A stretch of DNA of 64,000 nucleotides from the NCBI GenBank assembly GCA_026396115.1, contig JAPLXL010000004.1, positions 19,805-83,804 on the forward strand. The letters are read 5' to 3'. This DNA is from Candidatus Nealsonbacteria bacterium. GTDB taxonomy: Bacteria; Patescibacteriota; Minisyncoccia; Minisyncoccales; RBG-13-42-11. The translations under genes were made by a program, and so were the position numbers. Position 1 is the first letter of the stretch; the number at the start of each line of letters is the position of its first letter. The notes beneath the pieces are model-generated. The model did not search any database and had not been told where the DNA came from. It worked only from the letters and a program-made list of their open reading frames with translations. This document shows, piece by piece, positions 1 to 64,000 of the stretch.

Positions 1-42
1 TTTGTTTTCTTCTCCACCCTCGCTTCCTTCGGAAGCTCGGTA
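1..42 (+). repeat. GCPE repeat, full form (5' part cut by window edge)
   Basis: TTCTCCACCCTC-GCTTCC-ttc-GGAAGC-TCGGTA; ends 2 nt before ATG at 44 (CTCGGTATATG). Confidence 0.8.
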
Positions 43-43
43 T

Positions 44-1735
44 ATGATTTCTAAAATATTAAAATCAATACTTCGGCATAAATTGTTAACGGGAATAATC
101 CTTTTACTGGTTATCGGGAGCATCTATTTTGGTTATCAAAAATTAGCCGGAGAGAAAAATGGGGTGCAATATGTTACGGCAGCTGTTGAAAAGGGTACGC
201 TTATTGTTTCTGTGTCGGGAAGCGGCCAGGTGTCGGTTTCTGACCAAATAGATATCAAGCCAAAGGTTTCAGGAGATGTAGTTTATGTCGGCGTAGAGAC
301 CAATCAAGAAGTAAGGCAGGGTACGCTTATTACCCAACTTGATACAAGAGACGCTGAAAAAGTGGTTCAGGATGCAGAAATTAATTTAGCAAGCGCCAGG
401 ACCGCGCTTGAAAACCTTAAAAATACCAAAAGAAAAGCAGAAGAATCGCTTACTGCAGCTTATAATGATGGATTAAATATCTTAACAAACACTTTTGAAG
501 ATTTGTCTCCGAGAATATCTGATCTGGAAAAAATGTTTACAGAGAGCAGTTATGATGGCGATGAAAATGACATTGATTATTATATACGTTTAGTGCGTGC
601 GTATAGCAAGGACTCCGAACAATTATTATCTTATTGGGATAACGGCACCGAAAAAAAATATCTTGCTGCAAAAAGCCAATTTGATAGGCTTAGATCAGAT
701 TACTTTATGCTTACTCTTAATTCTCCTCCCAAGCAAATTGAAACTATATTAAATCAAACCTATGATTTTACTCAAGTACTTTTGGATTTAGTTCGGCAGG
801 GTTATAACCTTGCGCAGAAATATCAGACAATTATTGAAACAGAAAATATAATTCCGCCCATTTCCGCAGAAACAACTAATAATCATGCCTCTCAATTGAG
901 TGAATTTACTTCTTTGCTTATTAGCCGCGTAAATTCTCTTTCGTCAGCCGAACAATCTCTTAAGGACAAAAAAGAGGCGGTGGAAAAAGCAGATTCTGAT
1001 ATTGAAGACCAAATTTATGTTATAGAACAGCGTGAAGATGCGCTATTTGATGCTGAAGAGAAATTAGCCCAACATTATATTTACGCCCCTTTTGGCGGCC
1101 TGATTGCCAAAGTAAATGTCAAAAAGGGAGATGCCGTTTCGTCCGGCACAACGCTGGCAACTTTTATTACTAAACAAAAAATAGCTGAGATTTCTCTTAA
1201 TGAGGTTGATGTGGCTAAAGTAAAAGTTGGCCAAAAAACAACCCTTACCTTCGACGCTTTTCCGGATGTAACTATTTCTGGTCGGGTTTTTGAGGTTGAC
1301 ACCTTGGGAACAGTAACTCAGGGGGTGGTAAGTTATGGAGTTAAAATTGCTTTTGATACTGAAGAGGAAAAAGTTAAGCCCGGTATGAGCGTGACAGCAG
1401 ATATTATTACTGATGCCAAACAGGATGTTTTAGTTTTGCCAAATAGCGCAATTAAGTCTCAAGGGGATTCTTATTATGTTGAATTAGTTGAAGTTCCAGA
1501 AGAAATGAAACAACAATTATTAGTTAATAAGACGGGGACAACTTTACCAAACCCGCCAAAATTGCAAGCCGTGGAAACAGGGCTTTCGAACGACCTTTCT
1601 ACTGAAATTGTCTCAGGTCTCAAAGAAGGTGATATCGTCGTTACTTCAACAATTAGTCCGAATAAGGTTCAAACTACTCAAACCCAGACTAATCAAAGTC
1701 GGGGAACTCAAGAATTTCAAATACCAGGATTATGA
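44..1735 (+). CDS. Efflux-system periplasmic adaptor (HlyD/MacA-type membrane fusion protein)
   Basis: ORF 2..1735 trimmed to first ATG after the repeat; N-terminal TM helix, long coiled-coil middle, beta-rich C-terminus; followed by MacB-like ATPase and permease. Confidence 0.8.
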   Translation: MISKILKSILRHKLLTGIILLLVIGSIYFGYQKLAGEKNGVQYVTAAVEKGTLIVSVSGSGQVSVSDQIDIKPKVSGDVVYVGVETNQEVRQGTLITQLDTRDAEKVVQDAEINLASARTALENLKNTKRKAEESLTAAYNDGLNILTNTFEDLSPRISDLEKMFTESSYDGDENDIDYYIRLVRAYSKDSEQLLSYWDNGTEKKYLAAKSQFDRLRSDYFMLTLNSPPKQIETILNQTYDFTQVLLDLVRQGYNLAQKYQTIIETENIIPPISAETTNNHASQLSEFTSLLISRVNSLSSAEQSLKDKKEAVEKADSDIEDQIYVIEQREDALFDAEEKLAQHYIYAPFGGLIAKVNVKKGDAVSSGTTLATFITKQKIAEISLNEVDVAKVKVGQKTTLTFDAFPDVTISGRVFEVDTLGTVTQGVVSYGVKIAFDTEEEKVKPGMSVTADIITDAKQDVLVLPNSAIKSQGDSYYVELVEVPEEMKQQLLVNKTGTTLPNPPKLQAVETGLSNDLSTEIVSGLKEGDIVVTSTISPNKVQTTQTQTNQSRGTQEFQIPGL

Positions 1736-2442
1736 TAGAAGCTAAGAACATTACCAAAGTTTATAGGTCGGGCGATGTTGAAACCAAAGTGTTAAAAGGC
1801 ATTTCTTTTTCTATTAAAGAAGGTGAATTTGTGGCAATTATAGGACCTTCCGGTTCAGGCAAATCAACTTTAATGCATATTTTAGGTTGCTTAGATGTTC
1901 CAACCAGCGGTCAATATTTTTTTGAAGGAAAAGACGTTTCTCAGCTTTCTGACGATGAATTGGCCGATATCCGTAAAGAGAAAATTGGCTTTGTTTTTCA
2001 GTCTTTTAACCTTTTACCCAGGACTACGGTTTTACGAAACGTGGTGTTGCCTTTAGCTTATGCTAATATCCCAAAAAGCGAACGAGAAGAAATTGCTAAG
2101 AGAGCTTTATTAAGTGCCGGTTTGGATGAAAAAACATTTTATCATCTTTCTAATCAGCTTTCGGGAGGGGAGATGCAGAGAGTGGCTATTGCCAGAGCTT
2201 TGGTGAACAATCCAACTATTATCTTGGCTGATGAACCAACCGGAAATCTTGATAGTAAAACCGGTGAAATTGTGCTTGAGACCTTCAAAAACTTAAACAA
2301 GCAGGGTCGAACAGTTATTTTGATTACTCACGAAAAATATATTGCTGAAAAAGCTGAACGAACAATTTTCCTCAAAGATGGAGAGATTATCGAGGACGTC
2401 GTCAATCATCGTTCTAAAACGGTTCAACAAATTAAAGAATAA
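1732..2442 (+). CDS. ABC transporter ATP-binding protein (MacB/LolD type)
   Basis: Walker [10 protein letters not shown], signature LSGGEMQR, Walker [12 protein letters not shown]; 4-nt overlap with adaptor gene. Confidence 0.92.
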
Positions 2443-2443
2443 A

Positions 2444-3664
2444 ATGCTTATTACTGACTTATTTGAAGAAACATATTTTGCTATTTCTGCCAATAAAACC
2501 AGGTCGGGCCTGACTATTTTGGGCATTGTCATTGGCATTGGTTCGGTTATCGCAATGATTTCAATTGGCCAGGGGTCAACCGCCTCAATTGAAACAAGTA
2601 TTCAATCAATGGGCTCAAATTTAATTACAGTGAGACCAGGATCTCAGAGAAGTTTTTCTCCGGTTTCAAGCGGAAGAGGCAGTGCTCAAACTCTGACCAT
2701 TGAAGATGCGGAAGCCATAGCCAAAGAGGTTTCATTTGTTCAGGCGGTAGCTCCGGAACTTTCCCAACGTTATCAGATTGTTGCTAAGGGGAAAAATACC
2801 AACACCCAGATTGTCGGCACAACCGCTTCATACCTTAGCGTTAAAAATATCGAAATGGACCAGAGTTCGTTTATTTCTGAACAAAACGTTATTTCGCAGT
2901 CAAAAGTGGCAATATTGGGCGCGACCACGCGCGATGATTTATTCGGTGAAGGAACAAATCCCATAGGACAGACGATAAGAATTAACGGAATAAACTTTAA
3001 AGTCATTGGTGTAACTAAATCTAAAGGCGGCACTGGTTTTGGCAGCCAAGACGATATGATATTCATTCCCATAAGTACCTGCCAGAAAATTTTAGCCGGA
3101 GCTGATTATGTTTCAACAATTAACGTCCAGGCCAACAGCCCACAAGTTATGACTCAGGTTCAGACCGATATCACCACTCTTTTAATGAGATTGCACAATA
3201 TTTCAGACCCTCAACTGGCTGATTTCAGCGTCTTAAGCCAGGAAGATATTCTTGCGTCTGTTTCTTCAATAACCGAAACAATGACTATTTTATTGGCATC
3301 AATTGCCGGAATCTCTCTGGTTGTGGGCGGTATTGGCATTATGAATATGATGATGACTACTGTCACCGAAAGAACCCGAGAAATCGGTCTTCGCAAAGCT
3401 ATTGGCGCCAAAAGATTGGACATAAATTTGCAGTTTTTAGCTGAAGCAGTAATGCTGACTTTTCTTGGCGGAATTGTCGGAATAATTCTGGGGATCGGAC
3501 TGGCTTATGGAATAACACTTTTTACCAGTACGGCGACTAAAATTTCTTTATTTTCAATTATTTTAGCTTTTAGCGTATCTGCTGTCATCGGGATTGGTTT
3601 TGGTTACTGGCCTGCTCAAAAAGCAGCCAAACTTAACCCCATTGAAGCGTTGCGGTATGAATAG
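2444..3664 (+). CDS. ABC transporter permease, MacB/FtsX family
   Basis: ATG at 2444 directly after the ATPase stop (in frame with ORF 2342..3664); N-terminal TM, large extracytoplasmic domain, C-terminal FtsX-type TM bundle. Confidence 0.85.
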   Translation: MLITDLFEETYFAISANKTRSGLTILGIVIGIGSVIAMISIGQGSTASIETSIQSMGSNLITVRPGSQRSFSPVSSGRGSAQTLTIEDAEAIAKEVSFVQAVAPELSQRYQIVAKGKNTNTQIVGTTASYLSVKNIEMDQSSFISEQNVISQSKVAILGATTRDDLFGEGTNPIGQTIRINGINFKVIGVTKSKGGTGFGSQDDMIFIPISTCQKILAGADYVSTINVQANSPQVMTQVQTDITTLLMRLHNISDPQLADFSVLSQEDILASVSSITETMTILLASIAGISLVVGGIGIMNMMMTTVTERTREIGLRKAIGAKRLDINLQFLAEAVMLTFLGGIVGIILGIGLAYGITLFTSTATKISLFSIILAFSVSAVIGIGFGYWPAQKAAKLNPIEALRYE

Positions 3665-3666
3665 TA

Positions 3667-3723
3667 GGCGAAGAGGAATTCGTCCTCTTCTTCACCTTCG
3701 TTTTTATAAATAAAAACTCGGTA
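3667..3723 (+). repeat. GCPE repeat, full two-hairpin form
   Basis: GGCGAAGAGGAattcgTCCTCTTCTTCACCTTC-GTTTTTataaatAAAAAC-TCGGTA; ends 1 nt before ATG 3725 (CTCGGTATATG). Confidence 0.9.
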
Positions 3724-3724
3724 T

Positions 3725-4141
3725 ATGAAAAAAATAATTCCAATTATTGTCATACTCATTTTAGTGGTCGGAGGTGGCGCATTCTATGGTGGAATGAAAT
3801 ATGGGCAGAGTAAAGGTCCTTCCCGTCAAGCCCCCCAAAATTTATCTCCAGAACAACGCCAACAATTTTTGCAAGGAGGAACTCAAAGAGCTGGAGCAGG
3901 TTTTCTTTCTGGTGAAGTTATTGCCAAAGATGAGCAGAGTTTAACCCTTAAAATGCCAGATGGTGGCTCAAAGATTGTCTTTTTTTCAGATTCTACCCAA
4001 ATATCCAAAACAACCGAGGGATCAATAGGTGATATTGAAGTTGGTAAGCAAATTATGGTTTCGGGTAGTCAAAACTCTGACGGGAGCTATACTGCAAAAA
4101 CAATTCAGCTTTCTCCTCGTGTTATCCAACCCGAGAAATAG
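3725..4141 (+). CDS. Hypothetical membrane-anchored/secreted protein
   Basis: 138-aa ORF with N-terminal hydrophobic helix (IIPIIVILILVVGGGAFYGG), Gln/Gly-rich linker, beta-rich C-terminal domain. Confidence 0.6.
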   Translation: MKKIIPIIVILILVVGGGAFYGGMKYGQSKGPSRQAPQNLSPEQRQQFLQGGTQRAGAGFLSGEVIAKDEQSLTLKMPDGGSKIVFFSDSTQISKTTEGSIGDIEVGKQIMVSGSQNSDGSYTAKTIQLSPRVIQPEK

Positions 4142-4340
4142 TAGCGGGGGCATATCCGAAATATCATTAGAGCATAGCTGGTTGTAATAATTTTTTTATT
4201 TGTACTAAAATTAACTCGAGACATTTTATTGAATCTATTCCTTCTATAGTTCGAAAATCGTTTCATTTAAAGATTAGTCTATGGTAGATATTACAAGAAA
4301 GATTAATTCACTAAAAAAACAAAAACATAAAAATATTTAT

Positions 4341-5351
4341 ATGAAAAAATACCTTTTTTACTTTGTAGTTTTTATTTTAGGAATTGGGCTGGGTTTTTTG
4401 ATAAACAAAACACAAAAATTGCAAAAGTCTGACTTATTGCTAGATAAAAACAAATTAATCGCAGACATGAGTGAAATTAGGGAAGGTGGATACAAGTTTA
4501 TTAATCCTCTCCTTGAATGCGAATTTGAAGAAGGGATAATTGGAAAAGAATTCATCCCCTTTAAACCCATGGTTCAAGAATACATTGACAAAAAAATCGC
4601 CCAAGGGAAAATTTCTTACGCATCGGTTTACTTTCGTGATTTGAATAATGGACCCTGGTTTGGTATTAATGAAAAAGAAAAATTCATCCCTGCAAGTCTA
4701 CTTAAGGTACCGGTAATGATGGCCCATTATAAATTTGCCGAGTTAGATCCTCAACATTTATCAAAGAAAGTTTTTTTTAATAAAAAATATGAGTTCCCGG
4801 AAAAAGTACAAACAATTGTTCCTAGTAAAGAAATAGAAGTTGGTAAGGAATACACTATCGAAGAGTTAATCGAACGAAGCATTATCTATTCCGATAATCA
4901 AGCCACTGTTCTTCTTCAGGAACAAATTGACAATAGTTTCATTCTTGATGTATATACACGCCTTGGCGTTAGTACCGACGTATTTCAGTCGGGTGGCACA
5001 TTAACAGTAAAAGAATACGCTACATTTTTTCGGATTCTTTTTAATGCTTCTTATTTAAATCAAACATTTTCAGAAAAAGCGCTTGAATTACTCAGCCAAA
5101 GCGAGTTTACAGATGGTCTAGCAGCAGGCGTACCAGTTGGTACTATTGTTTCTCATAAATTTGGAGAAAGCGGTTCTATTAAAATGTATAGACAAATTCA
5201 TGACTGTGGCATTATATACTACGCTAACCACCCATATCTTCTCTGTATTATGACTAGAGGCGAAGACTTAGGCGAACTTATAAAATCCATTCAAGAGACT
5301 TCTCGTCTTGTCTGGGAAGAAATCAACAAACAAATTTTATCTATGAGATAA
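4341..5351 (+). CDS. Class A beta-lactamase-like serine hydrolase (membrane anchored)
   Basis: S-x-x-K (SLLK), SDN (YSDN) and K/H-x-G-like (HKFGE) motifs in order; start moved to ATG 4341 (MKKYLFYFVVF.. TM). Confidence 0.6.
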   Translation: MKKYLFYFVVFILGIGLGFLINKTQKLQKSDLLLDKNKLIADMSEIREGGYKFINPLLECEFEEGIIGKEFIPFKPMVQEYIDKKIAQGKISYASVYFRDLNNGPWFGINEKEKFIPASLLKVPVMMAHYKFAELDPQHLSKKVFFNKKYEFPEKVQTIVPSKEIEVGKEYTIEELIERSIIYSDNQATVLLQEQIDNSFILDVYTRLGVSTDVFQSGGTLTVKEYATFFRILFNASYLNQTFSEKALELLSQSEFTDGLAAGVPVGTIVSHKFGESGSIKMYRQIHDCGIIYYANHPYLLCIMTRGEDLGELIKSIQETSRLVWEEINKQILSMR

Positions 5352-5649
5352 ATGTTTGGATTTCTTTCAATAAAAAGCCCATCACTGGGCAAATTTTGTT
5401 TATCACAAAAAGGCGATTTTTTGCCTGTTTGATAGTATCTAAAACTCGATACTCGAATGTCGAGTAAATGTCGAGTTTGAATTCCTTCTTAATAGAGAAT
5501 TTTCAACCTTTTTTACCCATTTTTGAATATAAAATAGAGCGAGGTCGCAAACCAAAGCGAGCGACCGAGCCCCCAAAAGAGAGAATAGAAACAACAATGA
5601 AATTGTATATAGTCGGGGGTCAGGTTTTAGTGATTTAAATTCATTTTCT

Positions 5650-5677
5650 TTGACTTATGAATTAAATTTGGTAAAAT
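5650..5677 (+). promoter_or_regulatory. Candidate sigma70-type promoter for tRNA-Ala
   Basis: TTGACT (5650-5655) - 16 nt - TAAAAT (5672-5677), about 40 nt upstream of the tRNA. Confidence 0.5.
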
Positions 5678-5718
5678 GATAGAGAAAGTTTGAGAGTAGT
5701 TAACTTTAAGCACCACAT

Positions 5719-5790
5719 GGGCCCGTAGTTCAGTGGCAGAACACCCGGTTTGCATCCGGGAGATCGCCGGTTCAAGTCCGGCCGGGTCCA
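5719..5790 (+). tRNA. tRNA-Ala (anticodon UGC)
   Basis: Hand-folded cloverleaf, 72 nt: acceptor GGGCCCG/CGGGTCC with G3:U70, anticodon loop TTTGCAT, T-loop GCCGGTTCAAGTCCGGC; CCA not encoded. Confidence 0.9.
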
Positions 5791-5898
5791 CCTCTAAAAA
5801 GTTTTCCACAGGGAAGCTTTTTTGTTTTTCTTGTAATGGTATAATATTTTAATATCTAAAAAGGTCGAACAAACCTTAAAATTTAAAAAATTAAAAAT

Positions 5899-6576
5899 AT
5901 GATTTTAGATTGGGCAGATGTTACCATACTAGCTTTTCAAAATCTTTGGCAGGGATTTTTAAATTTTATTCCGGTTTTGATCGGGGCAATTATTGTCTTT
6001 GTCATTGGTTGGTTTATTTCCGTCGGAGTAGGCAAGTTAATTACCGAAATTTTAAAGAAAGCAAAATTTAATCAAATTTTTGAAAAAGGAGGATGGAAGA
6101 CGGCTCTGGCAAAAGCAGAAATTAAAGTTGATGCTTCGGGCTTTATTGGAGCTATTGTTAAATGGATTTTGGTTATTGTTTTTCTTTTGGCAGCAGTAGA
6201 AATTTTGGGCTTACCCCAGTTTGCTGATTTTTTAAAGGGTGTTTTGGGTTATCTTCCTAATGTTGTTGTAGCTTCCTTAATTTTTGTGGTGACGGTAATT
6301 GTGGTTGATATTGTTGAAAAACTGGTCAGAGCCTCAGTTGAAGGAATTAAGGTGGGATACGGTCAAGTGGTTAGCGCCATAGTAAGATGGTCAATCTGGA
6401 TTTTTGCTATTTTGGCTATTTTACATCAGTTAGGAATTGCCAGGCCATTTATGGAAATTTTGTTTACGGGTTTGGTAGCAATGCTGGTGATTTCTTTAGG
6501 AATTGCTTTTGGTTTGGGCGGAAAAGATGTGGCGGCTGAAATTTTACAGGATTTAAAAAGAAATCTGAAAGAATAA
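5899..6576 (+). CDS. Multi-pass membrane protein, mechanosensitive-channel-like conserved-TM-helix family
   Basis: 225 aa, repeated hydrophobic helices with short amphipathic connectors; family assignment from recall only. Confidence 0.55.
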   Translation: MILDWADVTILAFQNLWQGFLNFIPVLIGAIIVFVIGWFISVGVGKLITEILKKAKFNQIFEKGGWKTALAKAEIKVDASGFIGAIVKWILVIVFLLAAVEILGLPQFADFLKGVLGYLPNVVVASLIFVVTVIVVDIVEKLVRASVEGIKVGYGQVVSAIVRWSIWIFAILAILHQLGIARPFMEILFTGLVAMLVISLGIAFGLGGKDVAAEILQDLKRNLKE

Positions 6577-6622
6577 ATTTAATAATACTGTTTTTAAGTT
6601 CAAGATCCATACGGTGGGGGGC

Positions 6623-6650
6623 TTGACATAGTTTTTTATTTTGTTAAAAT
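6623..6650 (+). promoter_or_regulatory. Candidate sigma70-type promoter for the 23S-5S unit
   Basis: TTGACA (6623-6628) - 16 nt - TAAAAT (6645-6650), about 245 nt upstream of 23S; same architecture as the tRNA-Ala promoter. Confidence 0.5.
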
Positions 6651-6732
6651 TGATTTTAGATATGAGAAAAGTTAGAACAATTTTCGATAAAGGAAGCGGT
6701 TAATAATTCTGGGCATTTTTATGTCTTAGAAG

Positions 6733-6750
6733 TCGCTTCCTTGGAAGCGA
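6733..6750. repeat. GCPE SL2-like hairpin only (in 23S leader)
   Basis: TCGCTTCC-tt-GGAAGCGA followed by TTTTT; same arms as the common SL2. Confidence 0.4.
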
Positions 6751-7411
6751 TTTTTGATTGAAAAGATTGTTTCGGAAAGTTCGTTAAAAATTGAATAATT
6801 AAAACCGTAGAAGTAGAAAATATATATACCCATATTTTGTGGTTATTAATTACTAGCTCAGTGCAAGCCGGATTAATTTTTGGCTTGACTGGGCAATCAA
6901 AAAATTTTACAGGCGGATGGTGGATGCCTTGGAAGATTGAGGCGATGAAGGACGTGGCGTGTCTGCGATAAGCCTCGGGGAGGTGGTTAGCAACCTTTGA
7001 TCCGGGGATTTCCGAATGGGGAAACCCAACGCGAATCAACAACGCGTTACCGCGCTGCGAAACAGCGTGGAGCAAACCTGGGGAAGTGAAACATCTCAGT
7101 ACCCAGAGGAAAAGAAAACGAAGTTTAATTCCCTTAGTAGCGGCGAGCGAAAAGGGAAGAGCCCAAACCTGCCAGTGCTTTGCACTCGTAGGGGTTGTAA
7201 GTTGGATATGTCCCAGAGCAATCTGGGCAGAGCTTTATAAAAATGTGATTTGGCTAGACGAAGGTTCCTGGAAAGGACAGCCAAAGAGAGTAATAGCCTC
7301 GTAGTCGAAAGTCATCACATGCTCTGAGTATCTATACTTGAGTATCCCGAGAAATGATAACCTTGGGAGAAACAAGCCGGACTAACCGGCTAAGGCTAAA
7401 TACTCAATCTT

Positions 7412-7452
<41 letters not shown>

Positions 7453-9576
7453 GGGAGGTGATCCCGGTGAAATAGAACCTGAAACCATCTCGCTTACAAA
7501 GAGTCAGAGCCGAGCACATAATTTATTATGTGCTTCGGTGATGGCGTGCTTTTTGTAGAACGAGCCAACGAGTCCTCGCTCTTTCTTTGTCTAAGCGGTT
7601 TTGCCGCGAAGGCAAAGGGAAACCAAGTCTTAATAGGGCGTCTCTCGGTTTTTCCGAGAAGAGAAAGAGCAAGGGACCCGAAGCCAAGCGAGCTTGCCAT
7701 GGCCAGGGTGAATTCCGCAGAAATGCGGGAGGAGGCCCGAACCCGTGAGCCGTTCAACACTCTGGGATGAGCTGTGGTAAGAAGTGAAAAGCTAATCGAG
7801 CTTGGTAATAGCTGGTTCTCCCCGAAATAGCTTTAGGGCTAGCCCGAGCAATTACCTACAGGGGTAGAGCACTGAATGGAATATCGTGGGTTTTACCTAG
7901 GTAATCCAATCAAACTCCGAATACTGTAGGTCAGAGCATATATTTTATGTGCTTTGATATATGCTCGGAGTTAGACTGTGGGGGCTAAGCTCCATGGTCA
8001 AAAGGGAAACAGCCCAGATCTTCATCTAAGGTCCCTAAACTAAGCTAAGTGTTTTGAAGGAAGTGAGACACCTGAGATAGTTAGGAGGTTAGCTTAGAAG
8101 CAGCTATCCTTTAAAAAGTGCGTAATAGCTTACTAACTAAGGAGTTTCGCGCCGAAGATTTATCGGGGCTAAGCTTAGTACCGAAGATAAGGGAACGTAC
8201 AATTTGCTTTGCAAATGTTACGTTCGGTAGGGGAGCGTTCTCTTCGCAGCGAAGTTAAACCGTGAGGTTTGATGGAGCGGAGAGAAGTGAGAATGTTGGC
8301 ATGAGTAACCGCAATGCCGCTGAGATAGCGGCACACCGAAAACCCAAGGTTTCCTTGGCAATGACAATCAGCCAAGGGTTAGGCGGTCCTTAGTCCAAAA
8401 CCGAAAGGTCAGGATGATGGACAGCCGGTTAATATTCCGGCCCCCGAGCACATAATCCAAAGAGGGGACGAAGTCTAGTAGTTTGGGCGAGTTATCGGAT
8501 TCTCGTTGTTAACCTAAGAATTTTCAAGGGTTAGCAAAATGCTTTGATTCTTCAAGGCAAATTCAAATAAGCAGGCTTCCCAGAAAAGCCTCAAAGGAAT
8601 TTAATTATGTGCTTGGTCCGTACCGCAAAACCGACACAGGTGGGTTGGTGTAAATGCACCAAGGTGAACGGGTGAAACCTCGTTAAGGAACTCGGCAAAA
8701 AAGTGGTCGTAAGTTCGCAATAAGACTTCTGAGCATATAAGTTTTATGTGCTCGGCGCAGCGAAAGTACCCCTGGCGACTGTTTACCAAAAACACAGGTC
8801 CCTGCTTAATTCGTAAGAAGATGTATAGGGGCTGAGGCCTGACCAGTGCTGGAACGTTAACGTCGCCGGTCTCATCGCAAGGTGAGGCTGAGTGACCGAA
8901 GCGCCAGTGAACGTCGGCGGTAACTATAACCGTCTTAAAGTACCGTAATCCCTTGCCAGGTAAGTTCTGGCCCGCAGGAAAGGTTTAACGACTGGGGGAC
9001 TGTCTCAACGAGGAGCCCGGTGAAAACGCAATACCGGTAAAGATGCCGGTTACCTACGGCTAGACGGAAAGACCCCGGGAGCTTTACTGTAGTTAAATAT
9101 TGAATTTTGGTTTTGAATGCGTAGCGTAGCGGGTAGGCTTTGAAGTGTCGTTTTCGGACGGCATGGAGCCGCCAATGAAACACCCGTCTTTTAAAATCTT
9201 TATTCTAACTCTGCTAAAAGCGGAAAACAGTGTTTAATGGGCAGTTTAAGTGGGGCGCTTGCCTCCTAAAAGGTAACGGAGGCGTTTATTAAGGTCGGCT
9301 AGGCACGGATGGAAATCGTGCTCGTCGTGTAAAGGCACAAGCCGGCTTGACTGCAAGAGGGATAACTCACGCAGGCACGAAAGTGGAACTTAGTGAACCG
9401 ACGGATTTTTGTAGAAAATCCGAAGATCATCAACTAAAAGCTACCCCGGGGATAACAGGCTAGTAGGGCCCGCGAGTTCATATCAACGGCCCTGTTCGGC
9501 ACCTTAACATATCGGGGTGCTATAGTAGTAATGCTATATCTCGCTTAAGGCGGGACGAAAAAACTGACTTATAACG

Positions 9577-9774
9577 GTGAAATCCATATGTTATAATATA
9601 TATATGGACAATACCGTGGGAAGTTTAACTCAATTTCAAAAATCGATAATCATAGGATCAATTTTAGGAGATGGGTATTTAAGAATTATTTCTGGCAGAA
9701 ATAATGCCTTTTTAGAAATAAATATTAATCCGGTGATTTTATCGATTTGGTTTATGGATGACGGAAGCAAATAA
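9577..9774 (+). pseudogene. Decayed LAGLIDADG homing endonuclease ORF inside intron 1
   Basis: 65-aa ORF keeps IIGSILGDGYL and WFMDDGSK motifs, but the sequence between them and the C-terminal half are missing. Confidence 0.7.
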
Positions 9775-9869
9775 TGAAATATAAATTGGGTTATAACCCC
9801 GTAGAGACTTGCTCAAAATGAGCAGATGAAAATAAAATTTTCATAATACGTCAGCCCCACCAAGGTTAG

Positions 9870-9924
9870 CTCGAAGAAGCTACGCTTCTTCTCGACCTTC
9901 GCTTTTGCTTCGCAAAAGCTCGGT
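9870..9924 (+). repeat. GCPE repeat, full form, inside intron 1 (P8-equivalent hairpin)
   Basis: CTCGAAGAAGCtacGCTTCTTCTCGACCTTC-GCTTTTGCttcGCAAAAGC-TCGGT between AATACGTC and GATATAGTCC; intron 2 has a plain hairpin here. Confidence 0.85.
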
Positions 9925-10068
9925 GGGTGAAGATATAGTCCGATCCTCCTTGTAAAAGGAGAAAAATACCGACAGCGATGTCGGCTCATCTCATCCTGGG
10001 GGTGAAGCAGCTCCCAAGGGTTTGGCTGTTCGCCAATTAAAGAGGTACGTGAGCTGGGTTCAAACCGT

Positions 10069-10388
10069 GGTTCCAATTTGGAACAGGCGGCCTCATTGGG
10101 CAATCAATGAGTGCAAAAACCCCGCACCAAAACTTTTAGTTTGATACGGGGTAAACCGACTAATATCGGTGAAGTCCATAGAAATTCTTTCAACCTGTAT
10201 TTCTATGGATAATACCGAGGCAAGTCCAATTTAAAAAGTTGGATGAGCCGTAGAGACTTTTCGCCGCAGAGGCGAAAGATGGAAGTTAACCTTCCATAAT
10301 ACGTCGGTCCCCTAAACCCGGTTGCTAAAAGCAACTTAGGGTCGGGTGGTGATATAGTCCATACATTTAGTAATAAGTGAAGTATATG
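10069..10388 (+). mobile_element. Group I intron 2 in 23S (approx. E. coli 2593, I-CreI-type site), ORF-less
   Basis: Splits GGGTTCAAACCGT|CGTAAGACAGGTTGG; 5' exon ends in T, insert ends in G; shares CCGTAGAGACTT..AATACGTC..GATATAGTCC core with intron 1. Confidence 0.85.
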
Positions 10389-10706
10389 CGTAAGACAGGT
10401 TGGTCCCTATCTACCGTAGGCGTTGAGTCTTGAGGGGGGTTCTCACTAGTACGAGAGGATCGTGAGGAACTGACCTCTGGTCTACCAGCTGTTCCACCAG
10501 GAGCATTGCTGGGTAGCTAAGTCGGGAACTGATAAGTGCTGAAAGCATCTAAGCGCGAAGCAGGCCCCAAGATTAGGACTCTTAGATTCCCCGCAGATTA
10601 CGGGGTTGATAGGCTGCAGGTGTAAGTGCAGTAATGCATTCAGCCGAGCAGTACTAATAAATCATTGATTTTTTGTTGCCCAATTAAACTGGGCTAGTAA
10701 TTAATG

Positions 10707-10762
10707 ACCGAGCCCCGCAATAGCGTGGCGAGGGGGAAGAAGAAAACTTTGTTTTCTTTGCC
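10707..10762 (-). repeat. GCPE repeat, variant full form, in 23S-5S spacer
   Basis: ACCGAG-CCCCGcaataCGTGG-CGAGGGGGAAGAAGAAAACtttGTTTTCTTTGCC. Confidence 0.7.
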
Positions 10763-10785
10763 CTTCACAAAAGCAAAAGGCGCTG

Positions 10786-10896
10786 AGGTGGTGGCTATGC
10801 TGACGTTGTCCCACCCGATCCCATTTCGAACTCGGAAGTGAAATACGTCAAGGCCGATGATAGTCCTTCGGGGCGAAAGTAGGTAGCTGCCACCCC
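10786..10896 (+). rRNA. rrf: 5S rRNA
   Basis: GGTGGTGGCTATGC..CCCACCCGATCCCATTTCGAACTCGGAAGTGAAA..GTAGGTAGCTGCCACC; flanked by GGCGCTGAGG/CCCCAGCGCC stem; ends approximate. Confidence 0.88.
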
Positions 10897-10911
10897 AGCG
10901 CCTTTTGAGGT

Positions 10912-10974
10912 CAAAGAGGGCAGAGCCCTCTTTTCACACCCTTTACCCCTCACCAATGGTGAGGGGCTTGGGTA
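10912..10974 (+). repeat. GCPE-like variant just after 5S (may double as terminator)
   Basis: AAGAGGGcagaGCCCTCTTTTCACACCCTTTA-CCCCTCACCaaTGGTGAGGGG-CTTGGGTA; SL1 followed by T-run. Confidence 0.6.
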
Positions 10975-10996
10975 TTTAAAAAATCACCCGTCTTTT

Positions 10997-11093
10997 ACCG
11001 AGCTTCCGAAGGAAGCGAAGGTGAAGAAGAGTGCGAAGAAAAGCGCTTCTTCTTTCGTCTCGTCTTTGACTCGACGGACGAAGTCCTCTTCGA
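10997..11093 (-). repeat. GCPE repeat, long form with ~50-bp inner module
   Basis: ACCGAGCTTCCgaaGGAAGCGAAGGTGAAGAAGAGTGCGAAGAAAAGcgcTTCTTCTTTCGTCTCGTCTTTGACTCGACGGACGAAGTCCTCTTCGAC; enclosed by 12-bp inverted repeat AAAAAATCACCC (10978-10989) / GGGTGATTTTTT (11097-11108). Confidence 0.88.
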
Positions 11094-11118
11094 CTTGGGT
11101 GATTTTTTAGATTACAAT

Positions 11119-11304
11119 TTATTCAATATCTTTACCCCAATCTTCCTCTTCTTCTTCTTCCTCCTCCTCCTCCTCTTCTTCTTCTTCTTCTTTCTCTTCC
11201 TCTTTTTCTTCATCTTCATCTGCTTCTAAGTCATCTTCAAGTCCGAAAAGCTCTTCTTCGATTTCTTGACAAACCGGGGAGACAAAAAGTTTATCTTTCG
11301 TCAT
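11119..11304 (-). CDS. Small acidic poly-Glu protein (uncertain)
   Basis: 61-aa ORF, ATG start; more than half Glu/Asp, encoded by a long GAA/GAG tract (about 11141-11225). Confidence 0.3.
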   Translation of the reverse strand: MTKDKLFVSPVCQEIEEELFGLEDDLEADEDEEKEEEKEEEEEEEEEEEEEEEEDWGKDIE

Positions 11305-11338
11305 AAGAATTTTAAAAGATAATTAAACTTTTTATAAT

Positions 11339-11409
11339 ACCGAGGCGACCTTGGCGAAAAGGGTTTTATCCTCTTCTTTACTTTCGTCCTGCTGCGTGCG
11401 GGACTCGGT
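11339..11409 (+). repeat. GCPE repeat, degenerate/composite
   Basis: Starts ACCGAG and ends CTCGGT; TTATCCTCTTCTTTACTTTC-GTCCtgctgcgtgcGGGAC-TCGGT. Confidence 0.6.
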
Positions 11410-11467
11410 TTTTAATTTCTAAGATTAGTATATTTATGTAAAAAACCTTGTCAAGTCCTTTGAAATG

Positions 11468-11521
11468 GGCGAAGAGGATAAATCCTCTTCTTTACCTTCG
11501 CTTCCTTGATGGAAGCTCGGT
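11468..11521 (+). repeat. GCPE repeat, full form
   Basis: GGGCGAAGAGGAtaaaTCCTCTTCTTTACCTTC-GCTTCCttgatGGAAGC-TCGGT. Confidence 0.9.
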
Positions 11522-11540
11522 TTGTGATAAAATTAACCCA

Positions 11541-11583
11541 GTCGAAGAGATAAATCTCTTCTTAACCCTTCATCGTCATTCGG
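11541..11583 (+). repeat. GCPE repeat, CATYGTCATTCGG-tail variant
   Basis: GTCGAAGAGATaaATCTCTTCTTAACCCTTCATCGTCATTCGG; 2 nt before mreC ATG 11586. Confidence 0.8.
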
Positions 11584-11585
11584 AT

Positions 11586-12404
11586 ATGATAATACGATTG
11601 AATACAAAATCATATCAAAATATAAAAAAAATTATTGCTGTTTTAGTTCTGCTGGCGATTGTTATCATTGTCTCAAATTTTACGGGTTTTTCAAAAAATA
11701 TTAAAAATTCTTTCTTTTTAATATCTTCGCCTATTCAAAAATCATTCTGGCAGGCAGGGAAAAATGTTTCAGTGTATTTCGCCGGAATTCTGGAAGTAAG
11801 GATTCTTAAAAAAGAATTAAACAATCTTCATCTTAAAAACCAAGAACTCCTTAGTCAGATTGTTGCGATAATCGAATTAAAAAAAGAAAATGAAGTTCTG
11901 AGAGAGGTTTTGGGTCTTGGTTTGGAAAAAGAATTTCAATTAATGCTTGCCCAGATAATAAGCAAAGATATTTCTCAGGATTCCATTTTAATTAATAAAG
12001 GAAAAAAAGACGGGGTTTTAGAGGGTTGGCCCGTAATTACCGGACAAAAAGTCCTTTTGGGAAAAATCGGTCAAATTTATGACAGGTTTTCAGAGGTTAT
12101 ATTGATTTCAAATAAGAAAAGTTCTTTTGACGCGAAAATTAGCGATACCGAAATTTATGGAATAGTAAAGGGAGAGGGAAAGTTTAAGATTTATTTTGAT
12201 TTAATTCCTAAAGATAAAGAAATTTTTGAAGGGAAAGATGTAATTATTACCTCTGCTTTGGGCGGCGTCTATCCTCAAGGGCTTTTGGTCGGAGAAATTA
12301 AAACGATAAGCAAATCGGATACAGATCCCTTTCAGAGGGCAGAAATAACACCTGTTTTTAATATTAAAGATTTGGATTATTTATTTATTATTACGGAATG
12401 GTAA
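11586..12404 (+). CDS. mreC: Rod shape-determining protein MreC
   Basis: ORF 11448..12404 trimmed to ATG 11586 (upstream part is read-through of two repeats); TM helix, coiled coil, C-terminal beta domain; followed by mreD and PBP2. Confidence 0.8.
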   Translation: MIIRLNTKSYQNIKKIIAVLVLLAIVIIVSNFTGFSKNIKNSFFLISSPIQKSFWQAGKNVSVYFAGILEVRILKKELNNLHLKNQELLSQIVAIIELKKENEVLREVLGLGLEKEFQLMLAQIISKDISQDSILINKGKKDGVLEGWPVITGQKVLLGKIGQIYDRFSEVILISNKKSSFDAKISDTEIYGIVKGEGKFKIYFDLIPKDKEIFEGKDVIITSALGGVYPQGLLVGEIKTISKSDTDPFQRAEITPVFNIKDLDYLFIITEW

Positions 12405-12766
12405 AGAAAATTATATTTTTTATTCTTATTTTTTATGTCCTAACTTTAATTCAGACCAGCTTTTTGGTTCATTTTAATGTATCAGGAGTTATTCCTAATC
12501 TTGTATTAATTACTGTAATTTTTATTAATCTTTTACCAGAGTCGCAGCGAAGGGTGAAGAACAGGATTTATTCTCTTCGACTTAGTTCTTCCTGGCTGCA
12601 GAAAATATCCTCTGCCGTTATCGGCGGATTTTATCTGGATATTTTCTCACTAAATAATATGGGGGGATTCTTTGGATTTTATACTTTAATTTTGACGGGA
12701 TTTTCCTTTTTATTAAAAACTATTTTAGAAAGATATGTTAGAATTCCTATCATTCAAAAAATTTAA
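12398..12766 (+). CDS. mreD: Rod shape-determining protein MreD (with repeat-derived insert)
   Basis: Small polytopic membrane protein between mreC and PBP2; overlaps both neighbours. Confidence 0.55.
   Translation: MVKKIIFFILIFYVLTLIQTSFLVHFNVSGVIPNLVLITVIFINLLPESQRRVKNRIYSLRLSSSWLQKISSAVIGGFYLDIFSLNNMGGFFGFYTLILTGFSFLLKTILERYVRIPIIQKI
12535..12581 (-). repeat. GCPE repeat, partial (linker+SL1), in frame in mreD
   Basis: ACCAGAGTCGCAGCGAAGGGTGAAGAACAGGAtttaTTCTCTTCGAC, read as PESQRRVKNRIYSLRL. Confidence 0.7.
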
Positions 12767-14855
12767 AAGACGAAGAGTACTTCGTCCGTCGAGTCAAATA
12801 CGAGACGAAAGAAGAAAAACTTTTCTTCGCACTCTTCTTCACATTCGCTTCCATAAATGGAAACTCGGTAACAGAAGAATTCAACTCGCTTTTAAGGAAG
12901 ACATTGAGCCTCACGAGATTCTTTTGGATTCTCTTGCCGAAAAAAAAGAAAAAGAGTTGGGCCTTTCGGAAAAGAAATTTGAAGTCCCTCTTCTAAAAAG
13001 AATTATCCAAAGTTTTTTTATTTTTTGTTTTTTTATAATATTGTTTCTTTTTTTTAAAACCTTTCAACTTCAGGTGGTTGAAGGAAAAAATTTTATCCAA
13101 CTGGCAGAGAGAAATAAATTTATCATTCACCATATTCAGGCGGAGAGAGGAGTTATTTATGATAAAAACTTAGAACAATTGGTTTTTAACAAATCAACAT
13201 TTGATTTAATTTGCGAAAAAAGTAAGATTCCTCAAGATGAAGCCGAGAAAGAAAGAATTTTACAACAAGTTTCAAAGTTTCTTGAAAAAGACGTTAAAGA
13301 GCTAAAAAAAGAAATCGACGAATCTGAATCCGATCAAGTTTTGATTGCTAAAAATCTTTCTCATCAGGAATTAATTTTATTTGAAACAAGAATTGACGAG
13401 TTCCTGGGCTTCCAAATAAAAAACAATGTTATCAGAGAATATAGAGATGGTGAAGTTTTTAGCCAGATTATCGGCTATACGGGAAAAATAAAAAGCGAAG
13501 AATTTGAGGCAGCCCCCGAATTTTATTTAATTAATGATTATGTTGGTAGAACCGGCGTAGAAAATTTTTACGAAAGATTTTTGAGAAAAAATCCTGGAAA
13601 ATTAAGAATTGAAAGAGATGTTTTTGAAAACGTAATTTCCAAAGAAGTTGTTTCTCTGCCAGAATCCGGAAAGAGTTTGGTTTTGTGGTTGGATGCCGAT
13701 TTGCAGAGAAAGACAGAAGAAGAATTGGAAAAAAAATATAAAGAAATTGGAGCCAAAGGAGCAATAGCCATAGCCATGGATCCCAAAACCGGCGGCATAT
13801 TATCTTTGGTTTCTCTACCCAGTTTTGATAATAATTTATTCCAAAAGGGAGCTGACCAAAAATCTCTTCAAGCTCTTTTGGAAGATTCTCAAAATCTTAA
13901 TTCGCTCTTCGACCGAGCGATTTCCGGAAGATATCTGACGGGTTCAACCATAAAACCCTTAATTGCTTCAGCCGCTCTTGAAGAAAAAATAATTAATCCT
14001 GATGAAAAAATTAATTGTCAGGGGCTGATAGAGGTTGAACACACCTATACATCTGAAACCACTGAATTTCTCGACTGGACAGTGCACGGCTGGACGGATT
14101 TAAGAAAAGCCATTGCTGAATCTTGTAACGTTTACTTTTATACAGTAGGAGGAGGATATAAAGAACAAGAAGGTTTGGGACCGACCAAAATTAAAGAATA
14201 CTTAGAACTTTTTGGCTGGGGGGAGAAGACCGGTATTGATCTTCCTGGCGAAATTAATGGTTTTATTCCCGATAAAGAATGGAAAAAAAGAGTTTTAGGA
14301 GAAGGTTGGTGGGATGGTAACACTTATAATCTTTCAATCGGCCAGGAATATCTTCAAATTACTCCCTTGGAAGTGGTGACTAGTTTTTCAGCCATTGCTA
14401 ATGGCGGAAAATTGCTTCAGCCTCAAGTGGTTAAAGAAATAATTACTACTTCAGGCACCTCAACTGAAGTTTCAGTAGTCGAAGAAGATTTATCTTCTTC
14501 TTCACCCTTCGCTGCGGCTCGGGTAGTTAAGGAATTTGAGCCAGAAATTATTAGAGAAAACTTTATTGATCCTGGAAATCTTCAAATTGTTAGGGAGGGA
14601 ATGAGGCAGGCAGTAACCGGACAAAATTCTCCTCTGGCCTCGTCCGTAATATTGAATTCCTTGCCCATAGCTGTTGCCGCCAAAACCGGGACAGCCGAAT
14701 TGGGAGGAGATAGATATCATAACTGGGTTACTGTTTTTGCGCCTTACGAAGATCCGGAAATTGTTTTAACGGTGATGATTGAAGATGTTAAAGGCGTTCA
14801 GGCAGCTGTCTTGCCCGTGGCCAAAGCAATTTTAGAATGGTATTTTACTAAATAA
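12735..14855 (+). CDS. mrdA: Penicillin-binding protein 2 (elongasome transpeptidase)
   Basis: 706 aa; TM helix then PBP dimerisation and transpeptidase domains (STIKP = SxxK, KTGTAE = KTG); mreCD neighbours; two repeat inserts. Confidence 0.87.
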   Translation: MLEFLSFKKFKRRRVLRPSSQIRDERRKTFLRTLLHIRFHKWKLGNRRIQLAFKEDIEPHEILLDSLAEKKEKELGLSEKKFEVPLLKRIIQSFFIFCFFIILFLFFKTFQLQVVEGKNFIQLAERNKFIIHHIQAERGVIYDKNLEQLVFNKSTFDLICEKSKIPQDEAEKERILQQVSKFLEKDVKELKKEIDESESDQVLIAKNLSHQELILFETRIDEFLGFQIKNNVIREYRDGEVFSQIIGYTGKIKSEEFEAAPEFYLINDYVGRTGVENFYERFLRKNPGKLRIERDVFENVISKEVVSLPESGKSLVLWLDADLQRKTEEELEKKYKEIGAKGAIAIAMDPKTGGILSLVSLPSFDNNLFQKGADQKSLQALLEDSQNLNSLFDRAISGRYLTGSTIKPLIASAALEEKIINPDEKINCQGLIEVEHTYTSETTEFLDWTVHGWTDLRKAIAESCNVYFYTVGGGYKEQEGLGPTKIKEYLELFGWGEKTGIDLPGEINGFIPDKEWKKRVLGEGWWDGNTYNLSIGQEYLQITPLEVVTSFSAIANGGKLLQPQVVKEIITTSGTSTEVSVVEEDLSSSSPFAAARVVKEFEPEIIRENFIDPGNLQIVREGMRQAVTGQNSPLASSVILNSLPIAVAAKTGTAELGGDRYHNWVTVFAPYEDPEIVLTVMIEDVKGVQAAVLPVAKAILEWYFTK
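12769..12870 (+). repeat. GCPE repeat, long form, in frame in the PBP2 N-terminal tail
   Basis: GACGAAGAGTACTTCGTCCGTCGAGTCAAATACGAGACGAAAGAAGAAAAACTTTTCTTCGCACTCTTCTTCACATTC-GCTTCCataaatGGAAAC-TCGGTA; near-identical to the reverse complement of 10997-11093. Confidence 0.9.
14478..14524 (+). repeat. GCPE repeat, short form, in frame in PBP2
   Basis: GTCGAAGAAGAtttaTCTTCTTCTTCACCCTTCGCTGCGGCTCGGGT, read as VEEDLSSSSPFAAARV. Confidence 0.88.
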
Positions 14856-14880
14856 AAAAAATAGGATAAACTTAAATATC

Positions 14881-16347
14881 ATGGCAACAATTGATGAAAT
14901 AAGAAAAACTCGGCTAAAAAAACTGAAGGTGATTCAAAAAGCCGGGTTTTTGGCTTATCCTTCAGAAACCAAAAGAACTTACAAAATAAAAGACGCTCTT
15001 AAAAATTTTACCAATTTTGCCCGTTTGAAAAAAGAAATAATCCTGGCAGGCAGGATTAAGTCGCAAAGAGGTCATGGTGGCTCTACTTTTTTGGATGTTG
15101 AAGACGGCACTGGGAAAATTCAAGCTTTTTTAAAGAAGAATATAATAGGAGAAGAAGGATATAAATTTTTCTTAGACAGTTTTGATATTGGTGATTTTAT
15201 TGAATTAAGAGGAACTTTATTTAAAACTCAAAAAGGAGAAAGAACAATAGAAGTTGCTGATTTTAAGATGTTGGCAAAAAGTTTGTTGCCTTTGCCAGAA
15301 AAATGGCATGGTTTAACTGATATTGAAGAAAGATTCAGAAAAAGATATCTTGATTTGATTTTTAACCTTGAAGTTAAAAAAAAGTTTGAGATGAGGACTA
15401 AAATTATAAAAGAAATCAGAGAATTTTTAGACAAAGAAGAATTTTTAGAGGTAGAAACGCCAATCTTGCAGCCAATTTACGGGGGAGCTAAAGCCAAACC
15501 CTTTAAAACTCATTTGAATGCTCAAGACCTTGATTTATATTTGAGAATTTCTTTGGAACTCTATTTAAAAAGATTGTTGGTAGGAGGTTTTGAAAAAGTT
15601 TATGAAATAGGCAAATGTTTCCGCAACGAAGGAGTAGACAGATCCCACAATCCTGATTTTACAATGCTTGAGTTTTACTGGGCTTACGCTGACTATAAAG
15701 ATTTAATGAAGTTAACCGAAAAAATGTTTGAAACTTTGCTGAAAAAGATCTTTGATAAATTAGAAATTCAGTATGAAAATAAGAAGATTAATTTTAAAAC
15801 TCCCTGGCCGAGAATAGAATTTGATCAAATTTTGAAAAAATATACCAAAATTAATTTAAAGGAAATTAATTTAGAGACTCTTAAAAGAGAAGCCCAAAAA
15901 TTAGGCATCGGAAAAGGAAAAAGCGTTAATAAAACTGAAATTGCTGACGAAATTTACAAAAAATACTGTTTGCCGAAAATTTGGCAGCCAACTTTCGTTA
16001 TTAATCATCCAACAGGTTTCTTCCCTCTTGCCAAGGCTCGAGAAAGCGATCCGGGAAAATTGTCTAATTTTCAATTAGTTGTGGCGGGCTGGGAGTTGAT
16101 TAATGCCTTTTCCGAATTGAATGACCCAATTGAACAGAGAAAAAGGTTTGAAGAACAGGAAAAACTTTTTGAAGAAGGTTTTGAAGAAGCTCAAAGAATG
16201 GATGAGGATTTCATCGAGGCCTTGGAATATGGAATGCCTCCGGCTGCCGGTTTCGGCATGGGGATAGACAGATTGGTTGCCTTATTAACAGATTCTCATA
16301 GTTTAAGAGAAGTAATATTATTCCCGACGATGAGACCAGGGCGATGA
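14881..16347 (+). CDS. lysS: Lysine--tRNA ligase (class II)
   Basis: 488 aa; OB anticodon-binding domain plus class II core (FRNEG, GMGIDRL motifs). Confidence 0.95.
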   Translation: MATIDEIRKTRLKKLKVIQKAGFLAYPSETKRTYKIKDALKNFTNFARLKKEIILAGRIKSQRGHGGSTFLDVEDGTGKIQAFLKKNIIGEEGYKFFLDSFDIGDFIELRGTLFKTQKGERTIEVADFKMLAKSLLPLPEKWHGLTDIEERFRKRYLDLIFNLEVKKKFEMRTKIIKEIREFLDKEEFLEVETPILQPIYGGAKAKPFKTHLNAQDLDLYLRISLELYLKRLLVGGFEKVYEIGKCFRNEGVDRSHNPDFTMLEFYWAYADYKDLMKLTEKMFETLLKKIFDKLEIQYENKKINFKTPWPRIEFDQILKKYTKINLKEINLETLKREAQKLGIGKGKSVNKTEIADEIYKKYCLPKIWQPTFVINHPTGFFPLAKARESDPGKLSNFQLVVAGWELINAFSELNDPIEQRKRFEEQEKLFEEGFEEAQRMDEDFIEALEYGMPPAAGFGMGIDRLVALLTDSHSLREVILFPTMRPGR

Positions 16348-16395
16348 GAACTTTGTTCTCATCTTCCACCTCGCTTTAATAAATTAAAACTCGGT
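16339..16395 (+). repeat. GCPE repeat, full form
   Basis: GGGCGATGAGAACtttGTTCTCATCTTCCACCTC-GCTTTAAtaaaTTAAAAC-TCGGTA; contains the lysS stop codon; 8 nt before serS ATG. Confidence 0.85.
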
Positions 16396-16403
16396 AAATA
16401 AAT

Positions 16404-17675
16404 ATGCTTGACATAAAATTTATTAGAGAAAATCCAAAAAAAGTTAAAGAAGGATGCCTTAAAAAAGGGGTCAAAGTTGATATTGATGAGTTTTTAGAAG
16501 TTGACAGAAGGAAGCGCGAAACACTTCAGGCCTTAGAGGATATGAGATCGCAGAAAAACAAGGCTAACAAGGAAATTCTACAAGCCAAAAATCAAAGAGA
16601 AAAAAACAAGATTATTTTGAAAATGCGAGAATTGGATAGAAATAACGATAGATTGGATAAAACCTTAAAAGAGTTAGATAGAAAATTTAATGATTTGATA
16701 CTTCAGATTCCTAATTTGCCTTTGGATGATGTGCCAATAGGAAAAGATGAAAGAGATAATGTTGTTTTAAGGGAAATGGGAGAAAAAACCAAGTTTGATT
16801 TTCGGCCAAAAGATTATATGGAAATTGCCGAAAATCTGGATTTGATCGATATTAAAAGAGCGGCAAAGGTTGCCGGCAGCCGTTTTGGCTATCTGAAAAA
16901 CGAAGCCGTTTTATTAGAATTTGCTTTAATAAATTTTGTCCTTGATATTTTAGTCAAAAAGAACTTTACTCCTGTTATTCCGCCAGTAATGCTTAAACCG
17001 GAAATGGCCAGGGGAATGGGGTATTTGGAACAAACAGACAAAGAGGAAGCTTATTTTCTTCCTCAAGATAATTTATATCTGGTAGGCACATCGGAACAAT
17101 CGGTGGGGGCAATGCATGCCGGAGAACTTTTTAAAGAAGAGGAGTTGCCGCGGCGATACGTTGGCTTTTCAACTTGTTTTCGAAGAGAAGCAGGTTCTTA
17201 TGGAAAAGATACCAAAGGAATTCTCAGGGTTCATCAATTTGACAAGGTAGAAATGTTTAGTTTCTGCAGGCCCGGAAACTCTCAAAAAGAACATCAGTTT
17301 TTATTAGAAATGGAAGAAAAATTAATGCAAATACTGAATCTTCCTTATAGAGTAATTAATATCTGCACGGGGGACTTGGGTCGGCCGGCAGCCAAAAAAT
17401 ATGATATTGAAGCCTGGATGCCCGATCAAAATCAATATCGTGAAACCCACTCAACTTCCAATTGTACCGATTTCCAGGCGAGAAGGCTGAATATTAGATA
17501 TCGCGACTCCAAGACAAAAAAATTAGAATTTGTTCATACTTTAAACGGCACCGCCTTTGCTATCGGTAGAACTTTGATAGCCATTATCGAAAACTACCAG
17601 CAAAAAGACGGAAGCGTATTGGTGCCGGAAGTTTTACAAAAATACACTGGGTTCAAAGAGATTAAGAGAAAATGA
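16404..17675 (+). CDS. serS: Serine--tRNA ligase
   Basis: 423 aa; N-terminal coiled-coil arm, class II core (FRREAGS, TLNGTAFAIGRT). Confidence 0.95.
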   Translation: MLDIKFIRENPKKVKEGCLKKGVKVDIDEFLEVDRRKRETLQALEDMRSQKNKANKEILQAKNQREKNKIILKMRELDRNNDRLDKTLKELDRKFNDLILQIPNLPLDDVPIGKDERDNVVLREMGEKTKFDFRPKDYMEIAENLDLIDIKRAAKVAGSRFGYLKNEAVLLEFALINFVLDILVKKNFTPVIPPVMLKPEMARGMGYLEQTDKEEAYFLPQDNLYLVGTSEQSVGAMHAGELFKEEELPRRYVGFSTCFRREAGSYGKDTKGILRVHQFDKVEMFSFCRPGNSQKEHQFLLEMEEKLMQILNLPYRVINICTGDLGRPAAKKYDIEAWMPDQNQYRETHSTSNCTDFQARRLNIRYRDSKTKKLEFVHTLNGTAFAIGRTLIAIIENYQQKDGSVLVPEVLQKYTGFKEIKRK

Positions 17676-18370
17676 ATATTTTAATCCTTCACGGGTGGGG
17701 GTCTTGCAACAAAAACTGGAGCCGAGTTAAAGAACTTTTAGAAAATCAAGGGTATAAAATTTATCTGCCCGATCTTCCAGGTTTTGGTCAGAACTCTTCG
17801 CTATCAAAACCTTGGTCAATCGATGATTATGTGGCGTGGGTTAAAGAATATAGCGAAAAACAAAATCTTTCGCAATTTTTTTTATTAGGTCATTCTTTTG
17901 GCGGGAGTTTGGCTATCAAGTTTTCTTTAAAATACCCGGAAAGAATAAAAAAAATGTTTCTTGTAGCCAGTGCCGGAATCAGAAAAAAAACAATCAGGAA
18001 GAAAATTCTGGGGAGAATATCCAAGTTTTTTAAAGTTTTTTCTTTTTTACCATTTTATTTTTTTGTTAGAAAAATTTTTTATAAATTTATCGTCAAAAAA
18101 AGTGATTATCCTTACCTTTCTGAGACAATGAGAGAAACTTATTTAAATATAATAAATGAAGACCTCTCAGGCCTTTTATTTCAAGTTACCGTTCCAACTA
18201 TCATTATTTGGGGCGAAAAAGACGATGTGGTCTCGCTTAAAGAAGGCCAATTCATTAATCAGAATATTAAAAATTCAAAATTATTAATTATTCCCGGCGC
18301 TAATCATGATTTAGAACGAAAAGTTCCTGAAATTTTAGTTCAAAAAATCTTAAATTCCATTAATTTATGA
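17672..18370 (+). CDS. Alpha/beta-fold hydrolase
   Basis: HGWG oxyanion motif, nucleophile elbow GHSFGG, C-terminal GANHD. Confidence 0.75.
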   Translation: MNILILHGWGSCNKNWSRVKELLENQGYKIYLPDLPGFGQNSSLSKPWSIDDYVAWVKEYSEKQNLSQFFLLGHSFGGSLAIKFSLKYPERIKKMFLVASAGIRKKTIRKKILGRISKFFKVFSFLPFYFFVRKIFYKFIVKKSDYPYLSETMRETYLNIINEDLSGLLFQVTVPTIIIWGEKDDVVSLKEGQFINQNIKNSKLLIIPGANHDLERKVPEILVQKILNSINL

Positions 18371-19869
18371 TTTATTTTATTTTAATTTTTTGGTTTTTAA
18401 TTTTTATTAAACTTTTGTTTTTTTGGCTTTGGATTTGGCAACTGAAAGAATATCATATTGGCCGTTTTCTGGCTCATTTTGAAACCCAGGCAGCCAAAAA
18501 AATTCTTTCCAGTTTTTGGCGATTAAAATACCCAAAATTTACCAAAAAAATTATAGTTATCTCATTTACTAGCGTTCTTTTGGCAGCTTTATTGTCGTTT
18601 TTTCTTTCTGCATCTCTTGTTCTTTTTTTTATTGTTTTAGCTCCTTTGATTTTTTCTTTAATTGTTTTGATTTTTCAGATACCAACTCTTATTTGGCGAA
18701 AAAGATTATTGAAAAAAGCCAGAGAAAAACGGCAAAGCTTTAAAAATCTTTTGGTTATCGGCATTACTGGTTCTTATGGCAAAAGCTCAACCAAGGAATT
18801 TTTAGCCACAATTCTGTCTGAAAAGTATAAAGTTTTGAAAACGAAAAAAAATCAAAATTCGGAAGTAGGAATTTCCCAATGTATTTTAAATGATTTAAAA
18901 CCTGAGCATGAAATTTTTGTTTGCGAGATGGGTGCTTACAATAGAGGAGGGATAAAACTATTGTGCGACATTGCCAGACCCAAAATTGGAATTTTAACCG
19001 GGATAAGCGAACAGCATATGTCAACCTTCGGCTCGCAAGAAAATATTATTAAGACAAAATATGAATTAATTGAAAGTCTGCCGCAAGATGGTTTGGCTAT
19101 TTTAAATGGCGATAATGACTATTGTTATGAACTTTTCAAAAAAACCATCAATTCAAAAAGGATTTATAGTTCCCAGCCCACCATTGCTAATTTCCCTACC
19201 GATATTTACACGAGCAGTGTAGCCGTAAACAGAGAGTTTTTGAGTTTCAAAGTTTTAGATAAAAGCGGGGAATCAGCGATTTTTAAAGTAAGCCTTTCGG
19301 GAGGTCATAATGTTTTAAATATTTTAGCTGCTGTTTGTTGTGCCAGAGAATTAGGAATGACCCTTGAAGAAATTGCCCTGGCTTCGCAAAAAATCGAAAG
19401 CTGGCAATCGGGAATGCAACTCAAAAAAGGGATAAATGGTTTAAATATCATTGATGCTACTTATTCAGCCAATCCTGACGGAGTTTTATCGCATTTAGAA
19501 TATTTAAAAATCTGGCCTGGGAAAAGAATAATTATTATGCCTTGTTTAATTGAATTAGGTGATGCGACAATCGAAGTTCATAAAAGAATAGGGGAAAAGA
19601 TTGGCGAAATTTGTGACTTGTCTATAATTACTACCCGGGAGCGATTTCAAGAAATAGGAGAGGGAGCGATAGAAAAAGGAATGAAAGGAGAAAACATTTT
19701 ATTTATTGAAAACCCAAAAGAAATTTTTGAAAAAGTTAGAAGTTTTTGCCGCGAGAGCGAAGAGGATAAATCCTCTTCTTCCCCCTTTGCTGTCGCTCGG
19801 AAGGGCGATGTAATTCTTTTGGAGAGCAGAGTGCCGAAAGAAGTCATTGAGTCATTGAGTCTATGTTAA
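18367..19869 (+). CDS. murF: UDP-MurNAc-tripeptide--D-Ala-D-Ala ligase (MurF) with N-terminal membrane extension
   Basis: Mur ligase P-loop GITGSYGKSST, central and C-terminal Mur ligase domains; about 115 aa of TM helices at N-terminus; one repeat insert near C-terminus. Confidence 0.8.
   Translation: MIYFILIFWFLIFIKLLFFWLWIWQLKEYHIGRFLAHFETQAAKKILSSFWRLKYPKFTKKIIVISFTSVLLAALLSFFLSASLVLFFIVLAPLIFSLIVLIFQIPTLIWRKRLLKKAREKRQSFKNLLVIGITGSYGKSSTKEFLATILSEKYKVLKTKKNQNSEVGISQCILNDLKPEHEIFVCEMGAYNRGGIKLLCDIARPKIGILTGISEQHMSTFGSQENIIKTKYELIESLPQDGLAILNGDNDYCYELFKKTINSKRIYSSQPTIANFPTDIYTSSVAVNREFLSFKVLDKSGESAIFKVSLSGGHNVLNILAAVCCARELGMTLEEIALASQKIESWQSGMQLKKGINGLNIIDATYSANPDGVLSHLEYLKIWPGKRIIIMPCLIELGDATIEVHKRIGEKIGEICDLSIITTRERFQEIGEGAIEKGMKGENILFIENPKEIFEKVRSFCRESEEDKSSSSPFAVARKGDVILLESRVPKEVIESLSLC
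19755..19800 (+). repeat. GCPE repeat, short form, in frame in murF
   Basis: GAGCGAAGAGGAtaaaTCCTCTTCTTCCCCCTTTGCTGTCGCTCGG, read as SEEDKSSSSPFAVAR. Confidence 0.88.
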
Positions 19870-21269
19870 AGCCGATTTCAATATCTTTATCGCCCAATAC
19901 GGAAAAAGACGATATTCTTTTAACTTTTAAATTACTTTTCCAGCCTTGGCGCTGGAAAAAAGAACGCAACGAGAACAATTCTCGTTGTATTGAATTGGAA
20001 GAAGAATTTAAAAAATATTTAAGCGCAAAATACGCAATTGCGTTTAACAGCGGCCGGTCGGCGCTGATGGCGATTTTGAATTCGTTGGAGTTAAACCAAG
20101 ACGACGAAATTTTGCTGCAGGCATTTACCTGCAATGCAACAGCTAATCCAATTATTTGGTCCGGCTTAAAGCCGGTTTATGTAGATTGCGATGAAAGGAC
20201 TTTCAATATTGATATTGAAGATTTAAAAAGAAAAATTACGCCAAAGAGTAGAGCGGTGATGGTTCAACACACTTTTGGATTAGCAGTAAATTTAGACGAA
20301 ATTTTAGAAATTTGCCGTCAGGGCGAAGAAGATAAATCTTCTTCTTCCACCGAGCTTCCGCAAGAAGCGAAGGTAAAGAAGAAGGCGGAGCCTTCTTCGC
20401 CACACAACGCTAAAGCTCGGGAAAACAATTTAATTTTAATTGAAGACTGTGCTCACTCGCTTGGCGCCGAATACAAGGGCAGAAAAGTGGGGACTTTTGG
20501 CAGAGCAGCTTTTTTTAGTTTTTCAAGGGATAAAGTTATTTCTTCTGTTTATGGCGGAATGGCTGTAACCAACGATGATGAAGTAGCGAAAAAACTTCGA
20601 GAATATCAAGAAAAAATAGGTTTTCCCTCTTACTGCTGGATTTTTCAGCAATTGTTGCATCCGGTTTTAATGAATTGGTTGATTTTACCCACTTATAAGA
20701 TTTTCGGGAAATATCTTTTAATTTTATTTCAACGGCTTCAGATTTTATCAAAAGCAGTTCACTGGAGAGAGAAAAGGGGATTAAGACCAGGTTATTTTCC
20801 AAAAGGTCTTTGCAATGCTTTAGCGGTTTTGGCCCTTAATCAATTTAAAAAATTAGAAAGATTTAATAATCACCGGAAAGAAATTGCTGAAATTTACCGT
20901 AAAGAATTAAAAGAGGAGGCAAAGCCTTCTTCGCTCACCCGAGCGACAGCGAAGGGGGAAGAAGAGGATTTATCCTCTTTGCTCGAATTGCCTCAAGAAA
21001 AAGAACAAATTTATTTAAGGTTTGCAGTAAAACATCCAAAAGCTCATGAGATTATCAAAAAAGCTTGGCAGAAAAATATTTTAATAGGAGATTGGTATAC
21101 AAGCCCGATTGCTCCTCACGATACGAAACTAAATAAGCTTCAATATCAGTTGGGAAGTTGCCCAAAAGCTGAAAAGCTTTCAAGAGAAACCTTTAATCTG
21201 CCGACCCACATAAACATTTCTCAAAGAGAAGCCAAAAAAATTATTGGTTTTTTAGAATCATGGAAGTAA
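19863..21269 (+). CDS. DegT/DnrJ/EryC1/StrS-family aminotransferase (two repeat inserts)
   Basis: Family-typical blocks (AFNSGRSAL, VMVQHTFG, SFSRDK with PLP Lys); about 100 aa longer than usual because of two repeat clusters. Confidence 0.8.
   Translation: MLKPISISLSPNTEKDDILLTFKLLFQPWRWKKERNENNSRCIELEEEFKKYLSAKYAIAFNSGRSALMAILNSLELNQDDEILLQAFTCNATANPIIWSGLKPVYVDCDERTFNIDIEDLKRKITPKSRAVMVQHTFGLAVNLDEILEICRQGEEDKSSSSTELPQEAKVKKKAEPSSPHNAKARENNLILIEDCAHSLGAEYKGRKVGTFGRAAFFSFSRDKVISSVYGGMAVTNDDEVAKKLREYQEKIGFPSYCWIFQQLLHPVLMNWLILPTYKIFGKYLLILFQRLQILSKAVHWREKRGLRPGYFPKGLCNALAVLALNQFKKLERFNNHRKEIAEIYRKELKEEAKPSSLTRATAKGEEEDLSSLLELPQEKEQIYLRFAVKHPKAHEIIKKAWQKNILIGDWYTSPIAPHDTKLNKLQYQLGSCPKAEKLSRETFNLPTHINISQREAKKIIGFLESWK
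20321..20422 (+). repeat. GCPE nested composite, in frame in DegT gene
   Basis: Forward SL1 GGCGAAGAAGAtaaaTCTTCTTCTTCC, then a reverse full copy ACCGAGCTTCCgcaaGAAGCGAAGGTAAAGAAGAAGGCggaGCCTTCTTCGCC, then forward tail ACACAACGCTAAAGCTCGGGA. Confidence 0.8.
20912..20982 (-). repeat. GCPE repeat, short form (reverse) plus extra SL1-like hairpin, in frame in DegT gene
   Basis: AGAGGAGGCaaaGCCTTCTTCGCTCACCCGAGCGACAGCGAAGGGGGAAGAAGAGGAtttaTCCTCTTTGC, read as TRATAKGEEEDLSS. Confidence 0.8.
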
Positions 21270-22294
21270 AGAAAATTAAAGATAAAAAAATTTGGGAAGA
21301 TTTTCTTTTAAAATGTAAGGAGAAAACATTTTTGCAGTCTTGGAATTGGGGGGAGTTTCAAGAAAAGATGGAAAATAAAATTTGGCGATTAGGTATATAT
21401 GATAACGGAGAACTAGTATCTCTTATTTTAGTGTCAAAGATTTTCGCCAAACGAGGAACTTTTATTTTAATTCAGCACGGCCCAAACATCAATGAACAAG
21501 GAACAAAGAACAGGGAACAAATTTTAGCAACACTATTAGATAAGCTTAAAAAAATTGCCAAAAAAGAAAAAGTAAGCTTCATTAGAATGGTTTCTTTATG
21601 GAAGAGAAATGAAGAAAATGAAGAAATTTTTAAGAATTTGGGATTTAGGCCGGCTCCGATGCACGCCAGCGCCTATGAGGCAACCTTGAAGCTTGATCTC
21701 TCGCCATCAGAAGAAGAGCTTTTGAAGAATATGCGAAAAACCACCCGTTATCTTATTCGCCAGGCTTTAAAAGATGCCGGTCTTGAAATTTTAAAGAGCG
21801 ACAGAATAGAAGATGTGGAACTTTATAATAAACTTAATCAGGAGGTTGCCGGCTACCAGCAATTTGTTCCTTTTTCTTTGCAATTTGTCAAAAATGAATT
21901 TAATGTTTTGGCAAAAGACAATCAGGCTTTATTATTTTTTGGAAAATATCAGGAAAAGATTATTGCTTCAGCCTTGGTTGTTTTTTGGTCTAACATCGGT
22001 TTTTATCACCAGGCTGCCTTATCTCCAAAATACCATAAGATTCCAATCGCTTACCTTTTACAATGGGAAGCAATAAAAGAAGCAAAAAAGCGAGGATGTA
22101 TTTTATACGACTTTTGGGGATATGTTAACCCAAAAGAGAACGCCGAGCATCCTTGGGCAGGCCCCACCTTATTTAAGATGGGTTTTGGCGGGAAACCTTA
22201 TGAGTATGTTAAAACCCAAGATTTTCCTTTGTCAAAAAAATATTGGCTAACTTTTATTTTTGAAAAATTAAGAAAAATCAAAAGAGGACTTTAG
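21260..22294 (+). CDS. FemAB-family peptidoglycan peptide-bridge aminoacyltransferase
   Basis: 344 aa; FLQSWNWGEF N-terminal block and twin GNAT-like halves typical of FemX/FemAB (recall). Confidence 0.72.
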   Translation: MEVKKIKDKKIWEDFLLKCKEKTFLQSWNWGEFQEKMENKIWRLGIYDNGELVSLILVSKIFAKRGTFILIQHGPNINEQGTKNREQILATLLDKLKKIAKKEKVSFIRMVSLWKRNEENEEIFKNLGFRPAPMHASAYEATLKLDLSPSEEELLKNMRKTTRYLIRQALKDAGLEILKSDRIEDVELYNKLNQEVAGYQQFVPFSLQFVKNEFNVLAKDNQALLFFGKYQEKIIASALVVFWSNIGFYHQAALSPKYHKIPIAYLLQWEAIKEAKKRGCILYDFWGYVNPKENAEHPWAGPTLFKMGFGGKPYEYVKTQDFPLSKKYWLTFIFEKLRKIKRGL

Positions 22295-22332
22295 TACTGT
22301 AGACCGCTCTATGGTACTGTTTTAAAATTTTC

Positions 22333-23238
22333 ATGGTTAGAGGATATAGAAAACCCCATAGATTTAAAAAAAGAAAACCGATTTATCGCAATCGTTTTTT
22401 TTGGTCGGCGATTTTAATTTTAATTTTTTTCTCCTCTTTTTTTTATTTTCTGTTTTTCACGGAGTTTTTTCAGGTTGAAAAAATCAACATTGTCGGCCTG
22501 GAGCAGGTTTCGGAAGAGCAATTAAATTTATCAATTAAAGACAAATTGGGAAATAGAATTTTATTTTTTCCTACCAGAAATATTTTTTTGCTGGATTTGA
22601 ATAAAATAAAAGAAGATATTTTGGAAAAAATCCACCGCATAGCCAAAATTGAAATTCGCCGTAATTTTCCAGATAGTTTAAATGTTTTAGTTACGGAAAG
22701 GAAAATTATAGCAACCTTTTGCCAGGAGGGCGAAGAAGATAAATCTTCTTCTTTACCCTTCGTTGCGACTCGGGAGGTCAATTGTTTTGCCTTAGACAAG
22801 GAAGGTATTGTTTTTGAAGAAAAACCAATCGATCGTACCATTCAGCCGTTGATAAAGGCTTTAATTTCTGCCGATGAAATAAGCCTGGGGAAAAAAGTAA
22901 TTGAAAAAGAGGACTTAATTTCGATATTAGAAATAAATTCTCAGCTTAAGGAAGATTTAAATATTCCGGTCAAAGAATTTATCATTTCCTCCAAAACCGA
23001 GCTTCCGTTTACGGAAGCGAATGTAGATAAGAGAACTTCATTCTCTTCGATAGAAAAATTAATAGCTGTAACTCAAGATGGTTGGGAGCTTTATTTTGAT
23101 CTTCAAGAGGACGTAAAATGGCAATTAACAAAACTAAAAGCGCTTTTGGAAGAAAAAATCTCGGAGGAGCAAAGAAAGGATTTGGAGTACATTGAGCTAA
23201 GGTTTGGCAATTTTGCCAACCCAAAATATAAAGATTAA
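22333..23238 (+). CDS. ftsQ: Cell division protein FtsQ/DivIB-like (POTRA domain)
   Basis: N-terminal TM helix, POTRA-like block (VEKINIVGLEQVSEEQL..VLVTERK); two repeat inserts. Confidence 0.68.
   Translation: MVRGYRKPHRFKKRKPIYRNRFFWSAILILIFFSSFFYFLFFTEFFQVEKINIVGLEQVSEEQLNLSIKDKLGNRILFFPTRNIFLLDLNKIKEDILEKIHRIAKIEIRRNFPDSLNVLVTERKIIATFCQEGEEDKSSSLPFVATREVNCFALDKEGIVFEEKPIDRTIQPLIKALISADEISLGKKVIEKEDLISILEINSQLKEDLNIPVKEFIISSKTELPFTEANVDKRTSFSSIEKLIAVTQDGWELYFDLQEDVKWQLTKLKALLEEKISEEQRKDLEYIELRFGNFANPKYKD
22728..22775 (+). repeat. GCPE repeat, short form, in frame in ftsQ
   Basis: GGGCGAAGAAGAtaaaTCTTCTTCTTTACCCTTCGTTGCGACTCGGGA, read as GEEDKSSSLPFVATRE. Confidence 0.88.
22996..23050 (-). 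repeat. GCPE repeat, full form, in frame in ftsQ
   Basis: ACCGAGCTTCCgtttaCGGAAGCGAATGTAGATAAGAGAACttcaTTCTCTTCGA. Confidence 0.8.
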
Positions 23239-23273
23239 CTCCACACCACTTTTACTATAATTGGTTGTTAGTA

Positions 23274-23324
23274 GTCGAAGAGATAAATCTCTTCTTCATC
23301 TTCGCTTCCTTCGGAAGCTCGATA
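23274..23324 (+). repeat. GCPE repeat, full form (first of head-to-tail pair)
   Basis: GTCGAAGAGATaaATCTCTTCTTCATCTTC-GCTTCCttcGGAAGC-TCGATA. Confidence 0.9.
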
Positions 23325-23370
23325 GTCGAAGAGATAAATTTCTTCTCTACCCTTCATTGTCATTCGGGTA
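23325..23370 (+). repeat. GCPE repeat, CATTGTCATTCGG-tail variant (second of pair)
   Basis: GTCGAAGAGATAAATTTCTTCTCTACCCTTCATTGTCATTCGGGTA. Confidence 0.8.
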
Positions 23371-23378
23371 AAAAAAGA

Positions 23379-23408
23379 GGGTGTCAAAGTACATTTGACA
23401 CCTTTTTT
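23379..23408. terminator. Bidirectional intrinsic terminator between ftsQ (+) and lipoprotein gene (-)
   Basis: GGTGTCAAAgtacaTTTGACACC flanked by A-run upstream and TTTTTT downstream. Confidence 0.7.
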
Positions 23409-23428
23409 AAATTTTTTTTACCACCAAT

Positions 23429-23950
23429 TTACCACCCCAAATACTTTTTCCACAGAACCATGACTGATTTTGTTGGAGCATCATTAGAAGCGGCACAAAA
23501 CCACATTTCCACTTCTCCCATGTCGTTCTGTTCTTCGCCAAGCCAGTAAACCATAGAATAACAGTCGCCATGTGGATCATAATCGCGCCAACGCGGTGGC
23601 CCCAGAACTTGTTCAATTTCATCAAAACTCATACCAACTTGAACTCCTAGAACCTTTCCACCCGGAAATAGCTCTAGGTTGTTAACCACCTTTTCATCTC
23701 CGGCGAAAATGAAAGAAATGTTTTTCTCGCGATAATACAGAAATTCGCCGCCTGGACCGGGGATCGTGCCACGAATATCCGGCTCCCCGTATAGTTCCAT
23801 GATATCTTCCAATTGCTTCCCCAAGTACTGTAACACCTGATCGTCGTAGAAGGAAGCGTCTTTCTCAATTGGACCGCAACCCAAAAAGGAACTCAGTAGC
23901 AAAAACACAAGCACAATTGCCAAAAGCACAATTGCCAAACTTGATTTCAT
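23429..23950 (-). CDS. Putative lipoprotein
   Basis: Signal peptide ending in lipobox-like FLGC; GGAGAGG Shine-Dalgarno-like motif upstream of ATG; 173 aa. Confidence 0.6.
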   Translation of the reverse strand: MKSSLAIVLLAIVLVFLLLSSFLGCGPIEKDASFYDDQVLQYLGKQLEDIMELYGEPDIRGTIPGPGGEFLYYREKNISFIFAGDEKVVNNLELFPGGKVLGVQVGMSFDEIEQVLGPPRWRDYDPHGDCYSMVYWLGEEQNDMGEVEMWFCAASNDAPTKSVMVLWKKYLGW

Positions 23951-24096
23951 TCTTCTTCACCTCTCCCTATATAATTTTAAAAAAACTATCTTTATAGTCT
24001 TTATAGAATAGAATAAGTTTAGTAATATTTCTCTAAAGAGTCAAGCTTTTTCAGAATGTGTCTGAACATATACGTTTGTTTTAAATACAAACAAAA

Positions 24097-25581
24097 TTAT
24101 TGAACTTGGTATTCGGTAACAATAATCCAACCCCGATAGTCATAAACATCCTGAAAGCCTTTCTCTCTTAGTTTTAGCCAATTTCCAGGCACCGCCGGCT
24201 GATAATTCCCAAAACCAGTGGTATTAATTAACCAAACTGTCTCACCTATTTTAACTTCTTGATTAAAATCTTTAATTAAATCTGCCGGAGAAAGTAAAGC
24301 CGTACCAGAAAAATGGGGGAGATCGCCAGTAACATAAAGTTTTGGTTCAATTCCAGTTTGGTTATAGTATTTAAAAGTAAAATAAACAAAGGAAGAGCCA
24401 ACATAAATTTTTTCTCCTGTGCTGACTATCTGATTTAGATAATTAGTTGTTTCGGCCATGCCGGGTTTTTTTTCAACTTTTAAATTTGACCAACGAATCG
24501 GAAAAGAAATTAAACTGCCAAAAATAGCAATTAAAATTAAAATATTTCTCAACTTTTTATTTTGAATTCCTAAAATGGCCCCCGCCATTAAGGTTAAATA
24601 AAAGGGGAGAGCAAAAATAAAATAACGGTCAAGATAAATTGAGGTCTTAAAAGAAAAAGCGGTAGCGCCCAAAAAGGGAACAATAAGCATTAAAAAAATT
24701 AACCATTTAGCAGACCCCCCTAGTTTTTTAAGAGAGAAAAATAAGGCAAGAACAATGCCAATCATTAAAATAATCAGCAGATAACCAAATCTTACCGTAT
24801 CAATCGCGTCGCCAGTGGTTAATTTCAAAAAAGTGGCTGGCACTGACCAAATATTTAATGGCGGGATCCAATAACTTTCCTGGACTTGTCTCATCTGACT
24901 TAAAAAGGTTTTTAACCAGGGAAGATAAGAAATGACGACTAAAATATAGCTTGCTAATCCCAATTGGAAATTTCTGTTTTTCAACCAGTTAGCAAAATTA
25001 AATTTCGCCTCTCTAAATACCCAAAAAACGAGAAATAACGCCTGAGCCAGAATTGAAAAGAAAATATAATAATGCGTGTAAAGGCCGAAGCTTACCGAGA
25101 GAGCATAAAGGAGCCACCAACTCCATTTTTTATTTTTCAAGGCTTTGAGAAGGAAAAAGCTAGAAAGGACAACTAGAAAAATTCCCAAAGTGAACATTCT
25201 AGCCTCAATAACAAACTGGATAAAAAAGGAATTAAAAGCAAGCAAAATTGAAGAAAAGAGAGCCAGTTTCTGATTTTTGAAGACCTCTTTCAAAAACAAA
25301 TAGAGGACAATTACCGTTGAAACGCCAAAGAAAACACTGAATAGTCTCAGTGTAAATAAAGTATTACCTAAAATCATCGCCCAGCCCTTCAAAAGAAGGT
25401 AATAAAGCGGAGGATGAACATCTAAACCTATTCGATACATCATTTCTTTTAAATTATATTGTGGCAAAAGACCAGAAAAGGCCTCGTCATGCCACAAAGC
25501 CATATCGGTGAGAATAGAAATTTCGTAAGCGGTAATTACTAATAAAACTAAAAATAGTAAAATTGAATTTTTATTTTTCAT
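24097..25581 (-). CDS. Polytopic glycosyltransferase, GT39/ArnT-PMT-like
   Basis: 494 aa, more than 10 TM helices, WHDEAF loop motif near N-terminus, soluble C-terminal domain; paralog upstream. Confidence 0.72.
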   Translation of the reverse strand: MKNKNSILLFLVLLVITAYEISILTDMALWHDEAFSGLLPQYNLKEMMYRIGLDVHPPLYYLLLKGWAMILGNTLFTLRLFSVFFGVSTVIVLYLFLKEVFKNQKLALFSSILLAFNSFFIQFVIEARMFTLGIFLVVLSSFFLLKALKNKKWSWWLLYALSVSFGLYTHYYIFFSILAQALFLVFWVFREAKFNFANWLKNRNFQLGLASYILVVISYLPWLKTFLSQMRQVQESYWIPPLNIWSVPATFLKLTTGDAIDTVRFGYLLIILMIGIVLALFFSLKKLGGSAKWLIFLMLIVPFLGATAFSFKTSIYLDRYFIFALPFYLTLMAGAILGIQNKKLRNILILIAIFGSLISFPIRWSNLKVEKKPGMAETTNYLNQIVSTGEKIYVGSSFVYFTFKYYNQTGIEPKLYVTGDLPHFSGTALLSPADLIKDFNQEVKIGETVWLINTTGFGNYQPAVPGNWLKLREKGFQDVYDYRGWIIVTEYQVQ

Positions 25582-27121
25582 AAATCCTCATTATTTCTTG
25601 ATTAAATTGATTAAATTCTTTTTTAATAAGTTTGGTTTCCGGATGATAGAGCTCGAATTTTTTAGTATCAAAAATGGTCGATTGGGTGAAAACAATTTGA
25701 TCACCCAGTTTTAATTGAGTTTGATAACTAGTAGCTGGATCAACTAAAATATAAGGTTGCTGATATCTGGCAGTTAAAAATTCCGGCGTCTGGACCGAAT
25801 ATTTATCTAAAACCAAATAAGTTTTTTCTTTAAGATCTCTTTCATTAAGATAATTACTTACCACTGTTAAGTCCGAACGATAAGCATAATAAAAATCTGG
25901 AGAATTAGCACTAATGCCGAAATAAAGATAAAAATCATAAAGCAAACCAGTTAATAAAATCAACCCTAAAAATACGCTCCAAAAGATTTTCAAATTCATT
26001 TTTCGCCAAGAATAATCAATCATTAGAGCTGGAAAGAAAAAGACCACCGGCATTGCTCCGATCGCTCTTAAACCATGGGGAATGGCTTCGGCGCTCATTA
26101 ATTCTGGCCCCAGCATTCCCAAAAACCAAATAATTAAAACTAAATATTTTAAATAATCTTGGCAATTCGATTGTTTTAAAAATCTTTTCAAAATAATCAA
26201 AAGAGAATAAAGAAAGCCAAAAGCGAAAAAAGTAGCCACCCAGGGATTGAGCATACCAAAACCAGAAACATTGTGTCGCCAATTAAGGTCTCCCTCGGTA
26301 AAAAACATCAAAAAAGTTTTCTTTGAAACTTCTAAAAAAGTACCAAATAAATCTCCTTTATTTTGATCGGGATTAAAAATAGAGACATAACCAGCTCGAC
26401 CAATAAAAGAATCGGGATGATTGATAAAATAAATAATTAAAGGAAGCAAAATTAAAATCATCACGACAAAGCCAATTACCATTTCACGCCAGAATAATTT
26501 AAAAAGATGGCGTTTCCAAAGGGCTATCAAAATTAAAATTAAGAGCAAAATTGGCACCATTGCTCGGAAAGAAATATAAGTATAAAATCCTAATCCTAAA
26601 CTCAGACCGGCTAAAACCGTAAATAATTTCCGTTTTTTCTCAGAATTTTCTTTTAAGACAAGATAGGCAAAATAAAAAAACAAAGTGGCAAAAAGAGGCA
26701 CTAAAATTGCCCGAAAACCGGTGCGAGAAAGAGTGGTATGCCAGGTCGAGGTAGCTAAGAAAAAAGCAGTAAAAAAAGCCACCCGCTGATTAAATAAATT
26801 TTTCGCTAAAAAATAGGTGGTTAAAACCGTAGCGATACCGATTAAAGCCGAAACTAAATGCATCTGCCAAACACCAATTCCGAAAAGAAAAACACTTAAG
26901 GCTTGTAAATAAAAAAACAAAGCCTCTCGGCCTAAACCTCTTTCAAAAAAAGGACTATGCTGGCCCTGGAATATTGAAAGAATATCCAAACCATTAGCTG
27001 CTTCATCAGGGAAAAGCCCGGCTGGAAGACTATCTAATTGCCATAATCTAAAGAAAGAAGCTATTGTTAAAATGATTAATAAAAATAAAAGATTTTTGTT
27101 TTTTCCCAGAAAATTAGCCAT
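25571..27121 (-). CDS. Polytopic glycosyltransferase, GT39/ArnT-PMT-like
   Basis: 516 aa, more than 10 TM helices, FPDEAANG loop motif; 11-nt overlap with the downstream paralog. Confidence 0.72.
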   Translation of the reverse strand: MANFLGKNKNLLFLLIILTIASFFRLWQLDSLPAGLFPDEAANGLDILSIFQGQHSPFFERGLGREALFFYLQALSVFLFGIGVWQMHLVSALIGIATVLTTYFLAKNLFNQRVAFFTAFFLATSTWHTTLSRTGFRAILVPLFATLFFYFAYLVLKENSEKKRKLFTVLAGLSLGLGFYTYISFRAMVPILLLILILIALWKRHLFKLFWREMVIGFVVMILILLPLIIYFINHPDSFIGRAGYVSIFNPDQNKGDLFGTFLEVSKKTFLMFFTEGDLNWRHNVSGFGMLNPWVATFFAFGFLYSLLIILKRFLKQSNCQDYLKYLVLIIWFLGMLGPELMSAEAIPHGLRAIGAMPVVFFFPALMIDYSWRKMNLKIFWSVFLGLILLTGLLYDFYLYFGISANSPDFYYAYRSDLTVVSNYLNERDLKEKTYLVLDKYSVQTPEFLTARYQQPYILVDPATSYQTQLKLGDQIVFTQSTIFDTKKFELYHPETKLIKKEFNQFNQEIMRIYEK

Positions 27122-27216
27122 TAAAATATTTTAGCATATATAGATAAAAAACAAGACTACAACCCGCCCGAAGCTGGCTCCCGCTCGCTTCGCTCGCGGG
27201 GCCCCTATTACTTTGG

Positions 27217-27243
27217 TTATCACTCGAAGGTCTTGACTGCTAA
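27217..27243 (+). promoter_or_regulatory. CIRCE-like HrcA operator
   Basis: TTATCACTC-gaaggtctt-GACTGCTAA versus consensus TTAGCACTC-N9-GAGTGCTAA; overlaps the -35 box. Confidence 0.75.
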
Positions 27244-27261
27244 TTTTGGTCTTGCTATAAT
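27233..27261 (+). promoter_or_regulatory. Sigma70-type promoter of hrcA-grpE-dnaK-dnaJ
   Basis: TTGACT (27233-27238) - 17 nt - TATAAT (27256-27261), 8 nt before the hrcA ATG region. Confidence 0.75.
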
Positions 27262-27269
27262 GAATATTG

Positions 27270-27980
27270 ATGAAGATAACCGAACGCCAGGAAAAAATAT
27301 TAAATACCATAGTTCAGGAGTATATTATTTCAGCTCAGCCAGTAAGTTCCCAATTACTTGAAAAAAGGCACAATTTTGGAATTTGCCCGGCCACCATCAG
27401 AATTGAGATGCAAAGACTGACCGACGGAGACTTTATTTTTCAGCCTCACACCTCGGCTGGAAGAGTGCCCACCGACAAAGGTTATAGGTTTTTTGTTGAC
27501 AATTTATTAGAGAAAGGGGTTTCAGAATTTGAAGATGTTTTTGAAATAGAAGACATTTTTCATGGAGCGAAAAAAGATATCTTTAAGCTGGCAAGTCGTT
27601 TAACAAAATTTTTGGCCGAGGAATCTTCAAACTTTACAATTTTAAATCTTTTAGAGAGAGATTTTTTTTGGAAAGAGGGTTGGGAAGAAATATTGCGAGA
27701 GCCCGAATTTGAAGAAAAAGATTTAATTCCTAATTTCACTGAACTTTTAGAAAGCTTTGAAGAAAACATTGAAAATTTGAAAATAAATTCTGGAATTAAG
27801 ATTTACATTGGTAAAGAAAATCCATTTTCAAAAACAAAAGATTTTAGTATAATATCTTCTAAGTGTTATTTACCCGATGATGAAACAGCTGTTTTAGCTC
27901 TTTTGGGACCAAAGAGAATGGACTATGATAGAAATATTAGTTTGATCAATTACTTAGTAAGGGCGTTGGAAAATTTTTAA
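27270..27980 (+). CDS. hrcA: Heat-inducible transcription repressor HrcA (short form)
   Basis: N-terminal winged-helix block ERQEKILNTIVQEYI..PVSS..; first gene of the chaperone operon; ATG 27270 preferred over TTG 27267. Confidence 0.85.
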   Translation: MKITERQEKILNTIVQEYIISAQPVSSQLLEKRHNFGICPATIRIEMQRLTDGDFIFQPHTSAGRVPTDKGYRFFVDNLLEKGVSEFEDVFEIEDIFHGAKKDIFKLASRLTKFLAEESSNFTILNLLERDFFWKEGWEEILREPEFEEKDLIPNFTELLESFEENIENLKINSGIKIYIGKENPFSKTKDFSIISSKCYLPDDETAVLALLGPKRMDYDRNISLINYLVRALENF

Positions 27981-27997
27981 TACCGCGGAAAATAAAA

Positions 27998-28546
27998 ATG
28001 GAAGAAAAAAAAGAGGAAATTAAAAAAGAACTAAATATCGAGGAATTGAAAAAGAAATTAGAGGAGTGTCAGAAGTTAAAGGAAGAGTATTTGGCTGGTT
28101 GGCAGAGAGCCAGAGCAGACCTCTTGAATTATAAAAAAGAAGAAATAGAAAGAATAGAGGAGATTTTAAAGTATGGCGGGGAAGAGTTTATTTTGAAAAT
28201 TCTGCCAATTTTGGATAATTTTGATTTGGCAGAAAAAAAACTGCCAGAAGATTTAAAAAACAACGATAGCATAAAAGGATTATTACAGATTAAAACTCAG
28301 ATTTTAGATTTTTTAAGAATCCAAGGGGTTGAAGAAATAAAAACAATAGGAGAAAAATTTGATCCAAATTTTCACGAGGCGGTAGAGCAGGTCGAAGAAA
28401 GCAAGCTTTCTTCTTCCCCCTCAGCTTTCGCTCGGGAGATTGAAGCAAAAGACAAGGACTCGGGCATTATTGTTGAAGAAGTCCAAAAAGGATATAAAAT
28501 TAACGGCAGGCTCTTGAAGCCCGCCAAAGTCAAAGTCGTAAAATAA
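27998..28546 (+). CDS. grpE: Nucleotide exchange factor GrpE (with repeat insert)
   Basis: RARADLLNYKKE, ILPILDNFD, FDPNFHEAV blocks; insert between HEAV..Q and the C-terminal beta domain. Confidence 0.9.
   Translation: MEEKKEEIKKELNIEELKKKLEECQKLKEEYLAGWQRARADLLNYKKEEIERIEEILKYGGEEFILKILPILDNFDLAEKKLPEDLKNNDSIKGLLQIKTQILDFLRIQGVEEIKTIGEKFDPNFHEAVEQVEESKLSSSPSAFAREIEAKDKDSGIIVEEVQKGYKINGRLLKPAKVKVVK
28391..28437 (+). repeat. GCPE repeat, short form, in frame in grpE
   Basis: GTCGAAGAAAGCaaGCTTTCTTCTTCCCCCTCAGCTTTCGCTCGGGA, read as VEESKLSSSPSAFARE. Confidence 0.85.
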
Positions 28547-28554
28547 TCTTAATT

Positions 28555-28607
28555 ACCGAGCTTTCGCACAGCGAAAGCGAAGGTAGAGAAGAAGGAATCT
28601 TCTTCGA
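28555..28607 (-). repeat. GCPE repeat, full form (grpE-dnaK spacer)
   Basis: ACCGAGCTTTCGCacaGCGAAAGCGAAGGTAGAGAAGAAGGAatCTTCTTCGA. Confidence 0.9.
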
Positions 28608-28613
28608 TTAACA

Positions 28614-28634
28614 ATTAACTATTAACTATTAACT
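28614..28634 (+). repeat. Tandem heptamer ATTAACT x3 abutting the dnaK start
   Basis: ATTAACT ATTAACT ATTAACT ATG. Confidence 0.9.
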
Positions 28635-30515
28635 ATGTCAAAAATTATCGGTATTGATTTGGGAACCACCTTTTCAGTTATGGCTGTGATAGAAGGTGGA
28701 GAACCAAAAATTATTGAAAATAAAGAAGGGGGGAGAATCACTCCTTCGGTTGTGGCTATTACCAAAAGCGGAGAAAGGTTGGTTGGTATTTTAGCCAGAA
28801 GGCAGCAGATAACAAACCACCAAAATACTATTTTTTCAATCAAAAGATTGATGGGTCGTCGTTATTCTGCCCCCGAAGTTCAAAGAGATAAAAAACTTTT
28901 GCCTTACCAAATTAAAGAATCTTCTGATGGGGGAATAGAAGTAAAAATTGGAGATAAATGGTATAAACCCCCAGAAATTTCAGCTATGATTTTGCGAAAA
29001 CTAAAACAGGATGCCGAAGAAAAATTGGGAGAAAAAATTGATGAAGCTATTATTACTTGTCCTGCTTATTTTGATGATTCTCAGAGGAAGGCTACCAAGG
29101 TAGCTGGTGAGGTAGCTGGTTTTAAGGTGAGGAGAATTATTAACGAACCGACCGCTGCTGCTTTAGCTTATGGTTTAACTAAAAAGAAAGACCATCAGAT
29201 TATTGTTTACGATTTTGGTGGCGGAACTTTTGATATTTCTGTTTTGAACATTGGAAAGGATACAGGAGAGGATACAATTGAAGTTAAAGCCACCGGAGGA
29301 AACACTCATCTTGGGGGCGATGATTTTGACCAGAGGATAATGGATTGGCTGGTTGCGGAATTTAAGAAAGACCAGGGAATTGATTTGTCAAAAGACCAAT
29401 TGGCCCTGCAAAGATTAAAGGAAGCTGCTGAAAAAGCAAAGATGGAATTGTCCTCTGTTTTGGAGGCCGAAATTAATCTGCCTTTTATTTCAGCTGATTC
29501 TTCCGGGCCAAAACATTTGCTTTATAAATTAACCAGAGCTCAGTTGGAAAATATGGTTTCCGATTATATCGAAGAATCGATTGGCTTGCTGAAAAAGACC
29601 CTTAAGGAGGCGAATTTAAAGCCGGGAGATATTGAAGAAATAGTTTTGGTTGGCGGCCAGACCAGAATGCCTAAGATTCAACAAGAAATTAAAAAATTCT
29701 TCGGTAAAGAACCTTATAAAGAAATAAACCCCGATGAAGTGGTGGCAATTGGAGCGGCAGTTGAAGCCGGAATTTTGCAGGGAGAAATGAAAGAAGTTTT
29801 ACTGTTGGATGTTACTCCTCTTTCTCTGGGAATTGAAACCTTAGGCGGAGTAAGCACTGTTTTAATTCCAAAAAATACAACCGTTCCTACTGCCAAGACT
29901 CAGGTCTTTTCTACGGCTGCCGATAATCAGACATCGGTGGAAATTCACGTTTTACAAGGAGAACGGCCAATGGCTCAAGATAATAAAAGCTTGGGCAGAT
30001 TTATGCTGGACGGCATTCCTCCTTCACCCAGAGGAGTTCCTCAAATTGAAGTAACTTTTGACATTGATGCTAACGGCATTTTAAATGTTACGGCCAAGGA
30101 CAAGGCCACTGCTAAATCGCAATCAATTAGAATAGAAGGGTCTACCGGCATAACAAAAGAGGAGGTAGAAAGAATGAAAAAGGAAGCAGAAATGCACTCA
30201 GCCGAAGACAAAAAGAAACAAGAATTGATTGAGGCTAAAAACACGGCAGATAATCTTGTTTATACAACAGAGAAAACTTTAAAAGAATCTGGAGATAAAG
30301 TGTCAGCCGAAATTAAAAAAGAAATTGAAGAAAAGGTTGAAGCTTTGAAAAAAGTAAAAGATAGTGATAATATAGAAAACATTAAGCAAAATAGCGCAGA
30401 GTTATCTCAAACTATTCAGAAAATCGGAGCAGAATTGTATAAAGCCAGCCAGGAGAAAAAACCTGGTGAGGGCGAAGAACCAAAAGCCGAAGAAGGAGAA
30501 TACAAAACTCAATGA
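28635..30515 (+). CDS. dnaK: Chaperone DnaK (Hsp70)
   Basis: [26 protein letters not shown] signatures; 626 aa. Confidence 0.98.
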
Positions 30516-30564
30516 ATCTTCGATTCATTTCGTACTTTCAATGAATTTTCAATTCATCTCGGTG
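30511..30564 (+). repeat. GCPE-architecture variant with TGAAT arms (dnaK-dnaJ spacer)
   Basis: ATGAATCttcGATTCAT-TTCGTACTTTC-AATGAATTttcAATTCAT-CTCGGTG. Confidence 0.6.
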
Positions 30565-30591
30565 AGAAATAACATACAGTGTTTTTAATAT

Positions 30592-31674
30592 ATGGCAAAG
30601 GATTATTATCAAATTTTAGGCGTTTCTCGGAATTCTTCCCCGGAAGATATAAAAAAGGCCTATTATAAACTGGCTCACAAATATCATCCTGACAAAGGCG
30701 GAGATGAGAAGAAATTTAAGGAAATAAACGAGGCTTATCAAACTCTTTCAAATAAAGAGAAAAAAGCCCAGTATGATAAGTTTGGCAGAATATTTGAAGA
30801 AGGGGCCGGTTTTGAGCCGGGATTTGACTTTGGTTCTGCCTGGGGGAGGCAGGGCATGGATTTTGAATTTGATTTTGGGGATTTAAGCGATTTAATGGAA
30901 GATTTTTTTGGATTCGGAGCTGGCAAACAAAAAAAAGATTTTAAACGAGGAAAAGATATTGAAATTGAGATGGAGCTTCCCCTAGAGGACGTTCTTAAGG
31001 ATAGAGAAAAAAAGATTGTTTTACAAAAATTCATTTCTTGTTCCAGATGTCAGGGAGTTGGAGCAGAGCCAGGAACCAATATTAAAGAATGTTTTTCCTG
31101 CCGGGGAACGGGTTGGGTCCAGCAAATTAAAAGAACACCCTTCGGTTCTTTCACCAGAAGCATGACTTGTCCTGAATGCGGCGGGGAAGGATTTAGGCCG
31201 GAAAAAATTTGTAATGTTTGTAAGGGAGAAGGGAGAATAAAAGGACAAGAAGAGATTAAAATTTTCATCCCGGCCGGAGTAGATACAAATCAAGTAATTA
31301 AAGTTGAGGGCAAGGGAGAAGCCGGCAGGAGAGCGGGAAAACCGGGCAATTTATATATTAGAATTTTTGTCAAACCTGATCCAATTTTTCAAAGAAAAGG
31401 AGATGATTTATATGTTAAAACTCCAATTTCTCTTACTCTGGCTGTTTTGGGTGGCGAGGTAGAAATGTCAATTTTAGACGAAACAAAAATTTTAGTTAAT
31501 ATTTCGGCAGGCACAGAGTCGGGAAAGATATTAAAAATTTCAGGAAAAGGCATTCCTCGATTTTCAGGTTTTGGCAGAGGAAATATGTATGTTGAATTGA
31601 TTGTAAAAATACCGGGAAAACTGACGAAAAAACAAAAAGAACTATTAGAGCAATTAAGAGAAGAAGGTATTTAA
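30592..31674 (+). CDS. dnaJ: Co-chaperone DnaJ
   Basis: J domain with HPD, G/F region, four CxxCxGxG zinc motifs. Confidence 0.96.
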
Positions 31675-31683
31675 ATGGCGCGT

Positions 31684-31755
31684 GCCCCCGTAGCTCAATG
31701 GTAGAGCAGCACCCTTTTAAGGTGATGGTTTCCCGTTCGAGTCGGGATGGGGGCA
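31684..31755 (+). tRNA. tRNA-Lys (anticodon UUU)
   Basis: Hand-folded cloverleaf, 72 nt: acceptor GCCCCCG/TGGGGGC, anticodon loop CTTTTAA, T-arm TCCCGTTCGAGTCGGGA. Confidence 0.88.
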
Positions 31756-31767
31756 TAAAATAAAAAA

Positions 31768-31793
31768 TACCCTTATGGGTAATTTTGATTTTT
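31768..31793 (+). terminator. Candidate intrinsic terminator after tRNA-Lys
   Basis: TACCCttaTGGGTA followed by ATTTTGATTTTT. Confidence 0.5.
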
Positions 31794-31829
31794 CTTGTTT
31801 TAAATATTTAATTATGGTAAATTAAGATA

Positions 31830-33062
31830 ATGTTTTTTAAATACCGACTGAAAAGAGGTGAAGAAGAGAACAAAGTTCTCTTCGCCCTAAAACAGAATTT
31901 TGTTTTAGTTTTTTTGATTTCAACTATATTGGTTGCTTTTATTTTCGGTTTTTGGTTTGGAAAATCCCAGGTTGTTTGTCAGTTTTGTTCTCCAGAAGAT
32001 GTAGATTTTTCACTTTTTTGGGAGGCCTGGAAAACCATTGAAGAGAAATACGTAGATAAGGAAAAAATTAATATTCAGGAAATGATTTACGGAGCAATCT
32101 CGGGTATGATAAAATCTTTAAATGACCCCTATACCGTGTTTTTAAAACCGGAAGACACCAAACGCTTTATGGAAGATGTGAAAGGAATGTTTGAGGGCGT
32201 GGGGATGGAAATTGATATTAGAGACGGGCAACTTCAAGTGATAGCTCCTTTGGAAGGAACGCCGGCCCAAGAAGCGGGATTGCGGTCCGGCGATATAATT
32301 CTCAAAGTTGATGGATACTCAACAATTGATATAACTGTAGATGAGGCCGTTGATTTAATTCGCGGCCCAAAAGGAACAGAGGTTATTTTAACGATTTACC
32401 GGGAAGAGTGGAAAGAATCAAAAGATATTAAAATAATAAGAAGAGTAATTGATATTCCTTCGTTAAAACTAGAAATTAGGGATGACCATATCGCTTATTT
32501 AAAACTTTATAATTTTTCTGAAAAAGCGGCTTATGATTTTAGCGATGCGGCAATTAAAATTTTGAACAGTACTTCTCAAAAAATAATTTTAGACCTTAGA
32601 AATAATCCCGGCGGTTATTTGGAGGTGGCTCAGGAAATTACGGGTTGGTTTTTGGAAAAAGGACAGATAGTGGTTATTGAAGATTTTGGCGAAGATAAAG
32701 AACAAAACAATTATTTGGCCGAGGGCAACGCCAAATTGGTTACTTATCCAATAGTGATATTGATTAACAAAGGGTCGGCTTCCGCTTCTGAAATTTTGGC
32801 AGGAGCTCTTAGAGACAATAGGGGAGTAAAAATAATCGGTGAAACCTCTTTTGGGAAAGGATCGGTTCAGGAATTAACCAAATTAAAAGGGAGTTCTTCT
32901 TTGAAAATAACTATTGCCAAATGGTTAACGCCAAATGGCGAGTTTATTACCGGTAAGGGATTGGAGCCGGACATAAAAGTAGAGATGACAACAGAAGATT
33001 ATGATGCAGGTCTGGATCCTCAAATGGATAAAGCTGTTGAAATAATAAAAGAAATAAATTAA
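31830..33062 (+). CDS. ctpA: Carboxy-terminal processing peptidase (S41 family)
   Basis: PDZ block ([20 protein letters not shown]), catalytic GSASASEI Ser and downstream Lys region; start uncertain because a repeat lies in codons 5-19. Confidence 0.85.
31843..31886 (-). repeat. GCPE repeat, partial (degenerate SL2, intact SL1) at the ctpA 5' end
   Basis: ACCGACTGAAAAGAGGTGAAGAAGAGAACaaaGTTCTCTTCGCC. Confidence 0.7.
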
Positions 33063-33069
33063 AATAGAA

Positions 33070-33123
33070 GTCGAAGAGAACAAAGTTCTCATCGACACCT
33101 TCGCTTCCTTCGGAAGCTCGGTA
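33070..33123 (+). repeat. GCPE repeat, full form (first of head-to-tail pair)
   Basis: GTCGAAGAGAACaaaGTTCTCATCGACACCTTC-GCTTCCttcGGAAGC-TCGGTA. Confidence 0.9.
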
Positions 33124-33180
33124 GGCGAAGAGGACAAAATCCTCTTCTTCCACCTCACTTCCATAAATGGAAGCTCGGTA
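33124..33180 (+). repeat. GCPE repeat, full form (second of pair)
   Basis: GGCGAAGAGGAcaaaaTCCTCTTCTTCCACCTCA-CTTCCataaatGGAAG-CTCGGTA; 6 nt before rplI ATG. Confidence 0.9.
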
Positions 33181-33186
33181 ACTGAT

Positions 33187-33639
33187 ATGCGAGTCATACT
33201 CCTTAAAGACGTTGAAAAAGTGGGGAAGAAGTTTGAAATTAAAGAAGTTAAAAATGGCTATGCCAGGAATTTTTTGATTCCCAAAGGTTTGGCAAAACTA
33301 GCTACCAAAGAAGTTTTAGAGTGGCTTGAGATTCAAAAAGAAATTCAAGAAAAAAAAGCAGAACAAGACCTTAAGAAAATTCAAGAATTTGCTTCAACCA
33401 TTGATGATTTGGAGATTGCTATTTCGGTAAGGACCGGAGAAGAGGGTCAACTTTTTGAATCAATTAATGCGCAAAAAATTTCTGAAAAATTAAAAGAAAT
33501 GGGTTTTGATATTAAAAAGACCCAGATTGAATTACCAGAACCCATTAAGGAAATTGGTGAATTCCCAATAAAAATTAAGCTCGAACATAATTTAGAGGTT
33601 GAAACCAGAGTAATAGTTGCTAAATTAGAAGAGGAATAA
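33187..33639 (+). CDS. rplI: 50S ribosomal protein L9
   Basis: [37 protein letters not shown]-terminal signature. Confidence 0.92.
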
Positions 33640-33649
33640 ACAAATATTT

Positions 33650-35308
33650 ATGGCACGATTTATTTTCGTTGCGGGCGGTGTGATGTCCGGCATTGGCAAA
33701 GGGGTGGCCACAGCTTCAATTGGAAAAATTTTGCAAAGTAAAGGCTTTAAAGTGACTGCCATTAAGATTGACCCTTATATTAATGTTGATGCCGGAACAA
33801 TGAATCCCATTGAACACGGAGAGGTTTTTGTGACCAAGGATGGAGTGGAGTGCGATCAGGATGTAGGAAATTATGAAAGGTTTTTAAACGAGGAATTAAC
33901 CACAGAAAATTATATTACCACCGGCCGCGTTTATGAGACGGTAATTCGTAAAGAGAGGAATTTAGAATACGGAGGTAAGTGCGTAGAAGTCGTTCCTCAT
34001 ATTCCTGATGAAGTAATCTCCAGAATTCAAAAAGCGGCAAGGAAAACTAAGGCCGATTTTGTTTTAATAGAAATTGGCGGGACGGTAGGAGAATATCAAA
34101 ATCTTTTATTTTTAGAGGCTGGTAGAATGATGAAACTTCAACATCCAAAAGATGTTCTTTTTATTTTAGTAAGTTATTTGCCGGTTCCTCGAATAATCGG
34201 AGAGATGAAAACAAAACCTACTCAATATGCTGTCAGAACTTTGAATTCGGCCGGCATTCAACCCGATATAATTATTGCTCGCTCCGAGATGCCGCTGGAT
34301 CAGCCGAGAAAAAATAAAATATCTATTTTTTGCAACGTTCAAGAAAAAGACGTTATTTCGGCTCCGGACGCTGAATCAATTTACGAAGTTCCAATCAATT
34401 TTGAAAAAGATAATTTAGGAAAACTAATTTTAAAGAAATTTGGAATTAGGACAAAGAAAGAAAATCTGAAAGATTGGCAAAGATTAGTTAAAATCATCAA
34501 GAACGCAAAGAAAAAAGTAAAAATTGGTATTGTCGGCAAATATTTTAAAACCGGTGATTTCACTTTAACTGATTCTTATATTTCTGTTATTGAAGCTGTA
34601 AAGCATTCTGCCTGGTTTTACAAAACAAAGCCGGAATTAACTTGGCTATCAAGCGAAGTTTACGAAAAAAACGCAACAGCATTGAAAGAATTAAAAAATT
34701 TTGATGGTATAATTGTGCCGGGCGGTTTTGGCAATAGGGGAGTAGAGGGAAAGATAAAGGTGATTGAATATTGCCGAAAGAATAAAATTCCTTATTTGGG
34801 ACTTTGCTTAGGAATGCAGCTGGCAGTTGTTGAATTTGCCAGAAATATCTGTCAAATGAAAGACGCTCACACAACCGAGATTGTTGAACATTGTAAGTAT
34901 CCGGTAATTGATACTCTTTCTGAACAAAAAACATTGATTCGGGAAAAGAAATATGGGGGAACGATGAGGTTGGGCGAGTATCCTTGTCTGATTAAAAAAG
35001 GCAGCCGCGCTCATTTGGCTTACTTGAAATCTCGTCAAGGGGAACAAAACAAAAAAGGCGATATTCTAGTACAAGAACGACATCGCCATAGATATGAGTT
35101 AAATAACGAATTTAGAAAAAATTTAGAAGATAAGGGATTAATAATGTCGGGAATAAACCCGGAAAGAGATTTAGTAGAGATTATTGAAATTTCTCAGCAT
35201 CCCTTTTTTGTCGCTGTTCAGTTTCATCCTGAATTTAAATCAAAACCCTTAAGTCCCTCCCCTTTATTTAGAGAATTTATTAGAGCGGCTATTCACCGGA
35301 GCACATAA
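33650..35308 (+). CDS. pyrG: CTP synthase
   Basis: FVAGGVMSGIGKG N-terminus, GATase domain with GLCLGMQ and HRHRYE. Confidence 0.96.
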   Translation: MARFIFVAGGVMSGIGKGVATASIGKILQSKGFKVTAIKIDPYINVDAGTMNPIEHGEVFVTKDGVECDQDVGNYERFLNEELTTENYITTGRVYETVIRKERNLEYGGKCVEVVPHIPDEVISRIQKAARKTKADFVLIEIGGTVGEYQNLLFLEAGRMMKLQHPKDVLFILVSYLPVPRIIGEMKTKPTQYAVRTLNSAGIQPDIIIARSEMPLDQPRKNKISIFCNVQEKDVISAPDAESIYEVPINFEKDNLGKLILKKFGIRTKKENLKDWQRLVKIIKNAKKKVKIGIVGKYFKTGDFTLTDSYISVIEAVKHSAWFYKTKPELTWLSSEVYEKNATALKELKNFDGIIVPGGFGNRGVEGKIKVIEYCRKNKIPYLGLCLGMQLAVVEFARNICQMKDAHTTEIVEHCKYPVIDTLSEQKTLIREKKYGGTMRLGEYPCLIKKGSRAHLAYLKSRQGEQNKKGDILVQERHRHRYELNNEFRKNLEDKGLIMSGINPERDLVEIIEISQHPFFVAVQFHPEFKSKPLSPSPLFREFIRAAIHRST

Positions 35309-35322
35309 TTTATGTGCTCGGT
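35296..35322. terminator. Shared palindromic hairpin at convergent pyrG/rpmA ends
   Basis: CCGGAGCACATAAtttATGTGCTCGG; both stop codons lie in it and both proteins end in ..ST. Confidence 0.6.
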
Positions 35323-35591
35323 TCCACATTAACAATTTTCACTTTTCTTTTGGAGTTATCAAAACCAATTTTTCTTTTTGTGGTAAAACGAACGACCCCT
35401 TCTTTTAAAGCATAAAGAGTATCGTCTTTGCCGCGTTTGACATTTTTTCCGGGAAAAAACTTAGTGCCTCTTTGCCGAACAACAATGCTGCCAATTTTAG
35501 CTCGTTGGCCTTCAAAAAGTTTAACTCCCAAGTATTGAGGATGCGAATCCCTTCCTAATTTAGTTGCTCCTGCAGCTTTTGTCTTTGCCAT
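35310..35591 (-). CDS. rpmA: 50S ribosomal protein L27
   Basis: [34 protein letters not shown] signature. Confidence 0.94.
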
Positions 35592-35596
35592 AGTGA

Positions 35597-35866
35597 TTGC
35601 TTATGTTAACAAAAATAAAACAGTTTGTCAAAACTTATCAAACCGACATCATTTTAGTGATTGGCGTTGTTTTAATTTCTTTGCTTTCTTTTGCCATGGG
35701 TTATATTGTAGCAAAACAGCAAGAAAAGGAACCCATTAAAATTGAAAAAGGAGTTGAAGAAGAGTCCTTCTTCTCCACCTTCGCTTTCGCTACGCGAAAG
35801 CTCGATAGTCGAAGAGAGCTTCGCTCTCTTCTTTACCTTCGCTTCCTGCGGAAGCTCGGTGTATGA
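35597..35866 (+). CDS. Small membrane protein; C-terminal half is read-through of two repeats
   Basis: TM helix [22 protein letters not shown]; from about residue 52 the frame runs through repeats 35753-35861 with no stop until 35866. Confidence 0.4.
35753..35807 (+). repeat. GCPE repeat, full form (first of head-to-tail pair)
   Basis: GTTGAAGAAGAGtcCTTCTTCTCCACCTTC-GCTTTCGCtaCGCGAAAGC-TCGATA. Confidence 0.9.
35808..35861 (+). repeat. GCPE repeat, full form (second of pair)
   Basis: GTCGAAGAGAGCttcGCTCTCTTCTTTACCTTC-GCTTCCtgcGGAAGC-TCGGTG; 1 nt before ATG 35863. Confidence 0.9.
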
Positions 35867-36840
35867 AGATAGCAATAATTGGAGCAGGGATAAACGGGCT
35901 TTATCTGGCTTGGAAATTGGCTGAAAGGGGAGAGGAAGTAATTGTTTTTGAAAAGAGAGAAAAAATCGGCAAAGAGGCCTGTTCGGGACTGTTTTCAGAA
36001 AGAATTTTAGAATTTATTCCTCCCTCGTCGAGTCAAAGACGAGACGAAAGAAGAAAAACTTTTCTTCGCACCGAAATACAAAAATTAATTCAAAACCAGA
36101 TAAATTCCACTTTAATTCACTTTCCAGGGCGGACTTTTAAAATTAGATTTTCGAAAAAATTTTTTGTAATGGACCATTTTAAGTTAGATAATTTAGTTGC
36201 CGAATTAGCTCAAAAAGCGGGAGTAAAAATTATTTTAAATAATCATATAAATTTTTTGCCCGTAGGTTTTGATAGAATTATTGGTTGCGATGGTGCGGTA
36301 TCCCTTGTTAGAAAAATTCTAGGTCTAAAGGAACCGAATTATCGTTTGGCTATTCAAGGAGTTATTTCTAAAAGAGATTATTCCGATTTCGTTGAGACTT
36401 GGCCGGTAGACCAGGGGTTTATCTGGAAAATTCCGCGAGGGAAAGAAACAGAATATGGAATAATCGCCAGCCCCAAAGAGGCAAAGAAGGTATTTCAAGA
36501 TTTTTTAGCAAAAAACAAAATTTTTATAGAAAAAATATCTTCGGCACTGGTTCCTCGAGGGTTTTTAGCCCCTTTGAACAATCGGATTACTCTTTGTGGC
36601 GATGCTGTAGGTTTAACCAAACCTTGGTCAGGCGGAGGAGTTATATGGGGATTGATAGCTGCTGATTTACTCTTGAAAAATTTTCCAGATTTTTTAAAAT
36701 ATCAGAAAGAAATAAAAAGGTTTTTTTTACCAAAAATTATTTTTTCCAAAATCGCGACGAAAATGGTTTATTTTTTCGGATTTAATATTCCTTGGTTAAT
36801 ACCAAAAAATGTCAGAATTAAAAGCGATTTTTTAATCTAA
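35863..36840 (+). CDS. FAD-dependent oxidoreductase (geranylgeranyl reductase-like)
   Basis: Rossmann GxGxxG (IAIIGAGINGLYLA), GDA(A/V)G-like CGDAVGL; contains a fragment of the long repeat module. Confidence 0.7.
   Translation: MKIAIIGAGINGLYLAWKLAERGEEVIVFEKREKIGKEACSGLFSERILEFIPPSSSQRRDERRKTFLRTEIQKLIQNQINSTLIHFPGRTFKIRFSKKFFVMDHFKLDNLVAELAQKAGVKIILNNHINFLPVGFDRIIGCDGAVSLVRKILGLKEPNYRLAIQGVISKRDYSDFVETWPVDQGFIWKIPRGKETEYGIIASPKEAKKVFQDFLAKNKIFIEKISSALVPRGFLAPLNNRITLCGDAVGLTKPWSGGGVIWGLIAADLLLKNFPDFLKYQKEIKRFFLPKIIFSKIATKMVYFFGFNIPWLIPKNVRIKSDFLI
36024..36071 (+). repeat. Fragment of GCPE long-form inner module, in frame in oxidoreductase gene
   Basis: CTCGTCGAGTCAAAGACGAGACGAAAGAAGAAAAACTTTTCTTCGCAC (compare 12790-12832), read as SSSQRRDERRKTFLRT. 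Confidence 0.8.
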
Positions 36841-36860
36841 ATTATAATAATGTCTCACGG

Positions 36861-36915
36861 GGCGGAGAGAACTTCGTTCTCTTCTTCCACTTCGTTCCCA
36901 TAAATGGAAACTCAG
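36861..36915 (+). repeat. GCPE repeat, full form; uppS ATG lies in the SL2 loop
   Basis: GGCGGAGAGAACttcGTTCTCTTCTTCCACTTC-GTTCCCataaATGGAAAC-TCAGC. Confidence 0.85.
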
Positions 36916-37629
36916 CAAACAAATACCATTCCCAAGCATATAGCTATTATTCCCGATGGCAATCGGCGTTGGGCTAAAAAACGAAAGCTTCAACCCTGGA
37001 TTGGCCATCGAGTAGGAGTAAAAGCTTTTGAGAAAATTTTAGAAAAAAGCCGAGAATTAAAAATTCCTTATATTACTTTTTGGGGAGGATCTTGGGATAA
37101 TTTAACTAAAAGATCAAAAACGGAACTTAGTTTTTTATTTAAGATATATACCGAACAATTTAAAAGAATAGTAAAAGATAAAAGAATTCATCAAGATAAA
37201 GTCAAGATTAGTGTTTTGGGACGCTGGAAGGAAGTTTTGCCAAAAATAACGAAAGTCGCAGTTAAAAAAGCCATTGAGGCAACAAAAAATTATAACAATT
37301 ATTTTTTAACCTTTCTTTTGGCTTATAATGGTACGGACGAGATGTTGGATTGCGTCCAAAAAATCGCGGAAATTACACAAGATAAAAAAATAAAAATTAC
37401 CAAAAATTTAATTAAAGAAAATCTTTGGACAAAAGATTTACCGCCTGTTGATCTCGTGATTAGAACCGGCTGCAACCAAGATCCTCACCTTTCAGCTGGC
37501 TTTATGATGTGGGACACAACCTATTCCCAGTTCTATTTTAGCGAAACTTTTTTTCCCGTTTTTGGCCCAAAAGAATTTGAAAAAATCATTGAAGATTTTT
37601 CGGAGAGGGAAAGAAGATTGGGTAGGTAA
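36904..37629 (+). CDS. uppS: Undecaprenyl-diphosphate synthase
   Basis: HIAIIPDGNRRWA, cis-prenyltransferase fold blocks, C-terminal ERRLGR. Confidence 0.93.
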   Translation: METQQTNTIPKHIAIIPDGNRRWAKKRKLQPWIGHRVGVKAFEKILEKSRELKIPYITFWGGSWDNLTKRSKTELSFLFKIYTEQFKRIVKDKRIHQDKVKISVLGRWKEVLPKITKVAVKKAIEATKNYNNYFLTFLLAYNGTDEMLDCVQKIAEITQDKKIKITKNLIKENLWTKDLPPVDLVIRTGCNQDPHLSAGFMMWDTTYSQFYFSETFFPVFGPKEFEKIIEDFSERERRLGR

Positions 37630-37686
37630 GACGAAGAGGGCTTTGCCCTCTTCTTTACCTTCGTTTTCATAAATGAAAACTCGGTG
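37630..37686 (+). repeat. GCPE repeat, full form
   Basis: GACGAAGAGGGCtttGCCCTCTTCTTTACCTTC-GTTTTCataaatGAAAAC-TCGGTG. Confidence 0.9.
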
Positions 37687-37705
37687 AAAGAAGATTAGGC
37701 ACTTA

Positions 37706-37760
37706 GGCGAAGAATATTCATTCTTCTTCATTTTCGCTTTTATTACATAAAAGCTCAATA
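37706..37760 (+). repeat. GCPE repeat, full form (AT-shifted)
   Basis: GGCGAAGAATAttcATTCTTCTTCATTTTC-GCTTTTATtacATAAAAGC-TCAATA. Confidence 0.75.
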
Positions 37761-37773
37761 ATAAAATAAAAAA

Positions 37774-37791
37774 TCCCGCGTTACCGCGGGA
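37774..37791. terminator. GC-rich hairpin, candidate bidirectional terminator at the strand-switch point
   Basis: AAAAAA-TCCCGCGttaCCGCGGGA-ACAAAAGGTTTTT. Confidence 0.55.
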
Positions 37792-38055
37792 ACAAAAGGT
37801 TTTTATCTTTTAGTTTTTTTCCTCTTAATATTATGACGGTTTTATTAACTATTTATTACACAAATAAATTGAAGATAAGTCAAGCATAATTTTCATTTAA
37901 TACCCTCGCCATATTTATTGTGCGACAGATATATGGAAAAGAACTTTGTGGGCTAGGGGAAGGTAATTTTATACTTATTCAGGAGGAAAACAGTTCAGAA
38001 GGGCTTCTAGGGCCTAAAAATAAGGCAAAAAAAGAATTTATCCCAAAATTTCAGC

Positions 38056-38135
38056 GCTCAATGAATATAAAATTCATTTCGCCTTTGAGCTCAATGAATA
38101 TAAAATTCATTTCGCCTTCGATATTGATTCGGCTA
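38056..38135 (+). repeat. GCPE-architecture variant with TGAAT arms, SL1 unit duplicated in tandem
   Basis: GCTCAATGAATATAAAATTCATTTCGCCT occurs twice (38056-38084, 38088-38116), then TCGATATTGATTCGGCTA tail; overlaps the 3' end of gene 38107..38625. Confidence 0.65.
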
Positions 38136-38625
38136 TAGAAAGCCATTTTTGGCCCTGAATCTTCTTAATTTTGTATTTTTGCATTATTTTCTGTATTTCT
38201 ATTAATTGCAGAAAATCTTCTTTTTTCCATTCTTTAATTGCTTTTCCTTTGTTTTGAAAAAGGATTTCGATGGCTTTGCTCCACCATTCAGAATTCTGTT
38301 TTCTGTTTCCGGACAAGTCATATTCCTTGAAAAAGGGAATTACTTTATTGTAAAGATCGTCAATGCTTTGAACGGAATATCTGATTTTGTTTTCACCGAC
38401 AAAATGAAGCAGGCCGCAATTAAGAGAATTTTGGATTTTTCTTAATAAATCTTCATCTTTATATTTTCCCATAACCACAAACTGAGCTTTCCATCCATAA
38501 TAAACGGGACGATTGGTTCTTTTATATTTAACATCCCTTCTAAACTGCAAGTCAAAACAACCTTGACTATTTATAAAATCAATAATTTGTTTTTTTGATG
38601 ATATTTTTTCTTTTGCTTTGTTCAT
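38107..38625 (-). CDS. Free-standing LAGLIDADG-type endonuclease-like protein
   Basis: IIDFINSQGCF (compare GFxDxEGCF), later VIPFFKEYDLSGNRKQNSEWWSKAI (compare IPFFxKYxLxGxKxxDF); the acidic residue before G is Gln. Confidence 0.6.
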   Translation of the reverse strand: MNKAKEKISSKKQIIDFINSQGCFDLQFRRDVKYKRTNRPVYYGWKAQFVVMGKYKDEDLLRKIQNSLNCGLLHFVGENKIRYSVQSIDDLYNKVIPFFKEYDLSGNRKQNSEWWSKAIEILFQNKGKAIKEWKKEDFLQLIEIQKIMQKYKIKKIQGQKWLSIAESISKAK

Positions 38626-38633
38626 GTGATTGA

Positions 38634-39581
38634 TTATTCCTTTAGGCTGTGGAATTTTCGATGAATATCTCGAAGTTGTTTGCTGGTAACATGAGCATAA
38701 ATTTGAGTGGCAGCAATACTTTTGTGGCCTAGAAACTCTTGGATGGTTCTTAAATCTACTCCTTGGTTAAGTAAATCGGTAGCGAAACTATGCCTCATCA
38801 CATGGGGAGTGGTTGTCAGTGGTAATCCAGCTAAAATGGCGCATTTTTTAATTATTTTTTCAATTGAACGAGGAGTTAATCTCCGGGGAGCCCTAATTTT
38901 GGAGCGATAATTAATAAATAAAGCTTTCTCTTTATCTTTACGCGTTTCAAGATATTTTTTTAACCAAAATAAAGCTCTTTGAGAGAAATAAACCGTTCGA
39001 ATTCTCCCTCCTTTACCAACGATTGAGAGTTCCAATTCTTCCATTCCTAGCTTTATTTTAATTTGCTCCCGGTTTAATGCTGTAAGTTCGGCTATTCTCG
39101 TACCCGTTGAAAACAAGGTTTCTAAAATAGCGCGGTCCCTTAAACCTTGAATTTTAGAAACATCGGGAGTTAAAAATAGTTTTTCTAATTGTTCTAAATT
39201 TAAAAAACGAACTTGTCTTTCACCTTTATCTTTGGCTAATTTTATTTTTTCTGCTGGTAGAGAGAGAATGTCGCGGTCGGCAAAATAGTTTAGGAGGGAC
39301 CTGAGGGCTATTAAATAATAATTCTGAGTTGACTTTTTGAGGGGTTGCTTGGTTTTAGGGAGATATTGGCGAGAAAGGAAGAGGCGGTATTTCCAGATGT
39401 GTTCGGGAGTTAATTCGTGCGGCTTCAAATTTTCTAAGCTACTTATTTCTAGCCAATCAAAAAATCTTTTCAGAAATCTTGCATAATTTTCTTGAGATTT
39501 TGATGATAAACCTTTCTCAATCTCAAGCCAGTCCAGAAAATCTGATAGATGGTGGGGGATTGGTTTTGGGCTTTTCTCCAT
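38634..39581 (-). CDS. Tyrosine recombinase (XerC/XerD-like integrase)
   Basis: SAM-like N-domain; catalytic blocks GTRIAEL, HVMRHSFATDLL, LGHKSIAATQIYAHV. Confidence 0.87.
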   Translation of the reverse strand: MEKSPKPIPHHLSDFLDWLEIEKGLSSKSQENYARFLKRFFDWLEISSLENLKPHELTPEHIWKYRLFLSRQYLPKTKQPLKKSTQNYYLIALRSLLNYFADRDILSLPAEKIKLAKDKGERQVRFLNLEQLEKLFLTPDVSKIQGLRDRAILETLFSTGTRIAELTALNREQIKIKLGMEELELSIVGKGGRIRTVYFSQRALFWLKKYLETRKDKEKALFINYRSKIRAPRRLTPRSIEKIIKKCAILAGLPLTTTPHVMRHSFATDLLNQGVDLRTIQEFLGHKSIAATQIYAHVTSKQLRDIHRKFHSLKE

Positions 39582-39921
39582 AGTCTCTATATTAATAAAC
39601 GCTTAAGTATAATTATGCGAATCTTACTTTAATAATAAAATAGTTCAAAGACCCTTGTCAAGGGGAAAAATCTCTATCCCCTGACAGTATAGAGGTAATA
39701 AAAAAGGGAAAGAGTGCCGAGAAGCACAAGGTGACCATTCATGGAGGATTTTGAGCCCAACCCCTCTCTCCACTTTTATAATAAAATACTCTTCCTTACC
39801 TTATCTAACGATAGAAATCCACAACAGAAGTCAACACAAAACAAAAAAACGTTAAATTCCCTACCTTAATGTTTTCTAACGTTTTATTTTGTTTTAGATA
39901 TGTCGCACAATATTATCTTTA

Positions 39922-40278
39922 TTACTTTATCAATTCTTTAAATTTTTCCCACAAAGATTTACCGGTTTTCGGTACTTCTGTTTTTAATTCTTCTTTCATT
40001 TCTTCTTTTTCCCCTTCAAACCCTTCTTTTAAAATATCTTTTCTTTTTTCAATTTCCGGCCTTATCCAGTTTTCAACTCTGGACCAAATATTTACTTTGA
40101 ACCAATCCCACATTTTCTGCCAAATTGGCAGGATTTCTTCTTTCACGAACTTTCGCACAGCGAAAGCGAAGGTGGAGAAGAAGGAATCTTCTTCGACCCA
40201 GGTTTCTTCGACTTGGCCAAAAGAAAAATTAGGCAACAAAACACCAACCATTATTGAAATTACTATTATGTTCTTCAT
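39922..40278 (-). CDS. Small secreted Trp/Lys/Glu-rich protein with repeat-derived segment
   Basis: Signal-like N-terminus MKNIIVISIMVGVLLPNFSFG; residues about 28-45 ([17 protein letters not shown]) encoded by repeat 40145-40197. Confidence 0.5.
   Translation of the reverse strand: MKNIIVISIMVGVLLPNFSFGQVEETWVEEDSFFSTFAFAVRKFVKEEILPIWQKMWDWFKVNIWSRVENWIRPEIEKRKDILKEGFEGEKEEMKEELKTEVPKTGKSLWEKFKELIK
40145..40197 (-). repeat. GCPE repeat, full form, in frame in small ORF
   Basis: ACGAACTTTCGCacaGCGAAAGCGAAGGTGGAGAAGAAGGAatCTTCTTCGAC. Confidence 0.88.
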
Positions 40279-40280
40279 AT

Positions 40281-40337
40281 ACCGAACTTTCGCGCAGTGA
40301 AAGCGAAGGTGAAGAAGAAAACGAAGTTTTCTTCGCC
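40281..40337 (-). repeat. GCPE repeat, full form
   Basis: ACCGAACTTTCGCgcaGTGAAAGCGAAGGTGAAGAAGAAAACgaaGTTTTCTTCGCC; 2 nt from ATG at 40278 (GTTCGGTATATG on gene strand). Confidence 0.9.
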
Positions 40338-40338
40338 T

Positions 40339-41916
40339 TTAAAGCAGTTTTTTTGCTTCTTTTATTCTTTTTAATGTTTTTTCTTTGGCCAAAATTTCTG
40401 CAATTTCAAAAGGGCTGGCCGATGCTTGTTTTCCGGTTAAGGCAACCCTAAGAGGCCAAAGAAGGTATCCCCTATCCTTTTGTGCTGCGGGGTCCATTTT
40501 TTCTGCTTCTGGCAGCAAAACGCTCTCTAAATTTTCCTTATTCCAATTTTCTATTTTTATTTTAGATAAAAGTTTTTTTAATCTGTCAAGAGAATTTTTT
40601 ATTTCTTTATCTGACATTTCTTTCCATTTTAACAGATCTTTATTATAGACGAGTTTTTCTTTAAAGAAAAAATCAGTTAATTCAACAATTTCTGATAATT
40701 TTTTTAATCTTTCTTGATAGATTGAGACAATTTTTTGAATAGTTTCCAAATATATCTCTTCTCCCGTTTCAGAAATTTTATATTTTTGAATTATTTCTTT
40801 AGCTCCGTAAGCTGGCGGATATTGGACTTCTTTAAAGAAAGGCGAAATTAATCCTTCTTCAATTAGATATGGCAAGCAAAGTTCGGTTAATTTCTCTATT
40901 GATTTCTGTCGAATATAAAATCCATTTAAAAAATCTAATTTTTTAATATTAAAAACAGCGCCCGATTTTTGAACTTTTTCTAAAGAAAATTCCTTAACTA
41001 GAGAACTCATTGAATATATTTCTCTTTCATCTCCGGGATTCCATCCCAAAAAGGCCATAAAGTTAATTATGGCTTCGGGCAAATAGCCTTGTTTTTTAAA
41101 TTCTAAAACAGAGGTTGCTCCGTGTCTTTTGCTTAGTTTTGTTTTGTCTGGCCCTAAAATTAAAGGCAGATGGGCGTATGATGGCTTCGAAAAACCCAGA
41201 GCTTCCTGCATTAGAATTTGTTTCGGGGTGTTGGGAATGTGTTCTTCTCCTCTGATTACATGAGAAATTTTCATTTCAAAATCATCAACTACAGCTGCAA
41301 AATTATATAAAGGGCTTTTCAGGTCTTTAGCAATAATTATGTCTCCCATTAGGCCGGCATCAAACTCTAATTTTCCCCGGATTAAATCATCAAAACTTAC
41401 TTTTTTTGCCGGAACTCTGAATCTTATTATTGTTGCTTTTCCTTCGGCTAAATATTTTTTTACGGTTTCTTTGTCCAAATTTGCGCATTTCCCGGAATAA
41501 CGGGGAGCCAAACCTTGAGACATCTGATATTGTCTTTGGGCCTCTAATTCTTGTTGCGAACAAAAGCAATAATAAGCCTTATCTTCGGCTATCAACTTCT
41601 CTATATATTTTTTATAGATATCTGTTCTTTGGCTTTGGCGATAGGGGCCGTATTTTCCTTCGATATCCGGGCCTTCATCCCACTCAATCCCCAGCCACTT
41701 AAAACTTTCTAAAATATTTTTCTCAAACTCCGGTAAAGATCTTTCTAAGTCCGTGTCTTCAATCCTTAAAACAAAACTCCCTTCATTTTTTTTAGCAAAA
41801 AGATAGTTAAAGAGAGCGGCTCTGGCTCCGCCAATATGAAGTAGGCCGGTGGGAGATGGGGCCATTCTCGTTCTTACTTCTCCGGGTTTAATAAATTTAA
41901 ATTCTTCGGCTAACAT
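40339..41916 (-). CDS. gltX: Glutamate--tRNA ligase
   Basis: RMAPSPTGLLHIGGAR (HIGH), KLSKRHG (KMSKS); 525 aa. Confidence 0.94.
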   Translation of the reverse strand: MLAEEFKFIKPGEVRTRMAPSPTGLLHIGGARAALFNYLFAKKNEGSFVLRIEDTDLERSLPEFEKNILESFKWLGIEWDEGPDIEGKYGPYRQSQRTDIYKKYIEKLIAEDKAYYCFCSQQELEAQRQYQMSQGLAPRYSGKCANLDKETVKKYLAEGKATIIRFRVPAKKVSFDDLIRGKLEFDAGLMGDIIIAKDLKSPLYNFAAVVDDFEMKISHVIRGEEHIPNTPKQILMQEALGFSKPSYAHLPLILGPDKTKLSKRHGATSVLEFKKQGYLPEAIINFMAFLGWNPGDEREIYSMSSLVKEFSLEKVQKSGAVFNIKKLDFLNGFYIRQKSIEKLTELCLPYLIEEGLISPFFKEVQYPPAYGAKEIIQKYKISETGEEIYLETIQKIVSIYQERLKKLSEIVELTDFFFKEKLVYNKDLLKWKEMSDKEIKNSLDRLKKLLSKIKIENWNKENLESVLLPEAEKMDPAAQKDRGYLLWPLRVALTGKQASASPFEIAEILAKEKTLKRIKEAKKLL

Positions 41917-41931
41917 TTTTTTATATTTTCT

Positions 41932-42672
41932 TCATCTAGTTAAATATGCCACAAGATAATTGGCAATTATCCAGCCGGCTTCAGGCCTGGAAAATCCTTT
42001 TGCTTCTTCGGACATTTTTTTGAGTGCTTCAGGATCAGTAAAAAGAGATTTTAATTTTTCTAAGAAAAAATGAGAAGTAAAATTATTTTCTTCCATTACT
42101 AAACAAGCGCCGGACTCTTGGTAAGTATAAGCGTTTTTCACCTGATGGTTTTGAGCGGATTCTGATAAAGGAATTAAAACAGAAGGTTTGCCGGCGGCCG
42201 CAATTTCAAAAATACTTCCAGATCCTGCCCGGCTGACAATTAAGTCAGCAGCTGCATAAGCTTGGCGAAGTTCTGGCTCTTTCAAAAAAGGATAAAGATG
42301 ATAAAAGGGTTCCAAATCTTTATTTATTATTAGTTTTAATTCTGCTTTTATTGTTGCATAGTTATTTTTTCCGCATTGATGGATTACTTCAAAGTTTTCC
42401 AAAAGTCGCGGCAGGATTTCTAAAATTTCGTCATTAATTCTCTGGGCTCCTTGCGATCCACCCAGAATTAAAATAACGGGTTTGACTAAGGGCGAAGAAG
42501 ATTTATCTTCTTCTTTACCCTTCGCTGCGGCTCGGGTGGGCGAGGAAATTAAATATTTCACATTGGAAGGGTTTGATGGGGTAAAACCGCTTTTAACCGA
42601 GAGCGAAGAAGATAAATCTTCTTCTTCCCCCTTCGCTACCGCTCGGGAGGGCGAATCTCCTTCTCCGCCCAT
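41932..42672 (-). CDS. murG: MurG C-terminal (UDP-GlcNAc-binding) domain only, fused to about 60 repeat-derived residues; truncated or split gene
   Basis: ILGGSQGAQ..., SRAGSGSIFEIAAAGKPSVLIP, NHQVKNA blocks match the MurG C-domain; no N-domain ORF upstream on this strand. Confidence 0.6.
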   Translation of the reverse strand: MGGEGDSPSRAVAKGEEEDLSSSLSVKSGFTPSNPSNVKYLISSPTRAAAKGKEEDKSSSPLVKPVILILGGSQGAQRINDEILEILPRLLENFEVIHQCGKNNYATIKAELKLIINKDLEPFYHLYPFLKEPELRQAYAAADLIVSRAGSGSIFEIAAAGKPSVLIPLSESAQNHQVKNAYTYQESGACLVMEENNFTSHFFLEKLKSLFTDPEALKKMSEEAKGFSRPEAGWIIANYLVAYLTR

Positions 42673-43279
42673 TGAAAATATTGTTATTTATCAACAAATT
42701 GATAATGATATCTATTATTTAGATAATTTTGGTCATCTTTTTAAAAACGGGGCAAGAATTACCGCCATGCCCTTCCCAATAAAACAAGAAACTGGATATG
42801 TTTTAGAAATTTTTCAAGGTTTTATCTTTTTACGAGAATTAAATGGTGACTTGTATAAATTTAATCCCGATCTAAAAGTTTTTGAGAATTTTTTTGAAAG
42901 AATCAATTCTTTGAAAATTTCTCCGGATAATAAAAAACTGGCGTATTTCTCAAATCATGAAATCTGGATTCTTTTTTTAAGCGATAAAAACGATCCGCCG
43001 CAAAAAAAAACAGGAGAAAAACTTTTTTTAATTCGTTTATCAGAAGCAATAACCGATGTTTTTTGGATAAACTCTGACTATTTAATCTTTATTGCCGGAG
43101 ACAAGATTAAAATTAGCGAAATAGACGACAGAGACAAACTAAATATTATAGATATTTTTGAAACAAAAAAACTTCCGCAAAACGGAAGCTCCTTGGAAAT
43201 GTTTTGGAATCAATTTGATAAAAAGTTATATCTCTTGAGCGGAAACAATTTATACGGTTCTGGCGCTCTTCTCCCTTAA
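42482..43279 (+). CDS. Hypothetical protein (possible C-terminal beta-propeller-like fragment); N-terminus read from repeats
   Basis: ISPDNKKLAYFSNHEIWIL and DVFWINSDYLIFIAGDKI resemble TolB/PD40-type blade repeats; TTG start; first about 60 aa are GCPE-encoded. Confidence 0.4.
   Translation: MTKGEEDLSSSLPFAAARVGEEIKYFTLEGFDGVKPLLTESEEDKSSSSPFATAREGESPSPPIENIVIYQQIDNDIYYLDNFGHLFKNGARITAMPFPIKQETGYVLEIFQGFIFLRELNGDLYKFNPDLKVFENFFERINSLKISPDNKKLAYFSNHEIWILFLSDKNDPPQKKTGEKLFLIRLSEAITDVFWINSDYLIFIAGDKIKISEIDDRDKLNIIDIFETKKLPQNGSSLEMFWNQFDKKLYLLSGNNLYGSGALLP
42490..42537 (+). repeat. GCPE repeat, short form
   Basis: GGGCGAAGAAGAtttaTCTTCTTCTTTACCCTTCGCTGCGGCTCGGGT. Confidence 0.88.
42601..42648 (+). 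repeat. GCPE repeat, short form
   Basis: GAGCGAAGAAGAtaaaTCTTCTTCTTCCCCCTTCGCTACCGCTCGGGA. Confidence 0.88.
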
Positions 43280-43284
43280 TTCAA

Positions 43285-44055
43285 CTACCAAGCTTCCGAA
43301 GGAAGCGAAGTAGAAGAAGATTTCTTCTTCTCCACCTCAGCTGAAGCTTCGGTAGTTGAAGAAGAGGATTTATCCTCTTCGACTTTCTTTTTAAAATCAT
43401 TCCAATTAATCTCTCCGGCATTAGCTATAGGGCAAACTTCTTTAAATTGGCAATATCTACATTGCCAGTTTTTAGGGTAATCTGGCAATCTATCGGGAAT
43501 AATGTTTTTATCAATCTTTTTTTTAACATCATTTAAGGCGTCCAAGAGAGAAAGGACGCGTTTTTTATCATAATTTACTATAAAATCCTTTAATTGCTGG
43601 TTGTCTTTATTAACGTAAAGCAGTATTCCTCTGGGAATTTTAAAATAATGCAAATAAAGCTGGATTTGATCAATGTTTTCTTCTTTTGGTTCAATCAAGT
43701 TTTTAAAAATCATGCTGTTCATACTCTTGATATCTAAGACATATAAATTCTTTCCGTTACTGATTATGGCATCGGCCCTGCCCGAAATCAATTCCTGAGG
43801 AGGAATGTTTACTTCGGCAGCAACCACATGGATTTCTCTAATGCTTAAAAGAGGTTTCATAATAAGCTGATGAATGTGGTCGCCGTGATCGAATAATCTT
43901 AAAATATTTGCTTCCATTTCTTTCCGGGGCACATTTTTGAATTTAAAAAATATTGCCCTGGCGCATTTGCCGGCATCGGTAATGTAAAAGTGATGCTGTT
44001 CTTTGTCCTTTTGCCTATCCAAATAAAATTTATCAATGAGTTCTCTAAGAAACAT
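43285..44055 (-). CDS. PD-(D/E)XK nuclease, Cas4/RecB-like with Cys cluster; repeat-derived C-terminal tail
   Basis: GRADAI, VLDIKS (D-x-K), QIQLYLHY; one N-terminal Cys (GKCARA) plus CRYCQFKEVC; last about 35 aa encoded by repeat 43287-43383. Confidence 0.62.
   Translation of the reverse strand: MFLRELIDKFYLDRQKDKEQHHFYITDAGKCARAIFFKFKNVPRKEMEANILRLFDHGDHIHQLIMKPLLSIREIHVVAAEVNIPPQELISGRADAIISNGKNLYVLDIKSMNSMIFKNLIEPKEENIDQIQLYLHYFKIPRGILLYVNKDNQQLKDFIVNYDKKRVLSLLDALNDVKKKIDKNIIPDRLPDYPKNWQCRYCQFKEVCPIANAGEINWNDFKKKVEEDKSSSSTTEASAEVEKKKSSSTSLPSEAW
43287..43383 (-). repeat. GCPE triple composite unit
   Basis: ACCAAGCTTCCgaaGGAAGCGAAGTAGAAGAAGAtttCTTCTTC-TCCACCTCAGCTGAAGCTTCGGTAG-TTGAAGAAGAGGAtttaTCCTCTTCGAC. 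Confidence 0.88.
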
Positions 44056-44062
44056 AAATTTT

Positions 44063-44118
44063 TATCTCTTCGACCGCCGAACCGCAGTGAGGCTGAAGAA
44101 GAGATTTATCTCTTCGAC
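44063..44118 (-). repeat. GCPE repeat, variant
   Basis: TATCTCTTCGACCGCCGAACCGCAGTGAGGCTGAAGAAGAGATttATCTCTTCGAC; its SL1 arm supplies the rpsI ..SKR-stop codons. Confidence 0.7.
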
Positions 44119-44636
44119 CACTGAGGGGCTCTTCTGGCTCTTTTTAAGCCGAATTTCTTTCTTTCCCGCATTCTCGGATCTCTTTTTAAATAACCTGCCT
44201 TTTTTAGTTTTTTTCTAAAGTCGGGGTTAAACAAAACCAAAGCTCTGGCCACTCCGTGCCTAACAGCTTCAGCTTGTGAAACCGTCCCCCCTCCCTTTAC
44301 TTTTACTGAAACTTTAAATTGTTCCAGGCAATCCATTAAATTTAAGGGAGCATAAACTGCTTGCTGAAGTTCTATCGTTGGAAAATATTCTTCTAAAGGT
44401 TTTTCGTTAACCACCGAGCTTTCGCGAAGCGAAAGCGAAGGTAAAGAAGAGGACGAAGTCCTCTTCGACGAACCCCCTTCTTTCCGGGAAAAAAGGCGAA
44501 CCCTGGCAACGGCTGTTTTTCTTCTTCCCACGCCTTCAAAATATTTTTCTTTTTTTGTCTTCAAGGGCTCTTTGGTTTTTTTAGCGATAACGGTTTTTTT
44601 CGTTTTTTTTGTCATTGTTTTTTTCATAAATCGCAT
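44106..44636 (-). CDS. rpsI: 30S ribosomal protein S9 with in-frame repeat insertion
   Basis: GRRKTAVARVRL, VKGGGTVSQAEAVRHG, C-terminal RRAPQWSKR; Lys-rich N-terminal extension; 19-codon insert. Confidence 0.93.
   Translation of the reverse strand: MRFMKKTMTKKTKKTVIAKKTKEPLKTKKEKYFEGVGRRKTAVARVRLFSRKEGGSSKRTSSSSLPSLSLRESSVVNEKPLEEYFPTIELQQAVYAPLNLMDCLEQFKVSVKVKGGGTVSQAEAVRHGVARALVLFNPDFRKKLKKAGYLKRDPRMRERKKFGLKRARRAPQWSKR
44413..44469 (-). repeat. GCPE repeat, full form, in frame in rpsI (57 bp)
   Basis: ACCGAGCTTTCGCgaaGCGAAAGCGAAGGTAAAGAAGAGGAcgaagTCCTCTTCGAC, read as [19 protein letters not shown]. Confidence 0.92.
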
Positions 44637-44983
44637 TATTCAAATTTTAATCTTTTTATCATTTTTGCTCTTAGTTTATTGTTTGGCAGCATTCCGAAAA
44701 CTGCTTTTTTAAAAACTTCGCTTGGATTTTTTTCAAATAGTTTCTTTAAAGATATCTCTTTTAATCCGCCTAAGTATCCCGAATGGCGATAGTATTTTTT
44801 TTGCTCCATTTTTTTTCCGGTAAATTTCAATCGAGCAACATTCTTAACAATAACAACATCGCCTATGTCTTTGTATGGCGCGAAATCTGATTTATGTTTT
44901 CCGCGCAAAAGCACGGCTATTTCAGCCGCTAATCTACCCAGAACTTTTTCCGCAGCATCAATTGTATGAATTTCTCTTTGCAT
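44636..44983 (-). CDS. rplM: 50S ribosomal protein L13
   Basis: Start moved to ATG 44983 (MQREIHTIDAAEKVLGRLA..); upstream ORF extension is repeat read-through; TAATG overlap with rpsI. Confidence 0.93.
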   Translation of the reverse strand: MQREIHTIDAAEKVLGRLAAEIAVLLRGKHKSDFAPYKDIGDVVIVKNVARLKFTGKKMEQKKYYRHSGYLGGLKEISLKKLFEKNPSEVFKKAVFGMLPNNKLRAKMIKRLKFE

Positions 44984-45083
44984 ACCAAGCCCCGCGCAGC
45001 GGGGCGAATTCGAAGAAGATTCCTTCTTCTCCACCTCAGTTGAAGCTTCGGTAGGTGAAGATGAGAACGAATTTCTCATCGCC
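44984..45083 (-). repeat. GCPE triple composite unit
   Basis: ACCAAGCCCCGCgcaGCGGGGCGAATTCGAAGAAGAttcCTTCTTC-TCCACCTCAGTTGAAGCTTCGGTAG-GTGAAGATGAGAACgaattTCTCATCGCC; abuts rplM ATG. Confidence 0.88.
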
Positions 45084-45086
45084 TTG

Positions 45087-45437
45087 TTATTTTACTAACT
45101 CTATAATAGCCATTTTTGCTCCATTTGATTTTCTCGGCCCCAACTTTACAATCCTAGTATATCCTCCTTTTCTTTCTTTATATCTCGGAGCAATTTCATC
45201 AACTAATTTTTTAACTATTTTTGGAGGGAAAAACCTTGCCAATAATCTTCGGGAATGCAAACTGCCAATCTTGGCTCGAGTTATCTGTTTTTCAACAAAA
45301 CCAGAAAATTCTTTCGCTTTTGCTTCGGTAGTTCTAATTTTTTCTTTCAATAATAAAGCTGCGGCCAAGGACCTCAAAAGAGCTTTCCTCTGATCTTTTT
45401 CCCTACTTAGTTTTCTTCCTTTTTTTCTTTTTCTCAT
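45087..45437 (-). CDS. rplQ: 50S ribosomal protein L17
   Basis: RKLSREKDQRKALLRSLA.., GGYTRIVKLGPR signature. Confidence 0.94.
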   Translation of the reverse strand: MRKRKKGRKLSREKDQRKALLRSLAAALLLKEKIRTTEAKAKEFSGFVEKQITRAKIGSLHSRRLLARFFPPKIVKKLVDEIAPRYKERKGGYTRIVKLGPRKSNGAKMAIIELVK

Positions 45438-46182
45438 GCTTTGTTTTGATTGATGTCTTTTTCTTTTCTCGCACCTTCACTTCTGAAGAAACAATGTCAG
45501 GTTTGAAAGCATCAAGGAGAAGCGAAAAATGCTTAACTAAAATTTCGGAAGCCTGCCAAAGAGCTTGTTCGGGAGCTATAATTCCATCTGTTTCAATCTC
45601 TAAAAATACCCTGTCATAATCTGTTCTTTCGCCAACTCTCATATTTTCAATCCTATAACTCACCCTTTTTACCGGTGTAAAAATGGCGTCAACCGGGATA
45701 GCTCCAATTTCTAATTTTTCCTTTTGCCTGGTTTCGCGAGAAGAATAACCAATCCCCTTTTCAATTTTAATTTCCATTTCTAATTCGGCAGATTTTGAAG
45801 TTAAAGTGGCAAGGTGGCAATTTTTATTCGCCAGCTCTACCTGAGCCGGCAGGATAAAGTCAGAACCCTTTATCTCTTTCTCCCCTTTTACTTTAAGAAC
45901 TGCTTTTTGGGGTTCTGCGGCAAATAATCTAAATCTTAATTGTTTTAGATTTAGCATAATTGTAATTACATCTTCTAAAACTCCGGGCACTGTTGAAAAC
46001 TCATGAGAAACACCTCTAATTTTCATTTGAGTAACGGCAGCTCCTTCTAACGAAGATAATAAAACTCGCCTTAATGAATTTCCTATGGTTACACCGTAAC
46101 CCGGATGCAAGGCTTCTATTTCAAAAATGGCTTTATTGCCTTCTTTTTTAACGATTTTTGGCGGATGGGGTAAATTAATCAT
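45403..46182 (-). CDS. rpoA: RNA polymerase alpha subunit, N-terminal domain only plus Lys-rich tail
   Basis: 259 aa; GNSLRRVLLSSL and VDAIFTPVKRVSY blocks; no C-terminal HhH domain; ends KKKKRKKTK; overlaps rplQ by 35 nt. Confidence 0.9.
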   Translation of the reverse strand: MINLPHPPKIVKKEGNKAIFEIEALHPGYGVTIGNSLRRVLLSSLEGAAVTQMKIRGVSHEFSTVPGVLEDVITIMLNLKQLRFRLFAAEPQKAVLKVKGEKEIKGSDFILPAQVELANKNCHLATLTSKSAELEMEIKIEKGIGYSSRETRQKEKLEIGAIPVDAIFTPVKRVSYRIENMRVGERTDYDRVFLEIETDGIIAPEQALWQASEILVKHFSLLLDAFKPDIVSSEVKVREKKKTSIKTKHEKKKKRKKTK

Positions 46183-46200
46183 AATGGTATAAGAACATTA

Positions 46201-46830
46201 CTACTTTGAATAAAATGCAAAAATTGACGAGAGTTCTGCTGGAGAGGCAGCCTCTTCTAAATTTGGTGAAATTGTGACCTTTCCCTCTAAGTTCTTGATA
46301 TCTAATTCTAGCCAAGATGGAAGATTATGTTTTTTTAAAAGGGTGGGCAATTTTTGAAAGATGGTTTTTTTTGCGGAACCGGGGTTAATACTAATTTTGT
46401 CGCCTTTTTTAACCAAATAACCGGGGATATTAATTGGTTCATTATTTATCATAAAATGGCGATGGGAAACCATTTGACGGGCAGCAGTTCTAGAGGGAGC
46501 AAATCCAAATCTAAAAACTACATTATCTAAACGACTCTCTAATATCTTAATCAAAGCTGCTTCGGCATCCACGACTTTACCTCGCGCTTTTAAGATTTCT
46601 TTTACATATTTCCGCAATTGTCTTTCTTCTAAATTATACCAATTTTTTAATTTCTGCTTTTCTCTTAACTCTTTACCATATTCAGAAAGAGCCCTTGCTC
46701 TTCTTTTTGCTTTGGGACCGGGCGGATAAGGTTTTCTTATCATCGGACATTTCTGCGATAAGCACTTCTCTCCTCGCAAAAAAAGCTTTATTCCTAATCG
46801 ACGACAAATTTTACATTTAGAATCTTTCAT
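46201..46830 (-). CDS. rpsD: 30S ribosomal protein S4
   Basis: Start moved to ATG 46830 (MKDSKCKICRRLG..); Zn-ribbon Cys, S4 domain. Confidence 0.94.
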   Translation of the reverse strand: MKDSKCKICRRLGIKLFLRGEKCLSQKCPMIRKPYPPGPKAKRRARALSEYGKELREKQKLKNWYNLEERQLRKYVKEILKARGKVVDAEAALIKILESRLDNVVFRFGFAPSRTAARQMVSHRHFMINNEPINIPGYLVKKGDKISINPGSAKKTIFQKLPTLLKKHNLPSWLELDIKNLEGKVTISPNLEEAASPAELSSIFAFYSK

Positions 46831-46832
46831 AT

Positions 46833-46888
46833 ACCGAGCTTCCATTTATGGAAGCGAAGGTGAAGAAGAGGACGAAGTCCTCTTCGCC
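46833..46888 (-). repeat. GCPE repeat, full form (rpsK-rpsD spacer)
   Basis: ACCGAGCTTCCatttatGGAAGCGAAGGTGAAGAAGAGGAcgaagTCCTCTTCGCC; CTCGGTATATG junction with rpsD. Confidence 0.93.
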
Positions 46889-46891
46889 AAT

Positions 46892-47341
46892 TTAGAGTCG
46901 TCTTACCTTTGGTGGTCTGCAACCATTGTGAGGGATTGGAGTTGTGTCTTTAATTGAAACGATTTCCAGTCCCCTGGTAGCTAATGATCTAATCGCCGAT
47001 TCTCTTCCTGAGCCAATTCCTTTCACCAAGACCTCTATTTTCTCAATTCCAATCTTATGGACAATCTGAGTAATGGCTTCAGCCACCCTGGAAGCGGCAA
47101 ATGGCGTTGCTTTTTTTGCTCCTTTAAAACCAATGCTTCCGGCGCTTACCCAACCCAAAACATTTCCTTCTAGATCGGTTAAAGTAATAATGGTGTTATT
47201 ATACGAAGAAAAAATATAAACTCTCCCCTTTTTAATTTTTTTTAGAGTTTCTTTGACCTCTTTTTTTACTTTCGCTTCTACTTTTTCTCTTTCTTTTAAT
47301 AATTCCTCTTCGCTTTGTTTAATGATACGTTTCTTTCCCAT
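46892..47341 (-). CDS. rpsK: 30S ribosomal protein S11
   Basis: [41 protein letters not shown]. Confidence 0.95.
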
Positions 47342-47351
47342 AGTGGTAATA

Positions 47352-47741
47352 TTATGTTGGGGTGGCGGCCAGCTTTCTTCCCGACCCTACGGTTTTTCTT
47401 ACATTTCCCCTTACGGTCCTGGTGTTAGTTCTTGTTCTTTGCCCTCTGGCTGGCAATCCTTTTATATGACGAATCCCCCTCCAAGTTCCTACATCTTTCA
47501 ATCTTTTGATATTCGTCATTATTTCTCTCCTAAGTTCACCTTCTACTTTATAGTCTTTTTCAATAATGTCTTTAAGTTTGGCAACTTCTTGAGAAGTTAA
47601 TTCCGATGCTTTTTTTGTCGGTTCAATTCCAGCTGTTATTAAAATTTTTCTAGTCAAAGAACGACCTATTCCATAAATATAAGTTAAAGCAATTTCTATT
47701 TGTTTATTTTCTGGTATGTTAACACCTGCTATACGTGGCAT
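47352..47741 (-). CDS. rpsM: 30S ribosomal protein S13
   Basis: [26 protein letters not shown].. Confidence 0.95.
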
Positions 47742-47744
47742 AAT

Positions 47745-47861
47745 TTATCCTTGTCTTTGTTTATGTTTTGGGTTTTTTTTGCAAATAACATAAATTCGTC
47801 CCCTTCTGCGGACGATTTTACAATTTTTACAAATTTTCTTTATCGATGACCTAACTTTCAT
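47745..47861 (-). CDS. rpmJ: 50S ribosomal protein L36
   Basis: Not in ORF track (38 aa); hand translation [38 protein letters not shown]. Confidence 0.92.
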
Positions 47862-47863
47862 AT

Positions 47864-47920
47864 ACCGAGCTTTCGCGCAGCGAAAGCGAAGGTGAAGAAG
47901 AAAACGAAGTTTTCTTCGCC
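47864..47920 (-). repeat. GCPE repeat, full form (infA-rpmJ spacer)
   Basis: ACCGAGCTTTCGCgcaGCGAAAGCGAAGGTGAAGAAGAAAACgaaGTTTTCTTCGCC; CTCGGTATATG junction with rpmJ; extra half-site ATCGAGCTTT at 47922-47931. Confidence 0.93.
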
Positions 47921-47941
47921 TATCGAGCTTTATTTCTTTGA

Positions 47942-48157
47942 CTATTTTCCGCGGTATACTATTCTTCCTCTTTTTTCATCATAGGGACTTAATTCTACGC
48001 TAACATTGTCTCCGGGTAAAATTTTAATTCGGAACATTCTTAATTTTCCTGCTAAATAACAGAGAATTTCTCCTCCCTGATCTAACTTCACCTTAAAATG
48101 CGTACTGGGTAAAGCTTCTATAACAGTTCCGGTTTTTCTTAAATTTTTTTTATCCAT
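47942..48157 (-). CDS. infA: Translation initiation factor IF-1
   Basis: 71 aa S1-like OB fold; [31 protein letters not shown]. Confidence 0.94.
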
Positions 48158-48161
48158 TAAT

Positions 48162-48359
48162 TACCAAACTTCCATTACCGAGCTTCCGAAGGAAGTGAAG
48201 GTGAGAAAGAGTGCGAAGAAAGTAAGATTTCTTCTTCCCCCTTCGCTGTCGCTCGGGAGTGCGAAGAAAAGTTTTTCTTCTTTCGTTTCGTCTTTGACTC
48301 GACGAATGAAATTCTCTTTCGACTATGGAAGTGAAGTCGAAGAAGATTCCTTCTTCGAC
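48162..48359 (-). repeat. GCPE long form carrying a nested short-form copy, plus flanking partial copies
   Basis: ACCGAGCTTCCgaaGGAAGTGAAGGTGAGAAAG[AGTGCGAAGAAA]gtaagatTTCTTCTTCCCCCTTCGCTGTCGCTCGGG[AGTGCGAAGAAA]AGTTTTTCTTCTTTCGTTTCGTCTTTGACTCGACG..; bracketed 12-mers at 48210-48221 and 48258-48269. Confidence 0.85.
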
Positions 48360-48403
48360 CAGACAATTTCTTAGTTTATCAAAATTTATTAAATTAGTCA
48401 ATC

Positions 48404-48460
48404 ACCGAACCCCGCCCACAGCGGGGCGAAGGTTAAGAAGAGAACAAAGTTCTCTTCGCC
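48404..48460 (-). repeat. GCPE repeat, full form
   Basis: ACCGAACCCCGCccacaGCGGGGCGAAGGTTAAGAAGAGAACaaaGTTCTCTTCGCC. Confidence 0.88.
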
Positions 48461-48461
48461 T

Positions 48462-48483
48462 ACCGAGTCCCGCGTAGCTGGAC
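48462..48483 (-). repeat. GCPE half copy (tail+SL2)
   Basis: ACCGAGTCCCGCGTAGCTGGAC. Confidence 0.55.
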
Positions 48484-48487
48484 AAGA

Positions 48488-49783
48488 TCAAAAAACTAAA
48501 TTAATTTTAATTTTATTTAAATCTTCCGGTACTTTTCTTACCCAAAACGGCCAAGGGGAAACTGTGACTTTGGTAATTTTGGGTTGATTCTCTAAAAATA
48601 ACTTAGTTTCAAGCAATGACTTCCCCGAAAGAGCATTTTTAAAATTATAAACATCGACTTCTGAATAAATTTTGGCTGAGATACTTAAAGAAAGAATAAT
48701 TTTACCGGAATCCAAATCAACGCTCTCGGGAAAGTAATCTATTTTTAAACTTTCTTCATAAATCTTTTCTCCTTGGGGAATTTGATAAATAATTGATTCT
48801 TTGGCAAAACTCTTAAGATATTCTTTTTGAAATAGCAAAGTTTCGCATTTTGCCTTAACTTGAAATTTAAATTCTTTTGTTTCTTCTTCCGGAACAGCCA
48901 AAGAAAATTTTTCAACAATTTCGCTCCGAAATTCCTCTAAAAAATAATTAAATTTTGAAGAAATTTCCTCTGATTGCAGCTCATTCTTTAACAATTCTTC
49001 GCATTCTTTTTTGGCTTGTTTTGTTAAAGAATCTTCGGCCAGAGCCAGGTCTTCTTTTGTTACTTTAGAAACTTCCTCTTGAAAACCGCCCGCCATTGGT
49101 TGAAAAGATTTGCCATAAAATTTAGTATATCTGTCGGTGCCGGCAAACCCGGGAATAGAAAAAGTTGTGGGGCCAATATTATACTCGGGTCCCGGCTGGT
49201 CTGCTATTACTTTAATATCTATTTCTCCGGGAACAAGCTTTCCTTTTTCATAACTGCCACCGGGAATAGTAACTTTAACCGAAGTTCGAAACACTTTTCC
49301 ATCAGACGAAACAAAACGAGTGGCGGCAATCAAAACCTGAGGAGAGATAGAATAATTATTATAGACACTTATGATGCCTTCTGCTTTTTCTTCTTTCAAA
49401 ATCTTACCGGAAGATTGGAAAATTTCAGCCAGAGTTCTTTCTTTTTGAAAAATTTCTGCAGGGATAATTTTTGCCGGAATATTGGGTTCTTTTGTTTCTT
49501 TATCAACGGTCAACTTTGTTTCTAAATTTAAAGTTTCGGTTTCCGGCCAAATTTCTATCTCAACTTTTGGTAAAGCAAAATAACAAAACGCTCCTAATAA
49601 AATTAAAAAAAATAAAGAAAAAATTAAGCCTTTTTTAAGGGGTGAAGTTGGAACTTGGGTTGAGAAAGTTTTAAGACTTGAGGAAGATTCTTTTTCTATC
49701 TTAATTTCTTTTTCTATCTTAATTTCTTTTTCTTTTTCTGTTTTTTTTGGGGGAAAAATATCTGTTACTTTTTTGATTGCCAT
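48488..49783 (-). CDS. Hypothetical membrane-anchored extracytoplasmic protein
   Basis: 431 aa; Lys/Glu-rich N-terminus with tandem EKEIKI repeat, one TM helix (LIFSLFFLILLGAFCYFAL), large beta-rich ectodomain; no family recognised. Confidence 0.6.
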   Translation of the reverse strand: MAIKKVTDIFPPKKTEKEKEIKIEKEIKIEKESSSSLKTFSTQVPTSPLKKGLIFSLFFLILLGAFCYFALPKVEIEIWPETETLNLETKLTVDKETKEPNIPAKIIPAEIFQKERTLAEIFQSSGKILKEEKAEGIISVYNNYSISPQVLIAATRFVSSDGKVFRTSVKVTIPGGSYEKGKLVPGEIDIKVIADQPGPEYNIGPTTFSIPGFAGTDRYTKFYGKSFQPMAGGFQEEVSKVTKEDLALAEDSLTKQAKKECEELLKNELQSEEISSKFNYFLEEFRSEIVEKFSLAVPEEETKEFKFQVKAKCETLLFQKEYLKSFAKESIIYQIPQGEKIYEESLKIDYFPESVDLDSGKIILSLSISAKIYSEVDVYNFKNALSGKSLLETKLFLENQPKITKVTVSPWPFWVRKVPEDLNKIKINLVF

Positions 49784-49840
49784 AATATAATTTTATCAAA
49801 AATTTATTTATTGTAAAGTTGCTCGGATTCTTCTAATTCT

Positions 49841-49872
49841 TAAGCGACAGCGAAGAGGTAAGAAGAATTCGG
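49841..49872 (-). repeat. Degenerate GCPE-like fragment
   Basis: AAGCGACAGCGAAGAGGTAAGAAGAATTCGGG (compare GAGCGACAGCGAAGGGGGAAGAAGAGG at 20941). Confidence 0.35.
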
Positions 49873-49879
49873 GTTATTT

Positions 49880-51628
49880 TTATTCTAAAATAGCCTGAAT
49901 TCTTCGCACTCCGGCACCAGAACTTTCTTCTTTTATAATTTTAAATAAGCCCAATTCTGAAGTTCTTTTAATGTGGGGACCGGCACAAATTTCTTTCGAG
50001 AAGTCTTCGATTAAAAAAACTGTTACGATTTCGGGATATTTTTCTTTAAAAACCGAGTTTCCGCGAAAAGGAAACGAAGGTGAAAAAGAGGATTTATCCT
50101 CTTTGCCCAAAGCTAAAGCCCCGCTTTTTATTGCAGCCTTATAATTCATCTCTTCTTTTTTTACCTCCAAATCTTCTTTGATTTTCTGATTAACAAGACT
50201 TTGAACTTTTTTAATTTCATTTTCTGTCATCTTTTGATGATGAGAAAAATCAAATCTTAATCTTTGAGAAGTAATATCTGAACCCATTTGTTTAACATGC
50301 TCCCCTAAGATTTTTCTTAAGGCAGCCTGAAGCAAATGAGTGGCGGTATGAAGTTTTGTTGTCTCATAAGTCACTTCCTTTCCTACTCCGCCAAATTTAC
50401 TTTCTACCCCGGCTCTGGAAATCTCTTGATGTTTTTTAAAAGCCTCTTCAAATCCTTTTTGATCAATATTTAAATTTCTTTCTTTAGCAAGTTCAATTGT
50501 TAGTTCTAAAGGGAAACCATAGGTATCATACAGATGAAAAGCATCAACCCCAGAAATATTCCCTTTTTTGGAAATGTTCTCAAACTGCTTTAATCCTTCA
50601 TGGAGAGTTCTTTCAAATTTTTCTTCCTCTTGTTGAATTACGGTTAGAATCTCTTCTTCTTTTGATTTAATTTCCGGATAAACATTTTTGTAGATTTCAA
50701 TTACTTTTTGAGCCAGAAGAATTAAGAAATTAGCAGGTAAATTAAGCAATTTGCCGTATCTGATTGCTCTCCTTAGAATTCTTCTCAGAACGTATCCCTT
50801 CTCAACATTGGAAGGCAAAATCCCATCCGAAATCAAAAAAACTGCACTCTTCACATGATCAGCAATAATCCTTCCCCCTTTTAAATTTGCAGGGGTCCGA
50901 CCCGTGTATTTTTGAAGCTCGCCGATAATTGACTCGAATAAATCGGTCTCAAAGACGCTGGATTTATTTTGAACAATCATTGCTAATCTCTCTAATCCCA
51001 TGCCAGTGTCAACGCCCTTTTGTACCAATGGAGTAAGTTGCTTATTTTTATCTTGATAATATTCATTAAAAACCAGATTCCAAACTTCGATGCCCTTAAT
51101 ATGAATTTCGGTTGTTGGGCCGCAGGGGCCTTCTTGACCGGTCGGACCCCAAAAATTATCTGCTCTTCCGCATTTTTTTATTTTATTTTTATGAACTCCT
51201 AATTCTTTCCAAATTTCAACCGATTCTTCGTCTTCCGGCACATCTTTATCACCCTCAAAAACTGTAAAAATTGTTTCCTTCAGGGGCAATTTTAATTCTT
51301 TAAAAATAAACTCGTAAGCCCAACTTATCGCTTCCTTTTTGAAATATCCCCCAAAAGAAAAATTACCCAACATTTCAAGAAAAGTTAAATGGCTTTCATC
51401 TCCCACTTCTTCAATATCAGAAGTTCTAAAACATTTCTGGCAAGAACAGACATTCTGACCATAAGGGGATTTTTCTACCAGATAATAAGGCTTAAATTGC
51501 TGCATTCCGGCCGTGGTAAAAAGAACCGAGGGGTCGGTCGGAATAAGCGAGATGGGGGGCACTATTTTATGCCTCTTTTTTTCAAAGAATTTCAAAAATT
51601 GTTCTCTTAATTTTCTCGAGGTCATCAA
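49880..51628 (-). CDS. alaS: Alanine--tRNA ligase, compact form (no C-Ala domain) with repeat insert
   Basis: FTTAGMQQFKP catalytic block, editing-domain HTATHLL and CAGPHI motifs; 582 aa versus about 870 in model bacteria. Confidence 0.9.
   Translation of the reverse strand: MMTSRKLREQFLKFFEKKRHKIVPPISLIPTDPSVLFTTAGMQQFKPYYLVEKSPYGQNVCSCQKCFRTSDIEEVGDESHLTFLEMLGNFSFGGYFKKEAISWAYEFIFKELKLPLKETIFTVFEGDKDVPEDEESVEIWKELGVHKNKIKKCGRADNFWGPTGQEGPCGPTTEIHIKGIEVWNLVFNEYYQDKNKQLTPLVQKGVDTGMGLERLAMIVQNKSSVFETDLFESIIGELQKYTGRTPANLKGGRIIADHVKSAVFLISDGILPSNVEKGYVLRRILRRAIRYGKLLNLPANFLILLAQKVIEIYKNVYPEIKSKEEEILTVIQQEEEKFERTLHEGLKQFENISKKGNISGVDAFHLYDTYGFPLELTIELAKERNLNIDQKGFEEAFKKHQEISRAGVESKFGGVGKEVTYETTKLHTATHLLQAALRKILGEHVKQMGSDITSQRLRFDFSHHQKMTENEIKKVQSLVNQKIKEDLEVKKEEMNYKAAIKSGALALGKEDKSSFSPSFPFRGNSVFKEKYPEIVTVFLIEDFSKEICAGPHIKRTSELGLFKIIKEESSGAGVRRIQAILE
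50052..50106 (-). repeat. GCPE repeat, full form, in frame in the alaS editing domain
   Basis: ACCGAGTTTCCgcgaaaaGGAAACGAAGGTGAAAAAGAGGAtttaTCCTCTTTGCC, read as GKEDKSSFSPSFPFRGNSV. Confidence 0.88.
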
Positions 51629-51644
51629 AATGCTTTGAAATTTT

Positions 51645-52163
51645 TTAGGAGTATCTATCAGCTACGATTGAAGCAACAAAAGCTTCCGGTTTTATCTTTG
51701 GCTCAAATCCGTTTCCCTTAATTAAACCCGTAACCTCCTTAATCATATCTTTTGTTTGGCCCTTTTCTCCAACGTCAGCGTGAATATAACGGAATTGATA
51801 ATGCAGGCTTTCCTTTCTTAAATCTTTAATTCCCTTTTCAAAATTTTCTTTAAGATATAAAGCCATTTGACAAGAAAGCAAAACTTCTTCTAAAACTCTT
51901 TGTTTCCAATTGAAAAAACGCCTTCCTTTATAGGCAATTCTTTTAAGAAAAAACCTGCCGCCCTCGCCCACCCTTAAAACAACTAAGGCTACCGGAAAAT
52001 GTGGTTCTTCTTCAGAAGACGAATCGCAACCGACAATAATATCATAAAATTTCTCCGGTTTTTCAGAGATATAATTGATTAGTTCTTCAATCACCCCATC
52101 AATCTTCAGGTTTCCTTTTGTCGGGTTAAAAAAATAACCGTTCAATATTTTCTCCATAATCAA
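51645..52163 (-). CDS. DUF458/YkuK-like (RNase H-fold) protein
   Basis: IVGCDSS.., VALVVLRVGEGGRFF, IHADVGEKGQT, ASIVADRYS blocks as recalled for the YkuK family. Confidence 0.55.
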   Translation of the reverse strand: MIMEKILNGYFFNPTKGNLKIDGVIEELINYISEKPEKFYDIIVGCDSSSEEEPHFPVALVVLRVGEGGRFFLKRIAYKGRRFFNWKQRVLEEVLLSCQMALYLKENFEKGIKDLRKESLHYQFRYIHADVGEKGQTKDMIKEVTGLIKGNGFEPKIKPEAFVASIVADRYS

Positions 52164-52181
52164 ATTATTTTATCAGATATT

Positions 52182-52934
52182 TCAGTTTAAATCAATATCT
52201 TTTACTATTTTAATAAACTCCTTCGCGTTTAAAGATATACCACCGATTAAAAGTCCTTGGAAACCCCCTTTTTTGATGTAATCTCCGGCATTTTGAAAAT
52301 TAACGCTGCCTCCATAAAGGATGGGAATTTTTTTATTTAATACTTCCTTTTTAATTAATATTCTCATTTTATTGGCTTTTTCGACACTACAAGGTTTACC
52401 CGTGCCAACAGCAAAAATGGGCTCATAGGCGATTATCAAATTCGATAATTCTTTTTTGACAAGACCGCTTAAATCTTTTTTAAGGCGAAGAGGGCTTCGG
52501 CCTCTTCTTCCACCTCGTTTCCTTAAGAAGCTCGGTATTTGAGAAATATTATCAATACATAAAATTACTTTTAACCCCGTCTTCAAAGCGGCTTTTAATT
52601 TTTTGTTTATCATTTCATCGGTCTCTTTCTGATATTTTCTTCTTTCGGAATGGCCGATAATTACATATTTTATGCCCGTATTTTTTAACATTAAAGGTGA
52701 AATCTCGCCGGTAAAAGCGCCCTTTTCTTCCCAAAAACAACTTTGCCCTCCAAAGCTTACAACGGAAGATGGCTCCTGACTGACAAGCAAAGAAAGATAA
52801 ACAAATGGCGGACAAATTACCACCTCTGAATTTTTTACATTTTTTATCCCTTTTCTTATTGAATCAAAAAGCTTCTCAGCTTCCCGTAAAGTTATTGGAT
52901 TACATTTCCAATTAGCGACAATTAATAGTTTCAT
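52182..52934 (-). CDS. tpiA: Triosephosphate isomerase with in-frame repeat insertion
   Basis: ANWKCN, IIGHSERR, AYEPIFAVGTG, YGGSV motifs. Confidence 0.93.
   Translation of the reverse strand: MKLLIVANWKCNPITLREAEKLFDSIRKGIKNVKNSEVVICPPFVYLSLLVSQEPSSVVSFGGQSCFWEEKGAFTGEISPLMLKNTGIKYVIIGHSERRKYQKETDEMINKKLKAALKTGLKVILCIDNISQIPSFLRKRGGRRGRSPLRLKKDLSGLVKKELSNLIIAYEPIFAVGTGKPCSVEKANKMRILIKKEVLNKKIPILYGGSVNFQNAGDYIKKGGFQGLLIGGISLNAKEFIKIVKDIDLN
52484..52537 (+). repeat. GCPE repeat, full form, in frame (antisense reading) in tpiA (54 bp)
   Basis: GGCGAAGAGGGCttcGGCCTCTTCTTCCACCTC-GTTTCCTTaaGAAGC-TCGGTA, read on the gene strand as PSFLRKRGGRRGRSPLRL. Confidence 0.9.
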
Positions 52935-52958
52935 TGTTTAGCGAGTTTTAATTTATTA

Positions 52959-53036
52959 GGGCGAAGAAATAAATCTCTTCTTCCGCCTCAGCTTACACTT
53001 CGGCAATCGAAGCTGGAGATGAATCTTTAGATTCAT
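52959..53036 (+). repeat. GCPE variant plus TGAAT-arm hairpin (galT-tpiA spacer)
   Basis: GGGCGAAGAAATaaATCTCTTCTTCCGCCTCAGCTTACACTTCGGCA then ATCGAAGCTGGAG-ATGAATCtttaGATTCAT. Confidence 0.7.
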
Positions 53037-54064
53037 TGACTCCTTAAATAGGCGGCGGCTTTTTCGGGCTCAATGGTGGAAATTTCCATTCTGGTGCCTA
53101 TTTCAAAACCGGCCCAAGTTGAAGTTTTGGGCAATATCGTCCAATGCCAATGATAATAAGGATATTTTTTTCCGTCGCAGGGAGCAGTATGTAAATAAAA
53201 ATTATAGGCAGGGTCGGATAGCCCTTTATAAAGCTTGCTTAGGACTTTCTGAAAGACCTCTGCCAAATGCCATTTTTCTTCTTCCGTAACTTTTTCAAAA
53301 TAAGGAAGGTGAACTTTGGGCGAAACAATAACCTGAAAAGCAGATTTGGAAGCAAAAGGGCAAAAAGCCAAAAAATACTTATTTTCAAAAACAATTCTTT
53401 TCTTCATTTTTCTCTCCCAATCATTCATCTGACAATAAATACATTTTTTTGTTTTTCTGTAATATTTTTCTGAATTATTGAGGGCTTTGCTTAAATCAAT
53501 ATCAATTAAAGGAGTGGTGATTATTTGAGAATGGGGGTGAGAAATGGAAGCTCCAGCTTCCAATCCATGATTATGAAAAATTGAAATATAATTAACAAAA
53601 TTTTTATCCATTAAATTTTGATATCTTTTCTGGTAAACATCGAAAACTTCTTTCACTTCCTCAATTTTAAATTGGCCCAAAAATTTCCAATGATCCCGAG
53701 TAACAACTACTTCATGAAAACCGACAGCATTCATTTTTTCATAAAAAGGCCCCTCTTTTCTTTCTTCTAATTTGGGGTAAGGAATAAAAGCCGGGTACTT
53801 GTTGGGAACGACAATGGTGGTCCATTCTTTAGGGATTTTATTGGCAGAAAACTTTTTCCCCTGAACAAAAATAAGAGTTGGTTTTTTTTGGGTGTCAATT
53901 TTACAAAAAGGACACTGCTCTTGCACTAACTTTTCTTTCGCTCTTCTTTCTTTTTTAAAAGTTTCCGGTCTTCTGGCACGACCCGTAGCAATTACCACCC
54001 AATCTTTAGATAACGAATCAAAACGCAGCTCGGAGGGAAATTTCTTTTTGGAATTTTTAGACAT
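53033..54064 (-). CDS. galT: Galactose-1-phosphate uridylyltransferase-like (HIT superfamily)
   Basis: CPFC zinc motif, active-site HPHSQI, second half-barrel. Confidence 0.85.
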   Translation of the reverse strand: MSKNSKKKFPSELRFDSLSKDWVVIATGRARRPETFKKERRAKEKLVQEQCPFCKIDTQKKPTLIFVQGKKFSANKIPKEWTTIVVPNKYPAFIPYPKLEERKEGPFYEKMNAVGFHEVVVTRDHWKFLGQFKIEEVKEVFDVYQKRYQNLMDKNFVNYISIFHNHGLEAGASISHPHSQIITTPLIDIDLSKALNNSEKYYRKTKKCIYCQMNDWERKMKKRIVFENKYFLAFCPFASKSAFQVIVSPKVHLPYFEKVTEEEKWHLAEVFQKVLSKLYKGLSDPAYNFYLHTAPCDGKKYPYYHWHWTILPKTSTWAGFEIGTRMEISTIEPEKAAAYLRSQ

Positions 54065-54082
54065 TGAAATAAATCTTTGATT

Positions 54083-54131
54083 ATCGAGCTTCCGAAGGAA
54101 GCGAAGATGAAGAAGAGATTTATCTCTTCAA
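54083..54131 (-). repeat. GCPE repeat, full form (GT2-galT spacer)
   Basis: ATCGAGCTTCCgaaGGAAGCGAAGATGAAGAAGAGATttATCTCTTCAA; supplies the last codons and stop of the GT2 gene. Confidence 0.9.
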
Positions 54132-54860
54132 CTCATTTCGGTCTTTGATTAAATTTAATCTTATCTTAATTAAATCAATAGCCATTTTAATTATGCTTTT
54201 TAAATTAACCTTGCTTTCGGGATCATTTTTCCAATAAACCGGAATTTCTTTAATTTTATATCCTAACGATTTCCCAATAATTAAAACCTCGGCGTCAAAA
54301 GCAAAATGATTAATTTTGCATCTGGGAAAAATCTCTTCTGTCGCTTTTTTGGTAAAGCATTTAAATCCGCATTGAGTGTCTTGAATTCCCCAAAGACCCA
54401 AAATTATCTTTCTGTATAATTTAAATCCTTTTCCTAAAATTTTATCTCTTATCCATGGCTGAGGGGGATCCAAAACCGCTCCCTCAGCATCTCTTGAACC
54501 GATTACAACATCATAATTTTTTTTAAACTCCGGCCACATTTTTTCAATCTGATCAATTGAAGTGGAGTTATCGGCATCAACAAAAATCCGGAAATCTCCT
54601 TTGGCCATCAACATGCCTTTTTTTACGGCAAAACCCTTACCTCGACCGCCCAATCCCTCAATTAGTTTTAATTCTTTAATCTGACCTGCCAAATTTCTAG
54701 CGATTTGGGCGGTTTTATCCGTTGAACCATTGTCCACAACTAAAATTTCATAATCGTAAGATTGCCGAGACAAATAATCATTGATTGATTGCAAAGTTCC
54801 TGTAAGCCTTTTTTCCTCATTGTAAGTTGGAATAATCACCGAAAGATAAATTTCTGACAT
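54120..54860 (-). CDS. Family 2 glycosyltransferase (polyprenyl-phosphate glycosyltransferase-like)
   Basis: LSVIIPTYNE, VVDNGSTD, FVDADNS (DxD) motifs. Confidence 0.85.
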   Translation of the reverse strand: MSEIYLSVIIPTYNEEKRLTGTLQSINDYLSRQSYDYEILVVDNGSTDKTAQIARNLAGQIKELKLIEGLGGRGKGFAVKKGMLMAKGDFRIFVDADNSTSIDQIEKMWPEFKKNYDVVIGSRDAEGAVLDPPQPWIRDKILGKGFKLYRKIILGLWGIQDTQCGFKCFTKKATEEIFPRCKINHFAFDAEVLIIGKSLGYKIKEIPVYWKNDPESKVNLKSIIKMAIDLIKIRLNLIKDRNELKR

Positions 54861-54864
54861 TGGG

Positions 54865-55626
54865 TTATTTTAGCATAGTTAAAATTTTTGCTCCACCCTT
54901 TATAACAGCAATTGTATGTTCAAAATGGCAAGATAAAGAGCCATCTTGGGTTTCAAAACCATGGCCATCTTTCGATTTTTTTATTCCCCAATCACCTATT
55001 GTCACCATGGGCTCTAAACACAAAACCATGCCTTCTTTAATTTCAAAACCCTTATGTCTTTTTCCATAATTCAAAATTTGAGGTTCTTCGTGAATCTCTT
55101 TTCCTATGCCGTGACCGCAAAGTTCGCGAACGACATTAAAACCCTGCGATTCAACATATCTTTGAATAGTATTGCCAATGTCGCCAATTTTATTTCCCGG
55201 CCTTATTTTTTTAATTCCTCTTTTTAAGGCCTTCTTGGTTGCCCGAATCAATCTCAAAACTTCAGGCTTTACTTTTCCTACGGCTAAGGTAACTGCCATA
55301 TCGGTGTGATATCCTTTATAAAAAAGCCCTAAATCAAGGGAAATAATATCTCCTTCGATTATCATTCTGCTTGAGGGCACAGCATGAACAATTTCTTCAT
55401 TAATTGAAGTGCAAAGACAAGCCGGAAAACCTTCGTATCCCTTAAAAGAACATTTTCCTCCAGATTTTAAAATCAGGCTCTCGGCAAGCCTGTCTAATTC
55501 CTTAGTGGTGATTCCCGGCCTTACTTTTTTTTCCAATTCTTTTATAATTTTCGCCAGAATTCTGCCACCCTCTGCTATTATCTCAATTTCCCTTTCTGTT
55601 TTTATCGTAATCATCTCATAGTACAT
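54865..55626 (-). CDS. map: Methionine aminopeptidase type I
   Basis: Pita-bread metal ligands (DLG..YHTDM, GHGIG, EPM, EHT). Confidence 0.94.
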   Translation of the reverse strand: MYYEMITIKTEREIEIIAEGGRILAKIIKELEKKVRPGITTKELDRLAESLILKSGGKCSFKGYEGFPACLCTSINEEIVHAVPSSRMIIEGDIISLDLGLFYKGYHTDMAVTLAVGKVKPEVLRLIRATKKALKRGIKKIRPGNKIGDIGNTIQRYVESQGFNVVRELCGHGIGKEIHEEPQILNYGKRHKGFEIKEGMVLCLEPMVTIGDWGIKKSKDGHGFETQDGSLSCHFEHTIAVIKGGAKILTMLK

Positions 55627-55647
55627 TTTCCACGGCCGTGGAAAATG
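55624..55647. other. Perfect 24-bp palindrome containing the map start codon
   Basis: CATTTTCCACGGCCGTGGAAAATG is its own reverse complement. Confidence 0.9.
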
Positions 55648-55660
55648 TGGAATAATCTAT

Positions 55661-56242
55661 TTATGAGGATTTTAGAATTTGGGATAAAATTTCCCTTGTT
55701 TTTTTCTTTACTTCGTCAATCGTGCCAGTATTAACAATTGTAAAATCTGCCATAACAATAGGACCACCTTTTTCTAAATTTTCGATTTCCGCGTAGTCGC
55801 GTGCTTTTGCCTCTTCTTCTGTAAAATTTCTGAATCGCTGATTTTGATCATTTTCAACACTCCTGTTTTTCAGTCTTGAATATCTTAACGTTGGCGGAGT
55901 ATAAACCGCTACCACATACATTGCGTCTCCGTATCTTTCTTTAAGAATTTTATACTCTGACCAACTATATAGTCCGTCGCCAACTACATTAGATTTTTTT
56001 ATTAATTCATCTATTTTAGGAATATTCAGTACGGCAAATGCCCCCATGCCGTATTTTTTTCTTAAGCCCTCTCTTATCTTTCTTTCGTTGGCTTCGTTAA
56101 CTTCAAGATTCTTTTCCTTGACCATATCAAGAGTAATTTGTCCGAACCTAAAAAAAGCAAAACCACTTTTCACCAGCTCATCAGAAACCACGCTCTTGCC
56201 TGCACCGGCCATTCCCACAACACAAACAATTTTATTTGGCAT
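55661..56242 (-). CDS. P-loop nucleotide kinase-like protein (dephospho-CoA kinase/UPF0200-like) inserted between adk and map
   Basis: Walker A GMAGAGKS; 193 aa; specific substrate not assignable. Confidence 0.6.
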   Translation of the reverse strand: MPNKIVCVVGMAGAGKSVVSDELVKSGFAFFRFGQITLDMVKEKNLEVNEANERKIREGLRKKYGMGAFAVLNIPKIDELIKKSNVVGDGLYSWSEYKILKERYGDAMYVVAVYTPPTLRYSRLKNRSVENDQNQRFRNFTEEEAKARDYAEIENLEKGGPIVMADFTIVNTGTIDEVKKKTREILSQILKSS

Positions 56243-56249
56243 AAAAAAA

Positions 56250-56924
56250 TTATTTAATATTTTTCAAAATATCTTTGAAAACGTCTTCAATAGATTGTTC
56301 GCCATTTACCTTAACTAATCTTCCCGCTTTACGATAATAATTTACTATTAGTTGAACATCTGTTCTGAACCATTTCAAGCGATTTTTAACCGACCCAATA
56401 GTATCGTCGCTTCTCTGAACCAATCTGCCTCCGCACTTTGGACATCTTTTAATTTTTCTGAAATGACCAACAAAAGAAATAATTTCTTTACATTTTTGGC
56501 AGATTCTTCTTTTGGTCAATCTCCAAATCGCTTCTTTATTAGAAATATCAATTAAAATAATTTTGACGTTTTTATCCCACCCATAAAACTCAAAAGCTTC
56601 GTCTATTAAATAAGCTTCTAAAATCTTTCTTGGGTTACCATCCATTATAAGACCTTTAAAATTATCTTTTGTTTTTAACTCCTCAACTCTATCAAGCCAG
56701 AGTTTAAAAATAGCCGGCGTAGGAATTAATCCTCCAACAGCCAATATTCTAGCAATTTTTTTTCCTGTAAAATCTTTTTTCTTAGCTCTAGCCCTTAATA
56801 AATCACCGCTACCAATATAATCTAATCCAAATTTTTCTCTCACAAAATCAGCCTGGGTCCCCTTACCAGAACCAGATTTACCAAGTAAAATAATAACTCT
56901 TGGATTTTTAGAAAGTCTATTCAT
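56250..56924 (-). CDS. adk: Adenylate kinase (zinc-lid type)
   Basis: GKSGSGKGTQ P-loop; lid CQKC..CPKCGG. Confidence 0.92.
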   Translation of the reverse strand: MNRLSKNPRVIILLGKSGSGKGTQADFVREKFGLDYIGSGDLLRARAKKKDFTGKKIARILAVGGLIPTPAIFKLWLDRVEELKTKDNFKGLIMDGNPRKILEAYLIDEAFEFYGWDKNVKIILIDISNKEAIWRLTKRRICQKCKEIISFVGHFRKIKRCPKCGGRLVQRSDDTIGSVKNRLKWFRTDVQLIVNYYRKAGRLVKVNGEQSIEDVFKDILKNIK

Positions 56925-56936
56925 GCTAATGGAAAA

Positions 56937-58214
56937 TTAAAATGTCTCATATTCCCGCATTTGTAATTGGGCATTGATTTGACGCATTACGTCCAAAACC
57001 ACAGAAACCACGATTAATAAAGCAGTTCCTCCGATTAAAAACTTAAAAACCATAACCCCGGTTATTGCCCCAATAATTGAAGGCATTATGGCAATCGTGC
57101 CCAAAAACAAAGCACCAACCAACAAGACCCTATTTAGGATATAATACATAAAATTGGCGGTACTTTCTCCCGGTCTGATACCCGGAATAAATCCGCCCAT
57201 TTTCTGCAAGTTGCTCGAGACGGCCTTGGGGTCAAAGGTAACTGCAGTATAAAAATAAGTAAAAAGAACAACCAGAATAAAATATAAGATGCTGTAAAAC
57301 CACATATTCTCAAAGGCCCTGCCCACACCTTGAGCAATTGAACCCACTATTCCGCCAACCCCTCCCAAAAAATTAGCAATCATACTGGGAAAAAGCATAA
57401 TTGATAAAGCAAAAATAATTGGAATTACTCCGGCCGGGTTAATATTTAATGGCAAATAAGTGGACGCCCCCCCATACATTTTGTTACCTCTTACTCTTTT
57501 GGCGTAAGAAACCGGGATGTTCCGACGACCCTCGTTAATCAAAACCACGCCGGCTATAATAATCAAAGCCATAGCGAAGAAAAATAAATAAGAAGGAATT
57601 TTGGCAGGGTCCCAGGTAAGCAGCATTTGTCTGATGTTATTTGGAATATCGGAAATAATTCCGGCAAAAATTAATAATGATACGCCGTTGCCAATTCCTT
57701 TTTCAGAAATTAGTTCTCCCAGCCACATCAAAAATATGGTTCCGGCAGTAATAGTTAAAATTGAAGTGATAATTAAACCAAGGGGAAGCGTCTCAATTAT
57801 TCCTTGACGCTGAAAAAGAGTAAGCATGGCGTAGCCCTGGAGAAATCCCAAGGGGATCGCTAAAATTCTTCCGTATTGATTAAATTTTTCCCTTCCCTCT
57901 TCTCCCTCTTCTTTATATATCTTTTCCAGGGCTGGAAATATCATTGTTAACAATTGTATAATAATCGTGGCAGTTATATATGGTCCCAATCCCAACATTA
58001 TAATTGAAAGTTTATCTAAGGCTCCGCCAGTAAACAAATTTAAAAGTCCAAAAATCTGATTGGCTTCAAAAAATTCTCGCATTTTTTCTGCTGAAATTCC
58101 CGGCATGGGAATATTAGCCATCAATCTAAAAACAATGAAAATGCCAAGAACAAAAAGAATCTTATTTCTCAAATCAGGGGTCTTAAATATTTGAATGATT
58201 TTTTGATACCACAT
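56937..58214 (-). CDS. secY: Preprotein translocase subunit SecY
   Basis: 425 aa, 10 TM; conserved GISPYITA-like (GLGPYITATII) and GTALLI blocks. Confidence 0.95.
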   Translation of the reverse strand: MWYQKIIQIFKTPDLRNKILFVLGIFIVFRLMANIPMPGISAEKMREFFEANQIFGLLNLFTGGALDKLSIIMLGLGPYITATIIIQLLTMIFPALEKIYKEEGEEGREKFNQYGRILAIPLGFLQGYAMLTLFQRQGIIETLPLGLIITSILTITAGTIFLMWLGELISEKGIGNGVSLLIFAGIISDIPNNIRQMLLTWDPAKIPSYLFFFAMALIIIAGVVLINEGRRNIPVSYAKRVRGNKMYGGASTYLPLNINPAGVIPIIFALSIMLFPSMIANFLGGVGGIVGSIAQGVGRAFENMWFYSILYFILVVLFTYFYTAVTFDPKAVSSNLQKMGGFIPGIRPGESTANFMYYILNRVLLVGALFLGTIAIMPSIIGAITGVMVFKFLIGGTALLIVVSVVLDVMRQINAQLQMREYETF

Positions 58215-58650
58215 GTTTTACGGTGCCACCGGCTTTTTCAATTTTTTCTTTAGCTGATTTTGAAACTTCACAGTTTTCAACGGTCAAATTTTTAGTTATT
58301 TTTCCTCTGCCCAAAATTTTAACTTTTGGTGTTCTTCCTAATATTTTAGAAACTAAACCGTATTTTTGCAATATTTCGGGGGAAACTTTTTGCCCGGACT
58401 CAAGTTTTTTCTCTAATATTTCCAGATTCACCACTACCTCAATTTTTGGTGCATGGGTTGATTTTTGTCTGTATCCTCTTAACTTCGGATATCTTTTAAT
58501 CAATTCTCGAATTATCGGCTTAAATTTCCCTCCGGCTCGGGACTTTTGTCCTTTCATCCCGCGACCGGAATAAGTACCCTTTTTACCACCTCTTCCTACC
58601 AGCCTCCGATGTTTTTTGCGATGAATTGGTTTTATTTCGTATAATTGCAT
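58183..58650 (-). CDS. rplO: 50S ribosomal protein L15
   Basis: RLVGRGGKKGTYSGRGMKGQKSR signature; directly follows rpsE with no L30 gene between. Confidence 0.93.
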   Translation of the reverse strand: MQLYEIKPIHRKKHRRLVGRGGKKGTYSGRGMKGQKSRAGGKFKPIIRELIKRYPKLRGYRQKSTHAPKIEVVVNLEILEKKLESGQKVSPEILQKYGLVSKILGRTPKVKILGRGKITKNLTVENCEVSKSAKEKIEKAGGTVKHVVSKNHSNI

Positions 58651-58661
58651 GTTATTAAAAA

Positions 58662-59138
58662 TTAGGATTTTGGATTTTGGATTTTAAGGCTCTTTAGAGC
58701 TTTTATGGTGGCTTGAGCATTATTTAATTTGTTTCCGGTTCTACCCAAAATTTTAGAAGAAATATTTCTTATTCCCGCCAAAGTACAAATAACTCTAACT
58801 ACTCCGCCTGCCACCAGACCTCTTCCTTTTCTTTGAGGTTTTAAAATGACTTCAGCTGCCCCGAATTTAGCAAAAACTTCATGGGGAATTGTATCTTCCT
58901 TTATAGGAACTACAATTAAATTTTTCTTAGCCATTCTTGTGGCTTTTTCTACTGCCTGAGCCACATCTAAACCTTTTGATACCCCGACTCCCACTTTTCC
59001 TTGTTTGTTTCCAATAATAACTACTGCCCGAAACCTAAGACGCTTTCCACCACCCGTAACTCGCGTCACTCTCGCCAAATCCAAAAGCTTAGATTCAAAC
59101 TCATCTTTTATTTTTTCTTTAAAAAATTCTCTTCTCAT
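58662..59138 (-). CDS. rpsE: 30S ribosomal protein S5
   Basis: VTRVTGGGKRLRFRAVVIIGN, GRGLVAGGVVR. Confidence 0.95.
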   Translation of the reverse strand: MRREFFKEKIKDEFESKLLDLARVTRVTGGGKRLRFRAVVIIGNKQGKVGVGVSKGLDVAQAVEKATRMAKKNLIVVPIKEDTIPHEVFAKFGAAEVILKPQRKGRGLVAGGVVRVICTLAGIRNISSKILGRTGNKLNNAQATIKALKSLKIQNPKS

Positions 59139-59240
59139 ATCGAGCTTTCGCGTAGCGAAAGCGAAGTCGAAGAAGATTTCTTCTTCTCCACCTCAGCTGA
59201 AGCTTCGGTAGATGAAGAAGAGGACGACGTCCTCTTCGCC
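59139..59240 (-). repeat. GCPE triple composite unit (rplR-rpsE spacer)
   Basis: ATCGAGCTTTCGCgtaGCGAAAGCGAAGTCGAAGAAGAtttCTTCTTC-TCCACCTCAGCTGAAGCTTCGGTAG-ATGAAGAAGAGGAcgacgTCCTCTTCGCC; abuts rpsE ATG. Confidence 0.92.
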
Positions 59241-59255
59241 TTTAATAATTTAAAA

Positions 59256-59624
59256 TTAAAATTTTAGACCTCCTTCCCTCGCTCCCTCAGCCACAGCTCT
59301 CACCCGACCATGATATTTATATCCTCCCCTATCAAAAACAACTCTTTCAATCTTTAAATCTTTAGCTTTTTTTGCAATTAACTTTCCAACCTCTTTAGCT
59401 TTTTCAATTTTGGTTCCACGGTTTTTTTTAAATTCTAAATCACTGGCCTCGATAATAGTTTTAGCTTTCTCGTCGTCAATCAATTGAGCATAAATATGTT
59501 TTTCTGATCTAAAAACACAAAGTCGAGACTTATCGGCCGTTCCAAAAACTTTTGCTCTAATTCTTTTATGGCGTCTATGTCTTTTTTCTTGTTTTTCTAA
59601 CATATTATTTTTATTTGCCTCCAA
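59256..59624 (-). CDS. rplR: 50S ribosomal protein L18
   Basis: [18 protein letters not shown].., [24 protein letters not shown]. Confidence 0.95.
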
Positions 59625-60192
59625 CTGTTGCTGCCTTCTTTCCGACTTTTCTTCTGATTATTTCTCCTGCATACTTTATTCCCTTCCCTTTATAAGGTTC
59701 AGCCGGCTTTACTTTTCTTATGACCGAAGCAAATTGGCCAACTAATTCTTTATCAATTCCAGATACAGTAATAACATTTTTATCTACTGAAATTTTTATT
59801 ACTTGGGGAATTTTTAGCTTTATTGGATGGCTGAAACCAGCGTATAACACAAGTTCTTCTCCTGAAACCTCTGCCTTGAATCCAATTCCTTCTATTTCCA
59901 ACTTTTTTTCAAAACCGGCAGTAACTCCTTCTATCATATTAGCAACCAACATTCTAGTTAATCCCCAAAAAGACTTAATTTTTTTTTGCTGCAAACCTTG
60001 CAATTTTTTCTTTTCCTGCATTTTTTGCTGTGGAAAGACAAAGATTTTATCATCTTTTGTCTCAATCTTAATTTCTGGTCGAAATTCTTTTGAAATTTCG
60101 CCTTTGGGACCCTTCGCTGTCACTTTCTGGTTATCTATTTTCACTTCAACTCCTGACGATATTATAATTGGTTTTTTGCCTATACGGGACAT
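59611..60192 (-). CDS. rplF: 50S ribosomal protein L6
   Basis: MSRIGKKPI.., [10 protein letters not shown]. Confidence 0.95.
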
Positions 60193-60207
60193 ATAAATAA
60201 ACGACGA

Positions 60208-60600
60208 TTACCATATCTCACATAATACTTCGCCCCCCAATCTTTGTTTTCTTGCTTCTTTATCTATCATCAGTCCTCCTTTTGAAGTAGATATTATCGC
60301 CATTCCGTAACCTCCTTTAACCCTTTTTATTTGAGTTGAATCAAGATAAATCCTTTGACCGGGCTTTGAAACTCTTTTTAATCCTGAAATTGCCGGAGTT
60401 TTATCACGGTATTTTAAGGTAATGACAATAGCTCTTTTCACTTTTCTGCCTTTTTTCTCAACTTTTTCAATAAAACCATGTTTTTTTAAAATTTTAGCAA
60501 TTTCATATTTGAAATTAGAAAACGGCACTTCAACCGTTGGATGGCTAACAGCTTGAGCATTTTTTATTCTATTTAACATGTCGGCAATTGGATCGGTCAT
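60208..60600 (-). CDS. rpsH: 30S ribosomal protein S8
   Basis: ATG 60600 (MTDPIADMLNRIKNA) preferred over upstream TTG of ORF 60208..60615. Confidence 0.94.
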   Translation of the reverse strand: MTDPIADMLNRIKNAQAVSHPTVEVPFSNFKYEIAKILKKHGFIEKVEKKGRKVKRAIVITLKYRDKTPAISGLKRVSKPGQRIYLDSTQIKRVKGGYGMAIISTSKGGLMIDKEARKQRLGGEVLCEIW

Positions 60601-60608
60601 ATGTTTTT

Positions 60609-60794
60609 TTACCAACTAGATTTCTTAATTCCCGGTATTAACCCTTGATTTGCCATTTCTCGAAAACAGATACGACATAATCCGAATTTACGCATATATC
60701 CTCTCTTTCTTCCACATCTAAAACAACGCCTTACTACTCGACTTTTGTACTTTGGTTTTTTTAAAGATTTAGCTATCTGCGCTTTTGTTGCCAT
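60609..60794 (-). CDS. rpsN: 30S ribosomal protein S14, short zinc-binding type
   Basis: 61 aa; CFRCGR..GLCRIC. Confidence 0.94.
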
Positions 60795-60795
60795 G

Positions 60796-61347
60796 TTATT
60801 TAATGGGAAATCCTAACAATCTAAATAATTCCAATGCTTCTTCTTGATTTTTAGCGGTGGTAACAATAATTACTTCTAATCCAAAAATGTTTTTTACTTT
60901 TTCCGGCAAAATTTCAGGAAAAGCAATGTGTTCTTTAATGGCGATAGTTAAATTGCCTTGTTTGTCGACGGATTCAGAAGGAATTCCTTTAAAATCTCTT
61001 GTTCGAGGAAGAGTAAGATGAATAAGTCTTTCTAAAAAATCTGTCATCTTCTTGCCATTTAAATTAACCTTTACTCCAATCGGCATGCCTTGGCGAATTT
61101 TAAAACTTGAAATTGCTTTCTTGGCGTATGTTTTTACGGCTCTCTGTCCGCATATTATACCAATATCCTCCAAAATAAAATCTATAATCTTTTTTTGTTC
61201 ATCGTTTGTTTTGCCGGCCACCTGTCTACCACAGCCAGTATTAATCACCACCTTTTCGATTTTAGGCACATTCATAGTGTTCTTATAGCCAAATTTTTCC
61301 ATCATTTTGGCAACTACTTCTTTTTGATATTTTTCTTTTAATCGCAT
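60796..61347 (-). CDS. rplE: 50S ribosomal protein L5
   Basis: ATG 61347 ([11 protein letters not shown]..) preferred over upstream GTG of ORF 60796..61368. Confidence 0.94.
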
Positions 61348-61351
61348 TGTT

Positions 61352-61657
61352 TTAGGTTTCCTGACCACATTTTTTACAAATTCTATATTTTTTATTTTCC
61401 ATGATTTTATACCCTATCCTGGTTGGTTTTCCGCATTTAGAACAAATTAGTTTTACATTAGAAATAGAAATGGAACCGGGGAGCTTGATAATTTGCCCTT
61501 TTTCTCCTGAATTTTTTGGTTTACGATGTTTTTTTCTTAAATTAACTCCCTCTACCATCACTCTATTTTCTTTCGGAAAAACCTGCAAAATTTTACTTTT
61601 TTTCCACCGGTCTTTTCCAGAAATTACTAAAACTGTGTCACCTTTTTTTACCTTCAT
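61352..61657 (-). CDS. rplX: 50S ribosomal protein L24
   Basis: MKVKKGDTVLVISGKDR KOW motif; C-terminal Cys pairs. Confidence 0.94.
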   Translation of the reverse strand: MKVKKGDTVLVISGKDRWKKSKILQVFPKENRVMVEGVNLRKKHRKPKNSGEKGQIIKLPGSISISNVKLICSKCGKPTRIGYKIMENKKYRICKKCGQET

Positions 61658-62025
61658 ATTGTTTCTGTCGCTAAATTTGCTATTTTGCTAAAACCTTTTT
61701 CTTTAATTTCTTTTGGCAAAGGACCAATAACTCTTCCCCCTTTTGGATCTTTAGTTTTGCCCTCTAAAATTACGGCCGCGTTGTCATCAAATCGAATATA
61801 GGTGCCGTCTTTTCTCCGAAAATTCTTTTTTTGACGAACTATTACTGCCCTGACCACATCGTGTTTTTTAACAATTCTTCTCGGCTCAGCTTCTTTAACG
61901 GTGCCCACAATAACATCACCAATTTGAGCAAAATGCTTTCTCGTTCCACCCAAAACACAGAAACATTGAATAATTTTTGCTCCGGTATTATCTACAACTT
62001 TTAACATTGTACGTGGCTGTATCAT
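61654..62025 (-). CDS. rplN: 50S ribosomal protein L14
   Basis: MIQPRTMLKVVDNTGAK.. Confidence 0.96.
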   Translation of the reverse strand: MIQPRTMLKVVDNTGAKIIQCFCVLGGTRKHFAQIGDVIVGTVKEAEPRRIVKKHDVVRAVIVRQKKNFRRKDGTYIRFDDNAAVILEGKTKDPKGGRVIGPLPKEIKEKGFSKIANLATETI

Positions 62026-62029
62026 AAAA

Positions 62030-62266
62030 TTAAATCTTTTTTATTACTCTCCATTTTTTATCTTTACTAACAGGTCGGCATTCTTCAATTACCACTTTAT
62101 CGCCAACTTTATAATCTCCTTCTTCTTCAATATGGGCTTTGTAATTTTTATGAACCTTAAATCTTCTTTTGTATTTTTTATGTTCTTTCAGTCGTTCAAC
62201 TCTAACTACAATCGTCTTTTGCATTTTATTTGAAATAATATTTCCTATTAATTGTTTTTTGGACAT
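62030..62266 (-). CDS. rpsQ: 30S ribosomal protein S17
   Basis: KMQKTIVVRVERLKEHKKYKR..; 78 aa. Confidence 0.94.
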   Translation of the reverse strand: MSKKQLIGNIISNKMQKTIVVRVERLKEHKKYKRRFKVHKNYKAHIEEEGDYKVGDKVVIEECRPVSKDKKWRVIKKI

Positions 62267-62270
62267 ACGA

Positions 62271-62507
62271 TTATCCTTGAGGCGAAGAGGACTTCGTCCT
62301 CTTCTTCACCTTCGCTCCGCTGCCGTGGAGCTCGGTTAATAAAGTTAATATTTGGGCGATTTCTTTTTTAACCTTGCGGATTTCTCTGACATTTTTTACT
62401 TTTCCTGTTATCAAATCAAATCTAAGCTGTCTTAATTTTTCTCGATCATCTCTTAAGATCTTTTGAATTTCTTCTTTAGATTTTCTGCGCAATTCGTCAA
62501 TTTTCAT
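62271..62507 (-). CDS. rpmC: 50S ribosomal protein L29 with repeat-derived C-terminal extension
   Basis: L29 helical hairpin (ELRRKSKEEI..LRQLRFDL..); last about 19 aa (LHGSGAKVKKRTKSSSPQG) encoded by repeat 62281-62336. Confidence 0.9.
   Translation of the reverse strand: MKIDELRRKSKEEIQKILRDDREKLRQLRFDLITGKVKNVREIRKVKKEIAQILTLLTELHGSGAKVKKRTKSSSPQG
62281..62336 (+). repeat. GCPE repeat, full form, forming the rpmC 3' end
   Basis: GGCGAAGAGGActtcgTCCTCTTCTTCACCTTC-GCTCCgctgccgtGGAGC-TCGGT. Confidence 0.9.
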
Positions 62508-62509
62508 AA

Positions 62510-62563
62510 ACCGAGTCCCGTTTACGGGACGAAGGTGAAGAAGAGAACGAAGTCCTCTTCGCC
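62510..62563 (-). repeat. GCPE repeat, full form (rplP-rpmC spacer)
   Basis: ACCGAGTCCCGtttaCGGGACGAAGGTGAAGAAGAGAACGAAGTCCTCTTCGCC; CTCGGTTTATG junction with rpmC. Confidence 0.9.
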
Positions 62564-62575
62564 TTATAACTTATT

Positions 62576-62980
62576 TTATCTTTTAACAAATTTTGTCTTT
62601 ATTGGCAATTTATCTGCTGCTTTTTTAAAAGCCTCCTCGGCCATTTCTTTTTTTATTCCATCTAATTCAAAAATAATTCTGCCGGGCTTTATTGGAAAAA
62701 CATAATGGTCTACACTTCCCTTGCCACCTCCCATTGGAACTTCTGTCCCTTTTTTTGTTATCGGTTTGTCCGGAAAAACTCTAATCCAAAGTTTTCCTCC
62801 TTTTTTAAGATACCTGAGAATAGCACGACGGGCTGATTCGATTTGTCTTGCCGAAATCCAAAGGGTGCTTAAAGACATTAAACCAAAAGAGCCAAAAGCC
62901 AGTGCGACTCCCCGAGACGCTTTACCTTTTGACCTTCCTTTTTGCCATTTTCGGTGTTTAACTTTTTTAGGATATAACAT
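62576..62980 (-). CDS. rplP: 50S ribosomal protein L16
   Basis: ATG 62980 ([11 protein letters not shown]..) preferred over upstream TTG. Confidence 0.95.
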
Positions 62981-62983
62981 AAT

Positions 62984-63027
62984 CAAAGAAATAAATCTCT
63001 TCTTCAGCCTTCATTGCGATTCGGCTA
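62984..63027 (+). repeat. GCPE repeat, CATTGCGATTCGG-tail variant (rpsC-rplP spacer)
   Basis: CAAAGAAATaaATCTCTTCTTCAGCCTTCATTGCGATTCGGCTA; contains the rpsC stop. Confidence 0.75.
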
Positions 63028-63672
63028 GTCAAAGCGTTCTCCTTTATATATCCAAACCTTTATTCCTATTGTTCCATAGGTACAATAAGCTTGTTCTTCA
63101 GCAAAATCAATATCAGCTCTTAAAGTTTGGCGCGGCAATCTTCCTTTTTGCAACCATTCTCGTCTGGCAATTTCTGCTCCGTTCAATCTGCCAGCCACCT
63201 CAATTCTCGCCCCTTTTACTTGCCTGGATAAAGTAATTTTACTTAAAGCTTGTTTTAAAACCCTTCTGAAATGAACTCTTTTTTCAATTTGTTGCGCGAT
63301 ATATTGAGCGGACAAGGCCGCAGACGACCAAATATCTTTAACCTCTCTGATTTCAAGCCTAACCTCTTTTTTAGATTCATTGTTTTTAAAAACTTTGGCC
63401 TCCAATTCTTTCTTTAATTCTTCAACTCCGCTCCCTCCCCGACCAATAATCAAACCAGGTCTGGCACTGAAAATAATTATATTTAATTTACCAGAAAATC
63501 TTTCAATTTCGATTTTTTCTACCCCCAATTTACCAATTTTCTTTTTAAATAACTCTCTAATTTTAAAATCCTCCTCTAAATATTTAGGGAACTTTTTTAT
63601 ATCAAACCAGCGAGAGTTCCAATCAGCTAATTTTCCTAATCTGAATGCTTTTGGGTGAACTTTATGCGACAT
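63025..63672 (-). CDS. rpsC: 30S ribosomal protein S3
   Basis: MSHKVHPKAFRLG.., KH domain, GAEIARREW. Confidence 0.95.
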   Translation of the reverse strand: MSHKVHPKAFRLGKLADWNSRWFDIKKFPKYLEEDFKIRELFKKKIGKLGVEKIEIERFSGKLNIIIFSARPGLIIGRGGSGVEELKKELEAKVFKNNESKKEVRLEIREVKDIWSSAALSAQYIAQQIEKRVHFRRVLKQALSKITLSRQVKGARIEVAGRLNGAEIARREWLQKGRLPRQTLRADIDFAEEQAYCTYGTIGIKVWIYKGERFD

Positions 63673-63675
63673 ATT

Positions 63676-64000
63676 CTAAAACGACTTTCGTCTAAATATT
63701 CTTTTTATTACTCCTTTTTCGATTTTTGGCTTAGTTATCTCAATTTTTGGTTTAGGTTTAGGAGTTTTCAGTTTAGTAATTTTTTCTTTCGCTTCTTCAA
63801 ACATCGTTTCTTTTGGTCTTTTAATTTTTTTAACTTTTTTCTTGGTTTTTACTTTTTCATCAAGAATAATAGTAATATGGGAAGTTTTTTTCTGAATTTC
63901 GTAAGTCTGACCTCGGGCACGAGGCCGCCATCTTTTATATTTTGGTCCCTCGTCTACAGTAATTTTGGAAATATATAAATTATCTGGGTTTAACTGAAAA
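63676..64000 (-). CDS. rplV: 50S ribosomal protein L22 (5' part beyond window), with long Lys-rich C-terminal tail
   Basis: Hand translation of minus strand: ..ITVDEGPKYKRWRPRARGQTYEIQKKTSHITIILDEK.. then about 55-aa basic tail; the + strand ORF 63655..63978 is its antisense. Confidence 0.85.
   Translation of the reverse strand, partial: FQLNPDNLYISKITVDEGPKYKRWRPRARGQTYEIQKKTSHITIILDEKVKTKKKVKKIKRPKETMFEEAKEKITKLKTPKPKPKIEITKPKIEKGVIKRIFRRKSF

What the first reader, a model, noticed from the sequence alone, without database searches (positions are those of the whole stretch)
44413..44469. Ribosomal protein uS9 carries a 19-codon GCPE insert in its N-terminal beta-turn
The uS9 sequence reads ..GRRKTAVARVRLFSRKEGG[[19 protein letters not shown]]VVNEKPLEEYFP... 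In E. coli, from memory, the equivalent stretch is [23 protein letters not shown]. The 57-bp full element therefore replaces or splits the tight PG-G-K-I turn. An insertion of selfish-looking DNA into a universally conserved small-subunit protein is unusual. It would add a Ser-rich loop to the ribosome surface.
Basis: partly seen in the sequence, partly recalled or inferred. Interest (0 to 1): 0.7.

Follow-up and report, generated by a model that had tools for sequence, protein, structure and literature searches.

The report
Mobile hairpin repeat inside uS9 gene
A 57-base, hairpin-forming selfish repeat that litters this Nealsonbacteria (CPR) genome sits in frame inside the gene for ribosomal protein uS9, lengthening one loop by about 18 amino acids. 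Near-identical strains carry no insert, or different inserts, at the same spot.

Summary
Window 44106-44636 (-) is an intact uS9 gene, and 44413-44469 is a full copy of a dispersed double-hairpin repeat (profile E=5e-18). The family forms 47 islands, 4.5% of the window. The copy lies in the tight turn between two N-terminal beta-strands. It supplies 19 Ser-rich codons (S56-S74), a net gain of 18 codons over the closest empty allele. AlphaFold2 models the uS9 core confidently and the insert as a disordered loop.

uS9 genes at least 95% identical in DNA carry five different states of this loop: empty, this insert, a nested two-element insert, its deletion derivative, and an unrelated hairpin. 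A more distant lineage has a clean 57-nt insertion 6 nt away.

The case is not unique. All ten polymorphic in-gene insertions seen in about 20 kb of syntenic DNA are multiples of 3 nt, including sites in uL18, rpoA, AlaRS and TIM. uL29 has an element-derived tail.

Both hairpins are kept by compensatory changes. I found no terminal inverted repeats, no target duplication and no Rfam match. The closest analogue is the Rickettsia palindromic element, but this family is shorter, two-hairpin, used in several frames and both orientations, and in Patescibacteria. I found no published description. Translation of the insert and the mobilising enzyme are inferred, not shown.

The parts
44106..44636 (-). 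uS9 (rpsI) gene, 176 codons from the first ATG. The NCBI protein P0001 starts at M8.
   Evidence: Pfam PF00380 E=7.9e-41 covering profile positions 1-121. PDB uS9 hits down to 8e-31. P0001 is 100% identical and named 30S ribosomal protein S9 of Candidatus Nealsonbacteria. Syntenic rplM-rpsI position in all relatives.
44413..44469 (-). The 57-nt double-hairpin repeat copy. On the coding (-) strand it reads hairpin A, then spacer, then hairpin B, then TCGGT. It is translated in frame as S56-S74 (codons at 44415-44471).
   Evidence: nhmmer hit 44413-44470, E=5.3e-18. Absent from L001 and L007/L066 at the same site. AF2 pLDDT below 50 for residues 54-70, between strands E42-50 and E74-76.
44446..44466 (.). 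Hairpin A: GAAGAGGAC-GAA-GTCCTCTTC, a 9-bp stem with a 3-nt loop.
   Evidence: Hairpin scan. RNA and DNA folds. Six of 9 pairs show compensatory changes among 26 copies.
44418..44436 (.). Hairpin B: GCTTTCGC-GAA-GCGAAAGC, an 8-bp stem with a 3-nt loop.
   Evidence: Five of 8 pairs show compensatory changes and 96% of cells are paired.
46832..46889 (-). Family copy that exactly fills the rpsK-rpsD intergenic spacer.
   Evidence: E=3.2e-16. Present in the window, L001 and L003; absent in L007 and L002 as a clean 56-57-nt gap.
44995..45084 (-). Family copy upstream of rplM, with a 45-nt family member nested in its spacer (TTCACC|TTC).
   Evidence: L001 and L003 have the host element without the 45-mer.
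43286..43384 (-). Element copies, one nested, that form the C-terminal tail of the PD-(D/E)XK/Cas4-like protein next to rpsI.
62279..62336 (+). Family copy that forms the last 21 codons of uL29 (rpmC, 62271-62507 on the - strand). It is in the opposite orientation relative to the mRNA.
   Evidence: E=2.6e-11. ORF and sequence.
50052..50108 (-). In-frame 57-nt copy inside alanyl-tRNA synthetase.
   Evidence: Present in the window and L067, absent in L065 and L066.
52482..52537 (+). In-frame 54-nt copy inside triosephosphate isomerase.
   Evidence: Clean 54-nt gap in L065.
9871..9933 (+). Family copy inside the 23S rRNA gene, in a stretch that does not align to the LSU model.

Best explanation
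The segment is a copy of a small, non-coding, highly abundant and currently turning-over dispersed repeat, 45-58 nt long. Its architecture is G(G/T)C, then hairpin A (GAAGAR...YTCTTC), then the spacer TTCACCTTC, then a variable hairpin B, then TCGGTA. The copy became inserted into the DNA that encodes the tip of an N-terminal beta-hairpin of uS9.

The element has few stop codons, and only variants that kept the frame survive. The gene therefore stays open and is most probably translated straight through, giving uS9 an extra 18-19-residue Ser-rich flexible loop on the outside of the 30S head. The insert itself is best seen as a tolerated passenger of selfish DNA, not an adaptation. The same permissive loop has been hit or remodelled several times in closely related strains.

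Shown: family membership, insertion polymorphism, intact frame, hairpin covariation, and the absence of terminal inverted repeats and target duplications.

Inferred: translation of the insert, its solvent exposure, and the mode of spread. My best guess for the spread is mobilisation in trans as a hairpin-structured single strand by an enzyme encoded elsewhere (of the REP/RAYT or IS200/IS605 type), or a copy-choice process.
For: Family and abundance:
- The profile gives 38 non-overlapping hits in 64 kb.
- With the subfamilies included there are 47 islands covering 2,851 nt, which is 4.5% of the window.
- The core motif occurs 32 times against 0.12 expected.
- The same pattern occurs in low-GC contigs labelled Nealsonbacteria, Parcubacteria or Minisyncoccales, or (in TPA assemblies) Saccharibacteria, including ten stretches of a complete 640-kb Nealsonbacteria chromosome.

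Insertion, not ancestry:
- The empty allele reads GAA AAG AGT|TTT TTA ATT AAC in L001 (uS9 core 94-95% identical) and similarly in L007.
- L004 has a clean 57-nt insert between AGC and TTTTTG.

Hot spot: five loop alleles occur among uS9 genes at least 95% identical. These are the window, L001, L003/L064, L061 and L062.

Translation:
- The uS9 ORF is intact in the window and in the independent assembly L002.
- Between these two insert-bearing genes, 43 of 60 core differences are at third codon positions, as expected under purifying selection.
- All 10 polymorphic in-gene insertions in about 20 kb of four syntenic genomes have lengths that are multiples of 3: 45, 45, 48, 48, 48, 54, 54, 54, 57 and 93 nt.
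- Elements have on average 4.1 open frames out of 6, against 2.4 for shuffled elements and 2.5 for random 57-mers. The uS9 copy has 5 of 6.

Structure: the AF2 core is confident and superposes on bacterial uS9 at 1.5 A, while residues 54-70 have pLDDT below 50 between two strands. More distant CPR uS9 proteins carry unrelated 8-17-residue expansions at the same loop.

Hairpins: 90% of cells are paired against 40-55% in slid controls, 12 of 20 pairs show compensatory changes, and 0 of 500 shuffles reach the observed values. The RNA fold is -31.3 kcal/mol, z=-3.4.

Orientation: 29 of 38 copies are co-oriented with the local gene and GC-skew direction.
Against: - No protein or RNA data show that the insert is translated.
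- No transposase-like gene was seen among the 15 window ORFs scanned with Pfam, and the other ORF translations read like housekeeping proteins. The rest of the genome could not be searched.
- Junctions show no consistent target sequence.
- The same insert is 58/60 identical in the window and L002, whose uS9 genes are only 83% identical and 63% identical at third positions. Nearer relatives lack it. A neutral passenger inherited vertically would not look like this. It needs constraint on the element, conversion from other copies, recurrent insertion, or allele exchange.
- The upstream junction in the window carries a cluster of substitutions (PQKEKS to SRKEGG) that I cannot explain.
Confidence: 0.8

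Rival explanations
1. The repeats are functional structured modules rather than pure parasites. They could be mRNA processing, stability or pausing signals, or DNA-level signals. On this view the uS9 copy is retained because its hairpins do something in the rplM-rpsI transcript or during its translation. This is not exclusive of a mobile origin.
For: - Both stems are maintained by compensatory change.
- The uS9 copy is 58/60 identical between lineages whose uS9 third codon positions are only 63% identical, and both differences are synonymous.
- The orthologous TIM copies in the window and L066 differ by a paired change within hairpin A.
- 29 of 38 copies share the orientation of transcription.
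- Many copies exactly fill the stop-to-start spacers of operons.
Against: - Presence or absence differs at about 16 sites in 19 kb between genomes that are 95% identical, and near-identical strains manage with an empty uS9 site.
- Both orientations and several reading frames occur inside genes.
- No Rfam family matches.
- Covariation among copies is also expected if only hairpin-competent masters can spread.
Confidence: 0.15
2. The insert is not part of the mature protein. It would be removed from the mRNA, or skipped by the ribosome as in the translational bypass of phage T4 gene 60 or the mitochondrial 'byp' elements of Magnusiomyces. It could also be excised from the protein.
For: A very stable double hairpin (-31 kcal/mol) lies inside a coding region. 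The byp elements are likewise small GC-rich mobile inserts in genes of an AT-rich genome (from my own knowledge).
Against: - The insert is stop-free and in frame, and all ten polymorphic in-gene insertions are multiples of 3 nt. Neither would be required if the insert were skipped.
- There are no matching take-off and landing codons and no stop after a take-off codon. The upstream codon is GGT in the window and AGT in L002, and landing on either downstream GGT runs into TAA (read from the sequence).
- No intron family matches in Rfam.
- 19 residues is far too short for an intein.
Confidence: 0.03
3. The stretch is a lineage-specific loop expansion of uS9 that only resembles the repeat by composition. 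Alternatively the gene is a pseudogene, or the insert is an assembly artefact created at a repeat.
For: More distant CPR uS9 proteins do have unrelated expansions of this loop. Elsewhere in the window, a gene is truncated exactly at an element copy near 42,490, which could reflect rearrangement or misassembly.
Against: - The profile E-value is 5e-18, with both hairpins and all conserved motifs present.
- Empty sites exist in close relatives.
- The same insert occurs in an independent ENA assembly with an intact ORF.
- All 45 residues invariant across the 40-sequence uS9 alignment are by definition present in the window protein.
- The gene sits in its normal operon position.
Confidence: 0.02

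Closest known systems
Rickettsia palindromic elements (RPEs; Ogata et al. 2000, as summarised in PMC10969869)
   Same: Both are dispersed palindromic repeats with no coding capacity of their own. Both are found many times in frame inside unrelated conserved protein genes, and also outside them, in a small AT-rich genome. Both are thought to be tolerated because they fall in permissive parts of the protein.
   Different: - RPEs are about 100-150 bp; this family is 45-58 nt.
- RPEs are described as encoding a conserved peptide. This family has two short independent hairpins with variable stems and is read in several frames and both orientations, so there is no single conserved peptide.
- The host is Patescibacteria, not Rickettsia.
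- Sequence relatedness to RPEs was not tested.
REP/BIME and REPIN elements mobilised by RAYT, and hairpin-ended IS200/IS605 derivatives
   Same: Short GC-rich hairpins at very high copy number. Stems kept by compensatory change. No terminal inverted repeats and no target-site duplication. Tandem and nested arrangements. A strand or orientation bias.
   Different: - REPs are extragenic by definition.
- The conserved GTAG/CGTC tag (PMC3733652) is present next to only 3-5 of 26 copies.
- No constant target tetranucleotide was seen at the junctions.
- No RAYT or TnpA gene was seen in the part of the window that was scanned.
Mitochondrial double-hairpin elements, GC clusters and repetitive hairpin elements of fungi and sponges (for example PMC2800124; Allomyces DHEs from my own knowledge)
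   Same: Two adjacent short hairpins, tens of nucleotides long. GC-rich islands in an AT-rich compact genome. Found in intergenic spacers, in variable parts of rRNA genes and occasionally in coding regions. The mobilising enzyme is unknown.
   Different: Those are organellar and not bacterial. Homology is neither known nor tested. Some related mitochondrial inserts are bypassed during translation, and nothing here suggests that.
Classical bacterial MITEs (Correia/NEMIS, ERIC, RUP, BOX)
   Same: Small non-autonomous repeats, sometimes intragenic and sometimes creating in-frame fusions (PMC10969869).
   Different: MITEs have terminal inverted repeats and target-site duplications inherited from a parent IS. 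Neither is present here.

Membership tests
   nhmmer E=5.3e-18 over model positions 3-60. The copy aligns without gaps to 25 other copies.
   9-bp and 8-bp perfect stems in the uS9 copy. 12 of 20 pairs vary on both sides across copies, and 0 of 500 shuffles reach the observed values.
Rickettsia palindromic elements | Dispersed palindromic repeat inserted in frame in conserved protein-coding genes | tested here: met
   In-frame copies in uS9, PBP2, a Mur ligase, a DegT aminotransferase, FtsQ, GrpE, AlaRS and TIM. Ten of 10 polymorphic in-gene inserts are multiples of 3 nt.
Rickettsia palindromic elements | Element of about 100-150 bp that encodes one conserved peptide (PMC10969869) | tested here: not met
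   Lengths are 45-58 nt. The peptides differ with frame and orientation, for example [43 protein letters not shown] and IPSFLRKRGGRRGRSPLR.
Rickettsia palindromic elements | Sequence homology to RPE-1 to RPE-10 | not tested
MITE | Terminal inverted repeats | tested here: not met
   The two ends (GKCGAAG... and ...GCTCGGTA) are not complementary. The only inverted repeats are the two internal hairpins.
MITE | Target-site duplication | tested here: not met
   Filled and empty pairs at rpsK/rpsD, uS9 (L004), TIM, rpoA and the nested 45-mers show no consistent duplication. A TA next to some junctions is not reproduced at others.
REP/REPIN with RAYT | Conserved GTAG or CGTC tag at the foot of the palindrome (PMC3733652) | tested here: not met
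   (G/A)TAG precedes hairpin A in only 3-5 of 26 aligned copies, and some of those belong to an upstream tandem copy or a stop codon.
REP/REPIN with RAYT | A RAYT (Y1 HUH transposase) gene in the genome | not testable with these tools
   Only 64 kb of the genome is held. No such domain appeared in the 15 ORFs scanned.
IS200/IS605-type hairpin elements | Hairpin ends, no TIR or TSD, strand bias | tested here: met
IS200/IS605-type hairpin elements | Insertion 3' of a fixed 4-5-nt target | tested here: inconclusive
   About nine junctions were examined. The flanks are A/T-rich, but no shared tetranucleotide is present.
Translational bypass elements (T4 gene 60, mitochondrial byps) | Matching take-off and landing codons, a stop codon in the gap, no frame requirement | tested here: not met
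   No stop in frame and no matching codon pair. All in-gene inserts keep the frame.
Group I/II intron, other known RNA family | Match to a curated covariance model | tested here: not met
   Nothing reaches the gathering score over the element. The best match in the permissive E-value search scores 17 bits against a gathering score of 40.

The most novel reading that the evidence does not exclude
The family is a previously undescribed kind of bacterial mobile element that is adapted to living inside coding sequences. It has no terminal repeats, no target duplication and no recognisable transposase signature. Its canonical lengths are mostly multiples of three, it is depleted in stop codons, and its hairpins are kept by compensatory change even after insertion. 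On this reading the uS9 beta-hairpin tip is a recurrent landing or retention site. Co-occurring Nealsonbacteria strains would then build ribosomes with different surface loops on uS9, uL18 and uL29, a protein counterpart of rRNA expansion segments. That could matter for ribosome-ribosome contacts, since uS9 forms a disome head interface in E. coli (PMC10897467).
Probability: 0.25. Interest if true: 0.8.

Novelty: new variant of a known kind. Interest (0 to 1): 0.62.

Why it matters
CPR/Patescibacteria have tiny genomes thought to be under strong streamlining. Even so, 4.5% of this window is a fast-turning-over repeat that colonises essential genes, including those for ribosomal proteins, RNA polymerase alpha and an aminoacyl-tRNA synthetase.

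If the inserts are translated, they are a ready source of new surface loops and of strain-level heterogeneity in the translation machinery. They also provide a second, independent natural experiment, after Rickettsia, on how proteins tolerate palindromic DNA.

There are practical consequences too. Such inserts split domain hits and change marker-protein lengths (AlaRS homologues range from about 523 to 613 residues in this clade). They coincide with at least one gene truncation or rearrangement breakpoint, which matters for MAG quality control and for phylogenomics based on ribosomal proteins.

The dense presence/absence polymorphism makes the mobility mechanism directly testable in metagenomic time series.

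Tried and rejected
- TA target-site duplication of the IS630/mariner type. Three intergenic junctions are compatible with it (upstream of rpsH, rpsE and rplX in relatives). The rpsK/rpsD, TIM and nested 45-mer junctions are not. Rejected as a rule.
- GTAG REP tag. It is seen in only a minority of copies.
- A recombination tract explaining the shared window/L002 insert. The flanks on both sides differ at the usual rate and only the element is conserved, so a simple tract that includes the flanks is not supported.
- Element replacing native sequence in TIM. I suggested this from a PDB alignment. It is wrong: L065 shows a clean 54-nt empty site.
- Replication-strand versus transcription-strand bias. 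The two cannot be separated, because gene direction and GC skew switch together near 38-40 kb and the counter-oriented block at 23.4-27.1 kb holds no copies.
- Metagenome scan with a uS9-flank pattern to survey alleles. It returned only two contigs, one of them already held.
- Four high-GC genome hits of the pattern scan (labelled Thermoanaerobaculia, Dehalococcoidales, Dehalococcoidaceae and Pseudomonadales) are chance matches with no profile hit.
- Literature searches for a prior description in CPR/Patescibacteria found nothing.
- The strict multiple-of-three idea for all copies holds for only 16 of 26 by common boundaries. It is strict only inside genes.

Full report
**1. What is at the coordinates**

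The minus-strand ORF 44106-44636 is a complete uS9 gene. It matches Pfam Ribosomal_S9 over the whole profile (E=7.9e-41) and all bacterial uS9 chains in the PDB. It is identical to an NCBI protein named 30S ribosomal protein S9 of a Candidatus Nealsonbacteria MAG (P0001). It lies in the usual rplM-rpsI position.

The protein reads ...[43 protein letters not shown]. The 57 nt at 44413-44469 are two perfect hairpins, GCTTTCGC-GAA-GCGAAAGC and GAAGAGGAC-GAA-GTCCTCTTC, joined by GAAGGTAAA.

**2. It is a member of a repeat family, far beyond chance**

- Repeat finding shows dozens of related copies on both strands.
- A profile built from eleven copies, the uS9 copy among them, gives 38 non-overlapping hits at E<=1e-3. 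The uS9 copy scores E=5.3e-18.
- With three related subfamilies added there are 47 islands covering 2,851 nt, or 4.5% of the window.
- The 17-nt core occurs 32 times with up to 3 mismatches, against 0.12 expected.

The common architecture, read 5' to 3' in the orientation found on the uS9 coding strand, is:

- G(G/T)C
- hairpin A (GAAGAR..YTCTTC, 18-21 nt)
- spacer TTCACCTTC
- hairpin B (15-19 nt, variable stem)
- TCGGTA

Among 26 copies, 90% of cells pair, against 40-55% when partners are slid. Twelve of 20 pairs show changes on both sides, and no shuffle reaches these values. The uS9 copy folds at -31.3 kcal/mol as RNA (z=-3.4) and forms the same two hairpins as DNA. No Rfam family matches.

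**3. It is an insertion, and the site is hypervariable**

An alignment of 40 uS9 proteins shows that the closest relatives differ exactly here. I fetched the DNA. The alleles are:

| Locus | State of the loop |
|---|---|
| L001, L007/L066 | Empty: GAA AAG AGT\|TTT TTA ATT AAC |
| Window | This insert. Net +54 nt, with five target bases missing |
| L002 | The same insert, 58/60 identical |
| L006 | Same junctions and hairpin B, but a different hairpin A |
| L004 | A clean 57-nt family member between AGC and TTTTTG |
| L061 | A family member inserted after TTTTTG, carrying a second, inverted element nested in the loop of its hairpin B |
| L003, L064 | Deletion derivatives of the L061 allele |
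| L062 | An unrelated 27-nt-longer hairpin |

These states are read. The uS9 cores of the window, L001, L003, L061 and L062 are 95-98% identical to one another. So five different loop states exist among near-identical genes.

Conversely, the window and L002 share the insert although their cores are only 83% identical, and 63% identical at third positions. The flanks next to the insert differ at the ordinary rate. The shared insert therefore needs one of three explanations: constraint or conversion acting on the element, repeated insertion of one master copy, or allele exchange limited to the element. I cannot decide among these.

**4. Where it sits in the protein**

AlphaFold2, given the 40-sequence alignment, models the core with pLDDT above 90. 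It places residues 54-70 (pLDDT below 50) between strands E42-50 and E74-76. The model superposes on bacterial uS9 at 1.5 A over about 123 columns.

Without the insert the spacing equals that of ordinary uS9. The insert therefore splits the tight turn that is PGNGK in E. coli (E. coli sequence from memory, and the mycobacterial alignment). More distant CPR uS9 proteins have unrelated 8-17-residue expansions at the same place, so the turn is permissive.

The globular domain of uS9 lies on the outside of the 30S head, where it makes ribosome-ribosome contacts in disomes and some 100S particles (PMC10897467, PMC6177447). Whether this particular loop points to solvent could not be computed here.

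**5. The uS9 case is one of many**

In the window, in-frame internal copies interrupt these genes:

- PBP2
- a Mur ligase
- a DegT aminotransferase, at two places
- FtsQ, at two places
- GrpE
- an FAD oxidoreductase
- AlaRS
- TIM

Copies also form the C-terminal tails of uL29 and of the PD-(D/E)XK protein.

I aligned about 20 kb of the window with three syntenic contigs that are 85-95% identical. This gave about 24 polymorphic element sites. The window and L065, 94.8% identical, differ at about 16 of them.

All ten polymorphic insertions that lie inside genes are multiples of 3 nt. They fall in uL18 (two sites), TIM (two), an RNaseH-like gene, AlaRS (two), rpoA, uS9 and the PD-(D/E)XK tail. 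Their lengths are 45, 45, 48, 48, 48, 54, 54, 54, 57 and 93 nt. Intergenic insertion lengths are mixed. Under a one-in-three chance, ten of ten has a probability of about 2e-5.

Elements keep 4.1 of 6 frames open on average, against 2.4 for shuffled elements and 2.5 for random 57-mers. The uS9 copy keeps 5 of 6. Together with the intact ORFs, this argues that the inserts are translated, not skipped.

**6. How it probably works**

Shown:

- The element has no terminal inverted repeats and no consistent target duplication or target motif.
- Its flanks are A/T-rich.
- Copies nest into one another at a fixed point of the spacer (GCGAA^GGTGAAG), and tandem copies occur.
- 29 of 38 copies share the direction of local genes and GC skew.

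Inferred: these traits, plus recognition of structure rather than sequence in the inner stems, are those of elements moved as single-stranded hairpins by HUH enzymes (REP/RAYT, IS200/IS605). However, the GTAG tag and a fixed target are missing, and no enzyme gene was seen among the 15 window ORFs scanned with Pfam, nor suggested by the other ORF translations. A copy-choice mechanism using the purine-rich microhomology seen at several targets (GAAAAGAG in uS9, for example) is an alternative that I could not test.

For uS9 itself, the most likely consequence is simply a longer flexible loop. The recurrence at this loop is most economically explained by selection: few places in a 130-residue ribosomal protein tolerate insertions. 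A target preference for the T-run remains possible.

**7. Comparison with what is known**

The closest analogue in behaviour is the Rickettsia palindromic element (PMC10969869). The present family differs in size, architecture, frame usage and host, and its homology to RPEs is untested.

It resembles REP/REPIN and IS200/IS605-derived elements in structure but fails their tag and target criteria. It resembles mitochondrial double-hairpin elements in form. It is not a MITE in the strict sense.

The pattern is found in low-GC contigs labelled Nealsonbacteria, Parcubacteria or Minisyncoccales. It also appears in TPA MAGs labelled Saccharibacteria, and I would not trust those labels. Full-text searches found no description of such elements in CPR bacteria. 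That is absence from the held library, not proof of novelty.

**8. Verdict**

The finding is a real, in-frame, polymorphic insertion of a mobile double-hairpin repeat into a universal ribosomal protein. It is part of a genome-wide phenomenon in this lineage.

I rate it a new variant of a known kind, namely palindromic repeats that live inside genes. Interest is moderate to high, mainly because of three things: the extreme turnover, the repeated use of the same uS9 loop, and the unexplained conservation of the insert between distant lineages.

Noticed in passing
window 6898-10677 (23S rRNA gene), especially 9650-9975: The 23S gene spans 3,780 nt for a 2,925-nt model. A stretch just 5' of model position 2527 does not align to the LSU model and contains a full copy of the repeat (9871-9933). 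Another copy lies between the 23S and 5S genes (about 10722-10769).
   Followed up: partly
window 62271-62507 (-), element at 62279-62336: uL29 ends in a 21-residue tail (TELHGSGAKVKKRTKSSSPQG) encoded by a repeat copy in the opposite orientation. The stop codon lies just beyond the element.
   Followed up: partly
window 41932-43279: A gene that is 445 aa in relatives is represented only by residues 214-445, with a 16-residue in-frame element inside. Homology ends exactly at an element copy (42490-42546). The divergent neighbour is a MurG-like ORF with only the C-terminal domain. Synteny with L065/L066 (MreB next) is lost here. This is either an element-associated rearrangement or a misassembly.
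   Followed up: partly
L065 about 2300-2350, L066 about 2700-2800 and L067 about 2050-2100 (uL18); L003 about 2150 / L065 about 16300 (rpoA): Relatives carry 48-nt in-frame element insertions at two different sites of uL18 and a 45-nt one in rpoA. All are absent from the window.
   Followed up: partly
window 38107-39581: A free-standing LAGLIDADG endonuclease ORF (38107-38625) lies next to a XerC/D-like tyrosine recombinase (38634-39581). They sit at the point where gene direction and cumulative GC skew switch (about 38-40 kb).
   Followed up: no
L066 about 320-450 (between rplN and rplX): An element plus 8 nt of flank is tandemly duplicated. This site is empty in the window.
   Followed up: no
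window 44472-44489: Just upstream of the uS9 insert, the window has a cluster of substitutions (PQKEKS to SRKEGG, mostly A-to-G). These extend predicted pairing with the element's spacer in the RNA fold. No relative shares them.
   Followed up: no
AlaRS homologues: AlaRS lengths in this clade range from about 523 to 613 residues. The window and L067 alleles are lengthened by 48- and 57-nt element insertions, which suggests repeated element insertions across many lineages.
   Followed up: no

What the first reader, a model, noticed from the sequence alone, without database searches (positions are those of the whole stretch)
46828..46888. GCPE tail is fused to start codons: CTCGGT-NN-ATG at many genes
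In the orientation SL1-SL2-CTCGGT the element ends 0-2 nt before the start codon of the downstream gene. CTCGGTATATG or a one-off variant occurs at 44, 3725, 40278(-), 46830(-) and 47861(-). Other junctions are CTCGGTGTATG at 35863, CTCGGTTTATG at 62507(-), TTCGGATATG at 11586, GCTTGGTATG at 44983(-) and GCTCGATATG at 59138(-). Spacing is 6-30 nt at serS, rplI, dnaJ, galT and infA. The uppS ATG (36904) sits in the SL2 loop. Fixed phasing at 10 or more independent genes, several inside the ribosomal-protein operon, is unlikely to be chance. The element might provide a translation-initiation leader (its purine-rich 3' SL2 arm GGAAG lies about 8 nt before the ATG) or an RNA processing or stabilising site. 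Alternatively it might insert preferentially next to start codons.
Basis: partly seen in the sequence, partly recalled or inferred. Interest (0 to 1): 0.75.

Follow-up and report, generated by a model that had tools for sequence, protein, structure and literature searches.

The report
Mobile hairpin repeat landing before ATGA starts
A 51-58-base two-hairpin repeat that litters this tiny Parcubacteria-type genome sits exactly two bases before many start codons because it inserts three bases upstream of a TGA/TAA-like triplet, which genes beginning ATG-A provide in a harmless spot, not because it acts as a ribosome-binding leader.

Summary
CTCGGT-NN-ATG occurs 6 times exactly (0.19 expected), and all ten listed junctions check out.

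It also holds across the family. In about 0.9 Mb of independent metagenome contigs, 35 of 49 copies with a gene start within 60 nt have it exactly 2 nt after CTCGGT. The flipped orientation shows no peak.

The cause is broader than the start codon. After CTCGGT comes NNN, then T(83%)-R(98%)-A(98%). ATG is simply "A+TG" of A-TGA. 34 of 35 phased genes start ATGA, against 33% of element-free genes.

Comparison with three syntenic relatives gives clean filled and empty sites:
- the element is a 51-57-nt insertion, (A)GGCGAAG...CTCGGT;
- it has no target duplication and no terminal inverted repeats;
- the ATG and the TRA are native to the target.

Copies also lie in frame inside alaS, tpiA, rpsI, PBP2 and grpE, and inside a 23S intervening sequence. 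Native spacers are tiny (median 8 nt), and genes here lack Shine-Dalgarno sites.

Best reading: a selfish element resembling the Rickettsia palindromic elements, with a fixed-offset target motif. Insertions 2 nt before ATGA starts survive because they damage neither neighbouring gene. A leader, processing or stabilising role is unsupported but not excluded. The mobilising enzyme is unknown.

The parts
46833..46889 (-). The copy named in the finding. It fills the rpsK-rpsD spacer; the tail CTCGGT (46838-46833) is followed by AT and then the rpsD ATG (46830-46828).
   Evidence: nhmmer E 3e-21. L123 has an empty 5-nt spacer, TAA-TCATT-ATG.
46828..46830 (-). Native rpsD start codon, followed by A (ATGA), giving the TGA target triplet.
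   Evidence: S4 homologues are 209 aa; flank rule.
47864..47921 (-). Copy in the infA-rpmJ spacer: CTCGGT-AT-ATGAAAGTT. The infA stop TAG is formed from TA plus the element's G.
   Evidence: The empty site in L123 is TAA-C-ATGAAAG.
62510..62564 (-). Copy in the rplP-rpmC spacer: CTCGGT-TT-ATGAAA.
3666..3722 (+). Copy between the ABC permease gene and a small secreted-protein gene: CTCGGT-AT-ATGAAA (ATG at 3725).
1..41 (+). Copy truncated by the window edge: CTCGGT-AT-ATGATT (ATG at 44).
35807..35860 (+). Second unit of a tandem pair: CTCGGT-GT-ATGAAG (ATG at 35863, FAD oxidoreductase beginning MKIAIIGAG).
40281..40338 (-). Copy between gltX and a 118-aa ORF: TTCGGT-AT-ATGAAG.
11540..11585 (+). 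Short-variant copy ending TTCGGAT, directly before the mreC start ATGATA.
   Evidence: (family D17).
44984..45038 (-). Variant copy ending CTTGGT, directly before the rplM start ATGCAA. This is the only phased start in the window without ATGA.
59139..59194 (-). Variant copy ending CTCGAT, directly before the rpsE start ATGAGA.
36860..36918 (+). Copy whose SL2 loop (TAA-ATG) supplies the uppS start codon at 36904. The degenerate tail is translated.
50053..50109 (-). 57-nt in-frame insertion in alaS (sense orientation), absent from L122, L123 and L124.
44414..44471 (-). In-frame insertion in rpsI (uS9), absent from L123 and L124. It corresponds to an insert of about 19 aa relative to solved uS9 structures.
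52484..52537 (+). 54-nt in-frame insertion in tpiA (antisense to the gene). The empty site in L122 fixes the boundaries as (A)GGCGAAG...CTCGGT, with no target duplication.
14475..14525 (+). Short (D3) subfamily copy translated inside PBP2 as VVEEDLSSSSPFAAARVV.
62279..62340 (+). Antisense copy forming the C-terminal 18 aa of L29. L29 is 60 aa in L245 and 78 aa here.
9872..9928 (+). Copy inside a roughly 450-nt intervening sequence of the 23S rRNA gene.
10703..10766 (-). Copy in the 23S-5S spacer.

Best explanation
The element is a small, non-autonomous, recently mobile repeat. It is modally 54 or 57 nt long, with consensus (A)GGCGAAGAGGAC-TTCG-GTCCTCTTC-TTCACCTTCG-[variable hairpin]-CTCGGT. 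It occurs in Parcubacteria-type Patescibacteria.

It inserts without target duplication at sites that carry Y-R-A (mostly TGA or TAA) exactly 3 nt downstream of the insertion point. Its own 5' end has the same layout: junction, then AGG, then CGA or CAA.

A gene that begins ATG-A offers such a TGA. The matching insertion point is 2 nt before the ATG, inside the stop-start spacer. In these genomes that spacer is only a few bases long, so this position damages neither neighbouring gene.

Purifying selection removes most of the other insertions. Survivors therefore pile up as CTCGGT-NN-ATGA, or lie in frame within tolerant parts of proteins, or lie in non-coding RNA spacers.

The start codon is native. 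Translation still works because initiation here does not use a Shine-Dalgarno site, and the AUG stays unpaired just 3' of the hairpins.

Shown: insertion polymorphism, element boundaries, the flank motif, the ATGA dependence, and the absence of Shine-Dalgarno sites.
Inferred: that the motif reflects target choice by a trans-acting enzyme, possibly one that acts on hairpinned single strands; that selection explains the enrichment at starts; and that the in-frame copies are translated.
For: Observation and density: 6 exact motif hits against 0.19 expected. About 48 copies or fragments lie in 64 kb.

Presence/absence among syntenic relatives (14-kb block): 15 copies in the window, 14 in L122, 6 in L123, 3 in L124.

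Clean filled and empty pairs:
- tpiA, 54 nt; the empty site is TTTTA|ATTTGAG
- alaS, 57 nt; the empty site is ...T|CTTTAAGG
- rplM-rpsI, 51 nt; the empty site is CGCGAT|TTATGAAAA
- infA-rpmJ; the empty site is TA|ACATGAAAG
- rpoA, rplC and rplD, all with native ATGA

Flank logo from 121 non-tandem copies on independent contigs: after CTCGG comes T (.99), N, N, N, T (.83), G or A (.73/.25), A (.98), against a 4.5% background for TRA.

Phasing: 35 copies at d=2 against at most 2 elsewhere. The flipped orientation is flat.

ATGA dependence:
- 34 of 35 phased genes start ATGA, against 16 of 49 element-free genes; p = 7e-16
- window Fisher test p = 0.001
- In the Nealsonbacteria ribosomal-protein operon (L247), 8 of 11 ATGA genes are phased against 0 of 8 non-ATGA genes; p = 0.002

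Copies inside long ORFs carry TRA in 28 of 40 cases.

Native spacers have a median of 8 nt. There is no Shine-Dalgarno enrichment. The AUG is unpaired in 4 of 6 predicted folds.

Both hairpins covary: 95.6% of cells are paired, with 256 double changes against 81 in shuffles.
Against: - No mobilising enzyme was found. The window has no transposase. tblastn with remembered Y1-transposase sequences gave nothing in 0.9 Mb.
- Only about eight filled/empty pairs were examined.
- At rpsD the empty relative reads ATGGTC, not ATGA. At rpsD-rpoA the native 18-nt spacer has vanished in L122, where the window and L123 show it was ancestral; L124 also has the element flush from stop to ATG. Insertion is therefore not always a simple cut-and-fill.
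- Occupancy of ATGA starts is near saturation in L247: 10 of 11 counting variants. Positive selection could also produce this.
- About a fifth to a third of tails lack a strict TRA.
- SL2 pairing was partly required by my detection regex, so its covariation is inflated. SL1 was not constrained.
Confidence: 0.7

Rival explanations
1. Functional leader or operon punctuation. Copies at gene starts are kept because the two hairpins act in the mRNA. Possible roles are a processing site, a 3' stabiliser for the upstream cistron, a way of keeping the AUG region unstructured, or a standby site. Under this view the phasing is selected.
For: - Sense orientation predominates upstream of genes: 49 sense against 22 flipped within 60 nt.
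- The AUG is left single-stranded right after stable hairpins, with z-scores from -1.9 to -4.3.
- Both stems show strong compensatory change.
- 10 of 11 ATGA genes of one ribosomal-protein operon carry a copy.
- The SL2 3' arm is always purine-rich.
Against: - The same NNN-TRA flank occurs at copies inside ORFs and at non-start copies.
- The +4 A requirement has no obvious role in a leader.
- Relatives with 91-95% identical proteins have empty 1-8-nt spacers at the same junctions.
- The SL2 sequence is hypervariable, and the genome shows no Shine-Dalgarno use.
- Occupancy differs from lineage to lineage.
Confidence: 0.15
2. Pure compaction artefact. The element inserts anywhere, but spacers are so short that any surviving intergenic copy must abut the start codon.
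For: - Element-free same-strand spacers have a median of 8 nt, and 29 of 41 are 20 nt or less.
- Elements also abut or overlap upstream stop codons, with a median gap of 3 nt.
- Empty spacers of 1 and 5 nt are seen at rpmJ and rpsD.
Against: - Random placement in 0-10-nt spacers would spread d over 0-8. Observed is 35 at d=2 against 1 at d=0 and 2 at d=5.
- In the rplM-rpsI case the insertion lies 2 nt from the ATG but at least 6 nt from the stop.
- Flipped copies show no phasing.
- The ATGA dependence is unexplained.
Confidence: 0.05
3. The element carries its own ATG(A). On insertion it replaces or creates the start of the downstream gene, so the start codons are element-derived.
For: - uppS starts at the ATG in the SL2 loop.
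- The S4 N-terminus is MKD next to the element but MVN at the empty site.
- One copy (L055) ends CTCGGTAAATGAATTAA, where the ATG is not a gene start.
- Elements donate stop codons to GT2, lysS and infA.
Against: - Empty sites already contain the same ATGA and downstream codons at rpmJ, rpoA, rpsI, rplC and rplD.
- TGA or TAA is already present at the tpiA and alaS sites.
- Inserted lengths are exactly 51, 54 or 57 nt, ending at CTCGGT.

Confidence: 0.1

Closest known systems
Rickettsia palindromic elements (RPE)
   Same: Small palindromic repeats without coding capacity of their own. They are scattered through a reduced genome, found in intergenic regions and RNA genes, and very often inserted in frame into unrelated housekeeping protein genes, where they are thought to be tolerated (review PMC10969869). 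The mobilising mechanism is unknown.
   Different: This element is 51-58 nt rather than roughly 100-150 bp. The host phylum is unrelated (Patescibacteria), and sequence relatedness to RPE families was not tested. Here there is a strict fixed-offset flank motif (NNN-YRA) and exact phasing to ATGA starts. I know of neither feature for RPEs (from memory).
REP/BIME elements and their RAYT (Y1, HUH) transposases; IS200/IS605-derived palindrome-associated elements
   Same: Hairpin-forming repeats with no terminal inverted repeats and no target duplication. They are asymmetric, and a short specific sequence flanks one defined end. The target motif resembles a motif at the element's own end (here YRA 3 nt inside the 5' end and 3 nt beyond the 3' end). 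Tandem and inverted clusters occur.
   Different: REPs are extragenic and typically tagged GTAG or CGTC (PMC3733652). Here GTAG is seen only in some copies, and many copies are intragenic. In IS608-type elements the target tetranucleotide abuts the end (from memory), whereas here it is offset by 3 nt. No Y1 or RAYT gene was found.
MITEs that alter neighbouring gene expression (Correia/CREE, ERIC, RUP, BOX)
   Same: Abundant short structured repeats lying next to genes, and co-transcribed with them in the known families. Some members are known to supply promoters, RNase III sites or ORF fusions (review PMC10969869; PMC2759123).
   Different: Those have terminal inverted repeats and a target duplication (often TA). 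This element has neither. No expression effect has been shown here.
IS91/ISCR rolling-circle elements (target-specific, no duplication)
   Same: Insertion next to a fixed tetranucleotide without target duplication, and with asymmetric ends (from memory).
   Different: Those are kilobase-sized and encode a Y2 HUH transposase. No such gene was seen here.

Membership tests
Rickettsia palindromic elements (RPE-like behaviour) | Palindromic repeat able to form a stable hairpin | tested here: met
   Two stems are 95.6% paired across 103 copies, with compensatory changes. Folding z-scores range from -1.9 to -4.3.
Rickettsia palindromic elements (RPE-like behaviour) | In-frame insertion into unrelated protein-coding genes that stay open | tested here: met
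   54/57-nt indels in alaS, tpiA and rpsI relative to syntenic relatives. uS9 has an insert relative to PDB structures. 40 of 130 copies in the pooled window-plus-metagenome set lie inside ORFs of at least 150 codons.
Rickettsia palindromic elements (RPE-like behaviour) | Sequence homology to an RPE family, in a Rickettsia host | not tested
   The host is Parcubacteria-like, and the element is 51-58 nt rather than roughly 100-150 bp. No RPE consensus was available for alignment.
MITE (class II non-autonomous transposon) | Terminal inverted repeats | tested here: not met
   The ends GGCGAAGAGG and ...GCTCGGT are not inverted copies of each other.
MITE (class II non-autonomous transposon) | Target-site duplication flanking the insertion | tested here: not met
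   Filled and empty sites at tpiA, alaS and rplM-rpsI show no duplicated bases beyond a 1-nt ambiguity.
REP / RAYT system | GTAG or CGTC tetranucleotide tag at one end of the palindrome | tested here: not met
   The 5' flank is A at -1 (63%), T at -2 (45%) and G at -3 (23%). GTAG therefore precedes GCGAAG only in some copies, chiefly at tandem junctions (CTCGGTAGGCG).
REP / RAYT system | Extragenic location | tested here: not met
   Many copies are intragenic.
REP / RAYT system | Cognate RAYT gene in the genome | tested here: inconclusive
   None in the window or in 0.9 Mb of loci by tblastn with remembered sequences. No complete genome was available.
IS200/IS605-type single-strand transposition (PATE-like) | Subterminal hairpins, no inverted repeats, no target duplication | tested here: met
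IS200/IS605-type single-strand transposition (PATE-like) | Insertion immediately 3' of a specific tetra- or pentanucleotide that resembles the cleavage motif at the other end | tested here: inconclusive
   A specific motif exists (YRA, which reads TYA on the flipped strand) and is mirrored inside the element's other end. However, it is offset by 3 nt from the junction.
IS200/IS605-type single-strand transposition (PATE-like) | Y1 (HUH) transposase acting in trans | tested here: inconclusive
   Not found in the sequence available.
Shine-Dalgarno-type translation leader | Conserved, accessible purine-rich anti-16S motif 5-10 nt before the AUG, as used by other genes of the organism | tested here: not met
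   The SL2 3' arm is variable and paired. There is no Shine-Dalgarno enrichment at 40 element-free genes. The 16S 3' end is not in the window.
Any described RNA family (Rfam 15) | Match to a covariance model | tested here: not met
   Only rRNA and tRNA reach gathering scores in the window. The best sub-threshold hit on the element has E = 0.41, to an unrelated snoRNA.

The most novel reading that the evidence does not exclude
An undescribed, currently active family of micro-elements specific to Patescibacteria. It is mobilised by an as yet unidentified site-specific system that reads a hairpinned strand and an NNN-YRA target. Copies parked 2 nt before ATGA starts have been co-opted as operon punctuation (mRNA processing, stability or start-site insulation) in bacteria that lack Shine-Dalgarno-driven initiation.
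Probability: 0.2. Interest if true: 0.8.

Novelty: new variant of a known kind. Interest (0 to 1): 0.6.

Why it matters
**Mechanism of small palindromic repeats.** How repeats of this kind spread, and above all how they enter protein genes in frame, has stayed unresolved since the Rickettsia elements were described. This family offers unusually clean material:
- about one copy per kilobase;
- abundant insertion polymorphism between close relatives;
- exact boundaries;
- a sharp flank rule (NNN-YRA) that mirrors the element's own end.

Together these make the cleavage and joining chemistry, and the search for the enzyme, directly testable.

**Tolerance of streamlined genomes.** The smallest, most streamlined bacterial genomes can carry a heavy load of selfish DNA even inside ribosomal proteins, aminoacyl-tRNA synthetases and TIM.

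**Practical consequences.** The elements break assemblies: contigs end in them. They also mislead gene callers, producing N-terminal extensions from the loop ATG and C-terminal read-through. And they inflate apparent protein insertions in analyses of Candidate Phyla Radiation (CPR) proteins.

Tried and rejected
1. **Genome-collection scan with too loose a pattern.** Only 5 loci held true copies: three MAGs labelled Saccharibacteria, one Parcubacteria and one Woykebacteria.
2. **Exact look-up of the window's S11.** It found only a 1-kb contig that ends inside the element.
3. **TA target duplication (IS630/mariner-like).** Rejected. Flank dinucleotides do not match, and empty sites show no duplication.
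4. **TGA as a stop codon for ORFs reading through the element (termination-reinitiation coupling).** Rejected. No copy has an ORF of 100 codons or more ending at that TRA. Upstream frames are open for at most 89 codons.
5. **GGAAG as a Shine-Dalgarno site.** Rejected.
6. **Element inside mature 23S rRNA.** The copy lies in an intervening sequence of about 450 nt that holds a LAGLIDADG remnant, not in conserved rRNA.
7. **Phage origin.** No matches in viral contigs.
8. **Transposase search.** Pfam on 10 unassigned ORFs and tblastn with remembered TnpA/RAYT sequences found nothing.
9. **Literature.** No paper in the held library contains the element's sequence or describes such repeats in Patescibacteria.
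Full report
**What is at the coordinates.** On the minus strand, 46889-46833 reads (T)GGCGAAGAGGAC-TTCG-GTCCTCTTC-TTCACCTTCG-CTTCC-ATAAAT-GGAAG-CTCGGT, followed by AT and the rpsD ATG at 46830. The rpsK stop codon is at 46892, so the element fills the whole spacer. The window is AT-rich (about 36% GC) and compact. It holds 23S-5S rRNA genes, two tRNAs, and a long ribosomal-protein operon on the minus strand. The best named relatives of S4 and L16 are Candidatus Nealsonbacteria and Pacebacteria, both Parcubacteria within Patescibacteria.

- CTCGGTNNATG occurs 6 times against 0.19 expected.
So are the longer spacings at serS, rplI, infA and galT, and the uppS ATG in the SL2 loop.
- Start codons are well called. 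S4 homologues are almost all 209 aa, the length given by ATG 46830. The L36, L29, L13, S5 and Rossmann-fold N-termini are canonical.

**What the element is.**
- A profile built from 23 copies finds about 48 copies or fragments in 64 kb, on both strands.
- Stop-to-stop translation shows that many copies lie inside conserved genes with the frame kept open: PBP2, a murF-like gene, degT, ftsQ, grpE, rpsI, alaS, tpiA and the C-terminus of L29.
- One copy lies in the 23S gene, but inside an intervening sequence of about 450 nt that holds a degenerate LAGLIDADG remnant. Another lies in the 23S-5S spacer.
- No Rfam family matches.
- No paper in the held library contains the element's sequence or describes such repeats in Patescibacteria.

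**It is an insertion, and recently mobile.** I fetched three syntenic relatives, with S4 identity of 94% (L122), 91% (L123) and 78% (L124), and aligned about 14 kb. Copy number in that block is 15 in the window, 14 in L122, 6 in L123 and 3 in L124. Many copies are lineage-specific.

Clean filled and empty pairs fix the boundaries:

| Site | Empty allele | Inserted in |
|---|---|---|
| tpiA | TTTTA\|ATTTGAG | window, 54 nt |
| alaS | ...AGCTTT\|CTTTAAGG | window only, 57 nt |
| rplM-rpsI | CGCGAT\|TTATGAAAA | L123, 51 nt |
| infA-rpmJ | TA\|ACATGAAAG | window and L122 |

- At infA-rpmJ the insertion split the infA stop codon, which is rebuilt as TA plus the element's G.
- The rpsK-rpsD spacer is empty in L123 (TAA-TCATT-ATG).
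- The element therefore runs from (A)GGCGAAG to CTCGGT. It has no target duplication and no terminal inverted repeats.
- The uS9 insert shows up as about 19 extra residues relative to every solved uS9 structure.

**The phasing holds across the family.** A metagenome scan using a pattern that contains no flank information returned 120 loci; with the syntenic loci L122-L124 these make about 0.8 Mb.
- Without any gene annotation, I took 175 non-tandem tails (the 120 loci plus L122-L124 and the window) and asked where the first ATG opening an ORF of at least 60 codons lies. It is at the CTCGGT-NN-ATG offset in 41 copies, and at any other offset from 0 to 59 in at most 4.
- In a stricter set with defined 5' ends, 35 of 49 copies with a start within 60 nt have it at d=2. 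The flipped orientation has 22 nearby starts spread evenly.
- Short spacers alone therefore cannot explain the phasing, although spacers are indeed short. Element-free same-strand spacers have a median of 8 nt, and elements also sit 0-4 nt from the upstream stop.

**The real rule.** The flank after CTCGG is T (99%), N, N, N, T (83%), G or A (73%/25%), A (98%) in 121 non-tandem copies. TRA occurs at 4.5% of positions in the background. ATG appears only when the base before TGA is A.
- 34 of 35 phased genes begin ATGA, against 16 of 49 element-free genes (binomial p = 7e-16).
- In the window, phasing is associated with ATGA (Fisher p = 0.001).
- In the ribosomal-protein operon of a Nealsonbacteria genome (L247), 8 of 11 ATGA genes carry a canonical phased copy, and 10 of 11 counting variants. 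None of the 8 non-ATGA genes does (p = 0.002).
- Most copies inside long ORFs, in either orientation, carry the same TRA (28 of 40). There it is out of frame, so the motif is not about translation.
- The triplet is native to the empty sites at tpiA, alaS, rpmJ, rpoA, rpsI, rplC and rplD.
- The element's own 5' end has the same geometry: junction, 3 nt, then CGA or CAA. This suggests one recognition rule for both the element end and the target.

**How it most likely works.**
- Shown: the element is a mobile insertion with a fixed-offset Y-R-A flank. Phased starts are native ATGA codons. The genome does not use Shine-Dalgarno sites (8 of 40 genes have a Shine-Dalgarno-like 4-mer, against a 14% background). 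The AUG is predicted unpaired just 3' of the hairpins in 4 of 6 cases. Both stems covary: 95.6% of cells are paired, with 256 double changes against 81 in shuffles and at most 71 for slid controls. SL2 pairing was partly imposed by my detection regex; SL1 was not.
- Inferred: a trans-acting enzyme inserts the element 3 nt upstream of Y-R-A. Selection then keeps insertions that damage no gene. The position 2 nt before an ATGA start is the commonest such place in a genome with spacers of 0-10 nt.
- More speculative: the chemistry resembles single-strand HUH (Y1/RAYT, IS200/IS605, IS91) systems, which also lack inverted repeats and target duplications and use a short flank motif. No such gene was found, and the 3-nt offset is atypical.

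**Rival explanations.**
- A selected mRNA function (leader, processing or stabilisation) remains possible as an add-on. Near-saturation of ATGA starts in L247 and the strong structural conservation would fit it. It does not explain the ATGA requirement, the same flank at intragenic copies, or the empty junctions in close relatives.
- The pure compaction explanation is contradicted by the offset histogram.
- Element-borne start codons are contradicted by the empty sites, with exceptions. uppS uses the loop ATG. GT2, lysS and infA take their stop codons from the element.

**Unexplained.**
- At rpsD-rpoA, L122 and L124 independently have elements flush from stop codon to ATG. The window and L123 keep an 18-nt spacer there, so L122 has lost it; for L124 the ancestral state cannot be told.
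- The S4 N-terminus differs between filled alleles (MKD) and the empty allele (MVN).
- The short D3 subfamily is always translated in the same frame.

**Comparison with known systems.** In behaviour the closest analogue is the Rickettsia palindromic element family: small palindromic repeats that enter housekeeping genes in frame (PMC10969869). In inferred mechanism the closest are the REP/RAYT and IS200/IS605-type systems. The element fails the defining tests for MITEs (no inverted repeats, no duplication) and for REPs (not extragenic, no constant GTAG tag). It matches no Rfam family.

I rate it a new variant of a known kind. It is an apparently undescribed family, seen in Parcubacteria-type genomes and in a few MAGs labelled Woykebacteria or Saccharibacteria.

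Noticed in passing
window 9524-9975: The 23S rRNA gene (6898-10677, about 855 nt longer than the Rfam model) carries an intervening sequence of about 450 nt. The Rfam alignment resumes at model position 2527. The insert contains a degenerate LAGLIDADG ORF remnant (…ILGDGYL…) and one copy of the repeat.
   Followed up: partly
window 38107-39581: A free-standing LAGLIDADG endonuclease ORF (Pfam PF00961, E = 4.6e-13) sits next to a xerC-like recombinase gene. This is exactly where gene orientation and GC/AT skew switch sign (about 38-40 kb), which may mark a replication terminus or dif region.
   Followed up: no
window, upstream of 40 element-free genes: No Shine-Dalgarno enrichment: 8 of 40 genes have an SD-like 4-mer, against a 14% background. 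Leaders are A/T-rich, with T at -1 in 53%.
   Followed up: yes
window 14459-14530, 19737-19808, 20311-20346, 22710-22781, 28393-28449, 42472-42654: A short subfamily has SL1 plus CCCTTCGCTGCGGCTCGGG and no SL2. It lies inside PBP2, a murF-like gene, degT, ftsQ, grpE and the ORF at 42.5 kb. It is always read in the same frame (G-E-E-D-K/L-S-S-S-S/L-P-F-A-x-A-R), although a second frame is also open.
   Followed up: partly
window 54120-54129; 16339-16347; 47942-47944; 36904: Elements donate gene punctuation. GT2 ends at the TAA in an SL1 loop. lysS ends at a TGA created by the variant GGGCGATGAG. The infA stop TAG is TA plus the element's first G. uppS starts at the ATG of an SL2 loop.
   Followed up: partly
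window 30510-30565; L245 6412-6468: An AT-rich variant has the same architecture: AATGAATCTTCGATTCATT, then a TTCACCTTTC-like linker, then a second AT hairpin, ending CTCGGT in the window copy. It occupies the dnaK-dnaJ spacer here and the rplP-rpmC spacer in a 95%-identical relative. In that relative's position this window has the GC-rich form.
   Followed up: partly
L122 10631-10791; L124 10631-10688 (rpsD-rpoA junction): In two relatives the element (3 units in L122, 1 in L124) runs flush from the S4 stop to the rpoA ATG. This window and L123 keep an 18-19-nt spacer there, so L122 has lost it; the ancestral state for L124 is unknown. Insertion was accompanied or followed by loss of the spacer.
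   Followed up: partly
L001; L127 4-179; L050: Assemblies break at the repeat. A 1-kb Logan contig carrying this window's S11 ends inside the element. One contig starts with three tandem copies. Another has an N-run abutting a copy.
   Followed up: no
window 41932-43279: A murG C-terminal domain ORF on the minus strand (Pfam PF04101) overlaps a 265-aa plus-strand ORF with no Pfam match. Two repeat copies at 42472-42654 lie in the overlap, so gene structure here is unclear.
   Followed up: no

Follow-up and report, generated by a model that had tools for sequence, protein, structure and literature searches.

Introduction

REP sequences, together with BIMEs and REPINs, are hairpin repeats of 30–50 nt with a conserved single-stranded tail, which lie between the genes of operons in mosaic clusters of alternating orientation and leave no target duplication. 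REPs occur outside genes and have a tetranucleotide of the GTAG type; the hallmark of the system is a RAYT gene in single copy with REPs on either side. The units described here resemble REPs and REPINs in consisting of a hairpin with a conserved tail and in forming mosaic clusters, whereas they also lie inside open reading frames and the 23S rRNA gene, have the tail CCGAGC..GCGAAGG and came without a detectable RAYT in the 818 kb examined.

IS200/IS605 elements lack terminal inverted repeats and cause no target duplication; their hairpins are subterminal, and insertion takes place at a constant position 3' of a short specific sequence on one strand. Like these elements and their miniature derivatives (PATEs), the units do not duplicate their target and keep a fixed offset from a short one-strand motif, and those of 54 and 57 nt resemble a fused left and right hairpin of IS200/IS605. 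Unlike in IS200/IS605, however, the target (YTC + 3–4 nt) resembles the unit's own 3' end, units of 45 and 48 nt with a single hairpin still move, and no Y1 transposase was detected in 818 kb.

In reduced genomes, RPEs have been described as small palindromic repeats without an associated transposase gene, with many in-frame inserts in unrelated housekeeping proteins and a recurrent peptide (PMC10969869). The present units likewise lie in frame in many unrelated protein genes of a reduced genome, but differ from RPEs (about 100–150 bp, Rickettsia) in their length of 45–57 nt, their modularity, their self-nesting and their CPR host, the two being set apart here by size and host. To our knowledge, neither the target rule (YTC + 3–4 nt) nor the strain-level turnover has been reported for RPEs. 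Classical bacterial MITEs (Correia/CREE, ERIC, BOX, RUP) can be co-transcribed and can alter expression (PMC10969869). The units share with them that they are non-autonomous, abundant and, as in BOX, sometimes modular; however, classical MITEs have terminal inverted repeats and fixed target-site duplications such as TA, and neither was present when the family was tested for them.

CPR genomes are among the smallest and most streamlined known, and the usual focus is on gene loss. In the 64-kb stretch of Candidatus Nealsonbacteria DNA analysed here (the window; related sequences carry L numbers), about 4% consists of tiny hairpin units that differ among strains 96–99% identical to each other and that are found in the leader of an essential translation factor, in ribosomal proteins, in an aminoacyl-tRNA synthetase and in 23S rRNA. 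If these units are mobile by a duplication-free mechanism with defined ends, they would offer a natural system for the study of minimal DNA hairpin mobilisation, would rapidly generate variation in the protein loops and UTRs of reduced genomes, and would in practice cause CPR metagenome assemblies to break. The alleles found here in the empty, filled and doubly filled state make the mechanism testable.

A dense family of short hairpin units

Comparison of the window with itself revealed at least 43 repeat regions, which together cover 2.6 kb. Read on the forward strand, a unit consists of 2–3 variable bases, CCGAGC, hairpin 1 or (in the short form) a 4-nt linker, GCGAAGG(T)GAA, hairpin 2 (GAAGAG..loop..CTCTTC), and G or A followed by two bases. 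The tails CCGAGC and GCGAAGG are conserved and the ends are fixed as NN(N)-CCGAGC ... TTC-R-NN. Modal lengths are 45 and 48 nt for units with hairpin 2 only and 54 and 57 nt for units with two hairpins. Both hairpins show covariation: in a set of 25 ungapped 57-nt copies from several genomes, 96.9% of the cells were paired and 11 of 18 pairs had changed on both sides, which none of 500 shuffles reached. An Rfam scan at the gathering threshold matched the units to no known RNA family.

A pattern search with a 20-nt core gave matches in Candidatus Nealsonbacteria genomes, among them the complete genome CP179888.1 with eight loci, and the family was also present in other MAGs of Parcubacteria/CPR. 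Literature searches on such repeats in CPR, Parcubacteria and Nealsonbacteria returned no description, and the family of 45–57-nt elements is apparently undescribed. By our own tally, the forward strand of the unit is antisense to the local gene in 24 copies and sense in 10, a ratio that is inseparable from replication direction here. Near-identical 57-nt units are present in L024 (CP179888.1), in L104 and at 46832–46888 of the window, although the housekeeping genes are much more diverged; as far as sequence comparison goes, the candidate causes are functional constraint, concerted evolution and horizontal spread of the units. More distant relatives carry a different intergenic repeat family rich in TACGAA/TTCGTA motifs (L078:2453, L078:8355, L079:9167, L083:7851), which lies at equivalent operon junctions and is also polymorphic between close strains.

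A layered insertion in the infA leader

The infA regions of relatives came from exact-protein look-ups plus a single metagenome scan; GCA_030692425.1 (about 96%) is the public genome nearest to the window. All recovered relatives have the promoter TTGACT-17-TAAACT in common (in the minus-strand orientation of the window). The composite of units upstream of infA (48176–48360) is located between this promoter (-10 at 48373) and the ATG (48157) and is thus part of the 5'UTR. The leader thereby grows from about 20 to about 215 nt, and the composite has a strong fold (z = -4.3). Coordinates of the features discussed are collected in Table 1.

Table 1. Hairpin units, repeats and neighbouring features in the window (positions 1-based)
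Feature	Position	Strand	Remarks
Direct-repeat copy 1, GAGTGCGAAGAAA	48209–48221		
Direct-repeat copy 2, GAGTGCGAAGAAA	48257–48269		
Module B, 48-nt single-hairpin unit CTCCCGAGCG...TTTCTTCGCA, strain-specific insert	48212–48259	-	Absent from L001, L104–L106
Module C, 45-nt single-hairpin unit CGTCGAGTC...CTTTTCTTCGCA, nested in host hairpin 2	48260–48304	-	In window and L001; absent from L104–L106
Host two-hairpin unit, 5' part: TACCGAGC, hairpin 1, GTGAAGGTGAGAAAGAG	48176–48211	+	Joined to 3' part in L104–L106
Host two-hairpin unit, 3' part: AATGAAATTCTCTTTCGAC	48305–48323	+	
Additional truncated unit adjoining the host unit	48324–48360	+	
infA promoter TTGACT-17-TAAACT	48373–48401	-	Conserved in >20 related loci; also found by consensus scan
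infA (IF-1, 71 aa)	47942–48157	-	PF01176
One full and one partial unit upstream of the infA promoter	48403–48483	+	Absent from L066; tandem duplication in L002
Units in the infA-rpmJ spacer	47863–47941	+	Four different states among close strains
102-nt nested pair read through in frame in DegT	20321–20422	+	Pfam DegT match interrupted at residue 153 (nt 20322)
44-nt unit at the rpsI (S9) stop codon, 15-nt repeat GGTCGAAGAGATAAA	44076–44119	+	Absent from L002, L065
45-nt unit nested in a host unit between ..CACC and TTCGC..	45009–45053	-	Absent from L002
Clean 57-nt unit between rpsK stop and rpsD ATG (aaatt, unit, tatg)	46832–46888	+	Absent from L002, L065; junction repeat 0
alaS codons G-V-R-R-I, GAGTGCGAAGAAT, natural look-alike of a unit terminus, recurrent insertion point	49899–49911	-	

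A sequence-only reading of the window had drawn attention to a 12-mer at 48210–48221 and 48258–48269 that flanks 36 bp, and had described the arrangement as a short-form copy inside a long-form copy. The repeat reads as described, but its exact extent is 13 nt with 35 nt in between. This 13-mer occurs four times in the window, namely at 11029–11041 (+), at 12822–12834 (-) and twice in the infA leader, and a version with one mismatch lies at 49899–49911 (-) within alaS. Its chance expectation in the window is 0.14, and none of 100 shuffles gave five matches.

Pairwise alignment of the long forms showed one clean extra segment of exactly 48 nt in the copy upstream of infA relative to those at 10997–11093 and 12769–12870, which carry the 13-mer once each, in agreement with the earlier observation on the 12-mer. 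The solo partial copy at 36026–36070 has its first base exactly at GTGCGAAGAAA. As had been proposed, the extra segment with one repeat copy makes up a complete single-hairpin unit, CTCCCGAGCGACAGCGAAGGGGGAAGAAGAAATCTTACTTTCTTCGCA (48212–48259, minus strand; module B), the placement of which can slide by 13 nt. Relatives of B at other loci are 89–93% identical; the closest are found in L104 (93%) and at 28391–28438 of the window (89%), and the same termini recur at 42602–42649. The description of a short form within a long form holds with one refinement, since the long form consists of a two-hairpin unit in which a 45-nt unit (module C) is already nested, with B beside C. Paralogs of C are present at 11032–11076 (-), 12787–12831 (+) and 36026–36070 (+), and C occupies an identical relative position in three host units with differing hairpin sequences.

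The orthologous site is found in a series of states. Distant relatives (e.g. L067, L069, L071–L073) contain no element and have about 20 nt from the -10 to the ATG. A plain two-hairpin unit, in which gtcgaaagagaatttcatt is directly followed by ctctttctcaccttcgcttccttcggaagctcggta, with neither C nor B, is present in L104, L105 and L106 (about 96–97% identical to the window). In L001 (98.3% identical overall and 99.1% across the site) the host unit carries the 45-nt C exactly at the junction of gtcgaaagagaatttcatt and ctctttctcaccttcgcttccttcggaagctcggta and no 48-nt B, and the window has the host unit, C and B. This stepwise series identifies B as a real insertion at strain level and bears out the suggestion that the elements have moved recently. 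Judging from the aligned alleles, the infA stack is composed of three layers, i.e. the host two-hairpin unit, C nested in its hairpin 2, and B head-to-tail beside C. As the states nest with sequence distance (96–97%, 98.3%, window) and the other C copies (11032–11076, 12787–12831, 36026–36070, and that in L109, a 99% identical strain) all lack B, the simplest history is one of three successive insertions with B as the last. We therefore consider it likely that the segment represents a recent, strain-specific insertion of the 48-nt B, a member of the dense and active family of 45–57-nt hairpin units, directly 3' of the resident C.

The opposite polarity, with an ancestral B that slipped-strand deletion between the 13-nt repeats removed from L001, would yield exactly the empty allele observed there, and hairpin DNA between direct repeats is known to delete readily. 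However, the more distant L104–L106 are devoid of both C and B while their host hairpin is intact, B is equally absent from the other C copies and from L109, and the nesting of the states with sequence distance speaks against a loss as well, so that loss in L001 appears unparsimonious and very improbable. Slightly less probable still is that the segment arose when a low-complexity tract slipped or was duplicated locally in tandem, or through misassembly of repeat-rich DNA. The region is indeed purine/pyrimidine-rich and repetitive, and one true tandem duplication of a unit, with a repeat of 41 nt, is known from L002. The B-containing allele was seen in the window only. Short-read contigs of the same strain (L103, L107 and L110, with 100% identity to the window) end within the flanking repeats, and a database look-up of three spurious open reading frames spanning B returned no record and so no independent assembly of this allele. 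Yet the 35 nt enclosed by the repeats have a similarity of only about 60% to the adjacent C, as opposed to 89–93% to B-type units elsewhere, and what was inserted is a whole 48-nt unit with correct termini.

The composition of the 13-mer accounts for the repeat itself. B-type units elsewhere have the native 3' end ..CTTTCTTCGC(T/C/A) and have CTC or TTC before CCGAGC at their 5' end; the 3' end of C is ..CTTTTCTTCGCA, and the host sequence past the insertion point starts with CTC. The 13-mer is thus made up of the 10-nt 3' terminus common to C and B (TTTCTTCGCA) plus 3 nt (CTC) that stand both at the 5' end of B and at the start of the host sequence after it, as is expected when a member of the family lands directly behind another. 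A perfect repeat around an extra segment is also what a classical target-site duplication would leave, in this case after a 12–13-bp staggered cut by a DDE-type transposase mobilising a MITE. Such an origin is extremely improbable, since the repeat sequence equals the consensus terminus of the family and a target-derived repeat would leave the inserted DNA without one arm of its own hairpin. Moreover, terminal inverted repeats are absent at the boundaries given by empty/filled pairs: the ends TACCGAGC... and ...TCTTCGCC are not reverse complements, TACCGAGC at one end standing against GGCGAAGA as the complement of the other.

Two further observations concern the surroundings of the composite. 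Between the unit and the infA ATG lies an 18-nt stretch (48158–48175, atggaagtttggtaatta) with a mini-ORF of four codons (ATG GAA GTT TGG TAA), which is present in the window, L001 and L104–L108 and absent from L002. On the other side of infA, the 80-nt spacer to rpmJ exists in four repeat configurations in strains that are 96–99% identical (window, L001, L104, L105/L106, L108): plain, with 45 nt nested, with 54 nt in tandem, and with a different unit that contains a nested 54-nt unit.

Insertion events and target preference

About 30 clean presence/absence events were obtained from pairwise alignments of the window with L002, L065, L066 and L068 and of other related pairs, and their flanking direct repeats were tabulated; the list was partly compiled by hand, and where flanks have diverged some boundaries can be placed only to within a few bases. 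Every insert carries the defined ends of the family, and the insert length was a multiple of three in 23 of the 30 events (P = 1.5e-6). Junction repeats measured 0 nt in 13 events and 1–2 nt in eight, followed by single events of 3, 3, 4, 5, 7, 8, 13, 15 and 41 nt, the last being the L002 tandem duplication. Simulated random insertion into the same sequence gave 54%, 27% and 12% for 0, 1 and 2 nt, and 7% for at least 3 nt. The sequence-only reading had offered a target-site duplication as one of two explanations for the infA repeat. This does not hold up: a duplication of fixed length was looked for in the 30 events and not found, repeats being 0–2 nt long in 21 of them and varying in the rest, at 3–15 nt apart from the tandem case. 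With junction repeats of no fixed length (0–15 nt), there is no fixed target-site duplication, and a staggered-cut duplication is ruled out as the general mechanism.

The position of the insertions follows a short motif. In 16 of 34 window copies TTC lies at exactly -8 to -6 from CCGAGC, compared to a background of 3.5% (P = 5e-15), which places insertion 3–4 nt after YTC (mostly TTC). The element's own 3' end carries this motif as TTC-G-CC, TTC-G-AA or TTC-G-CA. When 5' flanks were compared with element 3' ends, the own end gave 5.54 of 10 matches, permuted pairs 5.44 and random sequence 4.04. The flank thus resembles the copy's own end no better than those of other copies, which argues for a generic motif rule and not for copy-specific homology; strict homology-guided targeting as a general rule was set aside on these values.

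As the target motif YTC equals the motif at their own 3' end, every resident copy provides further sites, and units stack head-to-tail after a 3' end or nest after the ...TCTTC arm of hairpin 2 in either orientation. Three sites are reused. The first lies directly after the 3' end of a unit and gives tandems (B after C; 23274, 33070, 35756). At the second, after the TCTTC arm of hairpin 2, an oppositely oriented unit is inserted between ..CACC and TTCGC.. (45009–45053, 43321–43365, an insert between infA and rpmJ found only in L001, L065:5806 and L109). The third, just past the loop of hairpin 2, is the position of C in three hosts. In addition, many units end with ..GCTCGGTA directly before the (T)ATGAAR start of the next gene, as in rpsD, rpmJ and others (8–47, 3665–3738, 35808–35870, 46832–46888, 47863–47921), the reason being that TTTCAT(A) on the opposite strand serves as a target. 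Units that end at start codons separate genes from their former upstream sequence.

The second explanation offered for the infA repeat was a homology-mediated copy-in. In this scenario, units would spread by template switching or ectopic gene conversion through the conserved microhomology GCGAAGAA/TTCTTCGC, with no dedicated transposase. It would explain why junction repeats of at least 3 nt were observed in 9/30 events against the 7% expected, and why long repeats occur where the target mimics a unit terminus, as in S9 (15 nt, GGTCGAAGAGATAAA), in alaS of L078 (11 nt, GTGCGAAGAAT) and in the infA 13-mer; that no transposase was found, neither among the six-frame open reading frames of 818 kb with IS608 TnpA nor by Pfam on 20 open reading frames of the window, is in line with it. 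As a general explanation it is nevertheless unlikely. In the 13 events without junction homology, unit ends and lengths (45, 48, 54 or 57 nt) are unchanged, so that homology-assisted copy-in is not required, and C entered the infA host unit with a junction repeat of 1 nt only, i.e. at chance level. The flank comparison above gives no advantage to a copy's own end, and inserts opposite to the host orientation are impossible by unequal pairing of tandem units. Homology-assisted copy-in may account for the minority of events with long repeats.

Units inside genes

Units lie in frame inside the open reading frames of DegT, AlaS, S9, a MurG-like protein, an FtsQ-like protein, PBP2 and a Mur ligase, and each unit orientation uses one reading frame, giving ..EEDKSSSSPFAAAR.. 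or ..TRAAAKGEEEDLSS... Polymorphic in-frame inserts were found in alaS (57 nt, absent from L065 and L066), in rpsI (54 nt) and in the MurG-like frame (48 nt). The nesting in DegT, to which the earlier reading had likened the infA arrangement, is real: the open reading frame continues through the nested pair at the very point where the Pfam match is interrupted.

At the rpsI stop codon, the S9 protein is unchanged because the first 15 nt of the unit itself re-encode W-S-K-R-stop; the old codons are kept downstream as the 15-nt direct repeat. A conversion of both repeat copies at this stop was considered and is unneeded, as ..AAGAGATAA is a natural variant of the codon run in relatives. In alaS, the G-V-R-R-I look-alike GTGCGAAGAAT was struck independently in several lineages, once with an 11-nt repeat (L078). 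In the window, the insert at the 3' end of alaS (49880–49911) supplies a new stop codon and replaces the last AlaRS residues; other inserts are present at L065:5754 and L078:5891, and the site is empty in L068.

One unit lies inside the 23S rRNA gene (9871–9933), in the sense orientation of the rRNA. This gene (6898–10677) measures 3780 nt compared to 2925 nt of the Rfam model, and a second unit is located in the 23S–5S spacer (10708–10762). The region between 5S and mreC contains a long tract of CTT/CCT triplets (cttcctcttcttcttcttcctcctcc..., 11140–11290), which differs in length by a few repeats in L109.

Candidate mechanism and enzyme search

The insertion data show that new copies integrate with defined ends, without duplicating the target, 3–4 nt downstream of YTC. 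Mobilisation would depend on an enzyme acting in trans, with hairpin 2 as its recognition structure and a cleavage point at a constant distance from TTC. Most plausibly this enzyme would work on single-stranded DNA in the manner of HUH/Y1 enzymes (IS200/IS605 or RAYT-like), and the process would be copy-increasing. The two-end logic of IS200/IS605 maps poorly onto the short units without hairpin 1. A phmmer search with IS608 TnpA (query sequence verified against PDB 2A6M) gave no match among the six-frame open reading frames of 818 kb, in which a minor part of the genome is represented; RAYTs are divergent. Pfam analysis of 20 open reading frames of the window likewise yielded no transposase, HUH enzyme or related autonomous IS. 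As no Y1/HUH enzyme was found, the enzymology proposed here is inferred. An alternative in which hairpin 2 is templated by the target through fold-back synthesis, prompted by inserts in alaS and at 53038 that share their start sequences with their targets, was rejected because the same hairpin variants occur at unrelated loci and because zero-homology insertions exist.

On this basis, we tentatively propose, at somewhat less than even confidence, that the units form an undescribed, active class of very small mobile DNA in CPR/Patescibacteria. Its members would be 45–57 nt long with one or two hairpins and defined ends, would insert at YTC + 3–4 nt without target duplication through a putative structure-specific enzyme, and would reshape 5'UTRs, rRNA genes and, by in-frame insertion, essential proteins over the time in which strains diverge, with the infA stack as a record of three successive insertions.

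The same Pfam analysis found a Xer-like tyrosine recombinase, a LAGLIDADG frame and a PD-(D/E)XK/Cas4-like frame, and nothing ties these to the repeats. The first two are neighbours on the minus strand (38107–39581), where a free-standing LAGLIDADG endonuclease frame (38107–38625) lies directly downstream of the recombinase gene (38634–39581). The pair coincides with the peak of the cumulative GC skew and with a flip in gene orientation, which suggests a replication terminus.
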